From Candidatus Parcubacteria bacterium (GTDB lineage Bacteria; Patescibacteriota; Microgenomatia; UBA12405), in contig JAEZTF010000007.1 in NCBI GenBank assembly GCA_023443725.1, positions 103,846 to 167,845 of the forward strand: a stretch of 64,000 bases of DNA, given 5' to 3'. The translations under genes were made by a program, and so were the position numbers. Below are positions 1-64,000 of this stretch, one piece after another. Position 1 is the stretch's first letter. Each line of letters opens with the position of its first letter. The notes beneath the pieces were generated by a model. It had not been told where the DNA came from, did no database searches, and saw nothing but the letters and a program-made list of their open reading frames with translations.

Positions 1-189
1 CCAAGAAACAATTGAGTCAATACCTCCTGAAACTAAATGAATTACATTTGAACCTTTAGAAGGCATTTTGCTCACAAAGCCTCTTTTCAATTGAAAAAAA
101 TCCTCTATAGTCTTAATTGTTTCTAAATCCTCTAATGGATGTTGTTTCAAAAAATTTTCAAAATCTTCATGATTTACTTTTTTAATCAT
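1..189 (-). CDS. NH3-dependent NAD+ synthetase, N-terminal fragment (truncated at the window edge)
   Basis: Minus-strand ATG at 189. Translation MIKKVNHEDFENFLKQHPLEDLETIKTIEDFFQLKRGFVSKMPSKGSNVIHLVSGGIDS has the PP-loop SGGxDS at about residue 54, which is where NadE carries it. Confidence 0.4.
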   Translation of the reverse strand, partial: MIKKVNHEDFENFLKQHPLEDLETIKTIEDFFQLKRGFVSKMPSKGSNVIHLVSGGIDSIVSW

Positions 190-246
190 ATACAATTTAT
201 TTTTTATATTTAATTAGAATAAGTAGAATTATATCTTATACACAAA

Positions 247-963
247 TTAATATTTAAAATATTGTTCCAAAACCTCATTTCCACCATCCATCACAATTTT
301 CCCACTATTCATAACAATATATCTATTACAGAATTTCTCCAAATATTGTCTATAGTGAGAAACCAAGATTATTGTCTTTTTACTCTTTATCATTTCATTC
401 ATTTTAAGATCAATTTTTCTTTTAAAGTTTTCATCACCAACAGAAATATTTTCATCCAAAATTAAAATATCCGGATTGGCATTTATAGCCACTGCAAACC
501 CCAATCTTAATCTCATTCCAGAAGAATAAGTATACAATGGAGAATCAATAAATTTACCAATATCTGCAAAAGAAACAATTTTATCAAGGTTTTTCATTAT
601 TTCGGCTTTCGTTAATCCCAGAATTAAACCATTCAATAAAACATTTTCTACACCAGTTAAATCTGGATGGAACCCAGCATCCAAATCAATAAGAGAAATT
701 AATTTTCCATTGGTTAGTATCTCTCCTTCTGTGGGAACAGATATACATGACATCAATTTTAATAAAGTAGTTTTTCCGGAACCATTGTGACCAATAATAC
801 CAACCTTTTCTCCTTTATTAATAATTAGAGATAGATTGTTTATTGCCAAAAAAATCTCTTTTCTTTTCCTCATAATTACATCTTCAACAAAAGTCGGTTT
901 TTCATGATGAAGAATATAACTTTTAGTTACATTCGTAAGTTTAATAGCAATATCACTTTTCAT
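247..963 (-). CDS. ABC transporter ATP-binding protein, polysaccharide/teichoic-acid exporter type (TagH/Wzt-like)
   Basis: Walker A GHNGSGKTT, ABC signature YSSGMRLRLGFA and Walker B ILILDE. Adjacent to an ABC-2 permease gene. Confidence 0.85.
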   Translation of the reverse strand: MKSDIAIKLTNVTKSYILHHEKPTFVEDVIMRKRKEIFLAINNLSLIINKGEKVGIIGHNGSGKTTLLKLMSCISVPTEGEILTNGKLISLIDLDAGFHPDLTGVENVLLNGLILGLTKAEIMKNLDKIVSFADIGKFIDSPLYTYSSGMRLRLGFAVAINANPDILILDENISVGDENFKRKIDLKMNEMIKSKKTIILVSHYRQYLEKFCNRYIVMNSGKIVMDGGNEVLEQYFKY

Positions 964-976
964 AAAACATTATAAT

Positions 977-1753
977 CTACAGCCAATCATCGAAATATGG
1001 CTCTTCTTTTTTAAAAATAAATATTCCTAAAAACAAAATTAAAATTGTAAATATTAAACTAGTAATTGCTAATTTCCATGAATAGATCGGTATACCTAAC
1101 ACTAAAAATCTAAAGATTTCAACAATAGCAGTCATCGGATTTAAATAAAAATAGTTGGCAATATTTTTAGGTAACAAATTCAAACTATAAACAATTGGAG
1201 TTGCATAATACCAGAGTGGCATAATTGCACTTACAGCAAAACTTACATCTCTGAATCTCACATCTAAAGCAGAAAAAAATAAAGAAAAACCAATTGTTAA
1301 AATAGTCAAGAAAAACAGTAAAAACGGCGATAAAAAAAACCAACAAAAGTTTAATTCACCAAAGAAAAAAACAATCAACATAAATATCGGAAAAAATATT
1401 AATGTATGAAATAAATTCGACAAAACTATTGAGATAATTATCGACTCTCGAGGAAATTTTGCCTTCTTAATCAACATTCTTTCATTTACAATCATAGATA
1501 CATTTTTTAAAACCGAATAAGAAAAAAAATTCCAAAGCAACAATCCGGAAAATAAAAACAAAAAATAATTATTTACTCTAACCGGAATAAAAAACTGAAA
1601 AATAAAACCAATAGCAAACATTTGTAAAAGAGGGTTTAATATGATCCATAAAAAGCCCAAAGTTGCCACCTTATACCTAGCCTTTATCTCTTTCTCTGTC
1701 ATGGCCCACAAAAATTCCCACCACCTTTTCTGTTTTTTAGATAATTTAAACAT
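977..1753 (-). CDS. ABC-2 type transporter permease (TagG/Wzm-like)
   Basis: Six predicted TM helices and an ABC-2 permease-like hydrophobic profile. Directly upstream of the ABC ATPase gene. Confidence 0.7.
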   Translation of the reverse strand: MFKLSKKQKRWWEFLWAMTEKEIKARYKVATLGFLWIILNPLLQMFAIGFIFQFFIPVRVNNYFLFLFSGLLLWNFFSYSVLKNVSMIVNERMLIKKAKFPRESIIISIVLSNLFHTLIFFPIFMLIVFFFGELNFCWFFLSPFLLFFLTILTIGFSLFFSALDVRFRDVSFAVSAIMPLWYYATPIVYSLNLLPKNIANYFYLNPMTAIVEIFRFLVLGIPIYSWKLAITSLIFTILILFLGIFIFKKEEPYFDDWL

Positions 1754-1763
1754 ATTCTTATTC

Positions 1764-2849
1764 TCAAAATTTAGAAACTAATTTTACTTGTTTTAATATT
1801 AATCGATCTTGAATTAACTCTCCACAACCTTTAATAACTGCCATTCCTCCTTCATCTATTAATCGACAAAAAATTTTAGTCTTAGATTCAATTAATGAAC
1901 TTATACCATCAATCTTTGCCCCGTTACCTACCAACGCAATTCCTCTTTTAAGTATATCTTCCATTAATTCAGGTGGAGTTTCGTCTAAAACTGAAACTAC
2001 TAATCTAACTATTTTAGCCATATCTAACGCAACTGCTTCTCTAATCTCGTTACTAGTCAACTTAACACTTTTTGGTAAACCAGTTTCCAAGTCTCTGCCT
2101 CTAACTAGGCCAATTTCTTTTCCTATTTCTATTTTTATCTTTTCTGCACTATTTTCTCCAATCAAAATTCCATATTTCATTTTGATATAGTTAATAATAC
2201 TTTCATCAAAATCATTACCAGCAGTTTTAATCCCTCTTCCAACTACTACCCCACCCATAGATACCACACTTACTTCAGTTTTTCCTCCACCTATATCTAC
2301 AACCATCAAGCCAGCCGAACTATCTATTGGTAAACCAATTCCAATTGCCGCTAATACTGCACTTTCTACTAAGACTACTTCTCTTGCTCCAGCATTTAAA
2401 AAAACTGATCTCAAAGCTCTTTTTTGAACTTGATTAATATAACTTGGAACACTCACAATCACCCTTGGTTTAAAAAACTTTGGATAAGTTGATGGTATTT
2501 CATATATCAATTTAAGATGATAAGCAATTAAATTCTCTAATGCTTCCAAATCAAAAATCACTCCATTTTTAATTGGGCTAATAACTTCAATTTGTTTTGG
2601 TTCTCTATTCAACATTTCTTTCGCTTTAAAACCAAAAGCCACTGGAATTTTAAAATTATTCTTTGGTGCTGAAAGGCCTGTCCATCTTTTCTTTTTATGT
2701 CTTACCAACATTGTAGGTTCGTCTATAATTACTCCTCTGTCTTTTAAATAAACCAAAGTGTTACTACTTCCCAAATCCACACCCACGTCCCAACTAAAAC
2801 TTGATATAAATGATTTTGCTTTGTCTTTAATATTTGAAAACCTAGTCAC
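1764..2849 (-). CDS. MreB/Mbl-family actin-like protein (second paralog)
   Basis: Phosphate-1 motif DLGSSNT, VVDIGGGKTEVSVVSMGGVV and a C-terminal LVGNGAKIDG motif. Clearly related to, but divergent from, the MreB at 57124-58125. Confidence 0.75.
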   Translation of the reverse strand: MTRFSNIKDKAKSFISSFSWDVGVDLGSSNTLVYLKDRGVIIDEPTMLVRHKKKRWTGLSAPKNNFKIPVAFGFKAKEMLNREPKQIEVISPIKNGVIFDLEALENLIAYHLKLIYEIPSTYPKFFKPRVIVSVPSYINQVQKRALRSVFLNAGAREVVLVESAVLAAIGIGLPIDSSAGLMVVDIGGGKTEVSVVSMGGVVVGRGIKTAGNDFDESIINYIKMKYGILIGENSAEKIKIEIGKEIGLVRGRDLETGLPKSVKLTSNEIREAVALDMAKIVRLVVSVLDETPPELMEDILKRGIALVGNGAKIDGISSLIESKTKIFCRLIDEGGMAVIKGCGELIQDRLILKQVKLVSKF

Positions 2850-2899
2850 TTTAGAATTATAACAAGTTCATCATTTTTAAGTTAAAATAAAACACATCT

Positions 2900-4837
2900 A
2901 TGAAAAGAATTACTAACCTAATAAAACTTTTTTTTCTTTTTCTCTTTCTTGCCACTCCCCTAATTTTTACTTTTTTCAATTCTGAACTATTTGAACTTCC
3001 TAAAATGTATTTTGTTTATATGATAACTATCATAATAACCACTCTACATTTGACTAACTGGTCATTAGGAAAGGTTGCTTTATATAAAAAGACTTTTTTA
3101 AATATACCAATATTCTTATTTTTAATCAGTCAAATTATATCAACTTTTATATCTATCGACCCTCATACTTCATTTTTTGGTTATTATTCTCGTTTAAATG
3201 GTGGTTTACTCCCACTAATATCCTTTATTACTCTATATTTTATTTTGCCTAATTATAGTGACTCAAAGTTCAATAAAAAAATTATAAATACTGTTCTCCT
3301 TTCAGGCCTATTAGTCTCAATTTACGGCATAGCCCAACATTTTGGTGCTGATAAAAATCTTTGGGTTCAAGATGTTCAATCACGAGTCTTCTCGACTCTC
3401 GGCCAACCCAATTGGTTAGCTGCTTTTTTAGTTATTCTCATTCCTTTTTCTATTCATAAGTTTCTAGAATCAAAAAATTTTATTCATAAGTCTTATTACT
3501 TACTACTTACTATTAGCTATTACCTAACTATTCTTTTTACTAAATCTAAATCTGGCATTATTGCCTGTGTTTCTTCTTTATTTATATATTTTATTTTTAA
3601 GTTATTTTCTGACATTAAAAATAAATTTTTATCCATAAATTTAAAATCATATTTTATATTTTTTGTTTTAATAGTCCTATCTTTATTAATTTCCAATCCT
3701 ATCAAAGATAAACTATTTCCTAAGAAATTTACTCCCACTACTACAGAGTTACAAACTGAAAAACTGAACATAACTCCAAGTGAAGACATTCGTAAAATCG
3801 TTTGGCATGGAGCCTTTGACCTATGGAAACAATATCCAATATTTGGAACCGGTGTTGAAACATTTGCCTATTCATACTATTGGACCCGTCCAATTGAACA
3901 TAACCTTACCTCAGAATGGGAGTTTCTTTATAACAAAGCCCACAACGAATATCTCAATTTCTTAGCTACTACTGGAATTGTTGGCATTATTGCTTACCTT
4001 TTTCTAATTATTACTATTCTTATCAAAACCTTCAGAGACAAACCAACTTTTTGTGCTATTTTAGCTTTACTAATCACCAATTTAGTCGGTTTTTCAGTAG
4101 TTACTACTTCTTTATTATTTTTTCTCCTACCAATTTTAGTCATCAACTACAAACCATCAACCAAAGAGCTAAAACCAAAAAAATATTTGATTATTCCCAT
4201 TTTATTAATATCTATCTATCTAATTTCTAAAAATATAAATTTCTACACCGCTGATATTTTCTACGCTAAATCAATTAGTTTTGATCAAAATTCAAATTAT
4301 CAGACTTCATATAAATTAATCAGCCAAAGTTTAGATTTAAGACCAAACGAACCAGAATATTTAACTCAATCAGCCATTCTAGAATCAAAATTAAGTATTA
4401 TTACTAAAGAAAATATTTATCAAGACAGTGCTATTAAACATATTGATCAAGCCATTAAAATTTCTCCTGCCAATACTAGTATTTGGAAACAAAGAGCCCA
4501 AGTATTTTATTATTTATCCGCCATCGATAAACAATATTTTCAAGAATCAATCAATTCACTTTTACAAGTTATTACTCTTGCTCCAACTGACGCTAAAAAC
4601 TTTTTTACTATCGGACAATTTTTAGAATCAGCCAATTTAGTTGATCAATCTATTCCTTATTATCAAAAAGCCGTTGAATTAAAATCCAATTATGATCACG
4701 CTTATTTTGCCCTAGGTCAAATTTATTTTTCTCAAAAAAAATACGATCTAACTAAACAAAATCTAGAATTAACTCTCAAATACGCCCCCACCAACACTGA
4801 TGCACAAGAAATTTTAAAAAAAATTCCTATTAAATAA
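2900..4837 (+). CDS. O-antigen ligase (Wzy_C/WaaL)-like polytopic membrane protein with C-terminal TPR repeats
   Basis: About 12 TM segments, the Wzy_C-type HNEYLNFLATTGIVGIIAYL motif, and a TPR-like C-terminal region (YYQKAVELKSNYDHAYFALGQIYF). Confidence 0.65.
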   Translation: MKRITNLIKLFFLFLFLATPLIFTFFNSELFELPKMYFVYMITIIITTLHLTNWSLGKVALYKKTFLNIPIFLFLISQIISTFISIDPHTSFFGYYSRLNGGLLPLISFITLYFILPNYSDSKFNKKIINTVLLSGLLVSIYGIAQHFGADKNLWVQDVQSRVFSTLGQPNWLAAFLVILIPFSIHKFLESKNFIHKSYYLLLTISYYLTILFTKSKSGIIACVSSLFIYFIFKLFSDIKNKFLSINLKSYFIFFVLIVLSLLISNPIKDKLFPKKFTPTTTELQTEKLNITPSEDIRKIVWHGAFDLWKQYPIFGTGVETFAYSYYWTRPIEHNLTSEWEFLYNKAHNEYLNFLATTGIVGIIAYLFLIITILIKTFRDKPTFCAILALLITNLVGFSVVTTSLLFFLLPILVINYKPSTKELKPKKYLIIPILLISIYLISKNINFYTADIFYAKSISFDQNSNYQTSYKLISQSLDLRPNEPEYLTQSAILESKLSIITKENIYQDSAIKHIDQAIKISPANTSIWKQRAQVFYYLSAIDKQYFQESINSLLQVITLAPTDAKNFFTIGQFLESANLVDQSIPYYQKAVELKSNYDHAYFALGQIYFSQKKYDLTKQNLELTLKYAPTNTDAQEILKKIPIK

Positions 4838-5399
4838 TTTTATCTACATTCCAAACTTTCATCTTTCCGTCAACGCTTTTAAAAAACTTACCTTTATCCT
4901 CTTTTATATGATCAACAAACACAATTCCGTCTAAATGGTCTGATTCATGCTGCCACACAATTGCCTTAAAACCCTCTAATTCTTCACTTTTTGAAACTAA
5001 TTTTTTATCAATTAATTCTTGCCATTCTACTTTTATCTTTAACCATCTTTTGACAGTTCCCCAATAATTTGGAAAAGATAAACAACCCTCCAAAAAGTCT
5101 TCACTATTACCTTTCTCATCAACCATTACTGGAAAAGTTTTTTCACCAGAGGTCAATTTTATTTTTGGATTTATAATCACTCTGATTTTTTTATTTTCAT
5201 CTTTCACTCCAAAAAATCTTTTAGAAATTCCAATTTGAGGTGCGGCCAATCCTGCTCCATTTTCAGCTCCTTCTAATTCTTTTTTTAAAATTTCAATCTC
5301 TTTTATTAATTTATCATCAACCAATTCAATAGTCTTAGTTCTTTCTCTTAAAATTTTATTTGGATAAGTTAAAATTCTTTCCATGACATATTTTAGCAA
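4830..5399 (-). CDS. def: peptide deformylase
   Basis: PDF motifs GAGLAAPQIG, EGCLSFP and HESDHLDG. Confidence 0.9.
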   Translation of the reverse strand: MLKYVMERILTYPNKILRERTKTIELVDDKLIKEIEILKKELEGAENGAGLAAPQIGISKRFFGVKDENKKIRVIINPKIKLTSGEKTFPVMVDEKGNSEDFLEGCLSFPNYWGTVKRWLKIKVEWQELIDKKLVSKSEELEGFKAIVWQHESDHLDGIVFVDHIKEDKGKFFKSVDGKMKVWNVDKII

Positions 5400-5435
5400 A
5401 CTACTAACTAGCTACGGTATAATTCCATTATTATC

Positions 5436-6275
5436 ATGATCAATACTATTTTTTTTGGCTCATCAGAATATTCTGTTATTATTTTAGACCAACTTTTAAA
5501 GTTGTCTGATTTCAAAATCTCGGCTGTCGTCTCTAAAATTGACAAACCAGTTGGACGTAAGCAAGAAATTACCCCTAATCCCATAGTTAAATTTGCCAAA
5601 GATAATAATCTATCTCTTTATCAAATTGAAGAATTTGATTTTAAAGTTAAATCAGAAATAAAAAATTTAAATCCCGACCTTGGTCTTTGTGTTGCTTTCG
5701 GTCCACCTTATTTTGATCAAGAGATGATAGATATCCCTAAATTCAAAATTGTTAACATTCATCCTTCTCCGTTACCTAAATATCGCGGAGCTACTCCAGG
5801 CCCCTGGCAAATTATTAATGGAGAAACTAAGTCTAGTGTCACTTTTTTCCAAATTGATGTTTTACCTGATCACGGTCCAATCATCGCTCAAATTCCTTTT
5901 GATATTTCCTCAACCGAAACATCAACCACCTTCTATAAAAAAGCTTTCAATCTAGCCTGTAAACATTTAGACACAATTTTGAAAAATTATATTTCTTCTC
6001 CAGATAATCTCATTATTCAGAATCACTCAGAAAAAACCTACTTCCCAAAATTTACCAAAGAAACTGCTCAAATTGATTGGTCCTGGTCTCAAGATAAAAT
6101 TGATCGCTTCGTTCGTGCCCTTTATCCTTGGCCCACAGCCTGGACTTATATTACTGACCAAAAAGGTCATCTATTAAAAATGAAAATGTATCCAGAAAAT
6201 CTTGTTCAAATTGAAGGCAAAAAAATTACTAAATGGTCAGAAATTTCTTCTTACTATACTATAAAAAAATCCTAA
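5436..6275 (+). CDS. fmt: methionyl-tRNA formyltransferase
   Basis: N-terminal IFFGSSEYS and the formyltransferase motif VNIHPSPLPKYRGATP. Divergent from def. Confidence 0.9.
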   Translation: MINTIFFGSSEYSVIILDQLLKLSDFKISAVVSKIDKPVGRKQEITPNPIVKFAKDNNLSLYQIEEFDFKVKSEIKNLNPDLGLCVAFGPPYFDQEMIDIPKFKIVNIHPSPLPKYRGATPGPWQIINGETKSSVTFFQIDVLPDHGPIIAQIPFDISSTETSTTFYKKAFNLACKHLDTILKNYISSPDNLIIQNHSEKTYFPKFTKETAQIDWSWSQDKIDRFVRALYPWPTAWTYITDQKGHLLKMKMYPENLVQIEGKKITKWSEISSYYTIKKS

Positions 6276-6645
6276 AATTAGGCAAACAATCACTTTCAAA
6301 CTTATAGTAAAATTTTAATTTTATATTTTTTGAATTTTGTTTTTATCCTATTTTATGGCTTTATTTAAACATCATTTTTAAATTTAATGGATGTTTTCAT
6401 TAATTATGGAATAAGTTTTTTCTGCTACCTTAGGCATTTTTTTTAGTTTTATTTTTTCTATTTTTTTGAAGAAATATTTTTTATCAATTTAAAATTTTCG
6501 ATAAAATAGGCATTTTCAATAAAAAATTTTTCAAAAAATTATTCAAATTTAGTTTATTAAAATTTAAAAAATACCATAAAACAGGCATTTCATTTTTTGA
6601 CAAAGAAAATCAAAATCTTTTTAATTAATTAAAGGAGGTAAAAAT

Positions 6646-6765
6646 ATGCCAGTCAAAAAGAAAGTCGTTAAAAAAGCTGTAAAAAAACCAGCTAAGAAAG
6701 TCGTTAAAAAAGCTACCAAAAAAGTAGCTAAGAAAAAAGTCGCCAAAAAAACTAAAAAGAAATAA
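6646..6765 (+). CDS. 39-aa lysine-rich basic peptide (histone H1/Hc1-tail-like KKAVKK repeats)
   Basis: ATG 7 nt downstream of AAAGGAGGT. Translation MPVKKKVVKKAVKKPAKKVVKKATKKVAKKKVAKKTKKK, followed immediately by a hairpin plus T-run. Not in the ORF track because it is shorter than 60 aa. Confidence 0.5.
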   Translation: MPVKKKVVKKAVKKPAKKVVKKATKKVAKKKVAKKTKKK

Positions 6766-6787
6766 AATTATGTTTCGCCAATAAAAA

Positions 6788-6816
6788 CGGTACTTATTTA
6801 TTAAGTGCCGTTTTTT
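6788..6816 (+). terminator. rho-independent terminator (hairpin CGGTACTT/AAGTGCCG plus T6)
   Basis: Stem-loop followed by TTTTTT. Overlaps the 3' end of rpmB on the opposite strand. Confidence 0.5.
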
Positions 6817-7003
6817 GTTCTCCAGCCTCTTTTTTAATTCTTTTCAAACACTTGGTACAGAAACTACCACTAATTTTTTCTTCACCCACACTCATAGTAA
6901 CTTTTTGAATGTTAGCTTTATAAGTTCTTGGTGTTCTATTTTGGGCATGAGATCGGTTTTTACCGATACCTGTTTTTTTGCCACATAAACTACATGTTCT
7001 CAT
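6794..7003 (-). CDS. rpmB: 50S ribosomal protein L28
   Basis: MRTCSLCGKKTGIGKNRSHAQNRTPRTYKANIQKV matches the L28 N-terminus. The start is probably the second Met of the 75-aa ORF. Confidence 0.8.
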   Translation of the reverse strand: MRTCSLCGKKTGIGKNRSHAQNRTPRTYKANIQKVTMSVGEEKISGSFCTKCLKRIKKEAGEQKTALNK

Positions 7004-7041
7004 AGTAAGGTATAATAACAAAACAAATCCATTTTTTAAAC

Positions 7042-7668
7042 ATGTTAAATATAATTTCCTTTTTAATTTTAATTCTAGCTATTACCATTCATGAATTTTC
7101 TCATGGATTTGTGGCTGATAAATTAGGCGATCCAACTCCTCGATCATTCGGACGGTTAACTTTAAATCCATTAGCTCACGCTGATCTTGTTGGGACAATT
7201 CTATTACCTCTTTTTAGTGCCCTAACTGGAATTCCCACTATTGGATGGGCTAAACCAGTTCCAATTGATCCTTTTAATTTTCAACATCCCAAAAGAGATA
7301 TTATTTTAACTTCTTTAGCTGGCCCTGTTAGTAACTTTACTATTGCTATATTTGTTTCCATACTTTGTAATATATTTCACACATATAATGTGTATGCCTA
7401 TGTTTTTGTTTTGATCAACCTTTCTTTGGCCATATTTAATTTAATTCCCATTCCCCCGCTAGATGGATCAAAAATATTTCTCAACCTTCTTTCCAACGAA
7501 TCTAGTCAAAAATGGGAAGAGGCTTTTGATAAATATGGATTTATTATTTTAATTATCGTTGTTTTCCTTCCATTAGGACCATCAGGTAAACCAATCCTTA
7601 CTTCAATTATTTCTCCAATAGTTAATCTTATTTTTTCTTTACTTCTACCCTCTTTTTCAGGTCTTTAA
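7042..7668 (+). CDS. M50-family (site-2 protease type) membrane zinc metallopeptidase
   Basis: HEFSHG (HExxH) motif and NLIPIPPLDGS (LDG) motif, with multiple TM segments. Confidence 0.8.
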   Translation: MLNIISFLILILAITIHEFSHGFVADKLGDPTPRSFGRLTLNPLAHADLVGTILLPLFSALTGIPTIGWAKPVPIDPFNFQHPKRDIILTSLAGPVSNFTIAIFVSILCNIFHTYNVYAYVFVLINLSLAIFNLIPIPPLDGSKIFLNLLSNESSQKWEEAFDKYGFIILIIVVFLPLGPSGKPILTSIISPIVNLIFSLLLPSFSGL

Positions 7669-7861
7669 CTAGTTTTTCAATTTCTTTTGATTCCATTCCG
7701 TGAACTGTTGCTCCTTCTTCTAAAGTTTCCATTCCCGCTGCCATACAACCAATACAATGAAAACCATATTTCTCTACCAATACACTAGCTAAATCGGGAT
7801 AATTTTCTACTAAATCGCCAATTAAAATATCTTTATTTATTTCTATTTTTTGTTTTGTCAT
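7628..7861 (-). CDS. DUF1858-type small redox/disulfide domain protein
   Basis: The ENYPDLASVLVEKYGFHCIGC...ETLEEGATVHG pattern is typical of DUF1858 / hybrid-cluster-associated small proteins. Confidence 0.5.
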   Translation of the reverse strand: MTKQKIEINKDILIGDLVENYPDLASVLVEKYGFHCIGCMAAGMETLEEGATVHGMESKEIEKLVKDLKKRVEVKKK

Positions 7862-8135
7862 AAGAATTATTATACCTTAATTTAAAATTTGGTAATTAAC
7901 GCATTAACCCCGCAAATATTTAAACAACTTTTATATTTTTACTGACAAAAATTTTTAATATTGTTAGACTTAATTGTCCTATCAAAAGCTCACTCTTTAA
8001 GAAGGTGTTTTTTCTAACTAAACTTCTTTAAAGGAAGATTTGTGCTTATTCGGATTAGTCTTAGTAAGCCGATTTTCCCCCACGTTTATTTAGCGTGGAA
8101 AAGCCGCTTAAAGAACACTTTTGGTGGGACTCTTT

Positions 8136-9257
8136 TTAAGGCAAATTTAACATTTCTTTAATAATTGTTTCACTTGCATTTGGTTTAGCTAGCTTTTTTA
8201 AATTTCTTTTCATCTCTTTAAGTTTATTTGGATCTTTCAATACTTTATTAACAATTTTTCCAATTTCCTTTATATCTTTAATATAAATTCCTGCTTTAGC
8301 TTTTGTTAAGTAATCAGTATTACCATCCTCTTGTCCTGGAGTTGGTCTGACGATTAACATTGGCAAACCTAATGTAATTGCTTCGGTTGTTGTTAAACCT
8401 CCTGCTTTAGATATTAATAAATCTGCTGCTTTCATGTATTCATCAATATTATCGACAAAACCAACTACTTTACCTTCAAAACCAAAAGTATTAAATTTCA
8501 ATTTCAAATTATCTTGTCTCTCTTTATTTTTTCCTGCTATTACAACTAATTGAAAAAATTTTTTGTATGGAGATAATGATTTTAAAATCTTTACAAACGG
8601 TCCAACAGCATCTCCTCCGCCCATCATTAACAACGTTGGTTTTACTAAATCTAAATCAAGTTTTTTTCTTAATTTATTTTTATTAAATGGTTTTAAAAAG
8701 ACATCTCTTACCGGAATACCAGAAACACATATATTTTCTTTTTTAAAACCAATTTTTTTTAATTCTTTAATCACCTGATCACAAGCCACAAAAATTCGAT
8801 TGTTTTTAGGATAAACCCACATCGAATGAGATGTATAGTCGGTAATTACTACTCCATTATTAATCGGCATCTCTTTATACATCCAAGAGACTATCATTGC
8901 CGGCAAATAATGGGTTGAAATAATTATATCTGGTTTATATTCTTCTATTAATTTTCGATATTTTTTGAAATCTAATTTTAAATAATTATCTAAATTTTTA
9001 AACCATTTATTTGAATTAAATTTGCCGCTCTCATAGGTAAATTTAGTAATCAAAGGGGTATATTTCACCATTAGATACCAGATCTTTTCTATTAATTTAC
9101 TTAATTCAGGACTAACATAATCTAAAAAATTAACATGATCAACCTTTAAACCAAATTTTTTAGATGCTACTTGAGTTAAAGATTCAGCCGCCCTTACATG
9201 TCCAGCACCAACTACTGCCGACAAAATTAATAATCTCTTTTTTTTATTTAAACTCAT
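8136..9257 (-). CDS. GT28-family glycosyltransferase (MGDG synthase/UgtP-like)
   Basis: N-terminal LILSAVVGAGHVRAAESL and overall similarity to diacylglycerol glycosyltransferases. Confidence 0.65.
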   Translation of the reverse strand: MSLNKKKRLLILSAVVGAGHVRAAESLTQVASKKFGLKVDHVNFLDYVSPELSKLIEKIWYLMVKYTPLITKFTYESGKFNSNKWFKNLDNYLKLDFKKYRKLIEEYKPDIIISTHYLPAMIVSWMYKEMPINNGVVITDYTSHSMWVYPKNNRIFVACDQVIKELKKIGFKKENICVSGIPVRDVFLKPFNKNKLRKKLDLDLVKPTLLMMGGGDAVGPFVKILKSLSPYKKFFQLVVIAGKNKERQDNLKLKFNTFGFEGKVVGFVDNIDEYMKAADLLISKAGGLTTTEAITLGLPMLIVRPTPGQEDGNTDYLTKAKAGIYIKDIKEIGKIVNKVLKDPNKLKEMKRNLKKLAKPNASETIIKEMLNLP

Positions 9258-10392
9258 CTTTAATTCTTCTTAAGATTAAAGGTAAACTTTTTTTATTTAA
9301 ATCCCCTTCTTTTATTATCTCTTTTTTAAATTTATTTTCAAAATATTTTGGTTTTTCTAAATATTCAATTAAAAAATCAGAAATCTCTCCATTTCTCTCT
9401 TTAATCCATCCCAACTTTTTCTTTTTTATCAAATCAATATTACCATCTTCTTGACCTCCAATATGAGTCATAGCTACAAATGGTTTTTTACAAGCTACAC
9501 AATCAAATAAAAAATTTGGACCAGCTTTTCCAAATACTATATCTGCTGCTGCCAAAACTTCAGCCATGTTATCAATCCAACCCAAATGCTTAATTTGAAT
9601 CTGTTTATCCTTTTTAACTGTTTTTAAAATTTTAATAAATTGTTCTACTAATTTAAAAGCTAACTTATCAGTACCCGTATTAATAATCAAACCAACTTTT
9701 TTCTTAACTATTAATAACGATGGTAATAATTTATAAAGTGAATTAGTTCCCAAACTACCACCTCCAACAAAAACTATTGGTCTATTATCCTTAAAACCAA
9801 GTTTTTCTCTAGATTTTTGGTAATCAAATTTTTGATACATTTCATTTCTAGTCCACCAACCAGTCACAAAAACTTTTTTAGCATCTACTCCATTTTTAAT
9901 TGCTTCTTTTTTACCTATTTGGTCATAAACAATATTTAAATCCGCTTCTGGTACAAACGATATTGGATTAATTGTCCATGGATCTGCCGCCACTGTCCAC
10001 AATTTAAAATTTCTTCCTTTTTTCTTTTTCCACCAAACCAAAGAGTGACTATGTAAAAAATAAGTTGAAATAATTAAATCTGGTTTTATTTGACTAATTT
10101 TCTCTTCTAAGTTTTTTGAATTTAAAATAGCTACTTCTTTCAAAATATCTTGGGCTATTTTCAAACCAGAAATTTTATGAAAAATTTTATTTGTACCAGG
10201 AACATATCTATAAGCAAAAGTGTAAAATTCATTCATTGACATTGTTTCCGCCTTAATCTCGGCCAATTCCACAAAATATTTACTACTATCTATCTCTTTT
10301 TTCAGAAAATTAAAAATCGCTCTAGCAATTGATCTATGACCCCATGGCATGTCATCAGTCAAGACCAAAATTTTTTTCTTTATTTCAGACAT
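9244..10392 (-). CDS. GT28-family glycosyltransferase (second MGDG synthase/UgtP-like paralog)
   Basis: N-terminal ILVLTDDMPWGHRSIARAI with the same fold signature. Tandem with the previous gene. Confidence 0.65.
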   Translation of the reverse strand: MSEIKKKILVLTDDMPWGHRSIARAIFNFLKKEIDSSKYFVELAEIKAETMSMNEFYTFAYRYVPGTNKIFHKISGLKIAQDILKEVAILNSKNLEEKISQIKPDLIISTYFLHSHSLVWWKKKKGRNFKLWTVAADPWTINPISFVPEADLNIVYDQIGKKEAIKNGVDAKKVFVTGWWTRNEMYQKFDYQKSREKLGFKDNRPIVFVGGGSLGTNSLYKLLPSLLIVKKKVGLIINTGTDKLAFKLVEQFIKILKTVKKDKQIQIKHLGWIDNMAEVLAAADIVFGKAGPNFLFDCVACKKPFVAMTHIGGQEDGNIDLIKKKKLGWIKERNGEISDFLIEYLEKPKYFENKFKKEIIKEGDLNKKSLPLILRRIKDEFK

Positions 10393-10441
10393 CTTTATAT
10401 TCTACCTCAAAAAGTCTAAACAATTGTTATAATATGGCTAC

Positions 10442-10513
10442 GCCTGAGTAGCTCAGTGGTAGAGCAGCTGTTTTGTAAACAGCAGGTCGTCAGTCCAAAT
10501 CTGACCTCAGGCT
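10442..10513 (+). tRNA. tRNA-Thr (anticodon UGU)
   Basis: Cloverleaf: acceptor GCCTGAG/CTCAGGC, D-arm AGCTCAGTGGTAGAGC, anticodon loop TTTGTAA, T-arm GTCGTCAGTCCAAATCTGAC. Confidence 0.8.
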
Positions 10514-10555
10514 CATATATTTAAAAACTTTTGGTACAATATCAAAGTACAATGT

Positions 10556-10628
10556 GCCCGGATAGCTCAGTTGGTAGAGCATCCCCTTGGTAAGGGGAAG
10601 GTCTTGGATTCGAGTTCCAATCCGGGCT
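10556..10628 (+). tRNA. tRNA-Thr (anticodon GGU)
   Basis: Acceptor GCCCGGA/TCCGGGC, anticodon stem TCCCC/GGGGA with loop TTGGTAA, T-loop TTCGAGT. Confidence 0.8.
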
Positions 10629-10672
10629 CACTTAAAGTTAGGAGGGCATTGCCCATCCGAAGCTTTAGCGTA

Positions 10673-10756
10673 GGAGGGTTGGCCGAGTGGTTTATGGCGC
10701 CAGTTTTGAAAACTGGTGGGCGAAAGTCCGCATGGGTTCGAATCCTATACCCTCCG
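10673..10756 (+). tRNA. tRNA-Ser (anticodon UGA), long variable arm
   Basis: Acceptor GGAGGGT/ACCCTCC, anticodon loop TTTGAAA, long extra arm TGGGCGAAAGTCCGCA, T-loop GGTTCGAATCC. Confidence 0.8.
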
Positions 10757-10859
10757 CAGCGTAATAAATCGTAAAACGATTTAAACGCTGCTGAAACGTT
10801 TAAATTTCTTAAAAGAAATTTATTACGTCTCGCTCAAAAATTGTTGGTATCATTAATTA

Positions 10860-11225
10860 ATGCCGTCGTCCAAGAAATCCAAAAAAAAGTTAAAAAAAAT
10901 AATTTTATTATCAGGAATATCCCTAATAATCCTTATTATTTTGATTTCTTTTTTAATCATTAGAAATAGATTCAAAAATCGTCAACTACCTTCTCAACCT
11001 CAAAATCAATCCGTTATCGTTCAAGAAATTGATTGGGCCACCGCCTCTAATTTAATTAAAAATTGTCAAATTAGAGTTATTTTTCAAGCCAAAACTTTAC
11101 AATTAAATCTTCGTGGGTTTGACAATCAACTTTATTACACTCTCGAGCCTAAATTTAATGATGTAGTTGAACTTGCCAAACAAGTTCAAGGCCCTTGTGA
11201 CATTATTCAAATTGTCACCGAATAG
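10860..11225 (+). CDS. hypothetical membrane-anchored protein
   Basis: Lys-rich N-terminus followed by one TM helix (IILLSGISLIILIILISFLII). No recognisable domain. Confidence 0.4.
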   Translation: MPSSKKSKKKLKKIILLSGISLIILIILISFLIIRNRFKNRQLPSQPQNQSVIVQEIDWATASNLIKNCQIRVIFQAKTLQLNLRGFDNQLYYTLEPKFNDVVELAKQVQGPCDIIQIVTE

Positions 11226-11305
11226 TTTTTTAAGCTTGTTTTAAGTGTTAAAATTAATTATTAAAGTGAATATTGCTTGTTATAAATTATTTTGGAGGCC
11301 AATTT

Positions 11306-11608
11306 ATGAACATCAGGATCAAAGGCGTTAATTTAATAATTTCTTTCAAAGTCCGTCGTCTAATCAACGATAAATTCGTTGTCAAATTAGACCAGCTTCT
11401 CCCCCAATTTAATAACGAACTCAAAACTGCCTATCTTCATCTGGAAAAGAATAAAAAATACAAAAACTATATTGCTAAGTTCGATATGACCCTCCCTGGT
11501 CAAAAAAATAATTTCCACGCCGAAACTACTCATAAAGATCTGACTTCAGCCATTACTGACCTTCGAGAAGCCATCGAAAAACAAATTAAAAAATACAAGC
11601 ACGCTTAA
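11306..11608 (+). CDS. hpf: ribosome hibernation promoting factor (HPF/RaiA family)
   Basis: The MNIRIKGVNL... start and overall pattern are typical of the sigma-54 modulation / ribosome-associated inhibitor family. GGAGG lies 8 nt upstream. The ORF-track start at 11273 is probably too early. Confidence 0.65.
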   Translation: MNIRIKGVNLIISFKVRRLINDKFVVKLDQLLPQFNNELKTAYLHLEKNKKYKNYIAKFDMTLPGQKNNFHAETTHKDLTSAITDLREAIEKQIKKYKHA

Positions 11609-11658
11609 ATTATCAACTTATACTTGATAAACGCGATAAACTTGATAAACTATCAATC

Positions 11659-11838
11659 ATGTCTAAATCTAAAAAAACACCTCGAATTTTGTTGGCCTTA
11701 GTTTGTTCGGTTTGTGGTGCTCAAAACTACCTTACTGAAAAAAACAAAACCAATACCCCTGACAAACTTAAATTTGTCAAATATTGTAAATGGTGTAAAA
11801 AACGCACTGAACACAAAGAATCTGCTAAACTAAAGTAA
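11659..11838 (+). CDS. rpmG: 50S ribosomal protein L33
   Basis: MSKSKKTPRILLALVCSVCGAQNYLTEKNKTNTPDKLKFVKYCKWCKKRTEHKE fits the L33 Cys4 zinc-ribbon pattern. Not in the ORF track (shorter than 60 aa). Confidence 0.8.
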   Translation: MSKSKKTPRILLALVCSVCGAQNYLTEKNKTNTPDKLKFVKYCKWCKKRTEHKESAKLK

Positions 11839-11839
11839 T

Positions 11840-12001
11840 ATGACTGACACTAAAGTCAAAAAAACTGACGAAAAAATCGTTCCTGAAACTACGGTTCCTA
11901 AATTCAATAAACCAGATTTTCAAAATCTTGGTGCCAATAAATTTAGACCAGTATTTAAAGCCACCGGACGCTTTCAGAGTATCAATCGTTCTCGCCGATA
12001 A
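11840..12001 (+). CDS. hypothetical small protein (53 aa), directly after rpmG
   Basis: ATG overlaps the rpmG stop. Translation MTDTKVKKTDEKIVPETTVPKFNKPDFQNLGANKFRPVFKATGRFQSINRSRR. No match recognised. Confidence 0.3.
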   Translation: MTDTKVKKTDEKIVPETTVPKFNKPDFQNLGANKFRPVFKATGRFQSINRSRR

Positions 12002-12010
12002 ACTCTAATT

Positions 12011-12529
12011 TTATTGTTTTTCGTATTGTTGCAATTCGTTGTATTTATATTCCAATTTTATCCCTACTTTTTTAAACATCTCTTCTGATTCAGCCCCAGC
12101 ATGATATTTTCTCTCACAAACAACTCTTTTTATTCCACAATTAATTAAAAGCATGGCACAAGTCCTGCACGGGGTCATCCGACAATATACTGTTGCCCCA
12201 TCAATCGAAACCCCTAATTTAGCTGCCTGACAAATAGCATTCTGCTCTGCATGAACTGTTCGTACACAATGTTCGGAAATTGACCCATCTTCATTAATCA
12301 TTTTTTTATATTGATGACCAACCTCATCACAATGAGGCAAACCTTTTGGTGAACCAACATATCCAGTTACCAAAATTTGTTTATTCTTCACAATTACACA
12401 TCCACTTCTACCTCGATCACAAGTGGCACGTTTAGAAATTGCTTCCATTACTTCCATAAAATAATCATCCCAACTCGGTCTGACATATTTAGATACATTT
12501 ACTGAACTTTTTTTATCTGTTTTTTTCAT
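12011..12529 (-). CDS. dCMP deaminase (ComEB-type cytidine/deoxycytidylate deaminase)
   Basis: Zinc motifs VHAEQNAI and PCRTCAMLLINCGIKRV. Confidence 0.8.
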   Translation of the reverse strand: MKKTDKKSSVNVSKYVRPSWDDYFMEVMEAISKRATCDRGRSGCVIVKNKQILVTGYVGSPKGLPHCDEVGHQYKKMINEDGSISEHCVRTVHAEQNAICQAAKLGVSIDGATVYCRMTPCRTCAMLLINCGIKRVVCERKYHAGAESEEMFKKVGIKLEYKYNELQQYEKQ

Positions 12530-13089
12530 TATTTATGATCAATAATTTGTAATATTTTTTCAATTTTTTCATTTAATTCTTCCAATGATCCATTATTATC
12601 AATTACAAAATCAGCTCTTTTAATACATTCACTTAGATTTTGTTTATTTGGATCAATTGAAACCATTTCTCTTTGTTCATCAGCTAAAAACTTTTCAAAA
12701 CTAACATTATCCGTTGATGTACCTCGTGTAGAAATTCTCATATATCTTATTTTAGGATCAGCATCTACAGCTAACAAAGTAAAATTACCTTTTTTTCTTA
12801 ATGTTTCAATTTCTCCAATAGTTCTCAAACTCTCAATTACAGTATTGTCTTCAGAATTTAAAGCCCTATTAAATAATTCTTCTGCAATAAACCCAGGACC
12901 AAATTTTTCTCTTAAATCATTAGCAACATTCACCATACTATCACGATTGTTTTCTAATCCTCTTTTTTTTATTTCTTCAATCAAAAAATCCCTAGCCGAA
13001 AAATGTTTAAAATTTTTATTTTTAACTAGATATTCAACTACGGTACCTTTCCCTGCTCCTAATGTTCCTGTAATACCAATTATTATCAT
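12529..13089 (-). CDS. P-loop nucleoside-monophosphate kinase-like protein (adenylate/cytidylate/dNMP kinase or CoaE-like)
   Basis: N-terminal Walker A IIGITGTLGAGKGT. Exact family not resolved. Confidence 0.45.
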   Translation of the reverse strand: MIIIGITGTLGAGKGTVVEYLVKNKNFKHFSARDFLIEEIKKRGLENNRDSMVNVANDLREKFGPGFIAEELFNRALNSEDNTVIESLRTIGEIETLRKKGNFTLLAVDADPKIRYMRISTRGTSTDNVSFEKFLADEQREMVSIDPNKQNLSECIKRADFVIDNNGSLEELNEKIEKILQIIDHK

Positions 13090-13221
13090 TCTGGTATCAA
13101 TTTACCATCAATTTAGGCTCAAAACAATCTATCATTTTTAAAAAAAATATGCCCAATATAAAAGTTTTTTCAAACTCCCATATTGGGCACTCACCAAAAT
13201 CCCTACACTTTATAAATTTTC

Positions 13222-13404
13222 TTAGCTATTGGCTACAGCTTTTTCTTCAGCATTTTTCGAACGCTTTTTCAACTGACGCCGCAGATCATTTTCTCTTTCT
13301 GAAGGACTTCTCCTTCCTGAATTAGCTTGTAGCATGCGACCTCCACATTTACCACATACCGTCTGGCTGTTTTGGACTTTCCCACATTTACTACATCTTG
13401 GCAT
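13222..13404 (-). CDS. small zinc-ribbon protein (60 aa), GC-richer than surroundings
   Basis: MPRCSKCGKVQNSQTVCGKCGG has two CxxC pairs, with AAGGAG 7 nt upstream. The ORF-track start at 13422 is probably too early. Confidence 0.5.
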   Translation of the reverse strand: MPRCSKCGKVQNSQTVCGKCGGRMLQANSGRRSPSERENDLRRQLKKRSKNAEEKAVANS

Positions 13405-13562
13405 AAATAATCTCCTTTTCATTCAGTTGTTTTATTTTATCGGTAAAGTGCAAGGGATTTCTTAAAAAGAAAAGATACTTTCAAAAACTATATTTCAAAA
13501 GTAATAGTTCGTATTCTATACCATCTTGTGCAGGTTCGCCAGGAGTCGTCTCAATTTATTAT

Positions 13563-14174
13563 CTATTTTCTTCCTATATACGAAACAATACCGTAATATT
13601 TCAAAAATTCTTTAGTTCTATTACTATCCCAAAAATATAAGTCATGTGCCAAGATCGTTTCAAAACCATTAAACAAATTTTGAACCTGTACTAAAGATAA
13701 ATTGCTTCTAATTGTGTTTAAATAATCATCTGTAGGGAAATTACTTCTGTTTGCTGTAGGGTCTCTGTCTGACAACATTGAAACATATATTACTCCTCCC
13801 TTCTTTAACCCCTGTTTCATTTTTTCAACCGCCTTCTCTACACCAGCTTCGTCCAAGTGATGTAAAACCATTGAGCATAGAATCAAATCATATTCATCAC
13901 TCTTCATTTCAAAATCCAATATGTCTGAAACATGAAAATCACAATTAGGATATTCTCTTGATAATTCACTAATAGCATAACTAGAAATGTCTATTCCGCT
14001 GACTTCAAATCCACTATCAATTAATGTTTTTATATTTGGTCCTAAGCCAACACCTACATCAAGTGCTTTACCTTTATTAATAACATCCAAATACTTAAAT
14101 AGATCTAATACCTCTTTAGATTGATATTGTTTTTCTCTGTAATCACGATCATAAAAAGACTCTATTTTGTTCAT
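13563..14174 (-). CDS. class I SAM-dependent methyltransferase
   Basis: Motif I ALDVGVGLGPN and motif post-I ILCSMVLHHL. Bracketed by a tRNA-Trp 3'-end direct repeat. Confidence 0.75.
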   Translation of the reverse strand: MNKIESFYDRDYREKQYQSKEVLDLFKYLDVINKGKALDVGVGLGPNIKTLIDSGFEVSGIDISSYAISELSREYPNCDFHVSDILDFEMKSDEYDLILCSMVLHHLDEAGVEKAVEKMKQGLKKGGVIYVSMLSDRDPTANRSNFPTDDYLNTIRSNLSLVQVQNLFNGFETILAHDLYFWDSNRTKEFLKYYGIVSYIGRK

Positions 14175-14176
14175 TT

Positions 14177-14250
14177 TGGCAGGTCCGCCAGGAGTCGAAC
14201 CTGGAAAAGCAGTTTTGGAGACTGCTGTGATACCATTTCACCACAGACCT
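14177..14250 (-). tRNA. tRNA-Trp (anticodon CCA), CCA end encoded
   Basis: Reverse complement AGGTCTGTGGTGAAATGGTATCACAGCAGTCTCCAAAACTGCTTTTCCAGGTTCGACTCCTGGCGGACCTGCCA. Anticodon loop CTCCAAA, T-loop TTCGACT. Confidence 0.8.
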
Positions 14251-14281
14251 AAAGTAAAGGAATTTTACCCTAAAACTAAGT

Positions 14282-14914
14282 CTAATTCAAAGTTAAGATT
14301 TTTTTGATTCCTATTAAAATATCTTTTGGAGTTTCGGCAATGAAGTCAACTCCATTTCTTTCTAATCTTTCCTTTTCATGTAACCCCCACAAAACTCCAA
14401 TTGCTTTCATTTTTACTTCATGAGCTTCTTTCACATCTCCTACACTATCAGTTACCAATAAAGTTTCTTTTGGTTTAATTTTGAATTCTTCAAAAACCAT
14501 TTTAAACTTCTCCACTTTACTCGGATTAGTCTTTCTAGCCATAATTCTAGTAATATATTTATCTAAATTATGTTCTTTTAAATAAATTTCTATTGCTTCT
14601 TCATCAGCTGAAGACACAATTATTATTTTAAATTTCTGTTTTATTAATTCTTTGAATATATCTTCTATCCCTTCAATCGGAATCAATTTTGTTACTCTTT
14701 TTGAGTATTGTTCAAAATAATAAACTTCACTTCCATTACCTTCTTCCTCTCTCAATTTTTTACTATAAACATTTCCTTCTGCCCAATCCTGAATTTCTGA
14801 ATATTCAACATTACCAAAATATTCTTGGTTTATAGTTAAACCCATTTCCAGAGTATCAACAATAACTCCGTCAAAATCAAACATAACTATTTTATTTTTC
14901 TTCATAAAACTCAA
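14282..14914 (-). CDS. HAD-superfamily hydrolase (phosphatase)
   Basis: Motif I MFDFDGVIVDT, plus a downstream HAD motif (VTDSVGDV). Confidence 0.7.
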   Translation of the reverse strand: MSFMKKNKIVMFDFDGVIVDTLEMGLTINQEYFGNVEYSEIQDWAEGNVYSKKLREEEGNGSEVYYFEQYSKRVTKLIPIEGIEDIFKELIKQKFKIIIVSSADEEAIEIYLKEHNLDKYITRIMARKTNPSKVEKFKMVFEEFKIKPKETLLVTDSVGDVKEAHEVKMKAIGVLWGLHEKERLERNGVDFIAETPKDILIGIKKILTLN

Positions 14915-15965
14915 TTTTATTTAATAGTTTTTGAATTTTAATCTTATCAAAAAATTTATCCAAAAACATCTTTTCTAAAAATTTTCGTAAAATATCAATT
15001 CCAAATCCTAATATAAATATTATTATTGCCACTAACAATAAATAAAATCCAAAATAATTAAAATTAGCAAAATGTTTAATATTGAAAATTTGATACCACA
15101 AATAAGACCAAATAGGTCCATCATGAAATAAATATATTCCCAAAGTAGTTGAAGCCAATAAGTTTATTAATTTATTATTCTTTATCTCAAGGTTTTTAAA
15201 CAAGAAAAATAATGATATTGACCAAATCAACATCAAAAAAGAATTTGGTCTCCAAAAATAATTAGCACTAATTCCCGGTATTTTAAAAAATTCGATTATT
15301 AAAATAGGTAAAATGATTAACATTGTTGAAGCTAAAAATATTAATATTGAATTCTTTAATTTGTTAAAAAATTTCGGCAAAAACAGTCTTGTATAGGCTC
15401 CAAACAAAAACATCATTACTCCCCAGATAAATCGACTAAAAAACAAATAACTCTCAGTTTCGTTTGTTTTAAAACCCAATATTGTCGGCCAGAAAGACCA
15501 AATAAATGTCATTAAAAATAAAACCATCGACATTTGTTTCTTTGAAAGAGTTAATATCGTTTTTTTTAAAACTGGAGAGAATAAATAAATTAAAATATAA
15601 ACACTTAAAAACCAATAAGCCCCATTCAACACTGGTAAAAATGCTCTTGGTAACCACCAATCAATTCCAGAATTATTTCCAGTAACTTTCAACAAAAAAA
15701 CTCCAAATAATATATAAAAACTTGCTTCCAAGGAGACTTTAATTACTTTTATCCACTTAAAATTATTTTCTAAAAAGAAATATCCTGAAATTAAAATAAA
15801 ACAACTCACTCCTAATTCTCCTAACATGTCCAAAAAATCAACTAAAATTTTGTTAAAACTCAAAGTCGAATATCCCACTCCGCTATGCCAAACCGAATGG
15901 TACAGAATAATACACACTATACTTACAATTCTCAGCAATTCAAAATTAGATTTTCTAGAGTTCAT
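14892..15965 (-). CDS. acyltransferase-3 family membrane O-acyltransferase (OafA/WecH-like)
   Basis: Ten or more TM helices and an N-terminal FELLRIVSIVCIILYH acyltransferase-3 signature. The ORF-track start at 16016 runs into the tRNA-Ala gene, so the start was moved to Met at 15965. Confidence 0.65.
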   Translation of the reverse strand: MNSRKSNFELLRIVSIVCIILYHSVWHSGVGYSTLSFNKILVDFLDMLGELGVSCFILISGYFFLENNFKWIKVIKVSLEASFYILFGVFLLKVTGNNSGIDWWLPRAFLPVLNGAYWFLSVYILIYLFSPVLKKTILTLSKKQMSMVLFLMTFIWSFWPTILGFKTNETESYLFFSRFIWGVMMFLFGAYTRLFLPKFFNKLKNSILIFLASTMLIILPILIIEFFKIPGISANYFWRPNSFLMLIWSISLFFLFKNLEIKNNKLINLLASTTLGIYLFHDGPIWSYLWYQIFNIKHFANFNYFGFYLLLVAIIIFILGFGIDILRKFLEKMFLDKFFDKIKIQKLLNKIEFYEEK

Positions 15966-15974
15966 TTTTTTTAG

Positions 15975-16047
15975 TGGACCCAAGGGGACTCGAACCCCTG
16001 ACCTTCCCCATGCCATGGGGACGCGCTACCAACTACGCTATGGGCCC
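15975..16047 (-). tRNA. tRNA-Ala (anticodon GGC) with G3:U70
   Basis: Reverse complement GGGCCCATAGCGTAGTTGGTAGCGCGTCCCCATGGCATGGGGAAGGTCAGGGGTTCGAGTCCCCTTGGGTCCA. Anticodon loop ATGGCAT and a G3-U70 wobble in the acceptor stem. Confidence 0.8.
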
Positions 16048-16132
16048 TTTCAGGTTACATATTCTATCAAAAATTTTTTTATGCTACCATGTAGCTAGTC
16101 AACTAAATTAAAAGTTTATTTTTCATAAATTT

Positions 16133-17008
16133 ATGATTAAAAAAGCTGTTATAGCCGCTGCTGGCCGCGGAACTCGTTTTCTTCCTGTCGTTAAAACATA
16201 CCCCAAAGAACTTATTGCTGTTTTAGAAAAACCAAATATTCAATATTTAGTTGAAGAAGCCATTGGTGCTGGTGTTACCGAAATTGCCATCGTTCATCGA
16301 ACTGGTGAAGATTCAATTGAAAAATATTTCACTCCAGATCAAGATCTTGAGGACTATCTTATCAAAAATAATAAACTTAGTTATTTAGATAGCCTTAAAG
16401 CTATTTGGTCAAAAGCTAAAATTACTTTTATTGCTCAACCTCTTAATCTTCCTTACGGTAATGGTTCTCCCCTTTTAGCTGCAAAAAACTTTATTGATGG
16501 TCAAGATTTTATTTATATGTTTGGTGATGATTTAACTTTAGAACCAGTTCCCGGACAATTCTTGTCTAGAATGATTGCTACATATGAAAAATATCAACCA
16601 GCTGAAGTTATCGCTGTCAAAGATGTTGGCCGTGAAGAAATTGTTCGCTATGGTTCTGCTCAATATATGAATGATTCACAATATCCTAACCGTATTTCAG
16701 CTATGTTAGAAAAACTTCCGGCCGATCAAGCTCCTTCTACTTTTGCTCAAGGTGGTCGTTTCGTAGTTTCTGCTAAAGTTATTTCTATTTTAGAATCACA
16801 AGAGCTTTCTCGAGATAATGAACTTTGGTTTGCTGACGCTAGCAACACCATGGCCAAAAATGATGTCGTTATGACTCAAGCTTTTGAAGGTGAAGAAGAT
16901 TGGGTCACTACTGGTGATCCTCTTCGTTGGCTCAAAGCTAATATATTGTTAGCTATAAAATATTCTCCATACAAAGACGACCTTCGTGAATTTTTAAAAA
17001 CTTTATAA
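16133..17008 (+). CDS. galU: UTP--glucose-1-phosphate uridylyltransferase
   Basis: KAVIAAAGRGTRFLPVVKTYPKELIAVLEKPNIQYLVEEA matches the GalU N-terminus. Confidence 0.85.
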   Translation: MIKKAVIAAAGRGTRFLPVVKTYPKELIAVLEKPNIQYLVEEAIGAGVTEIAIVHRTGEDSIEKYFTPDQDLEDYLIKNNKLSYLDSLKAIWSKAKITFIAQPLNLPYGNGSPLLAAKNFIDGQDFIYMFGDDLTLEPVPGQFLSRMIATYEKYQPAEVIAVKDVGREEIVRYGSAQYMNDSQYPNRISAMLEKLPADQAPSTFAQGGRFVVSAKVISILESQELSRDNELWFADASNTMAKNDVVMTQAFEGEEDWVTTGDPLRWLKANILLAIKYSPYKDDLREFLKTL

Positions 17009-17025
17009 TAAAAATTTACCGAGAA

Positions 17026-17068
17026 TTCATTATTATGATGGACTCTCGGTATTTTTTTTAGTCTATTT
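17026..17068 (+). terminator. rho-independent terminator of galU
   Basis: TACCGAGA...TCTCGGTA hairpin followed by T8. Confidence 0.7.
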
Positions 17069-17078
17069 CTATCCTATA

Positions 17079-17119
17079 ATCTTGACAAAGTGACATTTTT
17101 ATGCTAGTATTTTAGTTGA
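17079..17119 (+). promoter_or_regulatory. sigma70-like promoter (TTGACA-17-TAGTAT) preceded by the 20-nt repeat TATCCTATAATCTTGACAAA, copy 1
   Basis: -35 at 17091-17096 and -10 at 17114-17119 with 17-nt spacing. An identical 20-mer recurs at 17873-17892. Confidence 0.6.
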
Positions 17120-17203
17120 ATTAATAAAAATAAATCTTAAAAAGCTTAAGACAAATTTTTATTAAAGTACCTTAACAGTTTTAGTGAATAAAAAGCTTTT
17201 TAT

Positions 17204-17250
17204 AAGCTTGCTACTTGGAAATCATTTATTGGTTTCCAGCTACCAAGCTT
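17204..17250 (+). promoter_or_regulatory. 5' leader hairpin, copy 1 (AAGCTTGCTACTTGGAAA-loop-TTTCCAGCTACCAAGCTT)
   Basis: 18-bp imperfect stem with an 11-nt loop TCATTTATTGG. Homologous to 18040-18086 with compensatory changes. Confidence 0.55.
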
Positions 17251-17305
17251 ATAGAAAGAAGCATTGGATAACAGAAAATAAAAAAATAGAAGGAGAATCA
17301 CAATT

Positions 17306-17749
17306 ATGGAAAACAAGAATCAAGTTTCAACAGACACTTCCAGCCACGGAATTCACTACCAAGCAAAACCTCGAACCGTCCTCGTGTGGATGGTGTTGGG
17401 TTTCTTCGCCCTGATGCTCATTACCGCCGTCATCTGTAACCTGTACTATGGTTACCAATATGATCTGGCAAGAGCAAAGGAAGGAGAACAAGTAGTACTT
17501 TCATTGAATGAGCCATTTATGGTTATCGGCCTCGGGCTGTTGATCTATGGTATCATCGCGGCTTATACCGCAATGTCTTACCACAATGGTAAGATTGAGA
17601 TCAAGGAGAATACTTCCAAATTTGGAAAAGGTCTCTTTTTGGTCTACATTTCCACATGGAATGTAATTATTCCATTGGTTATGGGCTTCGCTATCTCCTT
17701 GGCTGATTACCTTGAATGGACAATTTCAATCATATTAAACATTCACTAA
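17306..17749 (+). CDS. small 3-TM membrane protein, hypothetical (GC-rich, about 43%)
   Basis: GAAGGAG lies 10 nt upstream. Three hydrophobic helices. Composition differs strongly from the flanks. No domain recognised. Confidence 0.55.
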   Translation: MENKNQVSTDTSSHGIHYQAKPRTVLVWMVLGFFALMLITAVICNLYYGYQYDLARAKEGEQVVLSLNEPFMVIGLGLLIYGIIAAYTAMSYHNGKIEIKENTSKFGKGLFLVYISTWNVIIPLVMGFAISLADYLEWTISIILNIH

Positions 17750-17762
17750 GCTGCCCTGAAAA

Positions 17763-17862
17763 GAGGCTGGGATCATTCGTATGAGTTTGTAAAAAGTTTT
17801 GTTGACAATCTGATTGTCACACTACAATTTACTCTTTCATACGAACCCCAGCCTCCTTTTTT
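17763..17862 (+). terminator. long hairpin terminator (GAGGCTGGG...CCCAGCCTC plus T-run) with an internal TGACAATC/GATTGTCA palindrome
   Basis: Outer 9-bp and inner roughly 10-bp stems followed by TTTTTT. The loop holds a perfect 8-bp inverted repeat at 17803-17819. Confidence 0.6.
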
Positions 17863-17872
17863 ATCTCAACAC

Positions 17873-17913
17873 TATCCTATAATCTTGACAAATCGCCTAT
17901 TTTAGGCTATAAT
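17873..17913 (+). promoter_or_regulatory. sigma70-like promoter (TTGACA-17-TATAAT) preceded by the 20-nt repeat, copy 2
   Basis: -35 at 17885-17890 and -10 at 17908-17913. Identical 20-mer to 17079-17098. Confidence 0.65.
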
Positions 17914-18039
17914 CCCCTCGATACTTAAAAAGTATCAAATTTTAACAAAGTAAAACTAAAAGAATCAAAAATTGCTTTTGGTTAAAAGTTTTACAGCACG
18001 TTAAAAATCTGTAGAAGTTAGAAGACTAACCTTAAAAGT

Positions 18040-18086
18040 AAGTCTGTTATTTGGAAACTATTTATTAGTTTCCAGTTATCAGACTT
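18040..18086 (+). promoter_or_regulatory. 5' leader hairpin, copy 2 (AAGTCTGTTATTTGGAAA-loop-TTTCCAGTTATCAGACTT)
   Basis: Same architecture as 17204-17250. The outer stem differs (AGCTTG to AGTCTG) with compensatory changes on the 3' arm, and the internal mismatches fall at the same positions. Confidence 0.55.
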
Positions 18087-18170
18087 ACCTAAAAGGTAAA
18101 GTTTCTGTTGATATATATTTCCCCTTTATAACAGGCAAAACCTGATTTTATAGAAAGGAGGCGACACAAT

Positions 18171-18908
18171 ATGACGTCTCAGGCACACTGTAAAGGGTGT
18201 GGCCATTTTCTCTCTCGTGATGACCAAAGTAAAAAAGATGGCTACTGTCAAAAGTGCCGACTATCTATACTTTCAGGTCATAAGAACTCAAATAAAAAAA
18301 TGGAGGAAAAGAAAATGAGTACCATGAGTAATACCCAAAAATGGGTTATCGGCATCATTGTTGGGCTAGTTATCCTGACTGTAGGAATTCCCACCTTGAT
18401 CGCCGGAGGTCGTTTCGTAACCAATTCTGTGATCATTCCGGTATGGAATTGGGGGTTGGGTGTCAAAGCTACAACGCAAAACAACGCTGCCGTCGATACA
18501 CCCAAAACCGCTGCATCCAATGCAACTGCGCCCGCAGTACCAGCTGCAACATCTGCACCTGCAGTCATCGACAGTAATGCCGATACCACCGGTATGGTGA
18601 CAGAACAGAACTATGTTCCGCATCCCCGTCGCTATGAAGAGACCGGAATCGAAGGCACCAAGACATGGGAAAACCTTGTCGTCAATGACGATGAATACCT
18701 TGTTGTTGGTGGCGTGATCGTAAATGGAATCAAAGATGGTGTCTACCAAGGTTACGGCCCCGGTACATATACTGTTACGGTAACCAACGGCTTCATTTCC
18801 GTCGTCGATGACGATTGGGGTGATGAAGAATTCGATTTTCGTGTCGACCAAGCGATCCAATATGGTTGGGCACATGCTCATCTTAGCCGTGGAGTAATCC
18901 CCAACTAA
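18171..18908 (+). CDS. zinc-ribbon / single-TM / extracytoplasmic-domain protein, hypothetical (GC-rich, about 48%)
   Basis: AAAGGAGG lies 9 nt upstream. N-terminal CKGCGH...CQKC zinc ribbon, TM helix WVIGIIVGLVILTVGIPTLIAGG, an Ala/Pro/Thr-rich linker, then a 100-aa C-terminal domain. Anti-sigma-like topology. Many overlapping spurious ORFs on both strands reflect the high GC. Confidence 0.55.
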   Translation: MTSQAHCKGCGHFLSRDDQSKKDGYCQKCRLSILSGHKNSNKKMEEKKMSTMSNTQKWVIGIIVGLVILTVGIPTLIAGGRFVTNSVIIPVWNWGLGVKATTQNNAAVDTPKTAASNATAPAVPAATSAPAVIDSNADTTGMVTEQNYVPHPRRYEETGIEGTKTWENLVVNDDEYLVVGGVIVNGIKDGVYQGYGPGTYTVTVTNGFISVVDDDWGDEEFDFRVDQAIQYGWAHAHLSRGVIPN

Positions 18909-19070
18909 CTTCTACAGAAGAAGGGTCATGTACTTAAATGTACATAGTTGATTATGAATATGTTTTTGTAAGCGCTTGCTTACTAAAAACCTCTATTTAT
19001 ATTCAACTCCCTTTCTCTTATACCGATACACTCGGTACTGACGAGTCCCATTAGGACGAAAAGAGAAATT

Positions 19071-19952
19071 ATGAAAACTAAAAAACCATTAATTACTGTC
19101 TACATGCCAGTTTTTAATGCCGCCAAATTTTTAGACGAGTCAATTCAAAGTATTCTTAACCAAACTTTTTCTGATTTCGAGTTTATTATTATCGATGACG
19201 CTTCTACTGACAATTCTTGGAAAATTATTAAATCGTATGCTAAATCTGATAAACGTATTATTGCTATAAAAAATCATATCAATCTTGGAGTTAGTTTAAC
19301 CTCAAATATTGCTATATCCTACGCTCGCGGTAAATTTCTGGCTCGTATGGACGCTGATGATATCTCAGTTTCTAACCGTTTTGAAAAACAAATCAACTTT
19401 TTTAAAAAGCATTCTCAAGTTGTTGCTCTTGGTGGACAATGTTTTGTTATTGATGAAAATAATCAAAATATTGGAAACAAAAACTTCCCTACCAATTTCA
19501 AAAAATTATCCAAAATGATTTTTTGGGCAGTTCCAATTCAACAACCATCAATGATGGTAAATCTTAAATTATTACCTAAAAAATTCGTTTGGTATTCCCC
19601 CAACAAAACTTCTGCTGAAGAAATCGATTTAATGTTTCGATTCATGCTTTATGGACAAATCAATAATTTACCAGATTACTTGCTTTACTATAGACATTTA
19701 AATACCAGTTTGTCTCATCAAAATCCAAAAAAAACTTTCAACTTAACCATTAAAAGTCGACTAGGTGCTGTTAAGATGGGATTTAAACCAACTCTCCCTG
19801 CTATTTTATTAAACATTTGCCAAATTGTTGTTATTTCTATACTTCCAAATTCTGTGATAAATCAAATCTGGTCATTTGTTCGTGGTATTAATAAAACCCC
19901 AACATCTAAACTACAGTATAATTCTCTTAATGAAACTGTTATCAAGGCTTAA
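19071..19952 (+). CDS. family-2 glycosyltransferase (GT-A fold)
   Basis: ITVYMPVFNAAKFLDESIQSILNQTFSDFEFIIIDDASTDNS with a DDA/DxD motif. Confidence 0.8.
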   Translation: MKTKKPLITVYMPVFNAAKFLDESIQSILNQTFSDFEFIIIDDASTDNSWKIIKSYAKSDKRIIAIKNHINLGVSLTSNIAISYARGKFLARMDADDISVSNRFEKQINFFKKHSQVVALGGQCFVIDENNQNIGNKNFPTNFKKLSKMIFWAVPIQQPSMMVNLKLLPKKFVWYSPNKTSAEEIDLMFRFMLYGQINNLPDYLLYYRHLNTSLSHQNPKKTFNLTIKSRLGAVKMGFKPTLPAILLNICQIVVISILPNSVINQIWSFVRGINKTPTSKLQYNSLNETVIKA

Positions 19953-22425
19953 GCCATTTTTTGATATCATCGGTCTTTCGATTGTTCTAATAATAATTTT
20001 TATCGTCAATTTTAAAAATCAAACTTGGTTAATTGGTTGGGATAATCTCATACCGGAACTAAATATCGGCATGAATATCAAAAGATCTATTTTAGCCGTT
20101 TGGCAACAATATCAAGGTTTAGGTTTAATCGGAGGCATGGGTCATGCCTCTGATCTAATTCGACAAATTTTGATATTCCCCTTAACTCTATTTTTACCCA
20201 CTAATCTAGTTCGTTATTTGTGGCATTTTTTCTGTCTTAGTTTGGGTACTTTTGGTATTTATTTTGGTCTTAAAAATTATCTTAAATTCTCTAAAACAAT
20301 TTGTTTCTTATCGTCTCTTTTTTATCTTCTAAATTTTGGAACTATTCAAAATTTTTGGGTTCCCTTTGAGCCATTTTCTACTTTTTGGGGATTTTTTCCT
20401 TGGTTAATATTTAGTTTATTAAATTATCTCGATAAACCAAATCGACACAACTTAATCAAATTACTTTTAGTAAACCTACTAGCTATACCTAGCTTTTACG
20501 TTCCCACTATTTTTATCGTTTATTCATTGTGTTTATTTTGTATTTTAATTTCTAATTTAGTTGTTAATAAAAAAATTAATATTAAATCATTTTTAATGAT
20601 TTTATTAGTTAATTCTTTCTGGCTTCTACCATTTTTATATTTTGTCAAAAACGATATTTATAATCCTCAATTAGCTTTTGGAAACAAAATGGCTACAGAA
20701 GAAACTTTTTTAAGAAATCAAAATCGAGGTCATTTATCTGATTTTTTATTACTTCGAGGTTATTATTACGATCTCAATAGCAATGATTCATCTATAATGG
20801 ATATTTGGCGTCAACATTTTTCCTTCCCTATTTTAATTATTGGTTATTTAATCTCTTTAATTGTCTTTCTTGGATTAACAAAGGTAATAATTTCCTTCAA
20901 AGAAAATCGTTATTTTAAATTAGGAATAATATTAATATTTTTACTTACTGCAATTGCTCTTTTATCCAAAACCCTTCCTTTTCTATATGTCAATCAACTA
21001 TTACGAAATATACCAGTAATTAATCAAACTTTTCGTTCTCCTTTTACTAAATTCATAGTTCCCGGAATTTTTTCTTTCACTATTTTCCTATCATTTGGTC
21101 TTAAATTTATTCAAGAAATATTATTAAAACATAAAAAAATATTTTTATTTTTTTCGATAATCATATTTTCTTTTCTCATAACCTTCTCTTTTCCTGTTTT
21201 CACTGGTAATTTGTTCTATTTCAAAATGCGTCAACAAATTCCAAAAGAATATTTTGATTTAATTAATTATTTTAAAACTCAACCACAAGATGATCGTATT
21301 ATGAATCTCCCTTCTGGTGATTTCTGGGGTTGGACCAATTATCGTTTTGGTGTCAATGGTTCCGGGTTCATTTGGTATGGTATTCAGCAACCAATACTAG
21401 ACCGTGCTTTTGATGTTTGGAATCTAAAAAACGAAGTTTATTATCGAGAATTAAATTATTGTCTCCAAAAGAAAGATTCTAATTGCTTATCTCTATTAAT
21501 AGACAAATATGCTATTTCTCAAATTATGTTTGATAACAATGTTTATTTTCCAAATCAAAAAATATATTCTAAATTAGCTACACCCACAAAGGAACTATTA
21601 AAAAAAATTCCATCTCTAAAGAAAACTCAAGAATTCGGCAATATAACTATTTATCAAAAAAATCAGCATACTCAACCATATACTATTACTCAGCTAGAAA
21701 CGATTAATCTGATTCCACAACAAATAACCAATCCAAAATTGATTATTTCTGATTCAAATAAAATAATTTTCAACAACACTACTCCTAATAACCTTAAGTC
21801 AAAATACTATCCTAACATTACTTTTAATAAATCATATTTAATTAAAATTACATATAAAAATATATCTGGGTACCCTCTTGTCATTAGCGCAGTCAGTGAA
21901 AAATCAAATTTATTATTTTTTACTCAAAAATTATCTCAAAATAAGGATTGGCAAACTGATGAATTTATTATTCCTCAAATGACTGACGAATTTGGACAAG
22001 AGTTAACCATTATTTTTAATAATTCTAGTTTCAATAAATCAGCTTCAATTAATGAAATTAAAAATATCGAAATATATCAAATAGATCAAGAAGTACCTAC
22101 AATAATTACTAATAACAAAACTATACTTTCTTGTTCTTCTAATATTTTTATTTACAAAATAAATCCTATTAATAATTTACAAAATCAATATCTAATTCTT
22201 CCTCAATCTTTTCATAAGGGTTGGATCGCTTTTTATTTTGACCATTTTAAACCAATATTTTTATCAAATCATATTCTTTATAATAATTGGGCCAACGCTT
22301 GGGCCATTCCCTCTTCTTATAACCTATCATCAAAAATATATGTCCTCTTTTGGCCTCAAATTTTTGAATTTATTGGAATCGGATTAACTACTTTTGTATT
22401 ATTTCTAACACTTAAGAAAAAATAA
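19876..22425 (+). CDS. large polytopic membrane protein (12+ TM) with C-terminal extracytoplasmic domain, putative GT-C-type (YfhO/ArnT-like) glycosyltransferase
   Basis: 849-aa ORF with N-terminal 500 aa of hydrophobic helices and a C-terminal 300-aa soluble domain. Overlaps the GT2 gene, and the true start may be Met at about 19930. Family assignment is an inference. Confidence 0.45.
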   Translation: MFVVLIKPQHLNYSIILLMKLLSRLKPFFDIIGLSIVLIIIFIVNFKNQTWLIGWDNLIPELNIGMNIKRSILAVWQQYQGLGLIGGMGHASDLIRQILIFPLTLFLPTNLVRYLWHFFCLSLGTFGIYFGLKNYLKFSKTICFLSSLFYLLNFGTIQNFWVPFEPFSTFWGFFPWLIFSLLNYLDKPNRHNLIKLLLVNLLAIPSFYVPTIFIVYSLCLFCILISNLVVNKKINIKSFLMILLVNSFWLLPFLYFVKNDIYNPQLAFGNKMATEETFLRNQNRGHLSDFLLLRGYYYDLNSNDSSIMDIWRQHFSFPILIIGYLISLIVFLGLTKVIISFKENRYFKLGIILIFLLTAIALLSKTLPFLYVNQLLRNIPVINQTFRSPFTKFIVPGIFSFTIFLSFGLKFIQEILLKHKKIFLFFSIIIFSFLITFSFPVFTGNLFYFKMRQQIPKEYFDLINYFKTQPQDDRIMNLPSGDFWGWTNYRFGVNGSGFIWYGIQQPILDRAFDVWNLKNEVYYRELNYCLQKKDSNCLSLLIDKYAISQIMFDNNVYFPNQKIYSKLATPTKELLKKIPSLKKTQEFGNITIYQKNQHTQPYTITQLETINLIPQQITNPKLIISDSNKIIFNNTTPNNLKSKYYPNITFNKSYLIKITYKNISGYPLVISAVSEKSNLLFFTQKLSQNKDWQTDEFIIPQMTDEFGQELTIIFNNSSFNKSASINEIKNIEIYQIDQEVPTIITNNKTILSCSSNIFIYKINPINNLQNQYLILPQSFHKGWIAFYFDHFKPIFLSNHILYNNWANAWAIPSSYNLSSKIYVLFWPQIFEFIGIGLTTFVLFLTLKKK

Positions 22426-23566
22426 TTTTCGCTATTTTATTTCCTAATTCTTCAAATTCTTTTTCTTTCCAACCTTTAGTCGTCATCGCTGGAGTTCCAA
22501 TTCGAATTCCTGATGGTTTAAAAGGACCAGCTTTGTCGTGAGGAATTGTATTAGCATTACAAACTATTCCATTTTCTTCAAGTTTAACAGCTATTTCTTT
22601 TCCTCTTCCCTCGCCTACATCGACTACCATCAAATGATTTTCTGTCCCAAAAACTTTTAAACCATTTTTCTTTAAAGTTTCTGCTAAAACTTTGGCATTT
22701 TTAATTACTTGAAGAGAATAGTCTTTAAACTCTTGAGTGTCTGCTTCAGCAAAAGCCACTGCTAAAGCGGCAATATTATTTTCATGTGGACCACCTTGAA
22801 GCCCTGGGAAAACTGCTTTATCAATCTTTTCAATTAATTTATCATCTTTCTCTAATCCTTTCTTTGTAACCCCTATAAAGGCTCCTCGCGGACCTCTTAA
22901 ACTTTTGTGAGTTGTACTCATGATTAGATGAACATAATTTACTGGACTTGGATGAACTCCACCCACTATCAATCCAATAATATGTGACACATCAGCCACC
23001 AACCAGGCTCCAACTTTGTCTGCAATTTTGCCAAATTTTTCAAAATCCAAAATCCACGGATAAGCCGTCGTCCCTGCCATAATCATTTTTGGTTTCTCTT
23101 TTAAAACTAATTCTTCCAGCTTTTCATAATCAATTCGACCATCTTCTTCGACATCATATTGAACACTTTCAAAAAATTTACCTGAAAAAGTAATTTTTGG
23201 ATGTCCATGAGTTAAATGTCCTCCAGCCGACAATTTAAGCCCACAAATTTTATCCCCTCTTTCAAGAAGTGCCATTTGGATCGCGCTATTAGCTGGACTT
23301 CCAGAATAAGGCTGAACATTTAAATGCTCCACTCCTAAAAGTTTTTTACCCCTATTAATAGCCAAATTCTCAATTTCATCAATAAATTTATTTCCTTGAT
23401 AATACCTTCGACCAGGATAGCCTTCAGCATATTTATTGGTTAAACAACTTCCAATTGCCATCACCACTTCCTCTGAAGCAAAGTTTTCTGATGGAATTAA
23501 TGAAACGACTTCATCTTGTCGTTCTTCTTCTTTTTTAATTAAATCTCTTATTTGTTTATCGATCAT
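22412..23566 (-). CDS. glyA: serine hydroxymethyltransferase
   Basis: SLIPSENFASEEVVMAIGSCLTNKYAEGYPGRRYYQG and the PLP-binding region TTHKSLRGPRG. Confidence 0.9.
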   Translation of the reverse strand: MIDKQIRDLIKKEEERQDEVVSLIPSENFASEEVVMAIGSCLTNKYAEGYPGRRYYQGNKFIDEIENLAINRGKKLLGVEHLNVQPYSGSPANSAIQMALLERGDKICGLKLSAGGHLTHGHPKITFSGKFFESVQYDVEEDGRIDYEKLEELVLKEKPKMIMAGTTAYPWILDFEKFGKIADKVGAWLVADVSHIIGLIVGGVHPSPVNYVHLIMSTTHKSLRGPRGAFIGVTKKGLEKDDKLIEKIDKAVFPGLQGGPHENNIAALAVAFAEADTQEFKDYSLQVIKNAKVLAETLKKNGLKVFGTENHLMVVDVGEGRGKEIAVKLEENGIVCNANTIPHDKAGPFKPSGIRIGTPAMTTKGWKEKEFEELGNKIAKIIFS

Positions 23567-23629
23567 AATATATTTTCAAAATTAATAACTCAAAACCAGA
23601 CGACGTTTTCTTTATATCATAGTCCCATT

Positions 23630-24622
23630 TTACAATAATTTATTTTGTTGTTCCCATTTAAACAAATCTCCCAAAGATCTTTCTGTATGAACTCGTTTAA
23701 TAATTTTGGCCAAAAGTGGAGCTACTGAAATTATTGTCATCCCTTTAAATCGTTTATGTTTTGGAATTGGTACTGTATCCAAAAATATTACTTTATCTGC
23801 TGCACAGTTTTTTAGTCTTTCAACTGCTTCTCCATTTAAAAATCCATGAGTAGCTCCAATTATAATTTTTTTAGCTCCAAATTTTTTGACTGCTTCTACT
23901 GCCCCCACAATTGATCCACCACCGTCAACCATATCATCAATTAAAAGAGCAGTTTTATTTTTTACATCTCCTACTACATGAGCCGCTTCAGACATTCCAT
24001 GACCAGTCCTAACTTTATCTACAATCGCAATTTGAGTTCCCAAAAGATCAGCTACTTTATGGGTTTTTTTGGCTGCTCCAATATCAGGAGCCACTACTAT
24101 TAAATCTTTATATTTTTTCTTTTGCACATATTTTGCAATCAATGGATATCCCATTAAATGATCCACTGGAATATTGTAAAAACCCTGAATTTGAGAAGCA
24201 TGTAAATCAACAGTAATTAATCTTTCTACTCCAGCTACAGTAATTAAGTCAGCTACTAATTTGGCTGAAATTGGTTCATGTGATTCCACTTTTCGATCCT
24301 GACGTGAATAACATAAATTTGGACAGACAATGTTAATTCGACCAGCCGAAGATCTTTTTAAAGCATCAATAATAATCAATAATTCCATTAAACTATCATT
24401 TACATTATCTCCAAAAGTCTGAATTACGAAAATATCATCACCTCTTACTTTCTTCCCAATCCTTACATATATTTCACTATTTAAAAACTTTTTTATTACC
24501 ATTGGTGTCAATGGTAAATCCATCTTTTTAGAAATTTTTTCAGCTAATTCTGGGTGTGAACTTCCGGCTATTAACTGAATACCTTTCATAAGATTATTTT
24601 TCTCCTTTTTAATTCTAACCAA
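23630..24622 (-). CDS. prs: ribose-phosphate pyrophosphokinase
   Basis: DLHASQIQGFYNIPVDHL and the PRPP-binding loop. The start may be Met at 24589, which would abut the tmk stop. Confidence 0.9.
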   Translation of the reverse strand: MVRIKKEKNNLMKGIQLIAGSSHPELAEKISKKMDLPLTPMVIKKFLNSEIYVRIGKKVRGDDIFVIQTFGDNVNDSLMELLIIIDALKRSSAGRINIVCPNLCYSRQDRKVESHEPISAKLVADLITVAGVERLITVDLHASQIQGFYNIPVDHLMGYPLIAKYVQKKKYKDLIVVAPDIGAAKKTHKVADLLGTQIAIVDKVRTGHGMSEAAHVVGDVKNKTALLIDDMVDGGGSIVGAVEAVKKFGAKKIIIGATHGFLNGEAVERLKNCAADKVIFLDTVPIPKHKRFKGMTIISVAPLLAKIIKRVHTERSLGDLFKWEQQNKLL

Positions 24623-25272
24623 ATAATTTCATTAATTTCTTCCATGGGTAATAATTTACCATCTCTACAACAATCAATTATCAACCATCGATCAGGTTCT
24701 TTTTTCGCCATTTTTTCATATTCCTTAGCTGTTTCCATTTGATGATTAAAGTTTGATTCTGCCTGATCCATCGCCTCTTGACCAGTATAATTTCTTTTGG
24801 CTTTTTTTAAAATATTTTCTCGACAAATTTCTGGAGCTACCGACATAACCAGAATTAAATCTGGTTTGATAATTCCCATTTGATTGTATCCTGCTTCCCA
24901 TAGCCAATCAGCATATTTTTCTCTCTCATTTTCTGGTTGCTTGGCAATTTGATGAACATTTGATGTGAAATATCTATTGGAAACAACCATTTTCCCGATC
25001 TTTAAAGCTGGACCAATTATTTTTTTACTTCCATCTGCTTCATCAAGCATATATGGTAAAACTGCCAAATATGGACTAATTGTGAACAATTCTCCAAATT
25101 CACCCGTCAGTAATCGACCTACTTGTTTGCCCCAAAAACCAGTTTCATAATGAGGATAATCATCGGTCACCAAATCAACACCTTCTTTTTTTAATCTGTC
25201 CACCAACAATTCCGTTTGTGTTCCTTTTCCTGAACCATCAATTCCTTCAATAACTATAAATTTTCCTTTCAT
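24586..25272 (-). CDS. tmk: thymidylate kinase
   Basis: KFIVIEGIDGSGKGTQ P-loop and overall dTMP-kinase pattern. Confidence 0.85.
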   Translation of the reverse strand: MKGKFIVIEGIDGSGKGTQTELLVDRLKKEGVDLVTDDYPHYETGFWGKQVGRLLTGEFGELFTISPYLAVLPYMLDEADGSKKIIGPALKIGKMVVSNRYFTSNVHQIAKQPENEREKYADWLWEAGYNQMGIIKPDLILVMSVAPEICRENILKKAKRNYTGQEAMDQAESNFNHQMETAKEYEKMAKKEPDRWLIIDCCRDGKLLPMEEINEIIWLELKRRKIIL

Positions 25273-25994
25273 TTTTTTATTCTTGATTTTAATTCACAAC
25301 CTTTAATCGTTTTCCATAAACCACAGCTCATATTCCCTTCCCAGCAAATACCTTCAGAAATACAACTAGCTCCAGCATTTTCAAATATTTTTGGTGCCAC
25401 TTTTTTAACTTCAGCCAACATTAAATTAGATAATATTCTTATTTCCCATTGAGCTCTCAGACAACATCTTTCTCTAAAGAAATTTAATAAGGATCTAGCA
25501 TTCATTGTTACTACGATTTTTGTTTGACAAGCATTTGGCAATATAAATCTAGCATCTTCTGGTTTGACTCCATCTTTTATTAAACCTCGATACTCAGATT
25601 CAATTAAATCCATTGTTTTTTTATATTTTTCTAAAAGATTTTTATCTTTTTTTATTTCCGGTGGTACAACATAACCTAAATCACTTTTACTTAAATCAAC
25701 ATATCTTTGAGATTGTTGTGAAAAAGAAGCTATTCTATGACGAACCAATTGATGAGAACAAGCTCGACTAATTCCTTCTATTGCAAAGGTAAAAACAGCA
25801 TGTTCAATCGTCGATGTGTGACCAGATTCAACCACTTGATTAATCAATCTATTTCTCGTTTCTTCTGTAGTTTTTTCTTTTAATTCCTCTGCACCAACAG
25901 CACTGTAACATTGTCTAATTGCTGCTACTACATTTTGTTCAGGATTTAACGTATGACTCAAAAGTATTACCTTAATTTTTTCTTCTTTTGCCAT
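25269..25994 (-). CDS. thyX: flavin-dependent thymidylate synthase
   Basis: ThyX motif RHRIASFSQQSQRY (RHRxxxxxS). Confidence 0.85.
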   Translation of the reverse strand: MAKEEKIKVILLSHTLNPEQNVVAAIRQCYSAVGAEELKEKTTEETRNRLINQVVESGHTSTIEHAVFTFAIEGISRACSHQLVRHRIASFSQQSQRYVDLSKSDLGYVVPPEIKKDKNLLEKYKKTMDLIESEYRGLIKDGVKPEDARFILPNACQTKIVVTMNARSLLNFFRERCCLRAQWEIRILSNLMLAEVKKVAPKIFENAGASCISEGICWEGNMSCGLWKTIKGCELKSRIKK

Positions 25995-26141
25995 TTTTTT
26001 AATCTTTTTTAATTCTGACCAAATTTAAACTTAAATCAACCTAAAATCAATCGTAAAAACTATATCAAATCAACAAATTGTGTTTTTAAATTATTTGGTT
26101 ATAATAATTCAATTTGCCTATATTTTAATAATTTAAATTTT

Positions 26142-26861
26142 ATGGAAAGAACAACAGTATTTAGTTCTCGCATTATTGAAAATAGTTTATCTTATTTAAG
26201 AAACAAAGATACCGAGCTGCCTGATTTTAGAAAACATGCCGATATAATTTCCATTGGAGTTGGCTATCAATTAGCAGAAATTATTTTACCTCCACTTATA
26301 ACTCGTCAAATTGAAACTCCATTAATGGAAACATCAGCCAACTTTACTGATTCTAGTAAATTTCTTTTTGTGGCTATTCTTCGATCTGGATATCCACTCT
26401 GTCGAGGTATTCAAACATCTTTTCCTGATTCAAAACTAGCTCTTGTAGACATAAAACGAGACGAAAAAACTGCTAAACCTAAATTAAATTACAACGGTCT
26501 TCCAGCTGATCTTGATCAATATAAAATTATTATTCCCGATCCAATGTTAGCCACTGGAGGTTCTTTATCAATGGCTATAAGTGAACTTAAAATGAGAGGA
26601 GCTAAAGATATTACTGCTGGTTGTATAATTGCTGCTCCTGAAGGTATTAGCCGTATAAATGAAGATCATCCTGATGTTAATATTTTCACTTGTGCAATTG
26701 ATGAAGGTCTGAATAAAGTATTTTATATTTATCCAGGGTTAGGCGATTTTGGCGATCGTTATTATGGAAACACTAGTCCATCATTCTATGATGAAATTAA
26801 TCAAAGAACTTTAAAGTACCAACCTGATGGTACTTTTTACACCCTCCCCGGAAAAATTTGA
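26142..26861 (+). CDS. upp: uracil phosphoribosyltransferase
   Basis: IIIPDPMLATGGS and YPGLGDFGDRYYG motifs. Confidence 0.8.
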   Translation: MERTTVFSSRIIENSLSYLRNKDTELPDFRKHADIISIGVGYQLAEIILPPLITRQIETPLMETSANFTDSSKFLFVAILRSGYPLCRGIQTSFPDSKLALVDIKRDEKTAKPKLNYNGLPADLDQYKIIIPDPMLATGGSLSMAISELKMRGAKDITAGCIIAAPEGISRINEDHPDVNIFTCAIDEGLNKVFYIYPGLGDFGDRYYGNTSPSFYDEINQRTLKYQPDGTFYTLPGKI

Positions 26862-26901
26862 TAAATATATCAAAGAGATTCAATAAAGATATCAAAAGAT
26901 A

Positions 26902-27852
26902 TCAATCTTTTGAATAGGTAATTTTTAGACCACATGATGGACAAACACTAGCCCCATCTTTTAATTCAGTACCACAAGGACAAAAACTTTTTCCATCTCT
27001 AATCTCCGGTTTTACTGATATTTCAGATTTAGAAAATAACTTATCAAAACTACTTTCTAATTGATCACTATTAAGACCACCATGGTTTCCTCCTTCTATT
27101 TGATAACCTCTCACTTTCATCATTCTTTCTAAAAATGCTCCAGTGTGAATTGAATTATTTTCAGTAAAACCACCAAATCTAACTTTTATATCTTCTAATG
27201 TTTCATTGATTACAGTTTCTATTTCTTTTTTTCTACAAATATCTTTGCCTTGTCTAACCACATTCCAAACTTCTTCAACACCAAAAACACTTTCACAAAA
27301 ATTCCATAATTCTTCTTCGTTCTTAATACCAAACTTTAAACCCAATGCTTGTTCTCTCAAATCCTCCACTTGTTTTATCTCTCCAACAGAATCACCTCCA
27401 AATTCAATTATCTTATTTGCCATTAACCACATTTCGTTTGGTTTATTAAAAAGTGGTATACCTCGACAATTAATTTTTATTTGGTTACTATCTTCAACAA
27501 TACCAACTACAATCCTACCGTCTTCATAATCACTTCTTCCTCCACTTGGACTTATCCAAAAAATATATTTACATCCACTCTTTGCCAATTTCCAAATATT
27601 CTTCATTCCCTCATATTCAGCTTTTCCAATTTCACTATTCAGTTCACAACGAAAATTTGGATTACCGTTAATATCAAAACTTAATTCGTAAGGATTAACT
27701 CTTTTTTCAATCTCTTCTACTCCATTTTCCAAAAAAACTCCAGCCAGTTCAGACAAATCTCCATGTTGTCTTTCTAAAGTAATTAAACGCTGTTCTTTTC
27801 CCATATTCTTCTGCTCGGAAGTTTCAGGCTCGGGCTTTAACCGTTGCGGCAC
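26902..27852 (-). CDS. hypothetical protein with C-terminal zinc ribbon
   Basis: 316 aa. C-terminus CPCGTELKDGASVCPSCG. No other recognisable domain. Confidence 0.4.
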   Translation of the reverse strand: MPQRLKPEPETSEQKNMGKEQRLITLERQHGDLSELAGVFLENGVEEIEKRVNPYELSFDINGNPNFRCELNSEIGKAEYEGMKNIWKLAKSGCKYIFWISPSGGRSDYEDGRIVVGIVEDSNQIKINCRGIPLFNKPNEMWLMANKIIEFGGDSVGEIKQVEDLREQALGLKFGIKNEEELWNFCESVFGVEEVWNVVRQGKDICRKKEIETVINETLEDIKVRFGGFTENNSIHTGAFLERMMKVRGYQIEGGNHGGLNSDQLESSFDKLFSKSEISVKPEIRDGKSFCPCGTELKDGASVCPSCGLKITYSKD

Positions 27853-27888
27853 AGCTTGGGAATTACACCCAATTCAAGAAAATTAAAT

Positions 27889-28341
27889 TTACTTCTCTTC
27901 AGCCCTCCTAGCCTTCAAAAACAAATAATCAGACAACCTATTAAAATATTCCAAAACTTTTTCATCTTGTTTTTCTTGATTATCCAAAGCTACTATTCTT
28001 CTCTCTAATCTTCTAGCTACAGTTCTTGCCCAATTTAAATTTAAAGCTTTTTTGTTTTTAAATCTTAAAAATTGTTTTAGCTCAGACAATTCTTTTTCTA
28101 ATTTGTCAATTTCTTTTTCTAAAAATAAAACTTTTTTACCAATATCAACTTCACTATTACATCCAATTTTACCCATTAATTGAAACAAATCATCAACTAT
28201 TAATTCTTCTCCTCCAATCAATTCTAATATTGATTGGAGTTCATCAATAGTACCCACAACTTCAACCAACAAAGAGTCTTTGGAAACTCTTTTGTTTCCA
28301 CAGATTGTTTGACCTTTATCTCCTTGTTTGGTTGTAATCAT
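27889..28341 (-). CDS. ATP:cob(I)alamin adenosyltransferase, PduO/MMAB type
   Basis: N-terminal TKQGDKGQT...SKDSLLVEVVGTIDELQS matches the PduO-family signature (T-GDxGxT ... RVEAxGT-DEL-S). Confidence 0.65.
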   Translation of the reverse strand: MITTKQGDKGQTICGNKRVSKDSLLVEVVGTIDELQSILELIGGEELIVDDLFQLMGKIGCNSEVDIGKKVLFLEKEIDKLEKELSELKQFLRFKNKKALNLNWARTVARRLERRIVALDNQEKQDEKVLEYFNRLSDYLFLKARRAEEK

Positions 28342-28347
28342 ATTTTT

Positions 28348-30789
28348 TTAACTACATTTAGAATAGCCACAAAAAACATTAGTACACTTAAAACAACCTT
28401 CTTCAGCTCGAAGTGGTGATCCACAATCAGGACAAGCTCCAAATTTACTTTCTGCCTGATTCATTTCTTCACTAATTTTAGAAACATCTATATGTGATAA
28501 TCCCTCTTCGTCTTTAAACATACTTAATTGTTCACCTTTAGAAATTTCCAGGACAGATTTTCCCACTGCATCAAACATACTCAATACAGCTCCATTTCCC
28601 ATCCCCACTTTTTGACCACAAGAAATTCCAATTAATTCGCCAGAGATTTCATCTAAAGTTGCTCCATATTTCAATGCTAAAGATGCCAATCTTCCAGTTA
28701 CCTCAGCCGATGCAGCTAAATAACCACCAGACTTACCTAAGTTTACAAACACTTCCACTGGACCATCACCTTCTTCATAAAAAATTGATGTATAAACACT
28801 ACCCACGTCACATTTTTTCTTTACTCTAATTCCACTAGCAACAATCGGGGTAGGTTTTTTCTTTGGTAAACAATTAATTTCTTTTTCTTCTGCTTTATTT
28901 TCCTTATCTTTAACTTTTTGTAATGGTTCAAAAGATCTTGATCCGCTTCTATAAATAGTTATTCCTTTGGTACCCAAAGAATAACTTAATCTGTAAGCAT
29001 CTCTGACATCATTTATTGTTGCGGTCTCTGGTAAATTAATTGTTTTTGAAACCGCATTATCTGTATATTCTTGAAAAGCAGCTTGAACTTTTATATGCCA
29101 TTCAGGATCAATTTCCAAAGCAGTAATAAAAATCTTTTTAAAATCCTCAGGAATTTCTTCTATATCTTTAAGCATTCCTCCATTCTTAACAATTTTTTCG
29201 ACCAATTCTTCAGAATAAATTCCTCTTTTCTTTAGTTCCTCTAATAATACTGGATTAACGCTATAAAGAGTTTTACCTTCAACCGTATTTTTTTGATAAC
29301 CCAGAGAAAATACTGGTTCAATTCCCGAACTAGTATCGGCAATCATACTAATTGTTCCAGTTGGTGCAATTGTGGTTAATGCCATATTTCGTGGTCGATA
29401 ATCAGTGTTTGCATAAACACTTTTTTCCCACCATGGAAAAACACCTCTTGTTTTAGCTAATTCTACTGTTGCCTCTTTAGCCGTCTCAGTAATAAACTTC
29501 ATTATTTTCTTTGCCCATTCCAAACCTTGATCAGAATTATATTGAACCCCCAATTTAAATAAAGCATCAGCAAATCCCATTATTCCCAGACCAATTCTTC
29601 GAGTATTGCTCACCATTTCTCTAATTTTTTGCACCGGAAATTGATTAATTTCTACTACATTGTCTAAAAAATGAACTCCAGCAAAAACTGCTTTTTTTAA
29701 TTCCTCCCAATCTAAATCTTTTTCTTTAACAAATTTTGCCAAATTTATTGAACCCAAATTACAAGCATCGTAAGGTAAAAGTGGTTGTTCCCCACAAGGA
29801 TTAGTTGCCTCAATTCTTCCCATAGCTGGTACTGGATTGGAACTTGGAGCATTCATTCGATCAATAAAAACTAATCCTGGATCACCATATTGCCAAGCCA
29901 AACGAGTCACCAAATTAAATACTTTATAAGCATTTAATTTCATTTTCACTTTTCCATCTCTTGGGTTTATTAATTCATAACCTTCACCCTTATCTTCTTG
30001 AGTAGCTATTGCCCAATCGTATAATTTTTTTACCCCAACTTCTATTTGTCTTAACCTCTCGTCTGCACTTCTAATCCCTTCAGCCAATCTAATTTCTTCA
30101 ACTACATCTTCCGGAATATTATCATTTTCCACAAACATTTTATCTTCATCAATTTTTTTCATGAAAGCATCGGTTACTGCCAAAGAAATATTGAAATTAG
30201 TCAAACTCCATTCATCTAATTTCACTACTGCAAATCTCAATACATCTGGATGATGAATGCTAAGCATTCCCATATTTGCCCCCCGTCGAACTCCACCTTG
30301 TTTTATTTGAGCTGTTACATCATTGTAAGCTTGCATAAAACTAACTGGTCCCACTGTAGTACCACCACTTGATTTAATATAGTCACCATAAGGTCGCAAT
30401 TTCGAAAAAGAAAAACCTGTTCCACCACCAGATTTGTGAATCATAGCCATATTTGACATAGTTTCCAATATTGATTCCATCGAATCTTCCACTGGCAATA
30501 CAAAACATGCCGAAAGTTGTTGTTTGGCTTTTCCTGCATTTACTAAACAAGGTGTGTTTGGCATAAATTTTTGCTCTGCCATTAAACCATAAAAACTCAA
30601 GGCTAATTCATTTGTTTGCTCCTCAGTTTTTCCAAAATTTATATCACCTTTAGCTACATTACTCGCCACCCGCCAAAAGATATCGGAAACTTTTTCATAA
30701 GCCTTCCCTTCTTCATCCTTTTGGGAATACCTAGTTTCTGCAATATATTTTGCATTTTCTGATAATTGTGGTTCGATTAAATCTCTCAT
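28348..30789 (-). CDS. nrdJ: adenosylcobalamin-dependent (class II) ribonucleotide reductase
   Basis: 813 aa. Class II NrdJ-like core including NPCGEQPLLPYDACNLGSINLAKF, plus a C-terminal zinc ribbon CPDCGS...CFKC. Confidence 0.9.
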   Translation of the reverse strand: MRDLIEPQLSENAKYIAETRYSQKDEEGKAYEKVSDIFWRVASNVAKGDINFGKTEEQTNELALSFYGLMAEQKFMPNTPCLVNAGKAKQQLSACFVLPVEDSMESILETMSNMAMIHKSGGGTGFSFSKLRPYGDYIKSSGGTTVGPVSFMQAYNDVTAQIKQGGVRRGANMGMLSIHHPDVLRFAVVKLDEWSLTNFNISLAVTDAFMKKIDEDKMFVENDNIPEDVVEEIRLAEGIRSADERLRQIEVGVKKLYDWAIATQEDKGEGYELINPRDGKVKMKLNAYKVFNLVTRLAWQYGDPGLVFIDRMNAPSSNPVPAMGRIEATNPCGEQPLLPYDACNLGSINLAKFVKEKDLDWEELKKAVFAGVHFLDNVVEINQFPVQKIREMVSNTRRIGLGIMGFADALFKLGVQYNSDQGLEWAKKIMKFITETAKEATVELAKTRGVFPWWEKSVYANTDYRPRNMALTTIAPTGTISMIADTSSGIEPVFSLGYQKNTVEGKTLYSVNPVLLEELKKRGIYSEELVEKIVKNGGMLKDIEEIPEDFKKIFITALEIDPEWHIKVQAAFQEYTDNAVSKTINLPETATINDVRDAYRLSYSLGTKGITIYRSGSRSFEPLQKVKDKENKAEEKEINCLPKKKPTPIVASGIRVKKKCDVGSVYTSIFYEEGDGPVEVFVNLGKSGGYLAASAEVTGRLASLALKYGATLDEISGELIGISCGQKVGMGNGAVLSMFDAVGKSVLEISKGEQLSMFKDEEGLSHIDVSKISEEMNQAESKFGACPDCGSPLRAEEGCFKCTNVFCGYSKCS

Positions 30790-31229
30790 TTTTTAAAATC
30801 AACTAATAATTTTTCAAAATCTTTTATAGATTCAATATCTAAATAAACTGTGGCAAATCTCACATATGCTAATGGGTCAACTTTTTTTAATTTTTCCATA
30901 ATCATTTTGCCAATTTCTTTAGAAGGAATTTCTACACTTTGCCAATTTAATAATTTCTTTTCAATCTCATCAACTATTTCTTCTCTTTCATCGACACTCA
31001 CTCGCCAACAAGCTTTTTCTAAACATTTTTCCAACTTAGCTCGGCTATAATCTTCTACTCTACCTGATTTTTTCAAAACTTTTAAATTAATATTTTCCAC
31101 TCTTTCATAAGTTGTAAATCTTTTTTTACAACTAATACACTCCCGTCGTCGTCTAGTTGCTTTTCCATCTTCAGCTTCTCGACTCTCCAAAACATTAGAC
31201 TCATCCTTACCACAATATGGACATAACAT
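30786..31229 (-). CDS. nrdR: transcriptional repressor NrdR
   Basis: MLCPYCGKDESNVLESRE zinc ribbon followed by an ATP-cone. Confidence 0.9.
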   Translation of the reverse strand: MLCPYCGKDESNVLESREAEDGKATRRRRECISCKKRFTTYERVENINLKVLKKSGRVEDYSRAKLEKCLEKACWRVSVDEREEIVDEIEKKLLNWQSVEIPSKEIGKMIMEKLKKVDPLAYVRFATVYLDIESIKDFEKLLVDFKK

Positions 31230-31274
31230 AATTTTTTTTGAAAAAATTCAGTAAATTTTAATTTTTAATACTAT

Positions 31275-31325
31275 CCACTATCTATAGTGGCTGTGTTTCA
31301 TCATACCCACCACCTATAGAACGGG
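31275..31325 (-). promoter_or_regulatory. tandem NrdR-box-like operator upstream of nrdR-nrdJ
   Basis: CCACTATCTATAGTGG (7-bp inverted arms) at 31275-31290 and a weaker CACCTATAGAACGGG-type site about 32 bp away centre to centre. Confidence 0.5.
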
Positions 31326-31416
31326 TCAATAATATAAACCATATCAAATTTTTTATCTGCAACAATTCCGCGGTGAAATTACTTTTATAAAGATATTTTT
31401 TAGTTTAAAATGAGTT

Positions 31417-32391
31417 ATGAGTGAAGGAACAACAGAACTTTGGCATATACCAACTCTTGATAATACAGAACCAAAAGACGATCGTCTTAAAATTAAAAAT
31501 AGTTTAAGAAAAGCTACCGATGAGGATCTTTGGCATGTGCCCACTTTTGCCAAAGACCCAGAAGTTCAAAATAATCCGGAAGTAAACAAGGATAACTCCT
31601 CTTTCGTTTGTGCTGCTACTTTAAATATTGAAGGTGATGAAGATGCCCCTCCAATCGCCAAAAAAATAACCGAATCTACTAGCCTTATTTTTGTTGCTGA
31701 TGGCATGGGTGGTTCCGGAGCCAGACGAATCGAAACTGGTAAAACTACAGCCTATTATGGTTCAAGAGCCGCTCGAGAAGGTATCTCTTCACTTTCAACA
31801 TCAGATTTTAATCAAGATTTATCATCTATCAAAAGGACAGTAGAAAGTTCTTTTGCCAGATCATTTTCATCTTTACCTAAAGTTCCAGAAAGTATTATTA
31901 AATCAAAATTAATAAAAGATTATCCTACAACCGTTTCCACCGCTGTCCTTACAGAAGAAAAAGATAGTAAATCAGTTAAACTATTATGGACAGGAGACTC
32001 TCCCATTTTTATTTTTACTCCAGAAGCAATTTATACTACCTCCACTCCTGAATCAGGAGATGCTCCAACATCTTCTATTTATCGTGATCATTATCATCTT
32101 GATTCACAGGAATTAACTTTCAAAAAAGACACTCCAATTATGGTTGTTGCTACTTCCGATGGCCTTTTAAAAATGGGAGGAGACACAATTGGTACTGCTA
32201 TTAGATTTATTTTAAGAAATACCAAAGACACTGATCCCTCAACGATCTCTCAACAAATGACTGATTATTATCAACAATTAAAAAGTCGACATCAAATAGA
32301 ATTAGACGACACTACTATCGCCCTGGCAACTTCAGGAGATATATCTAAATTACGAGCAGAAGTTCCTGTCAGACTTATTAATCCAAAATAA
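31417..32391 (+). CDS. PP2C-family (PPM) phosphatase-like protein with duplicated N-terminal LWH(I/V)PT motif (GC-richer)
   Basis: FVADGMGG, VVATSDGLLKMGG and C-terminal DDTTIALAT motifs resemble PP2C motifs 1, 8 and 11. Two N-terminal ELWHIPT/DLWHVPT repeats. Confidence 0.5.
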   Translation: MSEGTTELWHIPTLDNTEPKDDRLKIKNSLRKATDEDLWHVPTFAKDPEVQNNPEVNKDNSSFVCAATLNIEGDEDAPPIAKKITESTSLIFVADGMGGSGARRIETGKTTAYYGSRAAREGISSLSTSDFNQDLSSIKRTVESSFARSFSSLPKVPESIIKSKLIKDYPTTVSTAVLTEEKDSKSVKLLWTGDSPIFIFTPEAIYTTSTPESGDAPTSSIYRDHYHLDSQELTFKKDTPIMVVATSDGLLKMGGDTIGTAIRFILRNTKDTDPSTISQQMTDYYQQLKSRHQIELDDTTIALATSGDISKLRAEVPVRLINPK

Positions 32392-32455
32392 AAGCGCTTA
32401 AAAACAAATCTTTCCTAAATTAGGAAAAATCTATCTTCAAGCGCCAAGCACTTTC

Positions 32456-33052
32456 TTAACCTTGAGTATCAATTCTCTTTTGTCTTGTCATTAAAATTGG
32501 CATGATGTCTTTTTGAACATTAGCTTCAATTCCTGTAACATCTCCACCTATGTCGGAAACATCTCCAGAAAACGAGCCATGAATTCTTAAAATATCTCGC
32601 CAACTTCCCTCTATACAACCATAAAGACCGGTGAAATCACCAGAAGCTTCAGAGATATATCCTTCAAGACGAGGATCTAGTACTCCAAAACATCCTTTGA
32701 TGTTACCACGAAGTTTGGGACCGATCAGCCCGACCAAATCTTGAGTAAAGAGGCCGTTCAGATTCGAAATACAACCAGCTAAGTGTGAAGAAATCACCCC
32801 TTTAATATGCAGGGCATCTCCCCAAACTGTTTTTGAGTAAATAATTAAACCATTCGGATCCTGGTTCCTGATATTCATATCTTCTTTTTGAACCATTTCC
32901 CAAATTACTCCAACTTGGTCATATAATTTGCTCAAAAACTCCTCCCTTCTTCTCTTTTTTTCTTCAGCTGGAAACAAATACAACTGATTCAAGATTTTCC
33001 TTTGCATTTCATCGGACAACATTTTTATCACTCCTTTCAAAGTACTTTTCAA
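32456..33052 (-). CDS. hypothetical protein with Gly-punctuated beta-helix-like repeat region (GC-richer)
   Basis: C-terminal half has repeating G-x-(I/V/F)-x-G units (GDFTGLYGCIEG...GSFSGDVSDIGGDVTGIE), as in bactofilin or hexapeptide-type beta-helices. Assignment uncertain. Confidence 0.3.
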   Translation of the reverse strand: MKSTLKGVIKMLSDEMQRKILNQLYLFPAEEKKRRREEFLSKLYDQVGVIWEMVQKEDMNIRNQDPNGLIIYSKTVWGDALHIKGVISSHLAGCISNLNGLFTQDLVGLIGPKLRGNIKGCFGVLDPRLEGYISEASGDFTGLYGCIEGSWRDILRIHGSFSGDVSDIGGDVTGIEANVQKDIMPILMTRQKRIDTQG

Positions 33053-33113
33053 TCATATTATAACAATAATCATCAATAGGCAGAAAAAACCAAATCCTTG
33101 CTATAATACTTCT

Positions 33114-33299
33114 ATGAAAAAAGTCATAAACTTCTTCAAAGAAGTCATGGTTGAATTTAAAAATATAACTTGGCCTAAAAAAGATACTTTAATTCAGCTT
33201 ACAATTGTGGTAATATCAATCTCAATTATAATCTCCCTAATTTTGGGGGGTTTTGATTATCTATTTACTCAAGGTATTGCCCTCTTAGGTAATCTTTAA
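33114..33299 (+). CDS. secE: preprotein translocase subunit SecE
   Basis: 61 aa with a single TM helix. Positioned directly upstream of nusG. Confidence 0.8.
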   Translation: MKKVINFFKEVMVEFKNITWPKKDTLIQLTIVVISISIIISLILGGFDYLFTQGIALLGNL

Positions 33300-33314
33300 A
33301 AAAAAATTAAAAAT

Positions 33315-33911
33315 ATGCCAAAAACTTCTAATAAAACTAATCAAAAAGAGTTTCTTTTTAAACTCTCCCCTATAGAACCTAGTATTGATGCCGCTTGGTA
33401 CGTCGTCAACACTTACTCTGGTCATGAATACAAAGCTATTGAAGCTCTTAAAACTCGTATCAAAACTATGGGTTTGGAAGATCAAATTTTTCAAGCTATC
33501 GTTCCAATTCAACCAAAAATGATCATTCGTCGTGGTCAAAAAGTTAAATCTCAGGAAAAAACTTTTCCCGGTTATGTTTTGATTCAGATGGTTTTAAATG
33601 ACGATTCCTGGATTACTGTTCGTACTACTCAAGGTGTTACTGGATTTATTGGTATCGACAATACTCCTAGTCCTCTTTCTCAAAAAGAAGTTGACAAAAT
33701 TCTTAAAAACACTGAAGATGACAAACCAAAATACGAAACTCCATTCTCTATTGGTGATGTTGTCAAAATTACTAATGGACCATTTGCTGATTTCATCGGT
33801 ACTATCGATAGTATTGACCAAGAAAAAGGTAAAATCCGTTGTCTTGTCTCTTTCTTTGAAAGAGAAACTCCTGTCGAACTCGACTTTTTACAAGTTACTA
33901 AAGAGTTATAA
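33315..33911 (+). CDS. nusG: transcription termination/antitermination factor NusG
   Basis: N-terminal WYVVNTYSGHE and a C-terminal KOW motif GDVVKITNGPFADFIGTI. Confidence 0.9.
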   Translation: MPKTSNKTNQKEFLFKLSPIEPSIDAAWYVVNTYSGHEYKAIEALKTRIKTMGLEDQIFQAIVPIQPKMIIRRGQKVKSQEKTFPGYVLIQMVLNDDSWITVRTTQGVTGFIGIDNTPSPLSQKEVDKILKNTEDDKPKYETPFSIGDVVKITNGPFADFIGTIDSIDQEKGKIRCLVSFFERETPVELDFLQVTKEL

Positions 33912-33964
33912 AAACTTAGTGCTCCCAAAAAGAGGCTTCTCACTAAATTTTTTCTAAAAAAAAT

Positions 33965-34390
33965 ATGCCAAAAAAAATAAAAACAATTGTTAAAATCGCT
34001 ATTCAAGCGGGTAGTGCTAATCCAGCTCCTCCAGTAGGTACAGCTTTAGGTCCTCATGGTATTAAAATCATGGATTTCTGTAATGAATTCAATGAAAAAA
34101 CTAAAGATCAAAGAGGTTCAGTTATTCCAGCAGTCGTTACTATTTATGAAGATCGTTCTTTTGATTTCATAATTAAAAAACCACCTGTTTCAGACATGAT
34201 CAAAAAAATGTCTGGTGTTCAAAAAGGTGCTGGTACCACTGGTAAAGAAAAAGTCGGTAAACTTACTATGGCTCAAGTTGAAGAAATTGCCAAAAATAAG
34301 ATGTCCGATTTAAATACTAAAGATTTAGAAGCTGCCAAAAGATCAGTTATGGGTACCGCTAAATCCATGGGTATTGAAATAATAAATTAA
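33965..34390 (+). CDS. rplK: 50S ribosomal protein L11
   Basis: KIAIQAGSANPAPPVGTALGPHGIKIMDFCNEFN. Confidence 0.95.
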   Translation: MPKKIKTIVKIAIQAGSANPAPPVGTALGPHGIKIMDFCNEFNEKTKDQRGSVIPAVVTIYEDRSFDFIIKKPPVSDMIKKMSGVQKGAGTTGKEKVGKLTMAQVEEIAKNKMSDLNTKDLEAAKRSVMGTAKSMGIEIIN

Positions 34391-34528
34391 ACCCTCCTGT
34401 TCTGCTTTGCAGAACTTCCTCCCTTAAAAAAAGGAGGCTTAAATAGTTGCCCTTTTTAAGGGAAATGTCACGAAGTGACAAAGGGTTTTTAAAAAAATTA
34501 TTAATTATAAATTTAAAAAATAAAAAAT
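34391..34528 (+). promoter_or_regulatory. structured intergenic leader between rplK and rplA (candidate L1 autoregulatory site)
   Basis: Four consecutive hairpins: GTTCTGC-TTT-GCAGAAC, CCTCC...GGAGG, CCCTT...AAGGG and TGTCAC-GAA-GTGACA. Confidence 0.35.
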
Positions 34529-35275
34529 ATGAGCAAAACCTCACAAGAAAATAAGGCTAAAAAAGCCAAACAAGAAAGTGTGGAAGTTCAAGATCAAGAA
34601 CTTGAACAAAAGGCCGTAACTGAAGAAACCACTGCCGAGTCAGAAACTTCAGAAGCTACCGAAACCCACAAAGTTAAAACTGCCAAAGTTAGGGGCAAAA
34701 AATATCAAGCTGCTAAAAAGCTGATTGATGTTACCAAATATTATCCCCTTTCAGAAGCTGTTCAATTAGTTAAAAAAACTTCTATTTCTAAATTTGAAGG
34801 TAAAGTTGAAGCCCATGTCACTATTGCTGACATTGGCAATGTTGGTGAAATTAGCTTTCCTCATTTAGAAACTGCTAGTAAAAAAGTCGTTGTTTTAAAC
34901 GATACTATTTTAGCTGAGATCAAGGAAGGTCAAATTAATTTTGATATTCTTATTGCCACTCCAGCTACTATGCCAAAACTTCTTCCTTTGGCTCGTGTTT
35001 TAGGTCCAAAAGGTTTAATGCCAAATCCAAAAAATGGTACTCTTACTGACAAACCAGAAGAGTCAGTCAAAAGATTATCCGCTGCTAAAACAGTAGTTAA
35101 AACTGAAAAGAAAGCTCCTATCGTTCATATTTTAGTTGGAAAAATTTCTCAACCAGAAGCTGAACTCGAAGCCAATGTAGCCGAATTAATCAAAGTCATC
35201 AAAGCTAATAAAATCAAGAAATTAGCTCTTTGTGCTACCATGGGTCCATGTGTCAAAGTCGAAGTTACTAAATAA
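34529..35275 (+). CDS. rplA: 50S ribosomal protein L1 with acidic N-terminal extension
   Basis: L1 core beginning KVRGKKYQAAKKLIDVTKYYPLSEAVQLVKK, preceded by about 50 aa of E/T/S-rich extension. Confidence 0.9.
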   Translation: MSKTSQENKAKKAKQESVEVQDQELEQKAVTEETTAESETSEATETHKVKTAKVRGKKYQAAKKLIDVTKYYPLSEAVQLVKKTSISKFEGKVEAHVTIADIGNVGEISFPHLETASKKVVVLNDTILAEIKEGQINFDILIATPATMPKLLPLARVLGPKGLMPNPKNGTLTDKPEESVKRLSAAKTVVKTEKKAPIVHILVGKISQPEAELEANVAELIKVIKANKIKKLALCATMGPCVKVEVTK

Positions 35276-35292
35276 TTTTTTTAAAATCTCAA

Positions 35293-35319
35293 AACCTCCC
35301 AAGCATGGGAGGTTTTTTG
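35293..35319 (+). terminator. rho-independent terminator of rplA
   Basis: ACCTCCCA-AGCA-TGGGAGGT followed by T6. Confidence 0.7.
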
Positions 35320-35394
35320 TTAATAAAATTTTCCAAAAAAAATACCGTATTTCACACATCTTGTGTTAATACGGTATTACCGAAGCTCTTTTGT

Positions 35395-35907
35395 TTAGTT
35401 TTGATCAATTGGATCGGAATAAGTGAGTTTTAAAAATTCTGAGTACTGTTCATCGGTCATGGATATAGTCACCATTTTAGAACAATACTCAATAATCTCA
35501 TTATAGGCAAGTGGGGAAGCATCCAAATCACCAAGCCCATATTCAAAAAGGCTTAGGTTAAAATTGACAGTCAATTTGTCACCAGTTGCTGTTTTTACTC
35601 TTTGAAATTCACTTGCCGGAATCTCGCAAATATAACTGTATCCATCGCGGCTCATCCATGAAAATCTGATGATAGTCTGACTTTTACCTTCCAAACTACC
35701 GCTCAAAAAAACAAAACTTCCAGCAATATTATCACCTTCATAAGCATCCAGTGCTAATATTGGTAAATCTCCGCCGATATTGCTCATTATTTCTGTCTTA
35801 GTAAGTTCATCATTACGACTTTCAATAGAACCACAAACAATCGCAATACCAAAGACGAAGATCAACGCCACTACTACCCAAAACCAGACCCACTTCTCTT
35901 TGTTCAT
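35395..35907 (-). CDS. hypothetical N-terminally membrane-anchored protein (GC-richer)
   Basis: TM helix WVWFWVVVALIFVFGIAIV, then a soluble domain. No match recognised. Confidence 0.4.
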   Translation of the reverse strand: MNKEKWVWFWVVVALIFVFGIAIVCGSIESRNDELTKTEIMSNIGGDLPILALDAYEGDNIAGSFVFLSGSLEGKSQTIIRFSWMSRDGYSYICEIPASEFQRVKTATGDKLTVNFNLSLFEYGLGDLDASPLAYNEIIEYCSKMVTISMTDEQYSEFLKLTYSDPIDQN

Positions 35908-36048
35908 TTAAAACACCTTTCCTTTATTCAAATTAGTCACCTAAACTGTCAAAGATCTATATTTAAAATTTGAAAATGCTATATTTTCAAACATTTTTTA
36001 AATTGGCTAATTATATCAAAAAAAGTCAAAAAATCAACATTATAGGTT

Positions 36049-36969
36049 TTATTCCAAACCTAACTCAATCATTTTATCTAATAACTGACTATAACTTATA
36101 CCAGCACTTTTTGCCTCTTTGGGCAAAAGTGAATTTGGTGTCATTCCTGGGATCGTATTTATTTCCAAAATCACCGGTCTTTCTCCATTTACAATAAAAT
36201 CCACTCTGGCCATTCCCCTACCATTTATTAATTTAAAAACTTTTAAAGAATAATCTTGAATTTTTTTTGTTATTTCTTTTGATAATCTAGCCGGCACTAT
36301 CTCTTCACATTTTCCCAATTTATATTTGGCCTCATAATCAAAGAAATTATTTTTGGGACAAATTTCTATCACTGGCAAAGCCATTACATTTTTATTTCCC
36401 AATAAACCACATGACACTTCAATTCCAGGCACAAATTCTTCTATCAAAACTCTATCATCAAATTTAAAGGCCAACTCCAAAGCCATATCTAATTTTTCTA
36501 AACTATCAACAATGCTTACTCCAACACTTGATCCTTGAGTTGCCGGTTTTGTTATCCATTTTTCTCCCAATATTTTTACTCGATCCAAATCGACAAGTTC
36601 ATTTTTCTTTACTTCAATTCCTTTTGGTATTGGCAAACCATTTTCTTCCATTAATTTCTTAAATCTCGACTTATCTATGCCAATTGCCGATGCTTTTGAT
36701 CCACACCCTACAAATTTTATTCCCTCATCTTCCAATATTTTTTGAACTGTCCCATCTTCTCCAATTCCACCATGAATTATTATAAAAACTACATCTGGAC
36801 TTATTTCTTTTATCTTTTTTATATCCAAACATCCATTTTCAACAACCATTGAATCAATCTCATATTTCTCTTGATCAAAATTTCTTAAAACTTCTTTTCC
36901 AGAAGACAATGAAACTTCATGTTCCGTTCCCCCACCACCCATCAAAACCAAAATCTTCTTTTTTTTCAT
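36049..36969 (-). CDS. ddl: D-alanine--D-alanine ligase
   Basis: N-terminal KILVLMGGGGTEHEVSLSSG and ATP-grasp C-terminal motifs. Confidence 0.9.
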   Translation of the reverse strand: MKKKKILVLMGGGGTEHEVSLSSGKEVLRNFDQEKYEIDSMVVENGCLDIKKIKEISPDVVFIIIHGGIGEDGTVQKILEDEGIKFVGCGSKASAIGIDKSRFKKLMEENGLPIPKGIEVKKNELVDLDRVKILGEKWITKPATQGSSVGVSIVDSLEKLDMALELAFKFDDRVLIEEFVPGIEVSCGLLGNKNVMALPVIEICPKNNFFDYEAKYKLGKCEEIVPARLSKEITKKIQDYSLKVFKLINGRGMARVDFIVNGERPVILEINTIPGMTPNSLLPKEAKSAGISYSQLLDKMIELGLE

Positions 36970-37001
36970 CTTAGATCTATTTTAACTGATAAAATACATT
37001 A

Positions 37002-38204
37002 GTGAAAAAAAATATTTCTCTATTTGTTTTGGCTTACCTCAAATTTCTTGCCAAAATCCAACTTAAAAAAATTAGACTAATTCAAAAATTAAAACATCGA
37101 CAACTTGATATCGTTGGTATCACAGGGTCTGCCGGAAAAAGTTCCACCTTATTTGCCTGCCAATCTGTTTTATCTCCTCATTTGAAAATTAAAACCAACG
37201 ATGGCTACAATTCTGAATCTGGACTCCCTTTGGCTATTATTGGATTAAAAATCAAAAATTATAGTTTTTTTTCCTGGTTAAAAATTCTTCTTCTTTCTCC
37301 TCTAAAAATTTTAATCAATTGGCAAGGTTTTGATGTTTTAATTTTGGAAATGGGAGTCGATTCCCCTATTTGGCCCAAGAATATGGATTATCTTTTATCA
37401 ATTGTTAAACCAAACATTGGTATTTTTCTCAATGTTAGTTCGGTTCATCTAAACAAATTTGATTCTCTTGATCAAATTGCGAGTCAAAAAGCCAAGTTAG
37501 TTAATCAAGCCAAAACTGCCATTATTAATGACCAAGATAAGTTGGTCAAAAAATACACTCAAAACAAAAATATAATAAATATTATTCCCACCAAAATAAA
37601 ATTTACCAATTTTTATTTGCCTGATATTTATCAAACCAGTTTTGGTGCCGCCCTTTCTTTGGCCCGAATTTTTAATATTAATTATAAAGATGCCATTAAA
37701 AGTCTTCAAACTAATTTTTCTCTACCACCATCTCGATCATCAATTTTAAAAGGCATCAAAAATACTACTATTATAGATAGTTCTTATAATTCTTCTCCCA
37801 TTGCTTGTCAAAAAATGCTTGAATTTTTAGATACTTTTAAAACTAGAAAAATTGCTATCCTTGGTGACATGCGAGAGTTAGGTTCACTAAATGAGTCAGA
37901 ACATAACAAAATATATCAGCAAGCTATTAAAACTGCTGATCTTTTGATTAGTGTTGGTCCAGAAACCAAAAAATATTTTGGTGATAGATCAAATAAATTT
38001 TCTAATTGGTGGACCGCAGCAGAATTTTTAAAACAACAAATCAAAGGTAGTGAAACTATTTTGGTCAAAGGTTCTCAAAACACCATTTATCTTGAAGAGC
38101 TAGTCAAATCAATTCTTCAAAATCCATCTGATTCTTCTAAACTTTGTCGTCAATCTGCTTGGTGGCTAAAAACAAAAAATAATTTTAAAAACCAAAGTAA
38201 ATAA
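37002..38204 (+). CDS. Mur ligase family protein (MurF-like UDP-MurNAc-tripeptide--D-Ala-D-Ala ligase)
   Basis: Mur ligase P-loop DIVGITGSAGKSST. Sits beside ddl. N-terminal domain shortened. Confidence 0.65.
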   Translation: MKKNISLFVLAYLKFLAKIQLKKIRLIQKLKHRQLDIVGITGSAGKSSTLFACQSVLSPHLKIKTNDGYNSESGLPLAIIGLKIKNYSFFSWLKILLLSPLKILINWQGFDVLILEMGVDSPIWPKNMDYLLSIVKPNIGIFLNVSSVHLNKFDSLDQIASQKAKLVNQAKTAIINDQDKLVKKYTQNKNIINIIPTKIKFTNFYLPDIYQTSFGAALSLARIFNINYKDAIKSLQTNFSLPPSRSSILKGIKNTTIIDSSYNSSPIACQKMLEFLDTFKTRKIAILGDMRELGSLNESEHNKIYQQAIKTADLLISVGPETKKYFGDRSNKFSNWWTAAEFLKQQIKGSETILVKGSQNTIYLEELVKSILQNPSDSSKLCRQSAWWLKTKNNFKNQSK

Positions 38205-38272
38205 ATCTATCCCCCTTTTGTAACGTTTTTTGTAAATGCTATAATTCCCAAACCTGCCAAAAAACTAATAAC

Positions 38273-39610
38273 ATGGCATCACCAGAACAACCAACAATAG
38301 CACAGGAAAAAATTACTTCCGTTTTGATATCGCCTGGTGAAATGCCCCAAACCAGAGAAATAAATCAAAAACAAATTTCCGGAGAGTTAGTCACAATTAA
38401 ACAAGAATTTGATTCATGGTTACCAGAAGATCATTATGATGTTACTTTTTATCAAGCAATTACTATATGTTTTAACGGTAGTGAAACCTCCTATTTAGTT
38501 AGGGACCCCCACAAATTAAAACAGCTCAAAGACGATATTTTTCAAATTTTAGATGAAAAGAAATTAACGTTATCTAAATTAATTACATCAATTTTTGTGA
38601 CAAGTTATGATTATGACCTACTATCATTATTTGATAACGATCGGCATCTAAGAAAAAGTTTTTTAAAAGAAATTTTTGAAGAAAATAAAGGTCCTGAAAA
38701 TCATCAAAAAAGAAGAGAATTAGTCCTAAAAGCTATAGATAGTGGAGAAGCTTATCGTCACAAACCAACTAAAATAGAAACTCAAAAAACTGTCAAAAAG
38801 CCAAAAACCAACAATACAGAAACAAAAAAATCTACAAAAATAAAAACTCAGAATGTCACTAATGAACCAAAAAAAGAAACTAAACCAAAAATTATTCAAA
38901 ATAATCCAATTACATCAATTACAGAAAAGATACCGAGCATTGAAGTTTATTCAATAAGTGGTACTTTTTTTGAAGAATTAAAAAAAGTTCAAGTTTTAAA
39001 AAATGCATTTTCAAACGCAGCCATCTTCCCTGAAAAAATTTCATTAGAAAAAGCAATGAAACTAGTCCATCCAAAATACGCAGACACCGAAACAAAACCG
39101 TCATTCTTTAATCAAAAATACAAACAAGTTCTTGAATCTTGGCTTCAAGATAATTTACCCAAATATGGTCTTAGTAATATTGATGGTATAGATAAATCAT
39201 TTTTTATTTTTCTAAAAGCTAATCCCAAACTTGTTGATCTATTCAACCAAGGATCTCTAATTGGTCTTAATGAATCAAATCTAAAAGATATAATCGCCTT
39301 TTTCCCAGGTGAATATTATTATACGGTCCAAAAAACAATTTCGAGATCTTTAGCAGAGATTTTTCAAACAATTCATTATGATGACGAAACTATTCAAAGA
39401 ATATTAGAAGAATGTCATAAAAAAATAGGATATGAAGTTGATCCTGAAAATGAGATAAAAATACGAGAGCTTGTAAGAAAAACTTGCGCAAAAAATTTAC
39501 CTAATAATTTATACCAACCAGTAATACTAAAACAACCATCATTAAAAAAATTTCCACCAAATAAAAGATCATATAGCCCTCAAAATAAAAAAACTAAAGA
39601 ATCTCTATAA
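38273..39610 (+). CDS. hypothetical protein with K/T-rich low-complexity linker
   Basis: 445 aa with no recognisable motif. Central TKKSTKIKTQNVTNEPKKETKPK stretch. Confidence 0.35.
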   Translation: MASPEQPTIAQEKITSVLISPGEMPQTREINQKQISGELVTIKQEFDSWLPEDHYDVTFYQAITICFNGSETSYLVRDPHKLKQLKDDIFQILDEKKLTLSKLITSIFVTSYDYDLLSLFDNDRHLRKSFLKEIFEENKGPENHQKRRELVLKAIDSGEAYRHKPTKIETQKTVKKPKTNNTETKKSTKIKTQNVTNEPKKETKPKIIQNNPITSITEKIPSIEVYSISGTFFEELKKVQVLKNAFSNAAIFPEKISLEKAMKLVHPKYADTETKPSFFNQKYKQVLESWLQDNLPKYGLSNIDGIDKSFFIFLKANPKLVDLFNQGSLIGLNESNLKDIIAFFPGEYYYTVQKTISRSLAEIFQTIHYDDETIQRILEECHKKIGYEVDPENEIKIRELVRKTCAKNLPNNLYQPVILKQPSLKKFPPNKRSYSPQNKKTKESL

Positions 39611-40225
39611 AATCTTAAATAATTTATTTATCTTTCCGATTAAAAAATCCGGTTTGTTTTTTGCTAATAATTTTTCATCACTAAATCCCCAAGTCACTGC
39701 CGCTATTTTTATCCCGATTTTTTTACACGCCTCAATATCTCTTACTTCATCACCCACATATAAAACTTGATCTTTATTTAATTTTCTTGTTTTCAAAATA
39801 TTTTTTATTACTCTAGTTTTTCCAAACAAACTTCCCTTGCCCACAACATAATCAAACATTTCAATTTTATTTTTCTTTAAAAATTCTTTGATATTTTCTT
39901 CACTATTTGTCGAAATTATCCCCAAAGTAAGTCCTCTTTTTTTTAGTTCCATCAACATTTCTTTTGTGCCTTCAAATGGTTCAACTGATTTTATTTTTTG
40001 ATTCATCAGTTTTTTACCCATTTTTAATATTTTTAATATTTTCCAAACAGAAATATTTCTTTTTTTAATTAACTCAGCCACACCTTGTTCTTTATAAATT
40101 TTAAGTTCTTTTTCTCCAAATTTTTCAAAACCAAATTCTTTTTTATGCTCTTCAAAAATTTCCATCATCGCTCCAAAACTATCCGCTATCGTTCCATCAA
40201 AATCAAAAATTATTTCTTTAAACAT
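39605..40225 (-). CDS. HAD-superfamily hydrolase
   Basis: Motif I IIFDFDGTIADS and a C-terminal HAD motif (YVGDEVRD). Confidence 0.7.
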   Translation of the reverse strand: MFKEIIFDFDGTIADSFGAMMEIFEEHKKEFGFEKFGEKELKIYKEQGVAELIKKRNISVWKILKILKMGKKLMNQKIKSVEPFEGTKEMLMELKKRGLTLGIISTNSEENIKEFLKKNKIEMFDYVVGKGSLFGKTRVIKNILKTRKLNKDQVLYVGDEVRDIEACKKIGIKIAAVTWGFSDEKLLAKNKPDFLIGKINKLFKIL

Positions 40226-40228
40226 TTC

Positions 40229-40801
40229 CTATTTAAAATCCTTCTCTTTTTTCATTTCTCTTTCAATTAGATTTCTCAAAAACACCGATTTTGGAATCAT
40301 TCTTTTTTGTGTCACCCAATCAAGATAAGTTAAAATCTTTGGGCTAACAAAAAAATTAAATCTCACATCAACCAAAGCTGCTACTTTTTTAAGAGTTGTT
40401 TTAATTACTTCTTCTACATTTTCATTATCATATTCCACCAAAAAAAGTTTTTGATCCGCAATTCCTCCAATAAAAATTGGTTTGGATTCTGATTTATATA
40501 AAGCAATTACTGGTTTATTCATTTCTAAAGCTTGTGCAATCAAGTAACCAGCAGACATACTATGACCAGATACTTCTATCACTACTAATTCAGCTTTTTT
40601 TAAACTCTTAATTGATTCTTCATAATTACTTCTTTTAAATTGAAGTGATTCGTTTTTAAGATCTCTTACTCCAGATTTAATTAGTTTCAATACTTTATCA
40701 CTTACCATTTTATTACCATCAGCTAAAACCTCATACATTCGTTTATACAAAGTCACATCTTTACCCACCAATCTTGATGATGCTACAAAATATACCTGCA
40801 T
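40229..40801 (-). CDS. hypothetical fusion: nucleoside 2-deoxyribosyltransferase-like (SLOG-type) domain plus C-terminal ribbon-helix-helix-like segment
   Basis: N-terminus QVYFVASS...ELVVIEVSGHSMSAGYLIAQALEMNKPVIALY resembles the NDT/LOG fold. C-terminus FFVSPKILTYLDWVTQKRMIPKSVFLRNLIEREM fits an RHH pattern. Both assignments are memory-based. Confidence 0.3.
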   Translation of the reverse strand: MQVYFVASSRLVGKDVTLYKRMYEVLADGNKMVSDKVLKLIKSGVRDLKNESLQFKRSNYEESIKSLKKAELVVIEVSGHSMSAGYLIAQALEMNKPVIALYKSESKPIFIGGIADQKLFLVEYDNENVEEVIKTTLKKVAALVDVRFNFFVSPKILTYLDWVTQKRMIPKSVFLRNLIEREMKKEKDFK

Positions 40802-40813
40802 AAACCAATTATA

Positions 40814-41950
40814 CTATAAAGTTCCCAACTTTTGGCTAAAAAATTCTATATCCATTTTAGCTACATCATCCCAACTTTGTTTTAAGTTATGATCATTATC
40901 TTTTCTAATATCTAGACTAACTTCTTTATTTAATTTTTTAAGTTTATTTTGTAAATCTTTTTGCCAACTAACCTTACACCATTCGTCAGCCGTTCCCTGA
41001 TGAATCAATATTGGAGATTGGATATTATTATAAAAATTATCAATAGAATAAAGTTTACTGTCATATTCTTTCTCAAATTGATCAATTCTATCTTTCACAA
41101 TTTTTCCTGATTCACTATTTTCATCAATCGTTTCCAAAACACTTTTGGGGAATGGATTAGTCATCGGTGCCCACAAAACCGTCGGATAATTTTTGCCAGT
41201 AATTTCTAAGACTGATATGGCAATTTGCCCCCCATTACTATGTGCCCAAATCCCAATTTTTCCGCTATCAACAAAATCTAAACTTTTTACCGACTCAATT
41301 AAATCCAATACACTAACCGGTTTTTCAAATCTGGCTTCCAAAATATCTGTTGATTCTTGGTCTGATAATCCAAATCCCAAAAAATCTAAACTAACCGTCA
41401 CAAACCCATTTCTGGCCAATTCATCAGCCATTTTCCAACTTCCAGAACCAATAAAATAACCTTGTGATTCAGCAAATCCTCGTATCATAATTATTGCCGG
41501 TAATTTATTACTTTTAGTAGTTATTGGAATGTTCATCATTCCAGAAATTTTTTTTCCATTTGATTCAAAACTAATTGCTTTACTTTCAAAATTATTTTCC
41601 TTTTTTATTCCCTCTTCTTCATATTTTTTTAAAACTGTCTTTCTCGCTTCTTCTACTACTAATAATTTTCCAATTGTTTTAATTTCTGAAGACTGATTTT
41701 TTCTTTTTTTTAAATTTTCAAAATTATATTGTGCTAAGTAACCAACATTTTTTTCTATTTTTTTATTTTCTTTGTTACCACTAAATTTAATATCACTAAC
41801 CGGATTTGTAAATTCTGTCTCCAGTCTCCACCATCCCATTTTCCAACTGATCAGTCCTCCTCCTACCAACAAAACCAACACCATTAATAATATTTTCCAA
41901 AACTTCATTATTTTAATTTTACAATTAATATCATCTTTTAAGCTTGACAA
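40814..41950 (-). CDS. alpha/beta-hydrolase (dienelactone-hydrolase/S9-like) with N-terminal membrane anchor
   Basis: N-terminal TM helix. Nucleophile elbow GIWAHSNGG and a C-terminal HQGTADEW...DH triad-like region. Confidence 0.6.
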   Translation of the reverse strand: MSSLKDDINCKIKIMKFWKILLMVLVLLVGGGLISWKMGWWRLETEFTNPVSDIKFSGNKENKKIEKNVGYLAQYNFENLKKRKNQSSEIKTIGKLLVVEEARKTVLKKYEEEGIKKENNFESKAISFESNGKKISGMMNIPITTKSNKLPAIIMIRGFAESQGYFIGSGSWKMADELARNGFVTVSLDFLGFGLSDQESTDILEARFEKPVSVLDLIESVKSLDFVDSGKIGIWAHSNGGQIAISVLEITGKNYPTVLWAPMTNPFPKSVLETIDENSESGKIVKDRIDQFEKEYDSKLYSIDNFYNNIQSPILIHQGTADEWCKVSWQKDLQNKLKKLNKEVSLDIRKDNDHNLKQSWDDVAKMDIEFFSQKLGTL

Positions 41951-42099
41951 GTTTTCTCATCTCAATTACAATCACCACCATATTTAACTTAATAGCAAGC
42001 TAAATTAAATACTACAAAATAGTATTTTGTTCCTTTCCAGTTTATCTAAAAATATGGGATTATTGGCAAAAGCCAATAAAATAAAGGGAGGGTATTTAA

Positions 42100-42282
42100 A
42101 TGTCTCAACAAAGTAACGCCTACACCAGAAGTTACAACCCAAACGAACCCAGCACCAACGGTAGATCGTTTACCCGAAACGGTCTAAGCAGCCAAAAAAC
42201 CAGGCCGATACCAACATATCAACCTGATAAAAAAGGCACATCCCCCAAAGGAAAGAAAAGAAAAAGTCTTTCAATCTTTTAG
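42100..42282 (+). CDS. small basic hypothetical protein (60 aa)
   Basis: GGAGGG SD 8 nt upstream, with its own terminator at 42297-42350. N/S/T/K-rich. Confidence 0.4.
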   Translation: MSQQSNAYTRSYNPNEPSTNGRSFTRNGLSSQKTRPIPTYQPDKKGTSPKGKKRKSLSIF

Positions 42283-42296
42283 ATAAACTCCATTTT

Positions 42297-42350
42297 GGAT
42301 ATTGTTGTAGACACTTTTGTGTCAACCCCGTCTACAACAATATCCTTTTT
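42297..42350 (+). terminator. rho-independent terminator with a perfect 16-bp stem
   Basis: GGATATTGTTGTAGAC...GTCTACAACAATATCC followed by T5. Confidence 0.7.
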
Positions 42351-42522
42351 CCCCTTTTAATTCACTCTATATATTGACCATATTATTGTTTCTAAGGTAA
42401 AATAGCCAAATTTTGGAAAAATAAGAATTTAGCTCTTTAAAACAAAACCAAAATTTAACAAATCTGATATCAACATTGAGGTAAGACAGTGTTGAAATAT
42501 AAACGGAGGTATTTGTCACACA

Positions 42523-42807
42523 ATGGAAAAAGGTTATGTCGTAGTTAAAGGAAGTCATTCTTCAAACGAAGCTGACGCAATAAAAAATCGGCCTCCAGAA
42601 GGAGATGTCGAAGTTCTTATTCATGAGCTTAAAAGTCATGGACTCATTACACCATCGTGTATTCCAGGGGAATATTTATCCGTAATTAATTTCTTGTCGA
42701 CAAGAAAGAGCGAAGTCTCGGCTTTTGTCAGAAACAAAGGCTTTGATTTATACATTTGTGTTCCTCTTTCAAAACCACCGGCAGGAAAACAGCGTTATTC
42801 AGAATGA
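42523..42807 (+). CDS. hypothetical protein (94 aa)
   Basis: ACGGAGG SD. Preceded by TTGACC-18-TAAAAT and followed by the hairpin GAGGTTGTG...CACAACCTC plus T-run. Confidence 0.4.
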   Translation: MEKGYVVVKGSHSSNEADAIKNRPPEGDVEVLIHELKSHGLITPSCIPGEYLSVINFLSTRKSEVSAFVRNKGFDLYICVPLSKPPAGKQRYSE

Positions 42808-43027
42808 CATATAAACCATAGTAATCGTCTCTAACGAGGTTGTGTTTAGGGTTTTTACCCTTTTCTTACCAGCACAACCTCTTTCCCTTTTTATCCCAAA
42901 AACTTGTATTTATTTATATTTTTTAGTAAAATTACCCCCTGTAAATTTTCAGAAAGCAATTTCTGTTTTTTTACGAACGTTCAAAATCTATAAAGAAAAC
43001 AATAATAAGATAGAAGGAGACATTTTC

Positions 43028-43402
43028 ATGAATGATGGCAAGATCCTACCCTTTAGTATCGAAATGCTAAAAGTCAAACTTGTTGTTAATCCTAACTACA
43101 AGTTTGATGATCAAGAAAATCCCCCAGAAAAATATTTTCATCAACTTGTTGGTTTTTTCAACCGAAGCAGTAGTCAAACGGTTGAAATTCATGATGAAGA
43201 TGGTTACATTTTGATTCCAATTAGCGAATCGGCTAACATCGAAATGTACAAATCTCTTTGGACCATTCATAAAATTCATAGTAAAAAACAAGAAAACACC
43301 GAAACAATTCCAAAACACATCGAACTAAAATTTACTACAGTAAAGTGCACCACCGAATCATTTGATAATTTTTTATACTTTTGTGCTGAAACAACTAGTT
43401 GA
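43028..43402 (+). CDS. hypothetical protein (124 aa)
   Basis: GAAGGAGA SD 9 nt upstream of ATG. Preceded by TTGTAT-17-TAAAAT. The ORF-track start at 42842 is probably too early. Confidence 0.45.
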   Translation: MNDGKILPFSIEMLKVKLVVNPNYKFDDQENPPEKYFHQLVGFFNRSSSQTVEIHDEDGYILIPISESANIEMYKSLWTIHKIHSKKQENTETIPKHIELKFTTVKCTTESFDNFLYFCAETTS

Positions 43403-43419
43403 AAGGAGGTTCTGTTTGT

Positions 43420-43713
43420 ATGACACAAACATTATTTGGTCAGAGACACCTTATGATCAAAATTCTCAACAAAGAATCAGAAAAAGATCAAACAGGCAAA
43501 AGTCCACAAGACTATCAACAAGGGATCATTGAAGATTGTCTCAATGTCGTCTTGCGTGAAAACAAAGCCATTGGAATCGATGTTATCAAACTTCTCAAGC
43601 CCATAGACCCTCGTCAATTCGACGATGAAGTCAGTTCTTTAGAAGGTCTAATCAAACAATATGTAATGGAATACGAATTAGACAATCTTAGGTTCACTAT
43701 CACTTATTGTTAA
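43420..43713 (+). CDS. hypothetical protein (97 aa), co-transcribed with the previous gene
   Basis: AAAGGAGG SD, 17 nt after the previous stop. Followed by long hairpin 43728-43785 and terminator 43903-43929. Confidence 0.45.
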   Translation: MTQTLFGQRHLMIKILNKESEKDQTGKSPQDYQQGIIEDCLNVVLRENKAIGIDVIKLLKPIDPRQFDDEVSSLEGLIKQYVMEYELDNLRFTITYC

Positions 43714-43902
43714 CTTTATGGATTTGTGGAAGCACGGAAACTTAACAAATTATTTAAAAAATAAAATGTTAAACTCCGTGCTTCCCAAATTCTCTTTATT
43801 TACAATCCTAAATTATTAAGTTATAATTCTCCATCAACCGAAGACAGCCAGCATTCAAATAAGTCTAGCCGAGGCAAAACAATTTATTTTGTTTTATCTA
43901 CA

Positions 43903-43929
43903 CCTCGCATCTTCGGCGAGGTTTTTTTT
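43903..43929 (+). terminator. rho-independent terminator
   Basis: CCTCGC-ATCTTCG-GCGAGG followed by T8. Confidence 0.65.
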
Positions 43930-44026
43930 GTTAAATAGGTCTAAATTTGAACCGTAGGGCCAAATTTTGCCTATTTATCAAACTCCGATTTATCGGAGTA
44001 AACAATTAAAATTTATTTAAAAACAA

Positions 44027-44539
44027 ATGCCAGCAATCAAAAAAATCGAACAAGTCGACCAAGTTGCTAAAAAATTAGCTGATGCTAAATCTGTAGCTTT
44101 GATTCAATATCAAGGTTTAAATGCTGCCGATATAGAGCAACTCCGAGCTAATATTCGTGCCAACGGTGGACAAATGGAAGTTGTCAAAAACTCTCTTATT
44201 ACTCGTGCTTTAGAAAAAATGGGGATTAAACTCCCAGAAGTTCTTACTGGACCAACCTCTATCACCTATTGTAATGACGATGAAGTTGCTCCTTTAAAAG
44301 AAATTGACAAAGTCAATAAAGCCAAAGAAGTAACTTCTTTTAAATATGGTATTTTTGACAAAAAACTTTTATCTCTTGATGAATTAAAAACTTTCATCAA
44401 TTTACCTTCCAAAACCACTCTTATTTCTCAATTTGTTGGTGGTTTAGCCAACCCTCTTCAAAGATTGGCTTATGCTCTCCGTTACAACCAAACCAATTTG
44501 GTTTTAACTCTAAAAGCACTTGCTGAAAAGCAAAAATAA
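44027..44539 (+). CDS. rplJ: 50S ribosomal protein L10
   Basis: Typical L10 N-terminus (KSVALIQYQGLNAADIEQLRANIRANGGQMEVVKNSL). Confidence 0.9.
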   Translation: MPAIKKIEQVDQVAKKLADAKSVALIQYQGLNAADIEQLRANIRANGGQMEVVKNSLITRALEKMGIKLPEVLTGPTSITYCNDDEVAPLKEIDKVNKAKEVTSFKYGIFDKKLLSLDELKTFINLPSKTTLISQFVGGLANPLQRLAYALRYNQTNLVLTLKALAEKQK

Positions 44540-44573
44540 AATTATTAATTATTTATTAAAAATTTAAAAAAAT

Positions 44574-44954
44574 ATGTCAGATAAAATTCAAAAAATAATC
44601 GATTCTGTCGCTGAATTAAGCGTTCTTGAGCTTTCTGAATTAGTTAAAGCTCTCGAAGAGAAATTCGATGTTAAAGCTGTCGCTGCTGCTCCTGTAGCTG
44701 CTGCTCCTGCTGCTGGTGCTGCTGCTCCTGCTGCTGAAGAAAAAAGTGAATTTGATGTCGTCATCACTTCTGGTGGTGCCAACAAAATCGCTGTTATCAA
44801 AGTAGTCCGTGAATTCAAACCAGAATTAGGTTTGAAAGAAGCTAAGGATATGGTTGATACTTGTCCAGCTACTTTAGGTACTATGAAAAAAGATGCTGCT
44901 AATGATGCAAAAGCAAAATTAGAAGCTGCCGGTGCCCAAGTCGAATTAAAATAA
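44574..44954 (+). CDS. rplL: 50S ribosomal protein L7/L12
   Basis: Ala/Pro-rich hinge [21 protein letters not shown] and a conserved C-terminal domain. Confidence 0.95.
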
Positions 44955-44974
44955 TTCTCTTATTTTAAAACCTT

Positions 44975-45001
44975 AAAGCCCGCCTCCCGGCGGGCTTTTT
45001 A
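44975..45001 (+). terminator. rho-independent terminator of rplJL
   Basis: AAGCCCGCC-TCCC-GGCGGGCTT followed by T5. Confidence 0.75.
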
Positions 45002-45023
45002 GTTAATTAAAAAGAGAATAATT

Positions 45024-45917
45024 TTATTTATTAATCTTTATATTAGGCAAAACGGCTGACACCAAAATCAAAATACTTCCAATAATTACTCCCCATCCAA
45101 CCACTTCTCCAAAAAACACTGCTCCAAAAACCACTCCAAAAATAATTTCCACCAATCCAATTAAACTTCCAATACTTGGTTCCAAATGTTTATAACCCTC
45201 AATCACTGCCAAATTAGCCACCAAGAAAGCCACCAAATATCCCAGCTGAGCTAACCATGGCACATTAAATCCAAAAACAGGCAAAGAATCTTTGAATATT
45301 GCCGACATTATAAAATTGACCACTGTAATTGAAATAAAATAACTAGTCATTATTTGTATCTCTGGATAATCACCAGATAATTTTTTGGTAAAGACTACTC
45401 CTCCCGCTCCCATCAAACCTGCCAAAATAGTCAAAGCTACCGCCAACAATTGACTTGAATTTAAAGTTAGTTGATAAATCGCCACCATCCCAAAAATTGC
45501 CAACACCAAACTTATCCATTTTATTTTGGTTATCTTTTCATTAAATCCAAATCGACCAATCACATATCCACCAATCAACAAAGCCGCATAAAACATCAAC
45601 GTTGCCGTGCCCACACTCAAATGTTTGAATCCATAAAAATATGGTGCCTGATTTAAACCCATGAGAGCAATTACTCCAAACCAAATCCAGTCTTTTTTAT
45701 TAATTGGTTTTAAAAATTTAAAAAAGAAATTTAAAATCAAAGTACCGATTAATAGCACTAAAGCTCTAGTCCAGGCTTGAGAAAACTCTCCAAAATAATT
45801 AGCCATTAATCTTGACCAAACTCCATAAGAGGCATAAAAAAACGCCGACGTCAAAATAAAAGCACTTCCTCTAACTTTTTGACTAGTTATTTTTTTCATT
45901 CTGATTGAATATATCAA
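45024..45917 (-). CDS. EamA/DMT-family transporter
   Basis: Ten TM helices in two repeated halves. Confidence 0.65.
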   Translation of the reverse strand: MIYSIRMKKITSQKVRGSAFILTSAFFYASYGVWSRLMANYFGEFSQAWTRALVLLIGTLILNFFFKFLKPINKKDWIWFGVIALMGLNQAPYFYGFKHLSVGTATLMFYAALLIGGYVIGRFGFNEKITKIKWISLVLAIFGMVAIYQLTLNSSQLLAVALTILAGLMGAGGVVFTKKLSGDYPEIQIMTSYFISITVVNFIMSAIFKDSLPVFGFNVPWLAQLGYLVAFLVANLAVIEGYKHLEPSIGSLIGLVEIIFGVVFGAVFFGEVVGWGVIIGSILILVSAVLPNIKINK

Positions 45918-45940
45918 TTAAATTGATTAAAATATAGCTG

Positions 45941-46720
45941 ATGTCCGAACAAACAGACAACCTAAATTTTCTCCTAAAACCATTTGGTTTAACCTCAGAA
46001 GAATCTAATATCTACCTAAATCTACTTGAAAACAGTACTTCATCGGCTCTAAAAATTAGTCGTCAAATAAATATGGCTCGCACTAAAGTGTATCGTATTT
46101 TGGACAAACTTATTGAAAAACAACTTGTCGTCCAACAATATAATCAAAACGGTTTTAAATTTAAAGCCAACCACCCATCCAAATTAAACCAACTAATTAC
46201 TCAAAAAGAAATTGAAATTTCTAGCCTTAAACAATCACTTCCTCAAACCATTGATCTGCTCGAAAAACATATAAATCTTAATCATCCTCAATCTCAAATC
46301 CTTTATTATCAAGGTCAAGATGGTCTTTCTCAAGTTAATTGGAATTTGCTTAATGCTAAAAAGGAATTTTTAAGTTATGAAGTTGATACCGCCGATGCTT
46401 ATCTTCCTCACTCTGAAGCCGAAAAACTTCGCCAAGCCCTAATCGACAAAAATATTACCTCTAGAACCTTAATGAACAAAAAAATTTCTAGTAATTTTTC
46501 TCAAATCTCTAAATTAGATATTTTTCAAGAGATACGATTTATACTGCCAAAAATCTTAACTATAAAATCAGATATCTTCATTTACAACGACATTTTTACT
46601 ATTTGCCATTATCTTGACAATAAAGATGTTTTTTGTCTTGAAATTAAAAATCAATTTCTGGTCGACATGCAAAAACAAATCTTTGAAAATCTTTGGAATC
46701 AATCTAAAAAAAATATTTAA
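45941..46720 (+). CDS. TrmB-like HTH transcriptional regulator
   Basis: N-terminal LGLTSEESNIYLNLLENSTSSALKISRQINMARTKVYRILDKLIEKQLV winged-helix of TrmB type. Confidence 0.5.
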   Translation: MSEQTDNLNFLLKPFGLTSEESNIYLNLLENSTSSALKISRQINMARTKVYRILDKLIEKQLVVQQYNQNGFKFKANHPSKLNQLITQKEIEISSLKQSLPQTIDLLEKHINLNHPQSQILYYQGQDGLSQVNWNLLNAKKEFLSYEVDTADAYLPHSEAEKLRQALIDKNITSRTLMNKKISSNFSQISKLDIFQEIRFILPKILTIKSDIFIYNDIFTICHYLDNKDVFCLEIKNQFLVDMQKQIFENLWNQSKKNI

Positions 46721-46722
46721 AT

Positions 46723-47202
46723 CTATTTTTTATCTAAAAAATCCCCCCAACCAATTTTGGTAAACGTTTTTCGACATTCTTTTTCCAATACCCCACCAAC
46801 CACTTCCGGTTCTTTATCAAAAGGTGGATTGAATTTAGCCAAGCTCTTATCCTCCAAAATATTCCATTTGTTATGTCCGCCCATATTCGGTGATTTTACT
46901 CCATAAATTACTCTCTTAAAATGCAATTCTCTCATCATAAACGAACACATTGGACAAGGTTCACAATTTGAATATATTTCACAAGTCGATAAATCTTTTG
47001 TATTCAACTTCTTTTGAGCTTTTCTCATTACCATAATCTCAGCGTGACTAGTAATATCATGTTTTTTCTCATTAGCATTGGTTGAAGATACAATTATCTT
47101 CCCATCTCTTACAATTAAGCTTCCAAAAGGTGCCTCACCTTTTTTAATCGACATCTCTGCCAAAGCAATACATTTTTTAATAAAAAATTCATCTCTTTTC
47201 AT
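46723..47202 (-). CDS. CDA-fold nucleoside/tRNA adenosine deaminase (TadA/guanine deaminase-like)
   Basis: HAEIMVMRKA and CEPCPMCSFMM zinc motifs. Confidence 0.7.
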   Translation of the reverse strand: MKRDEFFIKKCIALAEMSIKKGEAPFGSLIVRDGKIIVSSTNANEKKHDITSHAEIMVMRKAQKKLNTKDLSTCEIYSNCEPCPMCSFMMRELHFKRVIYGVKSPNMGGHNKWNILEDKSLAKFNPPFDKEPEVVGGVLEKECRKTFTKIGWGDFLDKK

Positions 47203-47238
47203 ATACCCATTATACCTTCATGTTAAAATGAATTACCT

Positions 47239-48309
47239 ATGAATTATGCAGTAATCATGGCCGGAGGATCCGGCTCCCGTCTTTGGCCGCTTAGTCGTAA
47301 AAATAAACCAAAACAGTTTCAGCCTTTAATTTCAGAAAAAACTCTCCTTCAGGAAACTTTTGATCGGGTTAAACAAATTCTTCCCGAAAAACAAATATTT
47401 GTCTCTGCTACTCCAGAATATGGCGAAGAAATTCTTCGTCAACTTCCTACTCTTCCAAAAGAAAACTGTATTCTCGAACCAAGTGCTCGCAATACTACTG
47501 CTGCTCACGGTTTTATTGCTATTCATTTACTTCGTTTAGACAAAGATGCTGTCTTTACTACTCTTCCTTCAGATCATTCAATTCAAGATGTTCCTGCATT
47601 TATAAAAGCTACCCAAGCTTCATTTGAGGCTATTGCTCAACATCCAGACAAATTAGTTACCTTGGGTATTACCCCTACTAGACCAGAAACTGGACTTGGT
47701 TATATCAAAATTGATAAAGAATTTGGTGAAATTTTAGGAGAAAAATTTTATACTGTCGATTCTTTTGTTGAAAAACCTGATTTAGAAACTGCCAAAAAAT
47801 ATGTTTCCGACTGGGGTTATCTCTGGAATAGTGCCAATTATATGGCTAAAGCTGATGTTTTGATGGGTTGGATTAAAAAATATCGCCCTGCTACATATGA
47901 TCTTTTAGAAGAAATTGACGAGCTTATCAAAAAAGATCCAAAAGATCCAAAAATAGCCCAAACTTATGAAAAAATAGATAAAGAACAATTGGCTGACTCT
48001 ATTGCTGAACAACCAGACTGTCCTACTCTAGTTATCCCTGTCAATTTAGGTTGGGATGATGTTGGTAATTGGGGTGCCATTTTTGATCTTATTTCTAAAA
48101 CCAAAAATATTAACATTGTTACCAAAGGTCAAGTTGTTGACCACGATAGTCATAATTGTCTTGTTTATGGAGATAAAAAACCTATCGCTATTTTAGGTCT
48201 TGAAGATATTGTGGTTATCGATTCTCCAGATGCCCTTTTGGTTACCACTAGAGACAAAGCTCAAAATATTAAAGATCTCCTCCCTAAGCTCGACGAAAAA
48301 CTACTCTAA
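47239..48309 (+). CDS. manC: mannose-1-phosphate guanylyltransferase
   Basis: AVIMAGGSGSRLWPLSRKNKPKQF N-terminus. Confidence 0.8.
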   Translation: MNYAVIMAGGSGSRLWPLSRKNKPKQFQPLISEKTLLQETFDRVKQILPEKQIFVSATPEYGEEILRQLPTLPKENCILEPSARNTTAAHGFIAIHLLRLDKDAVFTTLPSDHSIQDVPAFIKATQASFEAIAQHPDKLVTLGITPTRPETGLGYIKIDKEFGEILGEKFYTVDSFVEKPDLETAKKYVSDWGYLWNSANYMAKADVLMGWIKKYRPATYDLLEEIDELIKKDPKDPKIAQTYEKIDKEQLADSIAEQPDCPTLVIPVNLGWDDVGNWGAIFDLISKTKNINIVTKGQVVDHDSHNCLVYGDKKPIAILGLEDIVVIDSPDALLVTTRDKAQNIKDLLPKLDEKLL

Positions 48310-48328
48310 ATTTTATTGAAACCAAAAA

Positions 48329-48354
48329 ACCGGCAATTTTACTTGCCGGTTTTT
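48329..48354 (+). terminator. rho-independent terminator
   Basis: AACCGGCAA-TTTTAC-TTGCCGGTT followed by TTTT. Confidence 0.7.
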
Positions 48355-48369
48355 AATTTACAACAACCT

Positions 48370-49317
48370 TTATTCTTGCATCAATGGAATTCTTGAAGGA
48401 TCAAGATTGTCTACAATCTCTTTAATTCCCTCTTCTAATCCTACACTTGGTGCATAACCTAATTCAGTTGAAATTTTTTCAATTCCAGCTAATTGAGTTT
48501 TAATATAAATTCCTTTTAAAGGATTTGGAATTAATTGTGGTGGAATATTTTTACCCATCACTTTATTAATAATCCCTACCAATTCGTTTAAGCTAATAGC
48601 AGTTGCTGTTCCAATATTAAAAATATTGAAACCATATTTTTTCTCGCTATTCATAGCTTTCTCAATGCCTTGACAGACATCTCGAACATTGGTGAAATCT
48701 CTTTCTTGAGTTCCATCACCATACAAAACCGCTGGTTTACCCTTGGCCATTTCCCAAATAAATTGAGAAAGTACATTTGCATAAACCTTTTTATGACCTT
48801 CATTTGGACCATAAACTGACATAAATCTGAAAGCAATGATCTCTAAATCATATTTAGTTGAATAAATTCGTGAAGTTCCTTCTTGAGCGAATTTAGTTAC
48901 TGAATAAAAATTAGGTGGAATCACCAATTGATCTTCAGTTAATGGAGTTGGATTATTACCATAAATTGAAGAAGTTGAAGCAAACATGACTTTTTTAGCT
49001 TTAATATCTCGAGCATAGTTCAAAACATCAATGTGGCCCAAAATATTATTTTCAAAAGCCCCTCTTAAATCACTATCAAACATTGGAGCTGAGGACGAAG
49101 CTGCCAAATGGACTATATAATCCACATAACCCACTTTTTCCAGATCTTCTCTCTTTCTCACATCACCTACAATAAGCTTTACCTCTGGAACTAAGTTTTC
49201 TTTTACCCCCAAAGATAAATTATCTAAAGCTGTCACTTCGTGACCTTTTTTGACCATTAAGTTACAAAAATTGCTGCCTATAAAACCAGCACCACCGGTA
49301 ACTAAAATTTTTGCCAT
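48370..49317 (-). CDS. NAD-dependent epimerase/dehydratase (SDR family, GalE/UDP-sugar epimerase-like)
   Basis: KILVTGGAGFIGSNF Rossmann motif and the YxxxK region (YSVTKFAQE). Confidence 0.8.
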   Translation of the reverse strand: MAKILVTGGAGFIGSNFCNLMVKKGHEVTALDNLSLGVKENLVPEVKLIVGDVRKREDLEKVGYVDYIVHLAASSSAPMFDSDLRGAFENNILGHIDVLNYARDIKAKKVMFASTSSIYGNNPTPLTEDQLVIPPNFYSVTKFAQEGTSRIYSTKYDLEIIAFRFMSVYGPNEGHKKVYANVLSQFIWEMAKGKPAVLYGDGTQERDFTNVRDVCQGIEKAMNSEKKYGFNIFNIGTATAISLNELVGIINKVMGKNIPPQLIPNPLKGIYIKTQLAGIEKISTELGYAPSVGLEEGIKEIVDNLDPSRIPLMQE

Positions 49318-49385
49318 TTTTATTCCCTTTTATTAACTAATAATAAAACAAGAGTAAACCATTCTAGCCTTATTGATAATCTTTT

Positions 49386-50378
49386 TCAACCCTTCTTTAT
49401 GAATCCATTTATATTCTCTACTGTCGTCTTGATTATTCTCTCTATTGCTTCCTTGGTATTAAAAGCATTATGAGGTGTAAACACCACATCATCTCGATCT
49501 CTCAACATATGGAAACTCAACACTTCTTGTAAATTATCTTTAGTAATTTTTTTACTCATTACCACACTCATACTGTCTACCAACATTTCTTCCTCAGTCA
49601 CATCTAATCCTGCTCCCGCCAAAATTTTATTATTTAAAGCCCAAACTAAAGCTTCTGTTTCTACTACTGCCCCTCGAGCCGTATTAACTAGATAACTTCC
49701 TGGTTTCATTAACTTAATATTTTTTTTATTTATCATATGAAAAGTTTGTGATATCGCTGGTACATGAAGTGTCACAAAGTCCGACATTTTTAGACAAGTT
49801 TCTAAATCGACATATTTAAAACCCAACTTTTTTGCCACTTTAGGATCTTGATTACCATCCACTCCTAAAACTTTCATTCCAAAGCCCTTGGCGATCTTGA
49901 TTACATTTTGTCCTATCTTTCCACAACCAATCACACCCAAAGTTTTTCCAAATAAATCAACCCCCGTTAAACCCTCTGGACTAAATTCCCCTTCTTCAAC
50001 TGACTGATGAGCTACTACAATTTTTCGACTAATTGCTAATAATAACGCAAATGCATATTCAGCCACAGTATTAGAACCATACACTGGCACACTAGTTACA
50101 ACCACTTTTCTTTTATTACATTCCATACAATCTATATGATCCATTCCGGTTGATCTAGTCGCCACCATTTTCAAATTTGGCAATTTAGCCAGTACTTCTT
50201 TATCTAATGTGGAATAAATAAAAGGTGAGATAATATCGTATTTCTTGGCCAATTCAATATCATCTTGAACCTCCTTTTCAAAAATTCCCACTCCAAAAGT
50301 ATCCAATTTAGAAATTTCTCTTTCGATAATTTCTTTTTCCCATGATTTAACTCCAAAAAATGCAACTTTATATTCCAT
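49386..50378 (-). CDS. D-isomer-specific 2-hydroxyacid dehydrogenase (NAD-dependent)
   Basis: GVIGCGKIGQNVIKIAKGFGMKVLGVD NAD-binding region and catalytic R/E/H positions. Confidence 0.8.
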   Translation of the reverse strand: MEYKVAFFGVKSWEKEIIEREISKLDTFGVGIFEKEVQDDIELAKKYDIISPFIYSTLDKEVLAKLPNLKMVATRSTGMDHIDCMECNKRKVVVTSVPVYGSNTVAEYAFALLLAISRKIVVAHQSVEEGEFSPEGLTGVDLFGKTLGVIGCGKIGQNVIKIAKGFGMKVLGVDGNQDPKVAKKLGFKYVDLETCLKMSDFVTLHVPAISQTFHMINKKNIKLMKPGSYLVNTARGAVVETEALVWALNNKILAGAGLDVTEEEMLVDSMSVVMSKKITKDNLQEVLSFHMLRDRDDVVFTPHNAFNTKEAIERIIKTTVENINGFIKKG

Positions 50379-50545
50379 AAATTATTCTACCTTATTTTTT
50401 TTTAAAAAAATCTTTCAAAAAGATAAATTATCCCTTTCTTTAGAGAAAGAATAATTTTTTTTAAAATTCATTATTGACACACAAATATCCAATGTGATTA
50501 ACTGATTATAGTTAATCATTATTTTGATATTAGAGGAGCCAGTCA

Positions 50546-50803
50546 ATGGATTATCAAACTGAATCACAAGATAAACTTGTGAAACAACAATCCACCCCAA
50601 AGAAAATCAATGGCGTTTCCATTGATAATCTTCCCGATCTTCTCACTGTCGCTGAAGTCGCCGACTTACTTCGAGTCAGCAAATTGACTATTAAGCGCTG
50701 GGGAAAGAGAGGTAAATTGCCCGCTATTCGTATCAATGCCCGCGGTGACCGACGTTACCGCAAAGAGGCTGTGTTGTGGCTTCTTGGTATTCAATCCGAA
50801 TAA
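50546..50803 (+). CDS. excisionase-family (HTH_17/MerR-like) small DNA-binding protein (GC-richer)
   Basis: LLTVAEVADLLRVSKLTIKRWGKRGKLPAIRINARGDRRYRKEAV matches the excisionase-family HTH. GAGGAG SD. Upstream palindrome TGATTAAC...GTTAATCA. Confidence 0.6.
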   Translation: MDYQTESQDKLVKQQSTPKKINGVSIDNLPDLLTVAEVADLLRVSKLTIKRWGKRGKLPAIRINARGDRRYRKEAVLWLLGIQSE

Positions 50804-50869
50804 AAAATTCCTGCCCAATTCCTGCCTTGCCCGACTAAAAACGAAGTTTTTGGCGTGGTCCAAATCTAA

Positions 50870-51085
50870 TTAAGCATCACCTGGTACCGGATTACCTGTT
50901 GTTTGAGTATGATTAGTCGATCCTAAATTTCTATCAACGATAGCACCATCATCATTAGAATATCTTATTTCGCTCTTTACACGTTCAACTGGTAAATTAT
51001 AACAATCATCACCCAGCTCTGAACCATAATTTCCTTGAACTTTCTTTTCAGTAGCCTCAGAACCAATTTCTGGTATTCTCGTCAT
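50870..51085 (-). CDS. hypothetical small protein (71 aa), ATGA overlap with the ruvB stop
   Basis: Translationally coupled to ruvB and GC-richer. No recognised motif. May not be real. Confidence 0.3.
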
Positions 51086-52071
51086 ACCAGTATTCTACCT
51101 TTAGGAGTCCTTTTTATCAACCCTTTTTTCATCAAAAAAGGTTCGTAAACTTCGGTAATTGTTCCCACATCTTCAGACAAACTGGCGGCAATATTCTCTA
51201 CTCCCACTGGTCCTCCTTTATACTGATTTTTGACTACATCTAAATATCTTCTATCTGCATCACTTAAACCCATACTGTCCACTCCCAACATTTTTAAAGC
51301 ATCATCCACTTCTTTTTGAGTTATTAATCCATCTGATTTTACTTGAGCATAATCTCTTACTCTTCTTAATAATCGATTGGCAATACGAGGTGTCCCTCGA
51401 GATCTTTTACCAATTTCTAGTGCCGCTTTAGTTTCAATTTTGACATTAAACACCTCTGCTGTTCTCTCGACTAATTCACTCAAATCTTCATCGGCATAAA
51501 AATCTAATTGTTGAATATAACCAAATCTATCCCTCATTGGACCAGAAATTAAACCAATTCTAGTGGTTGCTCCAACTAATGTAAATTTTTGTAAATTTAA
51601 TCGAACCGTTTTAGCCGATGGACCTTTACCCAACACTATATCCAAAGCAAAATCTTCCATGGCCGCATAAAGCATTTCTTCCACCAGTTTATTTAACCGA
51701 TGAATTTCATCTATAAACAAAAAATCACCTTTTTTAAGGCCAGTTAGAATCGACGCTAAATCTCCTGCCCTTGACAAAGCTGGACCAGATGTCATTTTGA
51801 TATTTCCACCCATCTCTCGCGCCATTAAACAGGCCAGAGTTGTTTTTCCCAATCCTGGTGGACCATAAAACAAAATATGATCCAACACTTCGTTTCGAGA
51901 TTTAGCTGCTGTCAAAAATATATTCAATTGTTCTTTTAATTTTTCTTGACCAATAAATTCATTTAAAACTTGCGGTCTTAATTTTTTCTCAACTATTTTT
52001 TCTTCTGTTTCGACTTTGGCGTCTAGTATTTTTTTATCGTCCATATTTAATTTAGATTTTGCAAACACCAA
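51082..52071 (-). CDS. ruvB: Holliday junction branch-migration ATPase RuvB
   Basis: Walker [12 protein letters not shown], plus sensor and RuvB C-terminal winged-helix. Confidence 0.9.
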
Positions 52072-52610
52072 CTAATTTTTTCTTCAATTAAAATAATTTC
52101 TGCTGGCATCTTTTTGACCACTTTTTCAATTTCTTTTTTATCAAAACCGAGTTGTTTTAAACTCATCCATAATTCATCTTCTTTAACCTCTTCGTCAGCA
52201 GCCAAATCTAGTTCTCCTAGACCACCAATTTTTGATTTTAAATCAATAATAATTCTCTGAGCTGTCTTTTTTCCAATCCCTTTTATTTTTTGAAAAAAAT
52301 CTACATCCGCATTTCCAATTGCTTTGATAACTAAATCTGATTTTGTTCCAGCTAAAATTTGAGCTCCAGTTTTTGGACCCACTCCTGAAACTGAAATTAA
52401 CATTTTAAATAAATTGACATCATCCCAATTTTCAAAACCATACAAAGCAATTTCATTTTCTGATACTGCCATATAAGTATAGATTTTTACTTCATCATCA
52501 ATTTGATAATTCTTTTTACCCACAAAAACTAAATAACCAACTCCACCGACTTCTATCTCCACATAATCACCAAATACCCTATCAATTTTTCCTTTTAAAC
52601 TTGAAATCAT
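52047..52610 (-). CDS. ruvA: Holliday junction DNA helicase RuvA
   Basis: N-terminal OB-fold and the HhH motif region [16 protein letters not shown]. Confidence 0.85.
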
Positions 52611-52699
52611 AAATTCATTTTACACTAAACCCGAAGATTATCCAAAGACTATTTAGGTCTAAAAATACCCTATATCTAAATACCACCAAAATAGATCAT

Positions 52700-53170
52700 T
52701 TAGCCTTGTAGATTTTTATTGGTAAAAAGATAAGTCAATGCCACTGCCACCGCATCTGATGCATGGCTTGGAGAAATATTTTTTTCCAAACACAAAAAGT
52801 TTCTGACCATTATTTCTACTTGTTCTTTTTCGGCTCGACCATATCCTACTAATGCCATCTTCACTTGCAACGGTGTAAATTCCGCCACTTCAATTTTATT
52901 TTTTTCACCACAAATTTTTATGACTCCAATTGCTTCAGCCACTTTCAAAGCTGACTTAGCATTTTTGGCAAAAAATAAAGATTCAAAAGCCAAAGCAGTG
53001 ATATTATATTTTTTAATTAATCTTTCCAATTCTTCATAAATTTCTGCCAATCTTTTGGGTGAATCATCACTAATTTTTGTCACCAAACAGCCACATTCTA
53101 CTAAAGTATTTTCATCTTTTAATACCGCCCAGCCAGTGTTGGCCAACCCCGGATCAATTCCTAAAATCAT
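52700..53170 (-). CDS. ruvC: crossover junction endodeoxyribonuclease RuvC
   Basis: MILGIDPGLANTGWAV N-terminus with RNase-H-like fold acidic residues. Confidence 0.85.
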   Translation of the reverse strand: MILGIDPGLANTGWAVLKDENTLVECGCLVTKISDDSPKRLAEIYEELERLIKKYNITALAFESLFFAKNAKSALKVAEAIGVIKICGEKNKIEVAEFTPLQVKMALVGYGRAEKEQVEIMVRNFLCLEKNISPSHASDAVAVALTYLFTNKNLQG

Positions 53171-53173
53171 AAT

Positions 53174-53800
53174 CTATTTTATCTCAAATCCAATTCTTGA
53201 CATAAAATAGTCAACTTGCTCAATTGGCAAGCCAATTTCTATAAACCGTCCTCTCATTTCTCCATTATTAATTCCATTTGATGACCACATTTCACAAGAA
53301 TCCTTGATGAATTCTCTGGTTTCGTGAGGGAAAATCACCCAAGCTCTGGTTTCAAAACCATAAAAATCTGGAGAAATACAAGACCTAGGTTTAGAACAAA
53401 GAGTCGCTGTCATTACTTCTTTTGCGCCTGCACCAATTACATAATCTTTAGCAAATTTCAATGTCTCTCCTGAATCAGCTACATCATCATAAATTAGAAT
53501 TCTTTCTCCGTTTACTAAATCTGTTAGAGGTTGAATCAATTTAATTTTTTCATTTGAATTAACACCAGTATAAGATTTAACTCTTATAGAAGACATTTGT
53601 TCTATGCCTAAATTATCAACAGTAGTCCTTGCCCAAGTCCAACCACCCTTTGCCAAAGCTATTAATCTGTCAAATTTTTGACCAGATTCTTCGATTTGTT
53701 TGGACAATTCAAAAGATACCCTCCCCATCTGTTCCCAATTAGGACACACATAATTAATACCGTCAAAACTTGTTTCTCTAAAATTAAAATTCTCTTTCAT
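53174..53800 (-). CDS. type I phosphoribosyltransferase-domain protein (purine PRT-like)
   Basis: PRPP-binding motif ILIYDDVADSGETL. Confidence 0.55.
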   Translation of the reverse strand: MKENFNFRETSFDGINYVCPNWEQMGRVSFELSKQIEESGQKFDRLIALAKGGWTWARTTVDNLGIEQMSSIRVKSYTGVNSNEKIKLIQPLTDLVNGERILIYDDVADSGETLKFAKDYVIGAGAKEVMTATLCSKPRSCISPDFYGFETRAWVIFPHETREFIKDSCEMWSSNGINNGEMRGRFIEIGLPIEQVDYFMSRIGFEIK

Positions 53801-54083
53801 TAAACATTATATTACTTCTATATTTTCATTTTCAACTACTTATTTAAACTATAGGCCATCCATCATTTTTCCCACTTTTCCACACCAACATCCCATATTT
53901 TTTTACTACATCAAAAAATTTATTTTATAAGACAGTTTTTAGCTTTGAATCTGTCACCAAAAAATCTGAAGTTACAATTTTGGAACGTTTTTGAACGTGG
54001 GCAACCACATTCATTTTCCAGTGGAAAAATTCGTAACGAAGATTTTTTAAAAAATTAAAGGCAAATTAAGTTATAATTCCACT

Positions 54084-55091
54084 ATGGATATCCAACAAAA
54101 TATTCCTCTCGCTCCCTACACCACTGTTAAGATTGGTGGTCTAGCTGATTTTTTTATTCATGCCCAAAATACTTCTGAATTATTAGAAGCTATTAAGTAT
54201 GGACAAAACAATAATCTTCCAATTACCATTTTAGGTAACGGTTCCAATGTTTTAATTTCTGATTCCGGTATTCGTGGTCTAGTCATCAAAAATGATTCTA
54301 ATAGTTTTGATATTTTAGACACTCCAATTGAATCTCAAAAATTAGACAAAATCTCTACTCATCGAACCGAAGAAAATCCTACCAAATACTTAAATTTTGG
54401 TGCCTTGGACTATAATGAATCCGATAAACCCAGAGTTTTGGTAAAAATTGATTCTGGTTGTCTACTTTCTCAAATTATTAATCAACTTATTGATCAAGGT
54501 GTCACTGGCCTTCAATGGTTTGGCTATATCCCTGGCACCATCGGTGGTGCAATTTACAGTAATATTCACGGTGGTGCTTATCATATTTCAGATTTTATTG
54601 AATCTGTTGAAGTTTTCGATCTTCAAAACAAATCTGTAAAAAACTTAAAAAAATCAGAACTCGTTTGGGATTATGATTCCTCTTCATTTCAAACAAATCC
54701 TAATTTAATTATTATTTCTGTTGTTTTATGCCTATTCAAGGGTGATACTGTTAGAGCCAAAGAAACTGTTGCCGCTTGGATCAAACAAAAATCATACGTC
54801 CAATTGATGAATTCTATTGGTTCTGTTTTCAAAAATCCTCCACTTGAGATTTGTCAGCCAATTTGGGGTGAACAAAAATCAACAGGATGGATCATCGACA
54901 ATGAATTACATTTAAAAGAATATGCCATTGGTGATGCTCAAGTCAGTCCCCTTCACGCCAATTTTATTATCAATAATGGTCATGCCACTGCTTCAGATTA
55001 TTTAAAATTAATTAAATATATTCAATCGCAAGCTTTAGAAAAATTAAATCTCACTCTCGAACCCGAAATCAAATTTCTTGGAGAATTTTAG
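54084..55091 (+). CDS. murB: UDP-N-acetylenolpyruvoylglucosamine reductase
   Basis: PLAPYTTVKIGGLADFF...ILGNGSNVLISD FAD-binding N-terminus. Confidence 0.8.
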   Translation: MDIQQNIPLAPYTTVKIGGLADFFIHAQNTSELLEAIKYGQNNNLPITILGNGSNVLISDSGIRGLVIKNDSNSFDILDTPIESQKLDKISTHRTEENPTKYLNFGALDYNESDKPRVLVKIDSGCLLSQIINQLIDQGVTGLQWFGYIPGTIGGAIYSNIHGGAYHISDFIESVEVFDLQNKSVKNLKKSELVWDYDSSSFQTNPNLIIISVVLCLFKGDTVRAKETVAAWIKQKSYVQLMNSIGSVFKNPPLEICQPIWGEQKSTGWIIDNELHLKEYAIGDAQVSPLHANFIINNGHATASDYLKLIKYIQSQALEKLNLTLEPEIKFLGEF

Positions 55092-55180
55092 TCAAAAAAA
55101 AAGGACCGATATTTACTTTGCATTACTGCATTTCGATACCGGTCGCCCTTAATACACACTAGGAGAAATTTAAAATCAGT

Positions 55181-55855
55181 TTATCGAATTGTTACCCCAA
55201 GAACGCAGTTAGTTAGATCGTCAAATTTTAACCCGTATTGGTTAAGAACAAATCTTTGCTGCAGTAATCCATCACCACACTTGGTGATAAAAATAGCTTC
55301 AGTACAGTTTTTACTGCAAGCAATCGCCGATCTATAGTTGAGTGAATTTTCATCCACTAAAAGGGGCCATATTAACAAAAGTTCTTCATGATTTAATATG
55401 ATTCTTTTTAGAGAATATAAAATTCTTTCCTCCTCGTCGACATATTTCCCAAAATCGTAAACCTTTTTCTTTTCTTCAATCTGCTTACCATCGGGACCAA
55501 TTTTTCTTTTCGTCAATTTTTCCAGTATCTTATCAATTTGTTCACTGTCGTTGATCAAACGAATACAATCGGTCCCTGGTACCAAAATTATCTTTTTTTT
55601 GTGGGTACTATCTTGAATATAAATAACCAGGACAGTCCTTTCGACAAGATACTTTGAATCTAAATTTTTAGCGACACTGTCAAGTAACAAGATAGGCTCT
55701 CGCTTTTCATCTACTACAGGTCTCGCAGTACAACCAGAATAAACCCAAAGCCTTCCTCCTTTTCCAAAACTGTACGGATTTGATCTCATGAGTCTTGCCA
55801 AAACTGGATCTTCACTGAATACCATTTGTTCCCCAAGGTCTTTGATACGCAACAT
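55181..55855 (-). CDS. hypothetical protein (GC-richer, about 38-40%)
   Basis: 224 aa with no recognised motif. Composition differs from its neighbours. Confidence 0.35.
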   Translation of the reverse strand: MLRIKDLGEQMVFSEDPVLARLMRSNPYSFGKGGRLWVYSGCTARPVVDEKREPILLLDSVAKNLDSKYLVERTVLVIYIQDSTHKKKIILVPGTDCIRLINDSEQIDKILEKLTKRKIGPDGKQIEEKKKVYDFGKYVDEEERILYSLKRIILNHEELLLIWPLLVDENSLNYRSAIACSKNCTEAIFITKCGDGLLQQRFVLNQYGLKFDDLTNCVLGVTIR

Positions 55856-55921
55856 GTTCTATTTCTCCCTGTCTTTTAATTTGCTGCTGCCAAATAGCAA
55901 CGTCGAAATTATACCTTCAAG

Positions 55922-56782
55922 CTATTTATTTATCAACACTTTCCACATAAATTTTGGTAGTACCAACTGTCTTTTGATTCTTTTTGGTTCTTTAATCAAA
56001 GAGTACAACCATTCCAAACCCATTTTTTGCCATTTTTTAGGGGCCCTTTTAAGTTCGCCACTATAATAATCAAAACTCCTGCCTACTCCCATCACTAAAC
56101 CAACATCTAAACTTTTTAAATTATTGTTAATCCAAAACTCCTGTTTTTTCATCCCGTAAGCCACTAGTAAAATATCTGGTTTAAAGCTATTAATCTTCTT
56201 AACTACTTCACTATTAGCTATACTTGGCTCACCACAAGACCAAGCCAATTGCTCTTTGCTCAAAAAAAACTTCTTTCTAAAAAATTTGGCTGTTTTAGCT
56301 GCCCTATCACCAAATCCTCCCAAAAAAAACATTTTTAAGTTTCTTTTAGCCGCTATTTCACCTAAGTTAAGCATTAAATCTGCTCCAGTTGCCACTTGAT
56401 CCCGATGTTTACCTTGTAAAACCTCTAACCCTACTTTTATTCCATTTATAAGTTTATTTGACGATCTACGATCTAACTCTCGTGCCCAAATCAAACCTAT
56501 TCCATCCATTACATTTAAATTAGTTTTGGTCAGTATTCTGGCAAATTCTTTATCTTTTAACGTTGCCATAATAAATTCCGGGTTAACCGTAGCTATCCAA
56601 TATCTTTTTGATTTCAAAGCTAACCTTGAATCAAGTATGTTTAACACTTGATTTACGTCTCTGCTAAAAAGAGGAATATCAAACATTTTCCACAAACTAC
56701 CACTTAAATTAAGATCTGATTGACCAAAATTTACCCCTTCAAAGCTGGTTTTTTCCTTTTTAGTGATACTAGTTTTCCCCAT
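55922..56782 (-). CDS. WecG/TagA/CpsF-family glycosyltransferase (GT26)
   Basis: IATVNPEFIMATLKDKEFARILTKTNLNVMDGIGLIWA pattern. Confidence 0.7.
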   Translation of the reverse strand: MGKTSITKKEKTSFEGVNFGQSDLNLSGSLWKMFDIPLFSRDVNQVLNILDSRLALKSKRYWIATVNPEFIMATLKDKEFARILTKTNLNVMDGIGLIWARELDRRSSNKLINGIKVGLEVLQGKHRDQVATGADLMLNLGEIAAKRNLKMFFLGGFGDRAAKTAKFFRKKFFLSKEQLAWSCGEPSIANSEVVKKINSFKPDILLVAYGMKKQEFWINNNLKSLDVGLVMGVGRSFDYYSGELKRAPKKWQKMGLEWLYSLIKEPKRIKRQLVLPKFMWKVLINK

Positions 56783-57123
56783 TGACCAATTTTAACACTA
56801 AATTATTGACAAATTATCCCCCAAAAAGATTGTCTGCTAGATCCTATAGTATATATATTTAACTTAAATCGTATAAATATATCAACTCTCTTTCACTTTA
56901 AATATTATAAGTTTTATCTTGTCGTCATATAAACATTCAAAAAAGTCATCTTTTGAATAAAAATATTACTCAAGTTTTTTACCAAAGAATAGGTATTTAA
57001 GTCAAAAAACTAAAAATACAAATAAAAATATGAAAATATACTTATATTGATAACTAAACAAACTAAAAATATTTTTTTAACAAATGTAAAATACCTATTA
57101 TAGGATTAGTATTTTTTACTATA

Positions 57124-58125
57124 TCACCTTAAAGCTCTTCTATAAGTTTCCAAATTTTCGATCGCCATCCCCGTTCCTTTGATGACACAAAACTGCGATT
57201 CTAGAGCTACATGTGCCGACACTCCTATCTCTCTAGTAACCAAGATATTAAACCCTTTTAGTTGGACTGTTCCTCCACTTAAAACTATCCCTCTTTCCAT
57301 AATATCTGACACCAATTCAGGTGGAGTTACTTCCAAAGTATCTTTAATTACCATCACCATTGAATCAAGGACTGGCCTTATTGCTTCATAAACTTCATCG
57401 TTATTTATTTCTAAGTTTTTTGGTAACCCATAAATCGAATCTCTACCACTTATTTCCATAACTTCAATTTTCTTTGGTTTAATTGCACTTCCCATTTGAA
57501 TTTTAATTAATTCAGCTGTTTGTTCTCCCACAATCAAGTTATATTTTTTCTTTAAATAATCCATTATTGCCTGATCAATTTTATTTCCACCAATCTTAAC
57601 TGATCGATGAACTACCACTCCTCCCAAGGCTACCACTGCCGCTTCTGCTGCTCCACCACCAATATCTACAATCATATTTCCAAAAGCTTCAGATACTGGA
57701 ATTTTAGCTCCAATTGCTGCAGCTAAAGGTTCATCAATTAAATAAGCTTTTCTAGCTCCAGCCGATAAAGCCGCATCTACTACTGCCCTTTGCTCTACCT
57801 GAGTTATCCCTGCCGGCACGCAAATCATTACTTCCGGACCAAAAAACCAATTATTTCCCATGACTTTACGTAAAAAATATCGAAGCATTGCTTCGGTTAC
57901 TTCATAATCAGCAATTACTCCATCTTCTAATGGTCTAATAACCTCAATATATTCTGGCGTTTTACCTAGCATTTTTTTAGCTTCATTACCCACGGCCAAC
58001 ACTTTCCTATCATCAATACCTACTGCTACCACAGTTGGTTCGTTTAAAACAATACCCTTATCTGCTTCCCAAACAATCGAGTTGGCTGTTCCTAAATCTA
58101 TTGCTAACTTCTTAAACAATTTCAT
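57124..58125 (-). CDS. mreB: rod-shape-determining protein MreB
   Basis: DLGTANSIV, IVDIGGGAAEAAVVALGGVV and LSGGTVQLKG motifs. Confidence 0.9.
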   Translation of the reverse strand: MKLFKKLAIDLGTANSIVWEADKGIVLNEPTVVAVGIDDRKVLAVGNEAKKMLGKTPEYIEVIRPLEDGVIADYEVTEAMLRYFLRKVMGNNWFFGPEVMICVPAGITQVEQRAVVDAALSAGARKAYLIDEPLAAAIGAKIPVSEAFGNMIVDIGGGAAEAAVVALGGVVVHRSVKIGGNKIDQAIMDYLKKKYNLIVGEQTAELIKIQMGSAIKPKKIEVMEISGRDSIYGLPKNLEINNDEVYEAIRPVLDSMVMVIKDTLEVTPPELVSDIMERGIVLSGGTVQLKGFNILVTREIGVSAHVALESQFCVIKGTGMAIENLETYRRALR

Positions 58126-58192
58126 AACTTTATTCTATCTAATCCATGGATTACAATCCACGGTCTGTCTACTTTTGATATATAATATATCC

Positions 58193-59401
58193 ATGAATCA
58201 ACACTCTAATAAAAAAAGTCTTTTATTAATAAGTATTGTCTCTTTTTCAATTGTTTTTTTAACTTTAGTAATTTCTTTTATCGCCAGAGGTTACAAAATA
58301 AATCTCAAACAAGGAACTATTTTAACTGCTACCGGAATTCTTTCAGCTACTTCTGAACCAAAAGGTGCATCAGTTTATTTAGATGAAAAGCTAGTTACTG
58401 CTACCGACAATACTCTTAATCTTAGTCCAGATACATACACCGTAAAAATTGTTAAAGATGGTTACCTTCCTTGGCAAAAAACAATTCAAATTAAAAAAGA
58501 AACTGTTTATCAAACCAATACTCAACTTTTTAGATCAGTTCCAGATCTTAAACCAATTACTTACACTGGGGCCATTAATCCTATTGTTAGTCCAGACAAT
58601 ACTAAAATTGTTTATGCTGTTGCTTCTGCTTCTGCTTCAGTTGATAACGGTCTTTATTTAATGGAATTAACCAATTCTTTTTCTTTAAACTTTACCAAGA
58701 ATACCGCCAAACAACTTAGTCAAAATTTAGCCAATATTAATTGGGCAGACTTTACATTTGAATTTTCCCCTAATTCCCGACAAGTCTTAGCTACTAATTC
58801 TCTTAAGAATGTTGCCTATTTAATTTCTCTTGATACTGCTATCAATCCAAAAAATCTTTATGATGTCACTCCAACTTTAAATACTATTAAAACTGATTGG
58901 CAAGATCAATTAAGTCAACAAATGAACTCTAAATTAGCCAAAGTTCCCACTGTTCTTCAAGGACTTATTTCTACTGCTTCAGCCCAAGATCTTCAATTTT
59001 CTGCAAGCGAAGAAAAAATTCTTTTCTTAGCTCAGAAAGATGGTAATTTAGAAACTAATCTTATTACTCCTCCACCAAGCCAAAGCACTCAGAAACAATC
59101 TCGTGATATCAAAGCTGGTAATTATTACGTCTACGATCTAAAAGACGATACCAGCTTTCTTATTGGTTCCAAGAACGACATTCATAATCTCACTTGGTTA
59201 GACAGCTCCGATAATATCGTTTTTACCAATCTTCAAACTATTAAAGTTGCCGATTATGATGGTACCAATCAACAAACCCTTTTTGCTGGTAACTTTAATT
59301 CCAATACCGTCTTCCCTATGCCAGGCGGCAGTAAGATAACCACTATCACCTCTCCATACTCTGGAGCTCCAGAAAATCTCTATACCATCTCTATTAAATA
59401 G
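58193..59401 (+). CDS. PEGA-domain membrane-anchored protein with beta-propeller-like C-terminal region
   Basis: Signal anchor, then a PEGA-like segment (SEPKGASVYLDEKLVTATDNTLNLSPDTYTVKIVKDGYLPWQ), then repeats resembling TolB/WD40. The ORF-track start at 58082 overlaps mreB and is probably too early. Confidence 0.55.
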   Translation: MNQHSNKKSLLLISIVSFSIVFLTLVISFIARGYKINLKQGTILTATGILSATSEPKGASVYLDEKLVTATDNTLNLSPDTYTVKIVKDGYLPWQKTIQIKKETVYQTNTQLFRSVPDLKPITYTGAINPIVSPDNTKIVYAVASASASVDNGLYLMELTNSFSLNFTKNTAKQLSQNLANINWADFTFEFSPNSRQVLATNSLKNVAYLISLDTAINPKNLYDVTPTLNTIKTDWQDQLSQQMNSKLAKVPTVLQGLISTASAQDLQFSASEEKILFLAQKDGNLETNLITPPPSQSTQKQSRDIKAGNYYVYDLKDDTSFLIGSKNDIHNLTWLDSSDNIVFTNLQTIKVADYDGTNQQTLFAGNFNSNTVFPMPGGSKITTITSPYSGAPENLYTISIK

Positions 59402-59407
59402 ATAAAT

Positions 59408-59629
59408 TTATCTATTTAAATCACTTAGATCGATTTCAGCATTTGGTAAAACAATATTCACATTATCAACTTCCTCTACTTCAACTACAGTTTCATCTCC
59501 TAAGACCTGAGATTTTGAAGAAACCATAATATTGTTTACTTCTACAAATTTTAATGACATTAACCCAAACATTGATATTACAAAGCAAACTATTAGTGTT
59601 CTAATATTTCTTTCTTGTTTTGTCATCAT
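59408..59629 (-). CDS. hypothetical small single-TM protein (FtsL/FtsB-like topology)
   Basis: 73 aa with one TM helix (LIVCFVISMFGLMSL). Speculative. Confidence 0.3.
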   Translation of the reverse strand: MMTKQERNIRTLIVCFVISMFGLMSLKFVEVNNIMVSSKSQVLGDETVVEVEEVDNVNIVLPNAEIDLSDLNR

Positions 59630-59843
59630 AATATAAAGTCTAATGTCTTTTTATCCCCTAGTCAAGGCCAGAAATTAATCTTAAATTGATTAGCAATTAA
59701 ACTTAAAAACTGCCATTTAAATTTTATTTAAATAATCAAAATATATACAATATATACCTTATACATCAATACCTATTACTTAATTCTCTATCATTTTAGT
59801 TCTGAGATATAATAGTGTACCTTTAACATTTCGGGGATTAGCG

Positions 59844-59869
59844 CAACCTGCCTGCCGGCAGGCAGGTTG
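59844..59869. repeat. 26-bp perfect GC-rich palindrome CAACCTGCCTGCC|GGCAGGCAGGTTG
   Basis: Exact inverted repeat upstream of the tRNA-Pro/Arg pair. Stands out in an AT-rich spacer. Confidence 0.7.
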
Positions 59870-59917
59870 GCTAGCACGGTCCGATGTCCATCGGACAGAC
59901 TGCACATACAAAATTAA

Positions 59918-59993
59918 CAGGAATTAGCGTAACTGGTAACGCGCGCGATTCGGGTTCGCGAGACTAGGAGTTCGAATCTCCTATTCCTGACCA
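59918..59993 (+). tRNA. tRNA-Pro (anticodon CGG), CCA encoded
   Basis: Acceptor CAGGAAT/ATTCCTG, anticodon stem CGCGA/TCGCG with loop TTCGGGT, T-loop TTCGAAT, ends ACCA. Confidence 0.8.
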
Positions 59994-59994
59994 T

Positions 59995-60066
59995 GTCCTC
60001 ATAGTTCAATGGATAGAACGGCCGCCTCCTAAGCAGCAAATCCAGGTCCGATTCCTGGTGGGGACA
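59995..60066 (+). tRNA. tRNA-Arg (anticodon CCU)
   Basis: Acceptor GTCCTCA/TGGGGAC, D-arm GTTCAATGGATAGAAC, anticodon loop CTCCTAA (one stem mismatch), T-arm CCAGG-TCCGATT-CCTGG. Confidence 0.7.
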
Positions 60067-60628
60067 CAAAGTAAGTCTTAGTTTCATTTTTTTACTAAAT
60101 TCTCTGTTTTTAAGCTCTTAAAACATCTATTTACCGCATATTTTGAACACAAAAATATAACTATAACCGCATTATTTTAATGTATTCCGCAAATTAACCG
60201 TATTGAACTTAAAAATATTTTTTATATTTTTTCTCCGAATTTAATATTTTAAAAATAACTTACCTAAATATATCAATTAAATCTAAAATAAATAATAATT
60301 ACCGCATTAACTAAAATATATTCAATTGATCTTTCTTTTTTTTATTTTTTCTTATCATTTTCTAATATTTTTTCACTGTCCAAAATCTTGTCTATAAACA
60401 TAAAAAATAATATATCAATCAATTACAAATACCTTTTTCAACATCTTCCCTAATTCATTAATTTATTAATATTTCTTTACTTTAGAATCTATTAAAATTT
60501 GATTGTTAAAAGTTACTTTTTTACCTCAAAACTCAATAAAAATCATTTACCAATATACATAGCAGACAAATTTTTTATTGCTAAATAGTTATTACACTAC
60601 TCTGTTATGACAACCAAAGCTAAAATTA

Positions 60629-61900
60629 TTACTTATTAGCAATAATTACTCTTTTTATCTTTTTATTTTCAAAAATCTCTCCGGCTAGCCTTTTAAGGCT
60701 TTTCAAATCAATCTTTGTATATCTTTTTATTTCAGAATCAATCATTTCTACCTTACCATCTAAAAGTAATTTTTCTCCAACAAAGCCACTTATATAGCTA
60801 GTTTTGTCCATGGCTAATTTTGTTTTACCAATTAAAAAATCCTTAGCTCGATTTAATTCCTCTTCGTTTAAAGATTCTTTTAATCCTTTTAATTCATTAC
60901 TAACTATCTCCATTGCCTCATCAAGCTTCTCTAAAGTCACTCCAGATTGAACTCCCCAATATCCATCTTCACTGAAGTCTTCGCTTATAGAAAAGACATA
61001 ATAAGCTAAAGCTCTTTCTTCTCTTATTTTTTGATACAACCTAGACGAACTATTACCACTCAAAATTAAATCCAATAGTCTAAATTCATACTTTCTCTTA
61101 TCTTCTCTTCCAAAAGTTGGCACTGCCATAGCAAAATGGCCCTGTTCAACTTCTTTTTTAATCACCTTTTTTTCTTTATCAGTTAATATTATTTCTATGT
61201 TCGGTAATTTTTCTTTGTTTTCATTAATAAAACTTCCAAAATATTTTTCCACTTCACTAGAGACTCCCAAATCAACGTTTCCAGCTATTACTATTACCAT
61301 ATCTTCTGGATTTATAAATTTATTTCTGTAGTTAATTACTTTTTGTCGATTTATTGGTTTTATATCTCTTACTTCACCGGCAATATTCCAACAACCAATT
61401 TTTGATTTTCCATAAAGAAATTTAGTCATCTCAGCCGACAAACCCATCATTGGATTATCTTGGTACATCCTAATTTCTTCGATTATTACTCCTCTTTCTT
61501 TCAAAACTTCTTCATCATCATAGATCGAATTGAACAAGATATCTGATAGCATCTCCAAAGCCCAAGGAATATTTTCTTTAATAGTCGTAATATGGTAAGA
61601 AGTCATTTCATGACCAGTACCAGCATTGTAACTAGCTCCCTTAGAATCCATCTCCTTATTAATTAAAACTGCCGATGGTCTTTTTTGAGTTCCTTTAAAA
61701 GCCATATGTTCCAAGAAATGACTCATTCCAAATTCACCATTGATTTCATATTTTGAACCTATTTTAAAAAATACTTCCACCGTCACCGAATTAAGGCCTT
61801 TAAGAGGAATAACCACTCCTTTAGCTCCATTTTTTAGTTTAAATTCTTTAAATTTCATTTTTAGTCTTTTTTTCGATCTTTCAAGTAATTTGATAGTCAT
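60629..61900 (-). CDS. M16-family zinc peptidase (pitrilysin-like)
   Basis: Inverted zinc motif HFLEHMAFKGT (HxxEH). Confidence 0.8.
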   Translation of the reverse strand: MTIKLLERSKKRLKMKFKEFKLKNGAKGVVIPLKGLNSVTVEVFFKIGSKYEINGEFGMSHFLEHMAFKGTQKRPSAVLINKEMDSKGASYNAGTGHEMTSYHITTIKENIPWALEMLSDILFNSIYDDEEVLKERGVIIEEIRMYQDNPMMGLSAEMTKFLYGKSKIGCWNIAGEVRDIKPINRQKVINYRNKFINPEDMVIVIAGNVDLGVSSEVEKYFGSFINENKEKLPNIEIILTDKEKKVIKKEVEQGHFAMAVPTFGREDKRKYEFRLLDLILSGNSSSRLYQKIREERALAYYVFSISEDFSEDGYWGVQSGVTLEKLDEAMEIVSNELKGLKESLNEEELNRAKDFLIGKTKLAMDKTSYISGFVGEKLLLDGKVEMIDSEIKRYTKIDLKSLKRLAGEIFENKKIKRVIIANK

Positions 61901-61972
61901 TAGCAGTTAAATCACAAAACTGCTTGATATATTTTGTAATATTATATTGAGTTAATTAATTTAACTAGATCT

Positions 61973-64000
61973 TTATATTACTAAGTTTACCATCTTAGCT
62001 GGTATATATATCTCTTTAACTATCTTTTTGTCTCCCAACCATTTTATTATCTCATTATTTTCTTTAGCCATTTTTAAAACCATCTCTTTGTTATTAATTT
62101 CTTTATTATCAACTAAGATACTACTTCTGACTTTTCCATTGATAGCCACCATTACTTTGATCTCTTTATCTATTAAATATTTTTCATTTACTTCTGGCCA
62201 AGCACTTTGATGAATTGATTCATTATCTAACTGACTGTAAAGTTCTTCGACTGTATAAGGAGCTAATGGAGCCAATAATTTTAAAATCTTTTTTATATCT
62301 TCAATTGATATATTTATTGATTTACTTACAGTTAAACCATTTAACATTTCCATCATCTTGGCAATAGCTGTATTGTATTTAAAAGCTTCGAGATCCTCTG
62401 TCACTCCTTTAATAGTCTTGTTTATAATCATACTAACTTCATCACTGCTAACAGTTTCGTTATTTGACTGATTAGTAAATTGTCCAATAAACTTCTCAAA
62501 TCTATCTAAAAATCTTTTAACTCCCATTAAAGTTTTTTCATTCCAAGCCATAGTTGAATCAAATGGACCCATAAACATTAAATACATTCGGGTTACATCA
62601 ACTCCATATTTATCCGCTACAGTTTCTGGAATTATCACATTACCTCGAGATTTACTCATTCTTTGATTATCTGGACCCAAAATTACCCCATGAGAGATTC
62701 TTTTATAATATGGCTCAGGATTCCCTTCTGGTAAAACCCCTAAGTCATATAAAAATTTATAAATGAATCGAGAATATAACAAATGAAGTACATTGTGTTC
62801 ATCACCACCTATATAAACATCTACCGGTGACCAATATTTTAGTTCCTTTTGACTATCACTAAATATATCATCATCTATATCATTCAAAGCTAAATTGCGG
62901 TTTATTTTGGAAGCTATAATATAACCCAAAAAATACCAATCACTACCCGCCCAATTTGGCATCGTGTCGGTTTCTCTTTCGGCATCTCCACCACAAACAG
63001 GACATTTACACTTTACAAAAGATTCAATTTTAGACAATGGACTCTTACCATCATCAGTTGGTTCATATGCTTCTACTTCTGGTAACACTATAGGTAATTG
63101 TTCATCTGGTACTGGCACCCAAGCACATTTTGGACACTTAATCATTGGAATTGGTTCTCCCCAATAATGTTGACGACTAAAAATCCAATCTCTTAAATGA
63201 TAAGAAGCGGTTTTTTCTCCAATCCCTTTATTTTCTAACCAATTAATCATCTCCTTAATTGCTTTCTCTTTAGTTAATCCATTTAAAAATTCCGAATTAA
63301 TTACCTTTTCTTTTTCATCATAGACACTAATGATTTTTAAATCAAATTTTTTAGCAAATTCTTCATCTCTTTCATCATGAGCTGGTACCGACATTATTGC
63401 TCCAGTGCCATAACTTGCCAATACAAAGTCACTTATCCAAATTGGAATTTCTTTATTATTAACTGGGTTAATGGCATAAAGACCACTAAATACTCCCGTT
63501 TTATCTTTATTTAACTCTGTCCTTTCCATTTCCGATTTTTTACGCGCATCTTTTACATAATTATTTATTTCCTCTTTTATTGTTTTACTAATAGCTACTT
63601 CGCTAATTAACTTACTAACTAATTCGTGTTCTGGGGCTATCACCATAAAAGTGGCTCCAAAAAGAGTGTCTGGTCTAGTGGTAAACACCTCTAAACTTTC
63701 TTCATTATCCTTGATTTGAAATTTTACTTTTGCTCCTTCTGATTTCCCAATCCAATTAATTTGTTGTTGTTTTACCTTTTCAATAAAATCAGTTTTTTCT
63801 AATCCCTCAATTAATTTATCAGCATATTCTGTTATTTTAACTACCCATTGAGATATATTTCGTCTGGATACCTCAGCTCCACATCTCTCACATTTTCCAT
63901 CAACTACTTCTTCATTAGCCAAACCAATTTTACAAGATGGACACCAATTAATCGGCATCTCTTTCTTGTATGCCAAACCCTTTTTAAATAGTTGAATAAA
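61973..64000 (-). CDS. leuS: leucyl-tRNA synthetase, C-terminal about two-thirds (continues beyond the window end)
   Basis: GLAYKKEMPINWCPSCKIGLANEEV..., KMSKSRGNV and the anticodon-binding C-terminus. The reading frame stays open upstream of 63976 to the window edge. Confidence 0.85.
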   Translation of the reverse strand, partial: FIQLFKKGLAYKKEMPINWCPSCKIGLANEEVVDGKCERCGAEVSRRNISQWVVKITEYADKLIEGLEKTDFIEKVKQQQINWIGKSEGAKVKFQIKDNEESLEVFTTRPDTLFGATFMVIAPEHELVSKLISEVAISKTIKEEINNYVKDARKKSEMERTELNKDKTGVFSGLYAINPVNNKEIPIWISDFVLASYGTGAIMSVPAHDERDEEFAKKFDLKIISVYDEKEKVINSEFLNGLTKEKAIKEMINWLENKGIGEKTASYHLRDWIFSRQHYWGEPIPMIKCPKCAWVPVPDEQLPIVLPEVEAYEPTDDGKSPLSKIESFVKCKCPVCGGDAERETDTMPNWAGSDWYFLGYIIASKINRNLALNDIDDDIFSDSQKELKYWSPVDVYIGGDEHNVLHLLYSRFIYKFLYDLGVLPEGNPEPYYKRISHGVILGPDNQRMSKSRGNVIIPETVADKYGVDVTRMYLMFMGPFDSTMAWNEKTLMGVKRFLDRFEKFIGQFTNQSNNETVSSDEVSMIINKTIKGVTEDLEAFKYNTAIAKMMEMLNGLTVSKSINISIEDIKKILKLLAPLAPYTVEELYSQLDNESIHQSAWPEVNEKYLIDKEIKVMVAINGKVRSSILVDNKEINNKEMVLKMAKENNEIIKWLGDKKIVKEIYIPAKMVNLVI

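Follow-up and report, generated by a model that had tools for sequence, protein, structure and literature searches.

A predicted nrdR-nrdJ-pduO operon that continues through a cobalamin riboswitch into an uncharacterised zinc-ribbon gene in a Shapirobacteria-like CPR genome

How do bacteria of the CPR/Patescibacteria, an abundant and largely uncultured group that relies metabolically on other organisms, supply their only ribonucleotide reductase (RNR) with B12? The searchable literature yielded no description of how these organisms obtain or manage the cofactor for this enzyme. The question is raised here by a locus on a 64-kb stretch of DNA (hereafter, the window) whose nearest relatives are CPR/Patescibacteria carrying the label Ca. 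Shapirobacteria, a kinship consistent with a reduced genome and corrinoid scavenging. The first-pass annotation of this DNA had described a three-gene operon in which nrdR precedes a B12-dependent RNR gene, nrdJ, and a dedicated adenosyltransferase gene, pduO, behind tandem NrdR boxes. The gene identities and the operator stood up to analysis; the three-gene reading itself proved incomplete, the predicted unit extending past pduO to a cobalamin riboswitch and a fourth gene, here called ZR, such that the order on the minus strand is nrdR-nrdJ-pduO-riboswitch-ZR (Table 1). Taken as a whole, the locus is probably an NrdR-repressed four-gene B12/dNTP module in which PduO feeds NrdJ and cobalamin shuts off ZR, with a role in B12 handling being the most likely one for the latter protein.

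Table 1. Features of the nrdR-nrdJ-pduO-ZR locus, in positions of the 64-kb window
Feature	Position	Strand	Basis
-35 hexamer TTGACC, operon promoter	31324..31329	-	promoter match
Distal (upstream) NrdR box GTTCTATAGGTGGTGG, degenerate	31307..31322	-	conserved positions and relatives
-10 hexamer TATGAT	31300..31305	-	promoter match
Proximal NrdR box CCACTATAGATAGTGG	31275..31290	-	box search; 14/16 positions palindromic
nrdR, ATP-cone transcriptional repressor, 147 aa	30786..31229	-	TIGR00244, PF22811, PF03477
nrdJ, class II adenosylcobalamin-dependent RNR, 813 aa, TSCPD domain, C-terminal Cys-rich zinc finger	28348..30789	-	profiles
pduO, short PduO-type ATP:cob(I)alamin adenosyltransferase, 150 aa	27889..28341	-	PF01923, TIGR00636, PDB match
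Cobalamin riboswitch aptamer, class II, RF01689	27818..27895	-	40.6 bits against a gathering threshold of 36.5
P13 regulatory hairpin CUUC-CGAGCA-GAAG (L13 loop, SD-like 3' strand)	27808..27821	-	comparative
ZR, 300-aa soluble protein, uncharacterised family	26902..27804	-	homologues, domain analysis
Terminator-like hairpin followed by a T-run	26813..26836	-	terminator prediction

The products of the first three genes all scored above curated profile cut-offs. NrdR matched TIGR00244 at 158.3 bits (cut-off 124.65) and displayed both the Zn_ribbon_NrdR (PF22811, 70.3 bits) and ATP-cone (PF03477, 60.2 bits) domains. NrdJ is, as judged from its sequence, a class II, adenosylcobalamin-dependent RNR. 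It passed TIGR02504 (678 bits, cut-off 400) and NF006417 (963.5 bits, cut-off 961), matched Ribonuc_red_lgN, Ribonuc_red_lgC and TSCPD in Pfam, and returned the NrdJ protein of Thermotoga maritima as its top PDB match (1XJE, E = 7e-117), with which its SACFVLP, NPCGE and ACNLGS motifs align. The Zn ribbon earlier proposed at its C-terminus was found in the form of a Cys-rich zinc finger, a feature known in most class II RNRs (PMC5704485). The 150-aa protein matched PF01923 (Cob_adeno_trans; 125.8 bits, cut-off 24), TIGR00636 (PduO_Nterm; 114.9 bits, cut-off 108.45) and the PDB entry 1RTY (YvqK, E = 1.4e-21), and its TKQGDKGQT stretch (the N-terminal ATP motif, TKxGDKGxT), ARTVARRLERR stretch and C-terminal NRLSDYLF align to YvqK and PH0671. 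PduO would adenosylate scavenged corrinoid for NrdJ, the only RNR seen; as other PduO/MMAB enzymes suggest, it may in addition pass adenosylcobalamin (AdoCbl) on to NrdJ or repair it.

A Pfam scan of the 63 further ORFs of the 64-kb window bore out the statements that NrdJ is the sole RNR of the window and that cobalamin biosynthesis is not visible, as no ORF among them matched a further RNR subunit, a cob/cbi gene, BtuFCD or an ECF component. The window is likewise devoid of an NrdB/F or NrdG radical-generating partner, and the cluster of a corrinoid importer, no ECF, BtuFCD, DUF4430 or DUF6580 gene being present in the window. Of the findings that the first-pass annotation had named as contradicting it (a full cobalamin pathway, a class I or III RNR, failure of the 150-aa protein to match PduO), none was encountered within the 64 kb. 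The nrdR-nrdJ-pduO portion alone is an ordinary, routine annotation result.

Upstream of nrdR, TTGACC and TATGAT, separated by an 18-nt spacer, form the best sigma-70-like match on the minus strand between positions 26700 and 31500 (10/12 positions); TTGAC is kept in L001 and L004-L006, and the -10 hexamer of relatives reads TATGAT, TATTAT or TATAGT. The NrdR operator is known to pair two 16-bp boxes, each a partial palindrome, across a linker of 15-16 bp, with C4, A6, A8, T9, T11 and G13 highly conserved and C4 and G13 being critical positions (PMC13584703). The two boxes of the window, said earlier to stand about 32 bp apart, are spaced by exactly 32 bp from center to center with a 16-bp linker and fit this published operator. 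The proximal box, which reads CCACTATCTATAGTGG on the plus strand and ends 45 nt upstream of the nrdR ATG, was the sole full box match in the window at up to three mismatches, where chance predicts 0.14 matches and none of 100 shuffles gave 3. Both boxes retain C4, A6, A8, T11 and G13 and have T9 replaced by G (5/6 conserved positions), and the distal box has AG as its middle dinucleotide, as does the functional box 2 of Escherichia coli nrdAB (PMC13584703). The distal box fills the -35/-10 spacer and the proximal box comes after the -10 hexamer. A box pair was found upstream of nrdR in all 12 of 12 CPR relatives, compared to four chance pairs in ~335 kb. Sequence comparison thus shows a canonical two-box NrdR operator covering the predicted promoter and conserved in relatives. 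With its nucleotide loading set by the ATP/dATP pool, NrdR would bind both predicted boxes and repress the whole operon, nrdR included.

Downstream of this promoter, the nrdR stop and nrdJ start codons overlap as ATGA and nrdJ is separated from pduO by 6 nt. No minus-strand terminator was predicted between positions 31300 and 26836, and neither a terminator nor a promoter between pduO and the ZR aptamer; the first predicted minus-strand terminator past the operon promoter is the hairpin positioned after ZR. With one strong promoter, an ATGA overlap, a 6-nt gap and no internal terminator, the best explanation of the arrangement is that the four genes form a single predicted transcription unit in this Shapirobacteria-like CPR/Patescibacteria genome. 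The order pduO-riboswitch-ZR was repeated in at least 15 distinct loci, with ZR identities as low as 37%, and nrdR-nrdJ-pduO-ZR-thyX-tmk-prs-glyA synteny was present in L009, L011, L014 and L020.

The leader of ZR contains a class II cobalamin riboswitch directly upstream of the gene, shown comparatively by a covarying P13 stem and L5-L13 kissing-loop pair. The RF01689 match covers the full model (positions 1-81), the 5' end of the aptamer overlapping the final codons and stop codon of pduO, and P4 and P6 of the aptamer covary. Matches occupied the same position in the leaders of relatives; those of 12 distinct loci reached the gathering threshold, and those of nine more, at the identical position, fell short of it; riboswitch hallmark motifs were present in the loci devoid of an Rfam match. 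A cobalamin riboswitch leader accordingly precedes ZR in all loci examined (>25), those distant from nrdJ included, and in other lineages the leaders of ZR orthologues belong to the RF00174 type. P13 lies 3 nt upstream of the ZR start codon in the window and 0-7 nt upstream of it across 25/25 loci. Its stem, found in 25/25 loci, shows compensatory changes, with four pair types at the closing pair and three at the second pair. Position 6 of L13 covaries with L5, the combination being L5 U-L13 A in 21/21 loci and L5 G-L13 C in 3/4 loci; the proposed L5-L13 pairing leaves one loop purine unpaired. Members of RF01689 use an OFF mechanism in which the ribosome-binding site (RBS) is sequestered in L13/P13 (PMC5028336). 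By analogy, plentiful cobalamin would stabilize L5-L13 docking, hide the RBS in P13 and stop translation of ZR, which would then be produced only under B12 scarcity.

ZR combines an N-terminal alpha/beta domain, a helical domain and a C-terminal four-Cys zinc ribbon, and its start at ATG 27804 is backed by the N-termini of homologues, the position of the riboswitch and public gene calls. The gene sits just beyond the 27889-31330 interval to which the first-pass annotation was confined and is the more informative portion of the locus. Pfam and NCBIfam recognized the zinc ribbon only, and searches of the PDB gave neither a sequence match nor a solved fold. The family comprises 277 cluster representatives, and most of its near-invariant residues carry a charge (E26, E63, R97, R150 and E226). 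Since riboswitch control is universal in the family, ZR belongs to B12 physiology; since the protein is cytoplasmic, it is not the importer itself. Sister loci L002 and L003, which lack ZR, carry in the slot after pduO a DUF4430 gene (transcobalamin-type; PMC4350170) and a DUF6580 membrane protein gene, and the slot is therefore likely devoted to B12 acquisition. The argument from same slot to same role is weak, however, because no riboswitch precedes these putative uptake genes in L002 and L003. Most likely, ZR would act in B12 acquisition or handling, for instance in corrinoid capture, de-liganding or reduction before PduO.

Other readings bear on the activity of PduO and on the direction of the switch. 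The PduO-like protein is ~20-40 residues shorter than characterized PduO-type enzymes and its TIGR00636 score barely exceeds the cut-off. Work on L. reuteri PduO reportedly places an F-x-L-P-G-G stretch near the corrin site; the window protein, which reads FLRFKNKK there, has kept the Phe and lost the PGG, and the P-G is kept in relatives L002, L004 and L005. That the protein might be catalytically inactive, and serve only as a cofactor chaperone or in another function, is nonetheless improbable given that its ATP motif, ARTVARRLERR and NRLSDYLF are intact, that the short form is common to ~100 CPR homologues and that solved structures include short archaeal family members of 172-177 aa. As to the riboswitch, the direction of regulation rests on analogy because the 3' strand of P1, as placed by Rfam, and the 5' strand of P13 are the same nucleotides in the window, as they are in L001 and L016. 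With P1 and P13 being mutually exclusive helices in these loci, and activating corrinoid riboswitches being known to exist (PMC10327014), a ligand-stabilized P1 (GAAGU/ACUUC) could pull CUUC out of P13, releasing the SD-like GAAG, so that cobalamin would activate ZR. This seems very unlikely in view of the best-scoring aptamers (e.g. L023), in which P1/P3 is a helix of its own, the linker is short and P13 is independent, as in the repressing env8HyCbl (PMC5028336), and of the L5-L13 covariation, which shows that P13 must exist in the ligand-docked state.

Two further alternatives concern the place of ZR in the module. Distant ZR members (L029, L030 and L033-L035) stand away from nrdJ and pduO behind promoter-like sequences of their own, and L002 and L003 do entirely without the gene, as might be expected if the module comprised nrdR-nrdJ-pduO only and the riboswitch and ZR were an unrelated unit located downstream by chance. 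Such a coincidence is hard to credit, as pduO-riboswitch-ZR recurs across diverged loci, the aptamer already begins inside the final codons of pduO, no terminator or promoter separating the two, and both parts involve the same cofactor. More deserving of consideration, albeit still unlikely, is the main rival proposal, that ZR is a B12-independent bypass supplying deoxynucleotides when B12 is scarce and NrdJ is idle, and turned off by the riboswitch once B12 returns; ZR would then yield dNMPs or deoxynucleosides by salvage, e.g. from imported DNA or deoxynucleotides. Both uptake genes and B12-independent isozymes are classical targets of repression by B12 riboswitches, as reportedly described by Rodionov in 2003, and a bypass would follow the logic by which B12 regulons handle metE/metH and nrdAB/nrdJ. 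ZR is always found in a nucleotide-salvage neighborhood (thyX, tmk, prs, glyA, upp, deaminases), distant members adjoin T4SS/DNA-transfer-like genes, zinc ribbons are frequent in nucleic-acid-binding proteins, and the near-invariant charged residues are those expected of an enzyme. Yet, ZR resembles no nuclease, kinase, phosphorylase or deoxyribosyltransferase, its partner directly upstream in most loci is pduO rather than a salvage enzyme, and the occupants of its slot in L002 and L003 resemble B12 binders or transporters. We thus retain B12 handling as the preferred role.

Parts of the locus have counterparts in known systems. The nrdRJ operon of Streptomyces coelicolor (PMC9110341, PMC13584703) similarly has tandem NrdR boxes, i.e. 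two 16-bp promoter boxes with a 15-16 bp linker implying autorepression, and nrdR directly upstream of a class II nrdJ with which it is co-transcribed, as predicted here; the window operon differs in extending to pduO, the riboswitch and ZR, in having AG rather than AT in the middle of its boxes and in belonging to a low-GC CPR bacterium. In the nrdJ-cbrS-cbrT-pduO cluster of the B12 auxotroph Lactobacillus delbrueckii (Rodionov 2009; Santos 2018, PMC5997447), a B12-dependent RNR also adjoins a PduO-type adenosyltransferase and scavenged cobalamin is adenosylated for NrdJ, but that cluster has the importer ECF S-component CbrT and no nrdR, whereas in the window nrdR is present, an importer is absent and an orphan gene under riboswitch control stands where L002 and L003 hold DUF4430 and DUF6580. 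The riboswitch resembles env8HyCbl (RF01689, 'AdoCbl-variant'; PMC5028336) in its compact aptamer lacking the P6 extension, its L5-L13 kissing loop and a P13 carrying the RBS just before the start codon for translational repression (by analogy in the window); unlike env8HyCbl, it is intra-operonic, beginning within the stop region of pduO, its J1/13 linker is absent or overlapping, and ZR leaders elsewhere can be of the other Rfam type. NrdJ shares with its T. maritima counterpart the catalytic Cys/Asn/Glu and redox Cys motifs and a Cys-rich C-terminal tail, and departs from it in its 813-aa length, TSCPD insert region and NF006417-type subgroup. PduO shares the Cob_adeno_trans domain, N-terminal ATP-binding motif and C-terminal helix motifs of Bacillus subtilis YvqK, L. 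reuteri PduO (3CI1) and human MMAB (PMC8633584), of which it is a minimal form without C-terminal extension or PGG, genetically tied to NrdJ and not to a diol dehydratase or methylmalonyl-CoA mutase.

What is newly noticed here is a riboswitch within an RNR operon, predicted to control the uncharacterized ZR. The locus brings together a repressor, a B12 enzyme, its activator and a B12-sensing RNA, and thereby offers a compact genetic handle on B12 management in CPR. We tentatively raise the possibility, to which we give somewhat less than even chances, that ZR is the first representative of a novel cobalamin-economy protein class in these ultra-small bacteria, engaged in corrinoid processing/trafficking or in a B12-independent deoxynucleotide route. 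A corrinoid factor would be a cytoplasmic de-ligase, reductase or chaperone feeding PduO, then NrdJ; a deoxynucleotide route would be turned on as B12 runs out. If true, either role would make the DNA-precursor supply of CPR respond directly to environmental B12. The function of ZR, once assigned, would fill a gap in the B12 regulon and could explain a B12-linked dependence of CPR on their hosts.

The first three of four closely spaced genes on the minus strand were identified as nrdR, nrdJ and pduO, with profile cut-offs being passed by all three; the nrdR stop and nrdJ start overlap as ATGA, and 6 nt separate nrdJ from pduO. The nrdJ product in addition scored 963.5 against NF006417 (cut-off 961), displayed the Pfam domains lgN, lgC and TSCPD, and had as its closest solved relative the class II ribonucleotide reductase (RNR) of Thermotoga maritima (1XJE, E = 7e-117), relative to which the catalytic and redox motifs SACFVLP, NPCGE and ACNLGS were kept. 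Its C-terminal tail, where the first-pass annotation had placed a zinc ribbon, was indeed Cys-rich, a known trait of most class II RNRs (PMC5704485). The 150-aa product that the same annotation had called a PduO-type adenosyltransferase matched PduO-type models and could be aligned to PduO-type proteins of solved structure (YvqK 1RTY, E = 1.4e-21); both its ATP motif, TKQGDKGQT, and its NRLSDYLF helix are intact. The three-gene observation is confirmed, and its interpretation as an enzyme-plus-cofactor-activation operon is supported. The module is real but ordinary, its parts belonging to known kinds, since pduO beside nrdJ in a B12 auxotroph (nrdJ-cbrS-cbrT-pduO of Lactobacillus delbrueckii; PMC5997447) and nrdRJ operons (Streptomyces; PMC13584703) have already been published.

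Features of the nrdR-nrdJ-pduO-ZR operon, its surroundings and related loci (window positions unless a locus is named)
Feature	Coordinates	Strand	Remarks
nrdR	31229..30786	minus	147 aa; TIGR00244 158 bits (cut-off 125); NrdR zinc ribbon and ATP-cone
nrdJ	30789..28348	minus	813 aa; TIGR02504 NrdJ equivalog 678 bits (cut-off 400)
pduO	28341..27889	minus	150 aa; PF01923 125.8 bits; TIGR00636 114.9 bits (cut-off 108.45)
Cobalamin riboswitch RF01689 (AdoCbl-II, class-II)	27895..27818	minus	40.6 bits (gathering 36.5), full model
P13 hairpin CUUC-CGAGCA-GAAG	27821..27808	minus	directly after aptamer; then AAU-AUG
ZR	27804..26902	minus	300 aa, soluble; C-terminal four-Cys zinc ribbon
First predicted terminator past promoter	26836..26813	minus	beyond ZR gene
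GAAG(U) at pduO stop	27891..27895
GAAG, 3' strand of P13	27808..27811
ACUUC	27818..27822
PP2C-like phosphatase gene	31417..32391	plus	divergent from nrdR
Nucleotide-supply genes	22412..26861, 12011..13089, 46723..47202, 53174..53800
MreB paralogues	1764..2849, 57124..58125
849-aa ORF	19876..22425		no Pfam match
NrdR-box-like pair	~51060..51107		judged chance
3-mismatch NrdR-box match	38730..38745		lone half-site
L001, slot of 312-aa ORF	8917..9940		behind riboswitch
L002, L003, DUF4430 and DUF6580 genes	9074..9974, 9479..10469
L005, 181-aa ORF	3130..3675		between nrdJ and pduO
L007, L008, nrdR-nrdJ	4560..7912, 5365..8718		NrdJ 38% identical
L033/L034, surroundings of ZR	1..7100
L034, extended gene call	~5960..6060

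Upstream of nrdR, the coding strand reads TTGACC(-35)-c-GTTCTATAGGTGGTGG-g-TATGAT(-10)-gaaacacag-CCACTATAGATAGTGG, the promoter being the top computed sigma-70-like match on the minus strand. The distal NrdR box GTTCTATAGGTGGTGG fills the -35/-10 spacer. The proximal box CCACTATAGATAGTGG stops 45 nt short of the nrdR ATG and occurs only once in the window, where chance alone would give 0.14 matches when up to 3 mismatches are allowed. The two lie 32 bp apart centre-to-centre, leaving a 16-bp linker, and the pair fits the published operator definition of two 16-bp boxes with a linker of 15-16 bp (PMC13584703, PMC9110341). C4, A6, A8, T11 and G13 are kept in both boxes, and the middle dinucleotide is AG, as also found in the functional box 2 of E. 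coli nrdAB (PMC13584703). All 12 CPR loci whose sequence extends upstream of nrdR had two boxes at the equivalent position, separated by 16 bp and each retaining C4 and G13, against no more than 4 equally scoring chance pairs in ~335 kb; the tandem boxes of the first-pass annotation hold. Because the spacer between -35 and -10 and the start region are both covered by boxes, it may be soundly inferred that NrdR represses its own operon. Elsewhere in the window, a box-like pair inside coding sequence and devoid of palindromic flanks was judged a chance occurrence, and a further match was a lone half-site within an ORF. The 187-bp intergenic region holding the boxes is shared by nrdR and a PP2C-like gene, an arrangement also seen in L001; in other relatives, secE-nusG-rplK-rplA is divergent from nrdR. 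A bacterial-type NrdR box, ACACAACATATAGTGG, precedes nrdR-nrdJ in two Nanohaloarchaeota (DPANN archaea) loci.

What the first-pass annotation missed lies past pduO: its three genes stood, and the riboswitch and ZR, the protein of the fourth gene, fall just outside its coordinates. RF01689 was the sole non-tRNA match in an Rfam scan of the window, starting in the final pduO codons and stopping 13 nt before the ZR start codon. Because no minus-strand terminator was predicted between the promoter and the one beyond ZR, the riboswitch is internal to the operon. The P13 hairpin was present in all 25 loci examined, 0-7 nt ahead of the start codon, and showed compensatory changes at its closing pair (C-G 7, U-A 11, A-U 6, G·U 1), its second pair being U-A in 16, C-G in 6 and U·G in 3; P4 and P6 of the aptamer likewise carried compensatory changes. 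The final base of the P13 loop (consensus CG(A/U)GC(A/C)) covaries with one base of aptamer loop L5, an L5 U pairing with an L13 A in 21/21 loci and an L5 G being accompanied by an L13 C in 3/4. P13 and kissing-loop pairs were counted by script; RNAalifold on a MAFFT alignment recovered P4 and P6 only, P13 being lost because loop-length variation broke the alignment register, and the single-sequence MFE fold of the leader was uninformative (z = 0.04).

The same L5-L13 kissing loop and P13 expression platform are found in env8HyCbl, an RF01689 member in which cobalamin, once bound, stabilises the docked state and occludes the ribosome-binding site; the preference of that RNA is for hydroxo- and methyl-cobalamin rather than AdoCbl (PMC5028336). 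In the window, the Rfam-placed 3' strand of P1 overlaps the 5' strand of P13, and we therefore infer, rather than demonstrate, the direction of control, namely that cobalamin represses translation of the downstream ZR gene. The GAAG(U) at the pduO stop and the GAAG of P13 are both complementary to one ACUUC, such that only one of the two helices, P13 or the outer one of the aptamer, can form at a time in the window; the overlapping strands may represent an anti-sequestor arrangement. A GTG at 27852, the longest-ORF start for ZR (316 aa), was rejected as it lies within the aptamer, the N-termini of homologues correspond to ATG 27804, and public gene calls hold only the 300-aa form. A public gene call in L034 likewise extends the ZR frame into the riboswitch; calls running into the leader would mask the RNA in annotations.

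Linkage of the riboswitch to ZR was universal. A cobalamin riboswitch (RF01689 or RF00174) that reached the gathering score lay directly upstream of ZR in 12 distinct loci (the window, L001, L005, L014, L016, L021, L023, L024, L026, L027, L029 and L030), sub-threshold matches occupied the identical position in 9 more (L004, L009, L011, L012, L018, L019, L020, L022 and L025), and hallmark motifs together with P13 were seen by inspection in L028 and L031-L035. The leader also preceded ZR members that share no more than 22-25% identity with the window protein, and members far from nrdJ and pduO beside T4SS/conjugation-like genes (L033, L034). In these two loci, the most distant ZR members adjoin genes for VirB4/TraG-like ATPase, PrgI-like and M23 peptidase proteins, and ZR, still behind its cobalamin riboswitch leader, is followed by a ~580-aa unannotated protein. 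The order pduO-riboswitch-ZR recurred in at least 15 loci, usually followed by thyX-tmk-prs-glyA (as kept in L001, L009, L014 and L020). A word-indexed search retrieved only 15 ZR relatives, all unannotated; exhaustive profile searching yielded 277 cluster representatives, nearly all ~300 aa and matching end-to-end, and a further search with a broader alignment gained three distant members. Profile searches of ZR against Pfam, NCBIfam and PDB sequences matched the zinc ribbon alone. E26, R35, E63, S85, P86, Y93, R97, R150, W180, E226, G233, G242 and the four Cys are near-invariant. ZR thus appears, from its leaders, to be an orphan family under B12 control wherever examined.

NrdR and NrdJ of L001 share 97% and 93% identity with those of the window; there, a 312-aa ORF behind the riboswitch had no BLASTP match to ZR and was linked to it by the family HMM (p = 3e-10). 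Since this ZR is recognised by the HMM alone while its neighbours are 93-97% identical, the riboswitch-controlled gene diverges or is replaced far faster than they do. Prs and GlyA of L001 also fall within that range; its PduO is only 77% identical. In the sister lineages L002 and L003, the riboswitch and ZR give way after nrdJ-pduO to genes for a secreted, transcobalamin-like DUF4430 protein and a multi-pass membrane DUF6580 protein, and no riboswitch was detected in the slot. B12 binders of the transcobalamin type have DUF4430 as their C-terminal domain (PMC4350170), and the two proteins form a plausible candidate system for corrinoid capture and uptake; a literature search on DUF6580 returned nothing relevant.

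The window has a GC content of ~31%, and the nearest NrdJ and PduO relatives belong to MAGs of CPR/Patescibacteria, several of which bear the label Candidatus Shapirobacteria. When 63 further ORFs of the 64-kb window were scanned with Pfam, no NrdB/F, NrdD/G, cob/cbi, BtuFCD or ECF component emerged; within the window, NrdJ is the sole RNR seen and no cobalamin biosynthesis is visible, as had been proposed. pduO followed nrdJ in all 5 CPR loci with downstream sequence (L001-L005) and was not adjacent to it in the two Nanohaloarchaeota loci. The ORF inserted in L005 (Shapirobacteria) was the sole break seen in the tight nrdJ-pduO junction. Records L001, L002 and L006 are labelled 'uncultured Gammaproteobacteria bacterium' or 'Bacteriovorax sp.', yet their loci are plainly of CPR type (NrdJ identity to that of the window 81-93%), making mis-binning or mislabelling probable. 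Genes around the operon include upp, thyX, tmk, prs, glyA, two cytidine/dCMP deaminases, a small nucleotide kinase and a phosphoribosyltransferase. The window also carries two MreB paralogues and several ORFs, one of 849 aa, devoid of Pfam matches.

In the mechanism we propose, NrdR would repress a single promoter driving all four genes, and PduO would adenosylate scavenged corrinoid for NrdJ and, by analogy with MMAB, which delivers and repairs the adenosylcobalamin cofactor (PMC8633584), may also deliver or repair it. Cobalamin would turn off ZR translation, so that ZR would act under B12 scarcity. Our leading guess, a tentative one, is that ZR handles B12 in the cytoplasm at a step preceding PduO. 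Its setting among salvage genes, the DNA-transfer neighbours of some members and the zinc ribbon hint instead at the main rival, a B12-independent bypass for deoxynucleotide supply, which we regard as rather unlikely. Literature searches on CPR with adenosyltransferase, RNR or cobalamin riboswitch gave nothing relevant, and no description of an intra-operon riboswitch with a ZR family was found in the searchable literature. Whether ZR handles B12 or bypasses it, what is added to the known module is an intra-operon class-II cobalamin riboswitch and, behind it, an orphan family that would be under B12 control.
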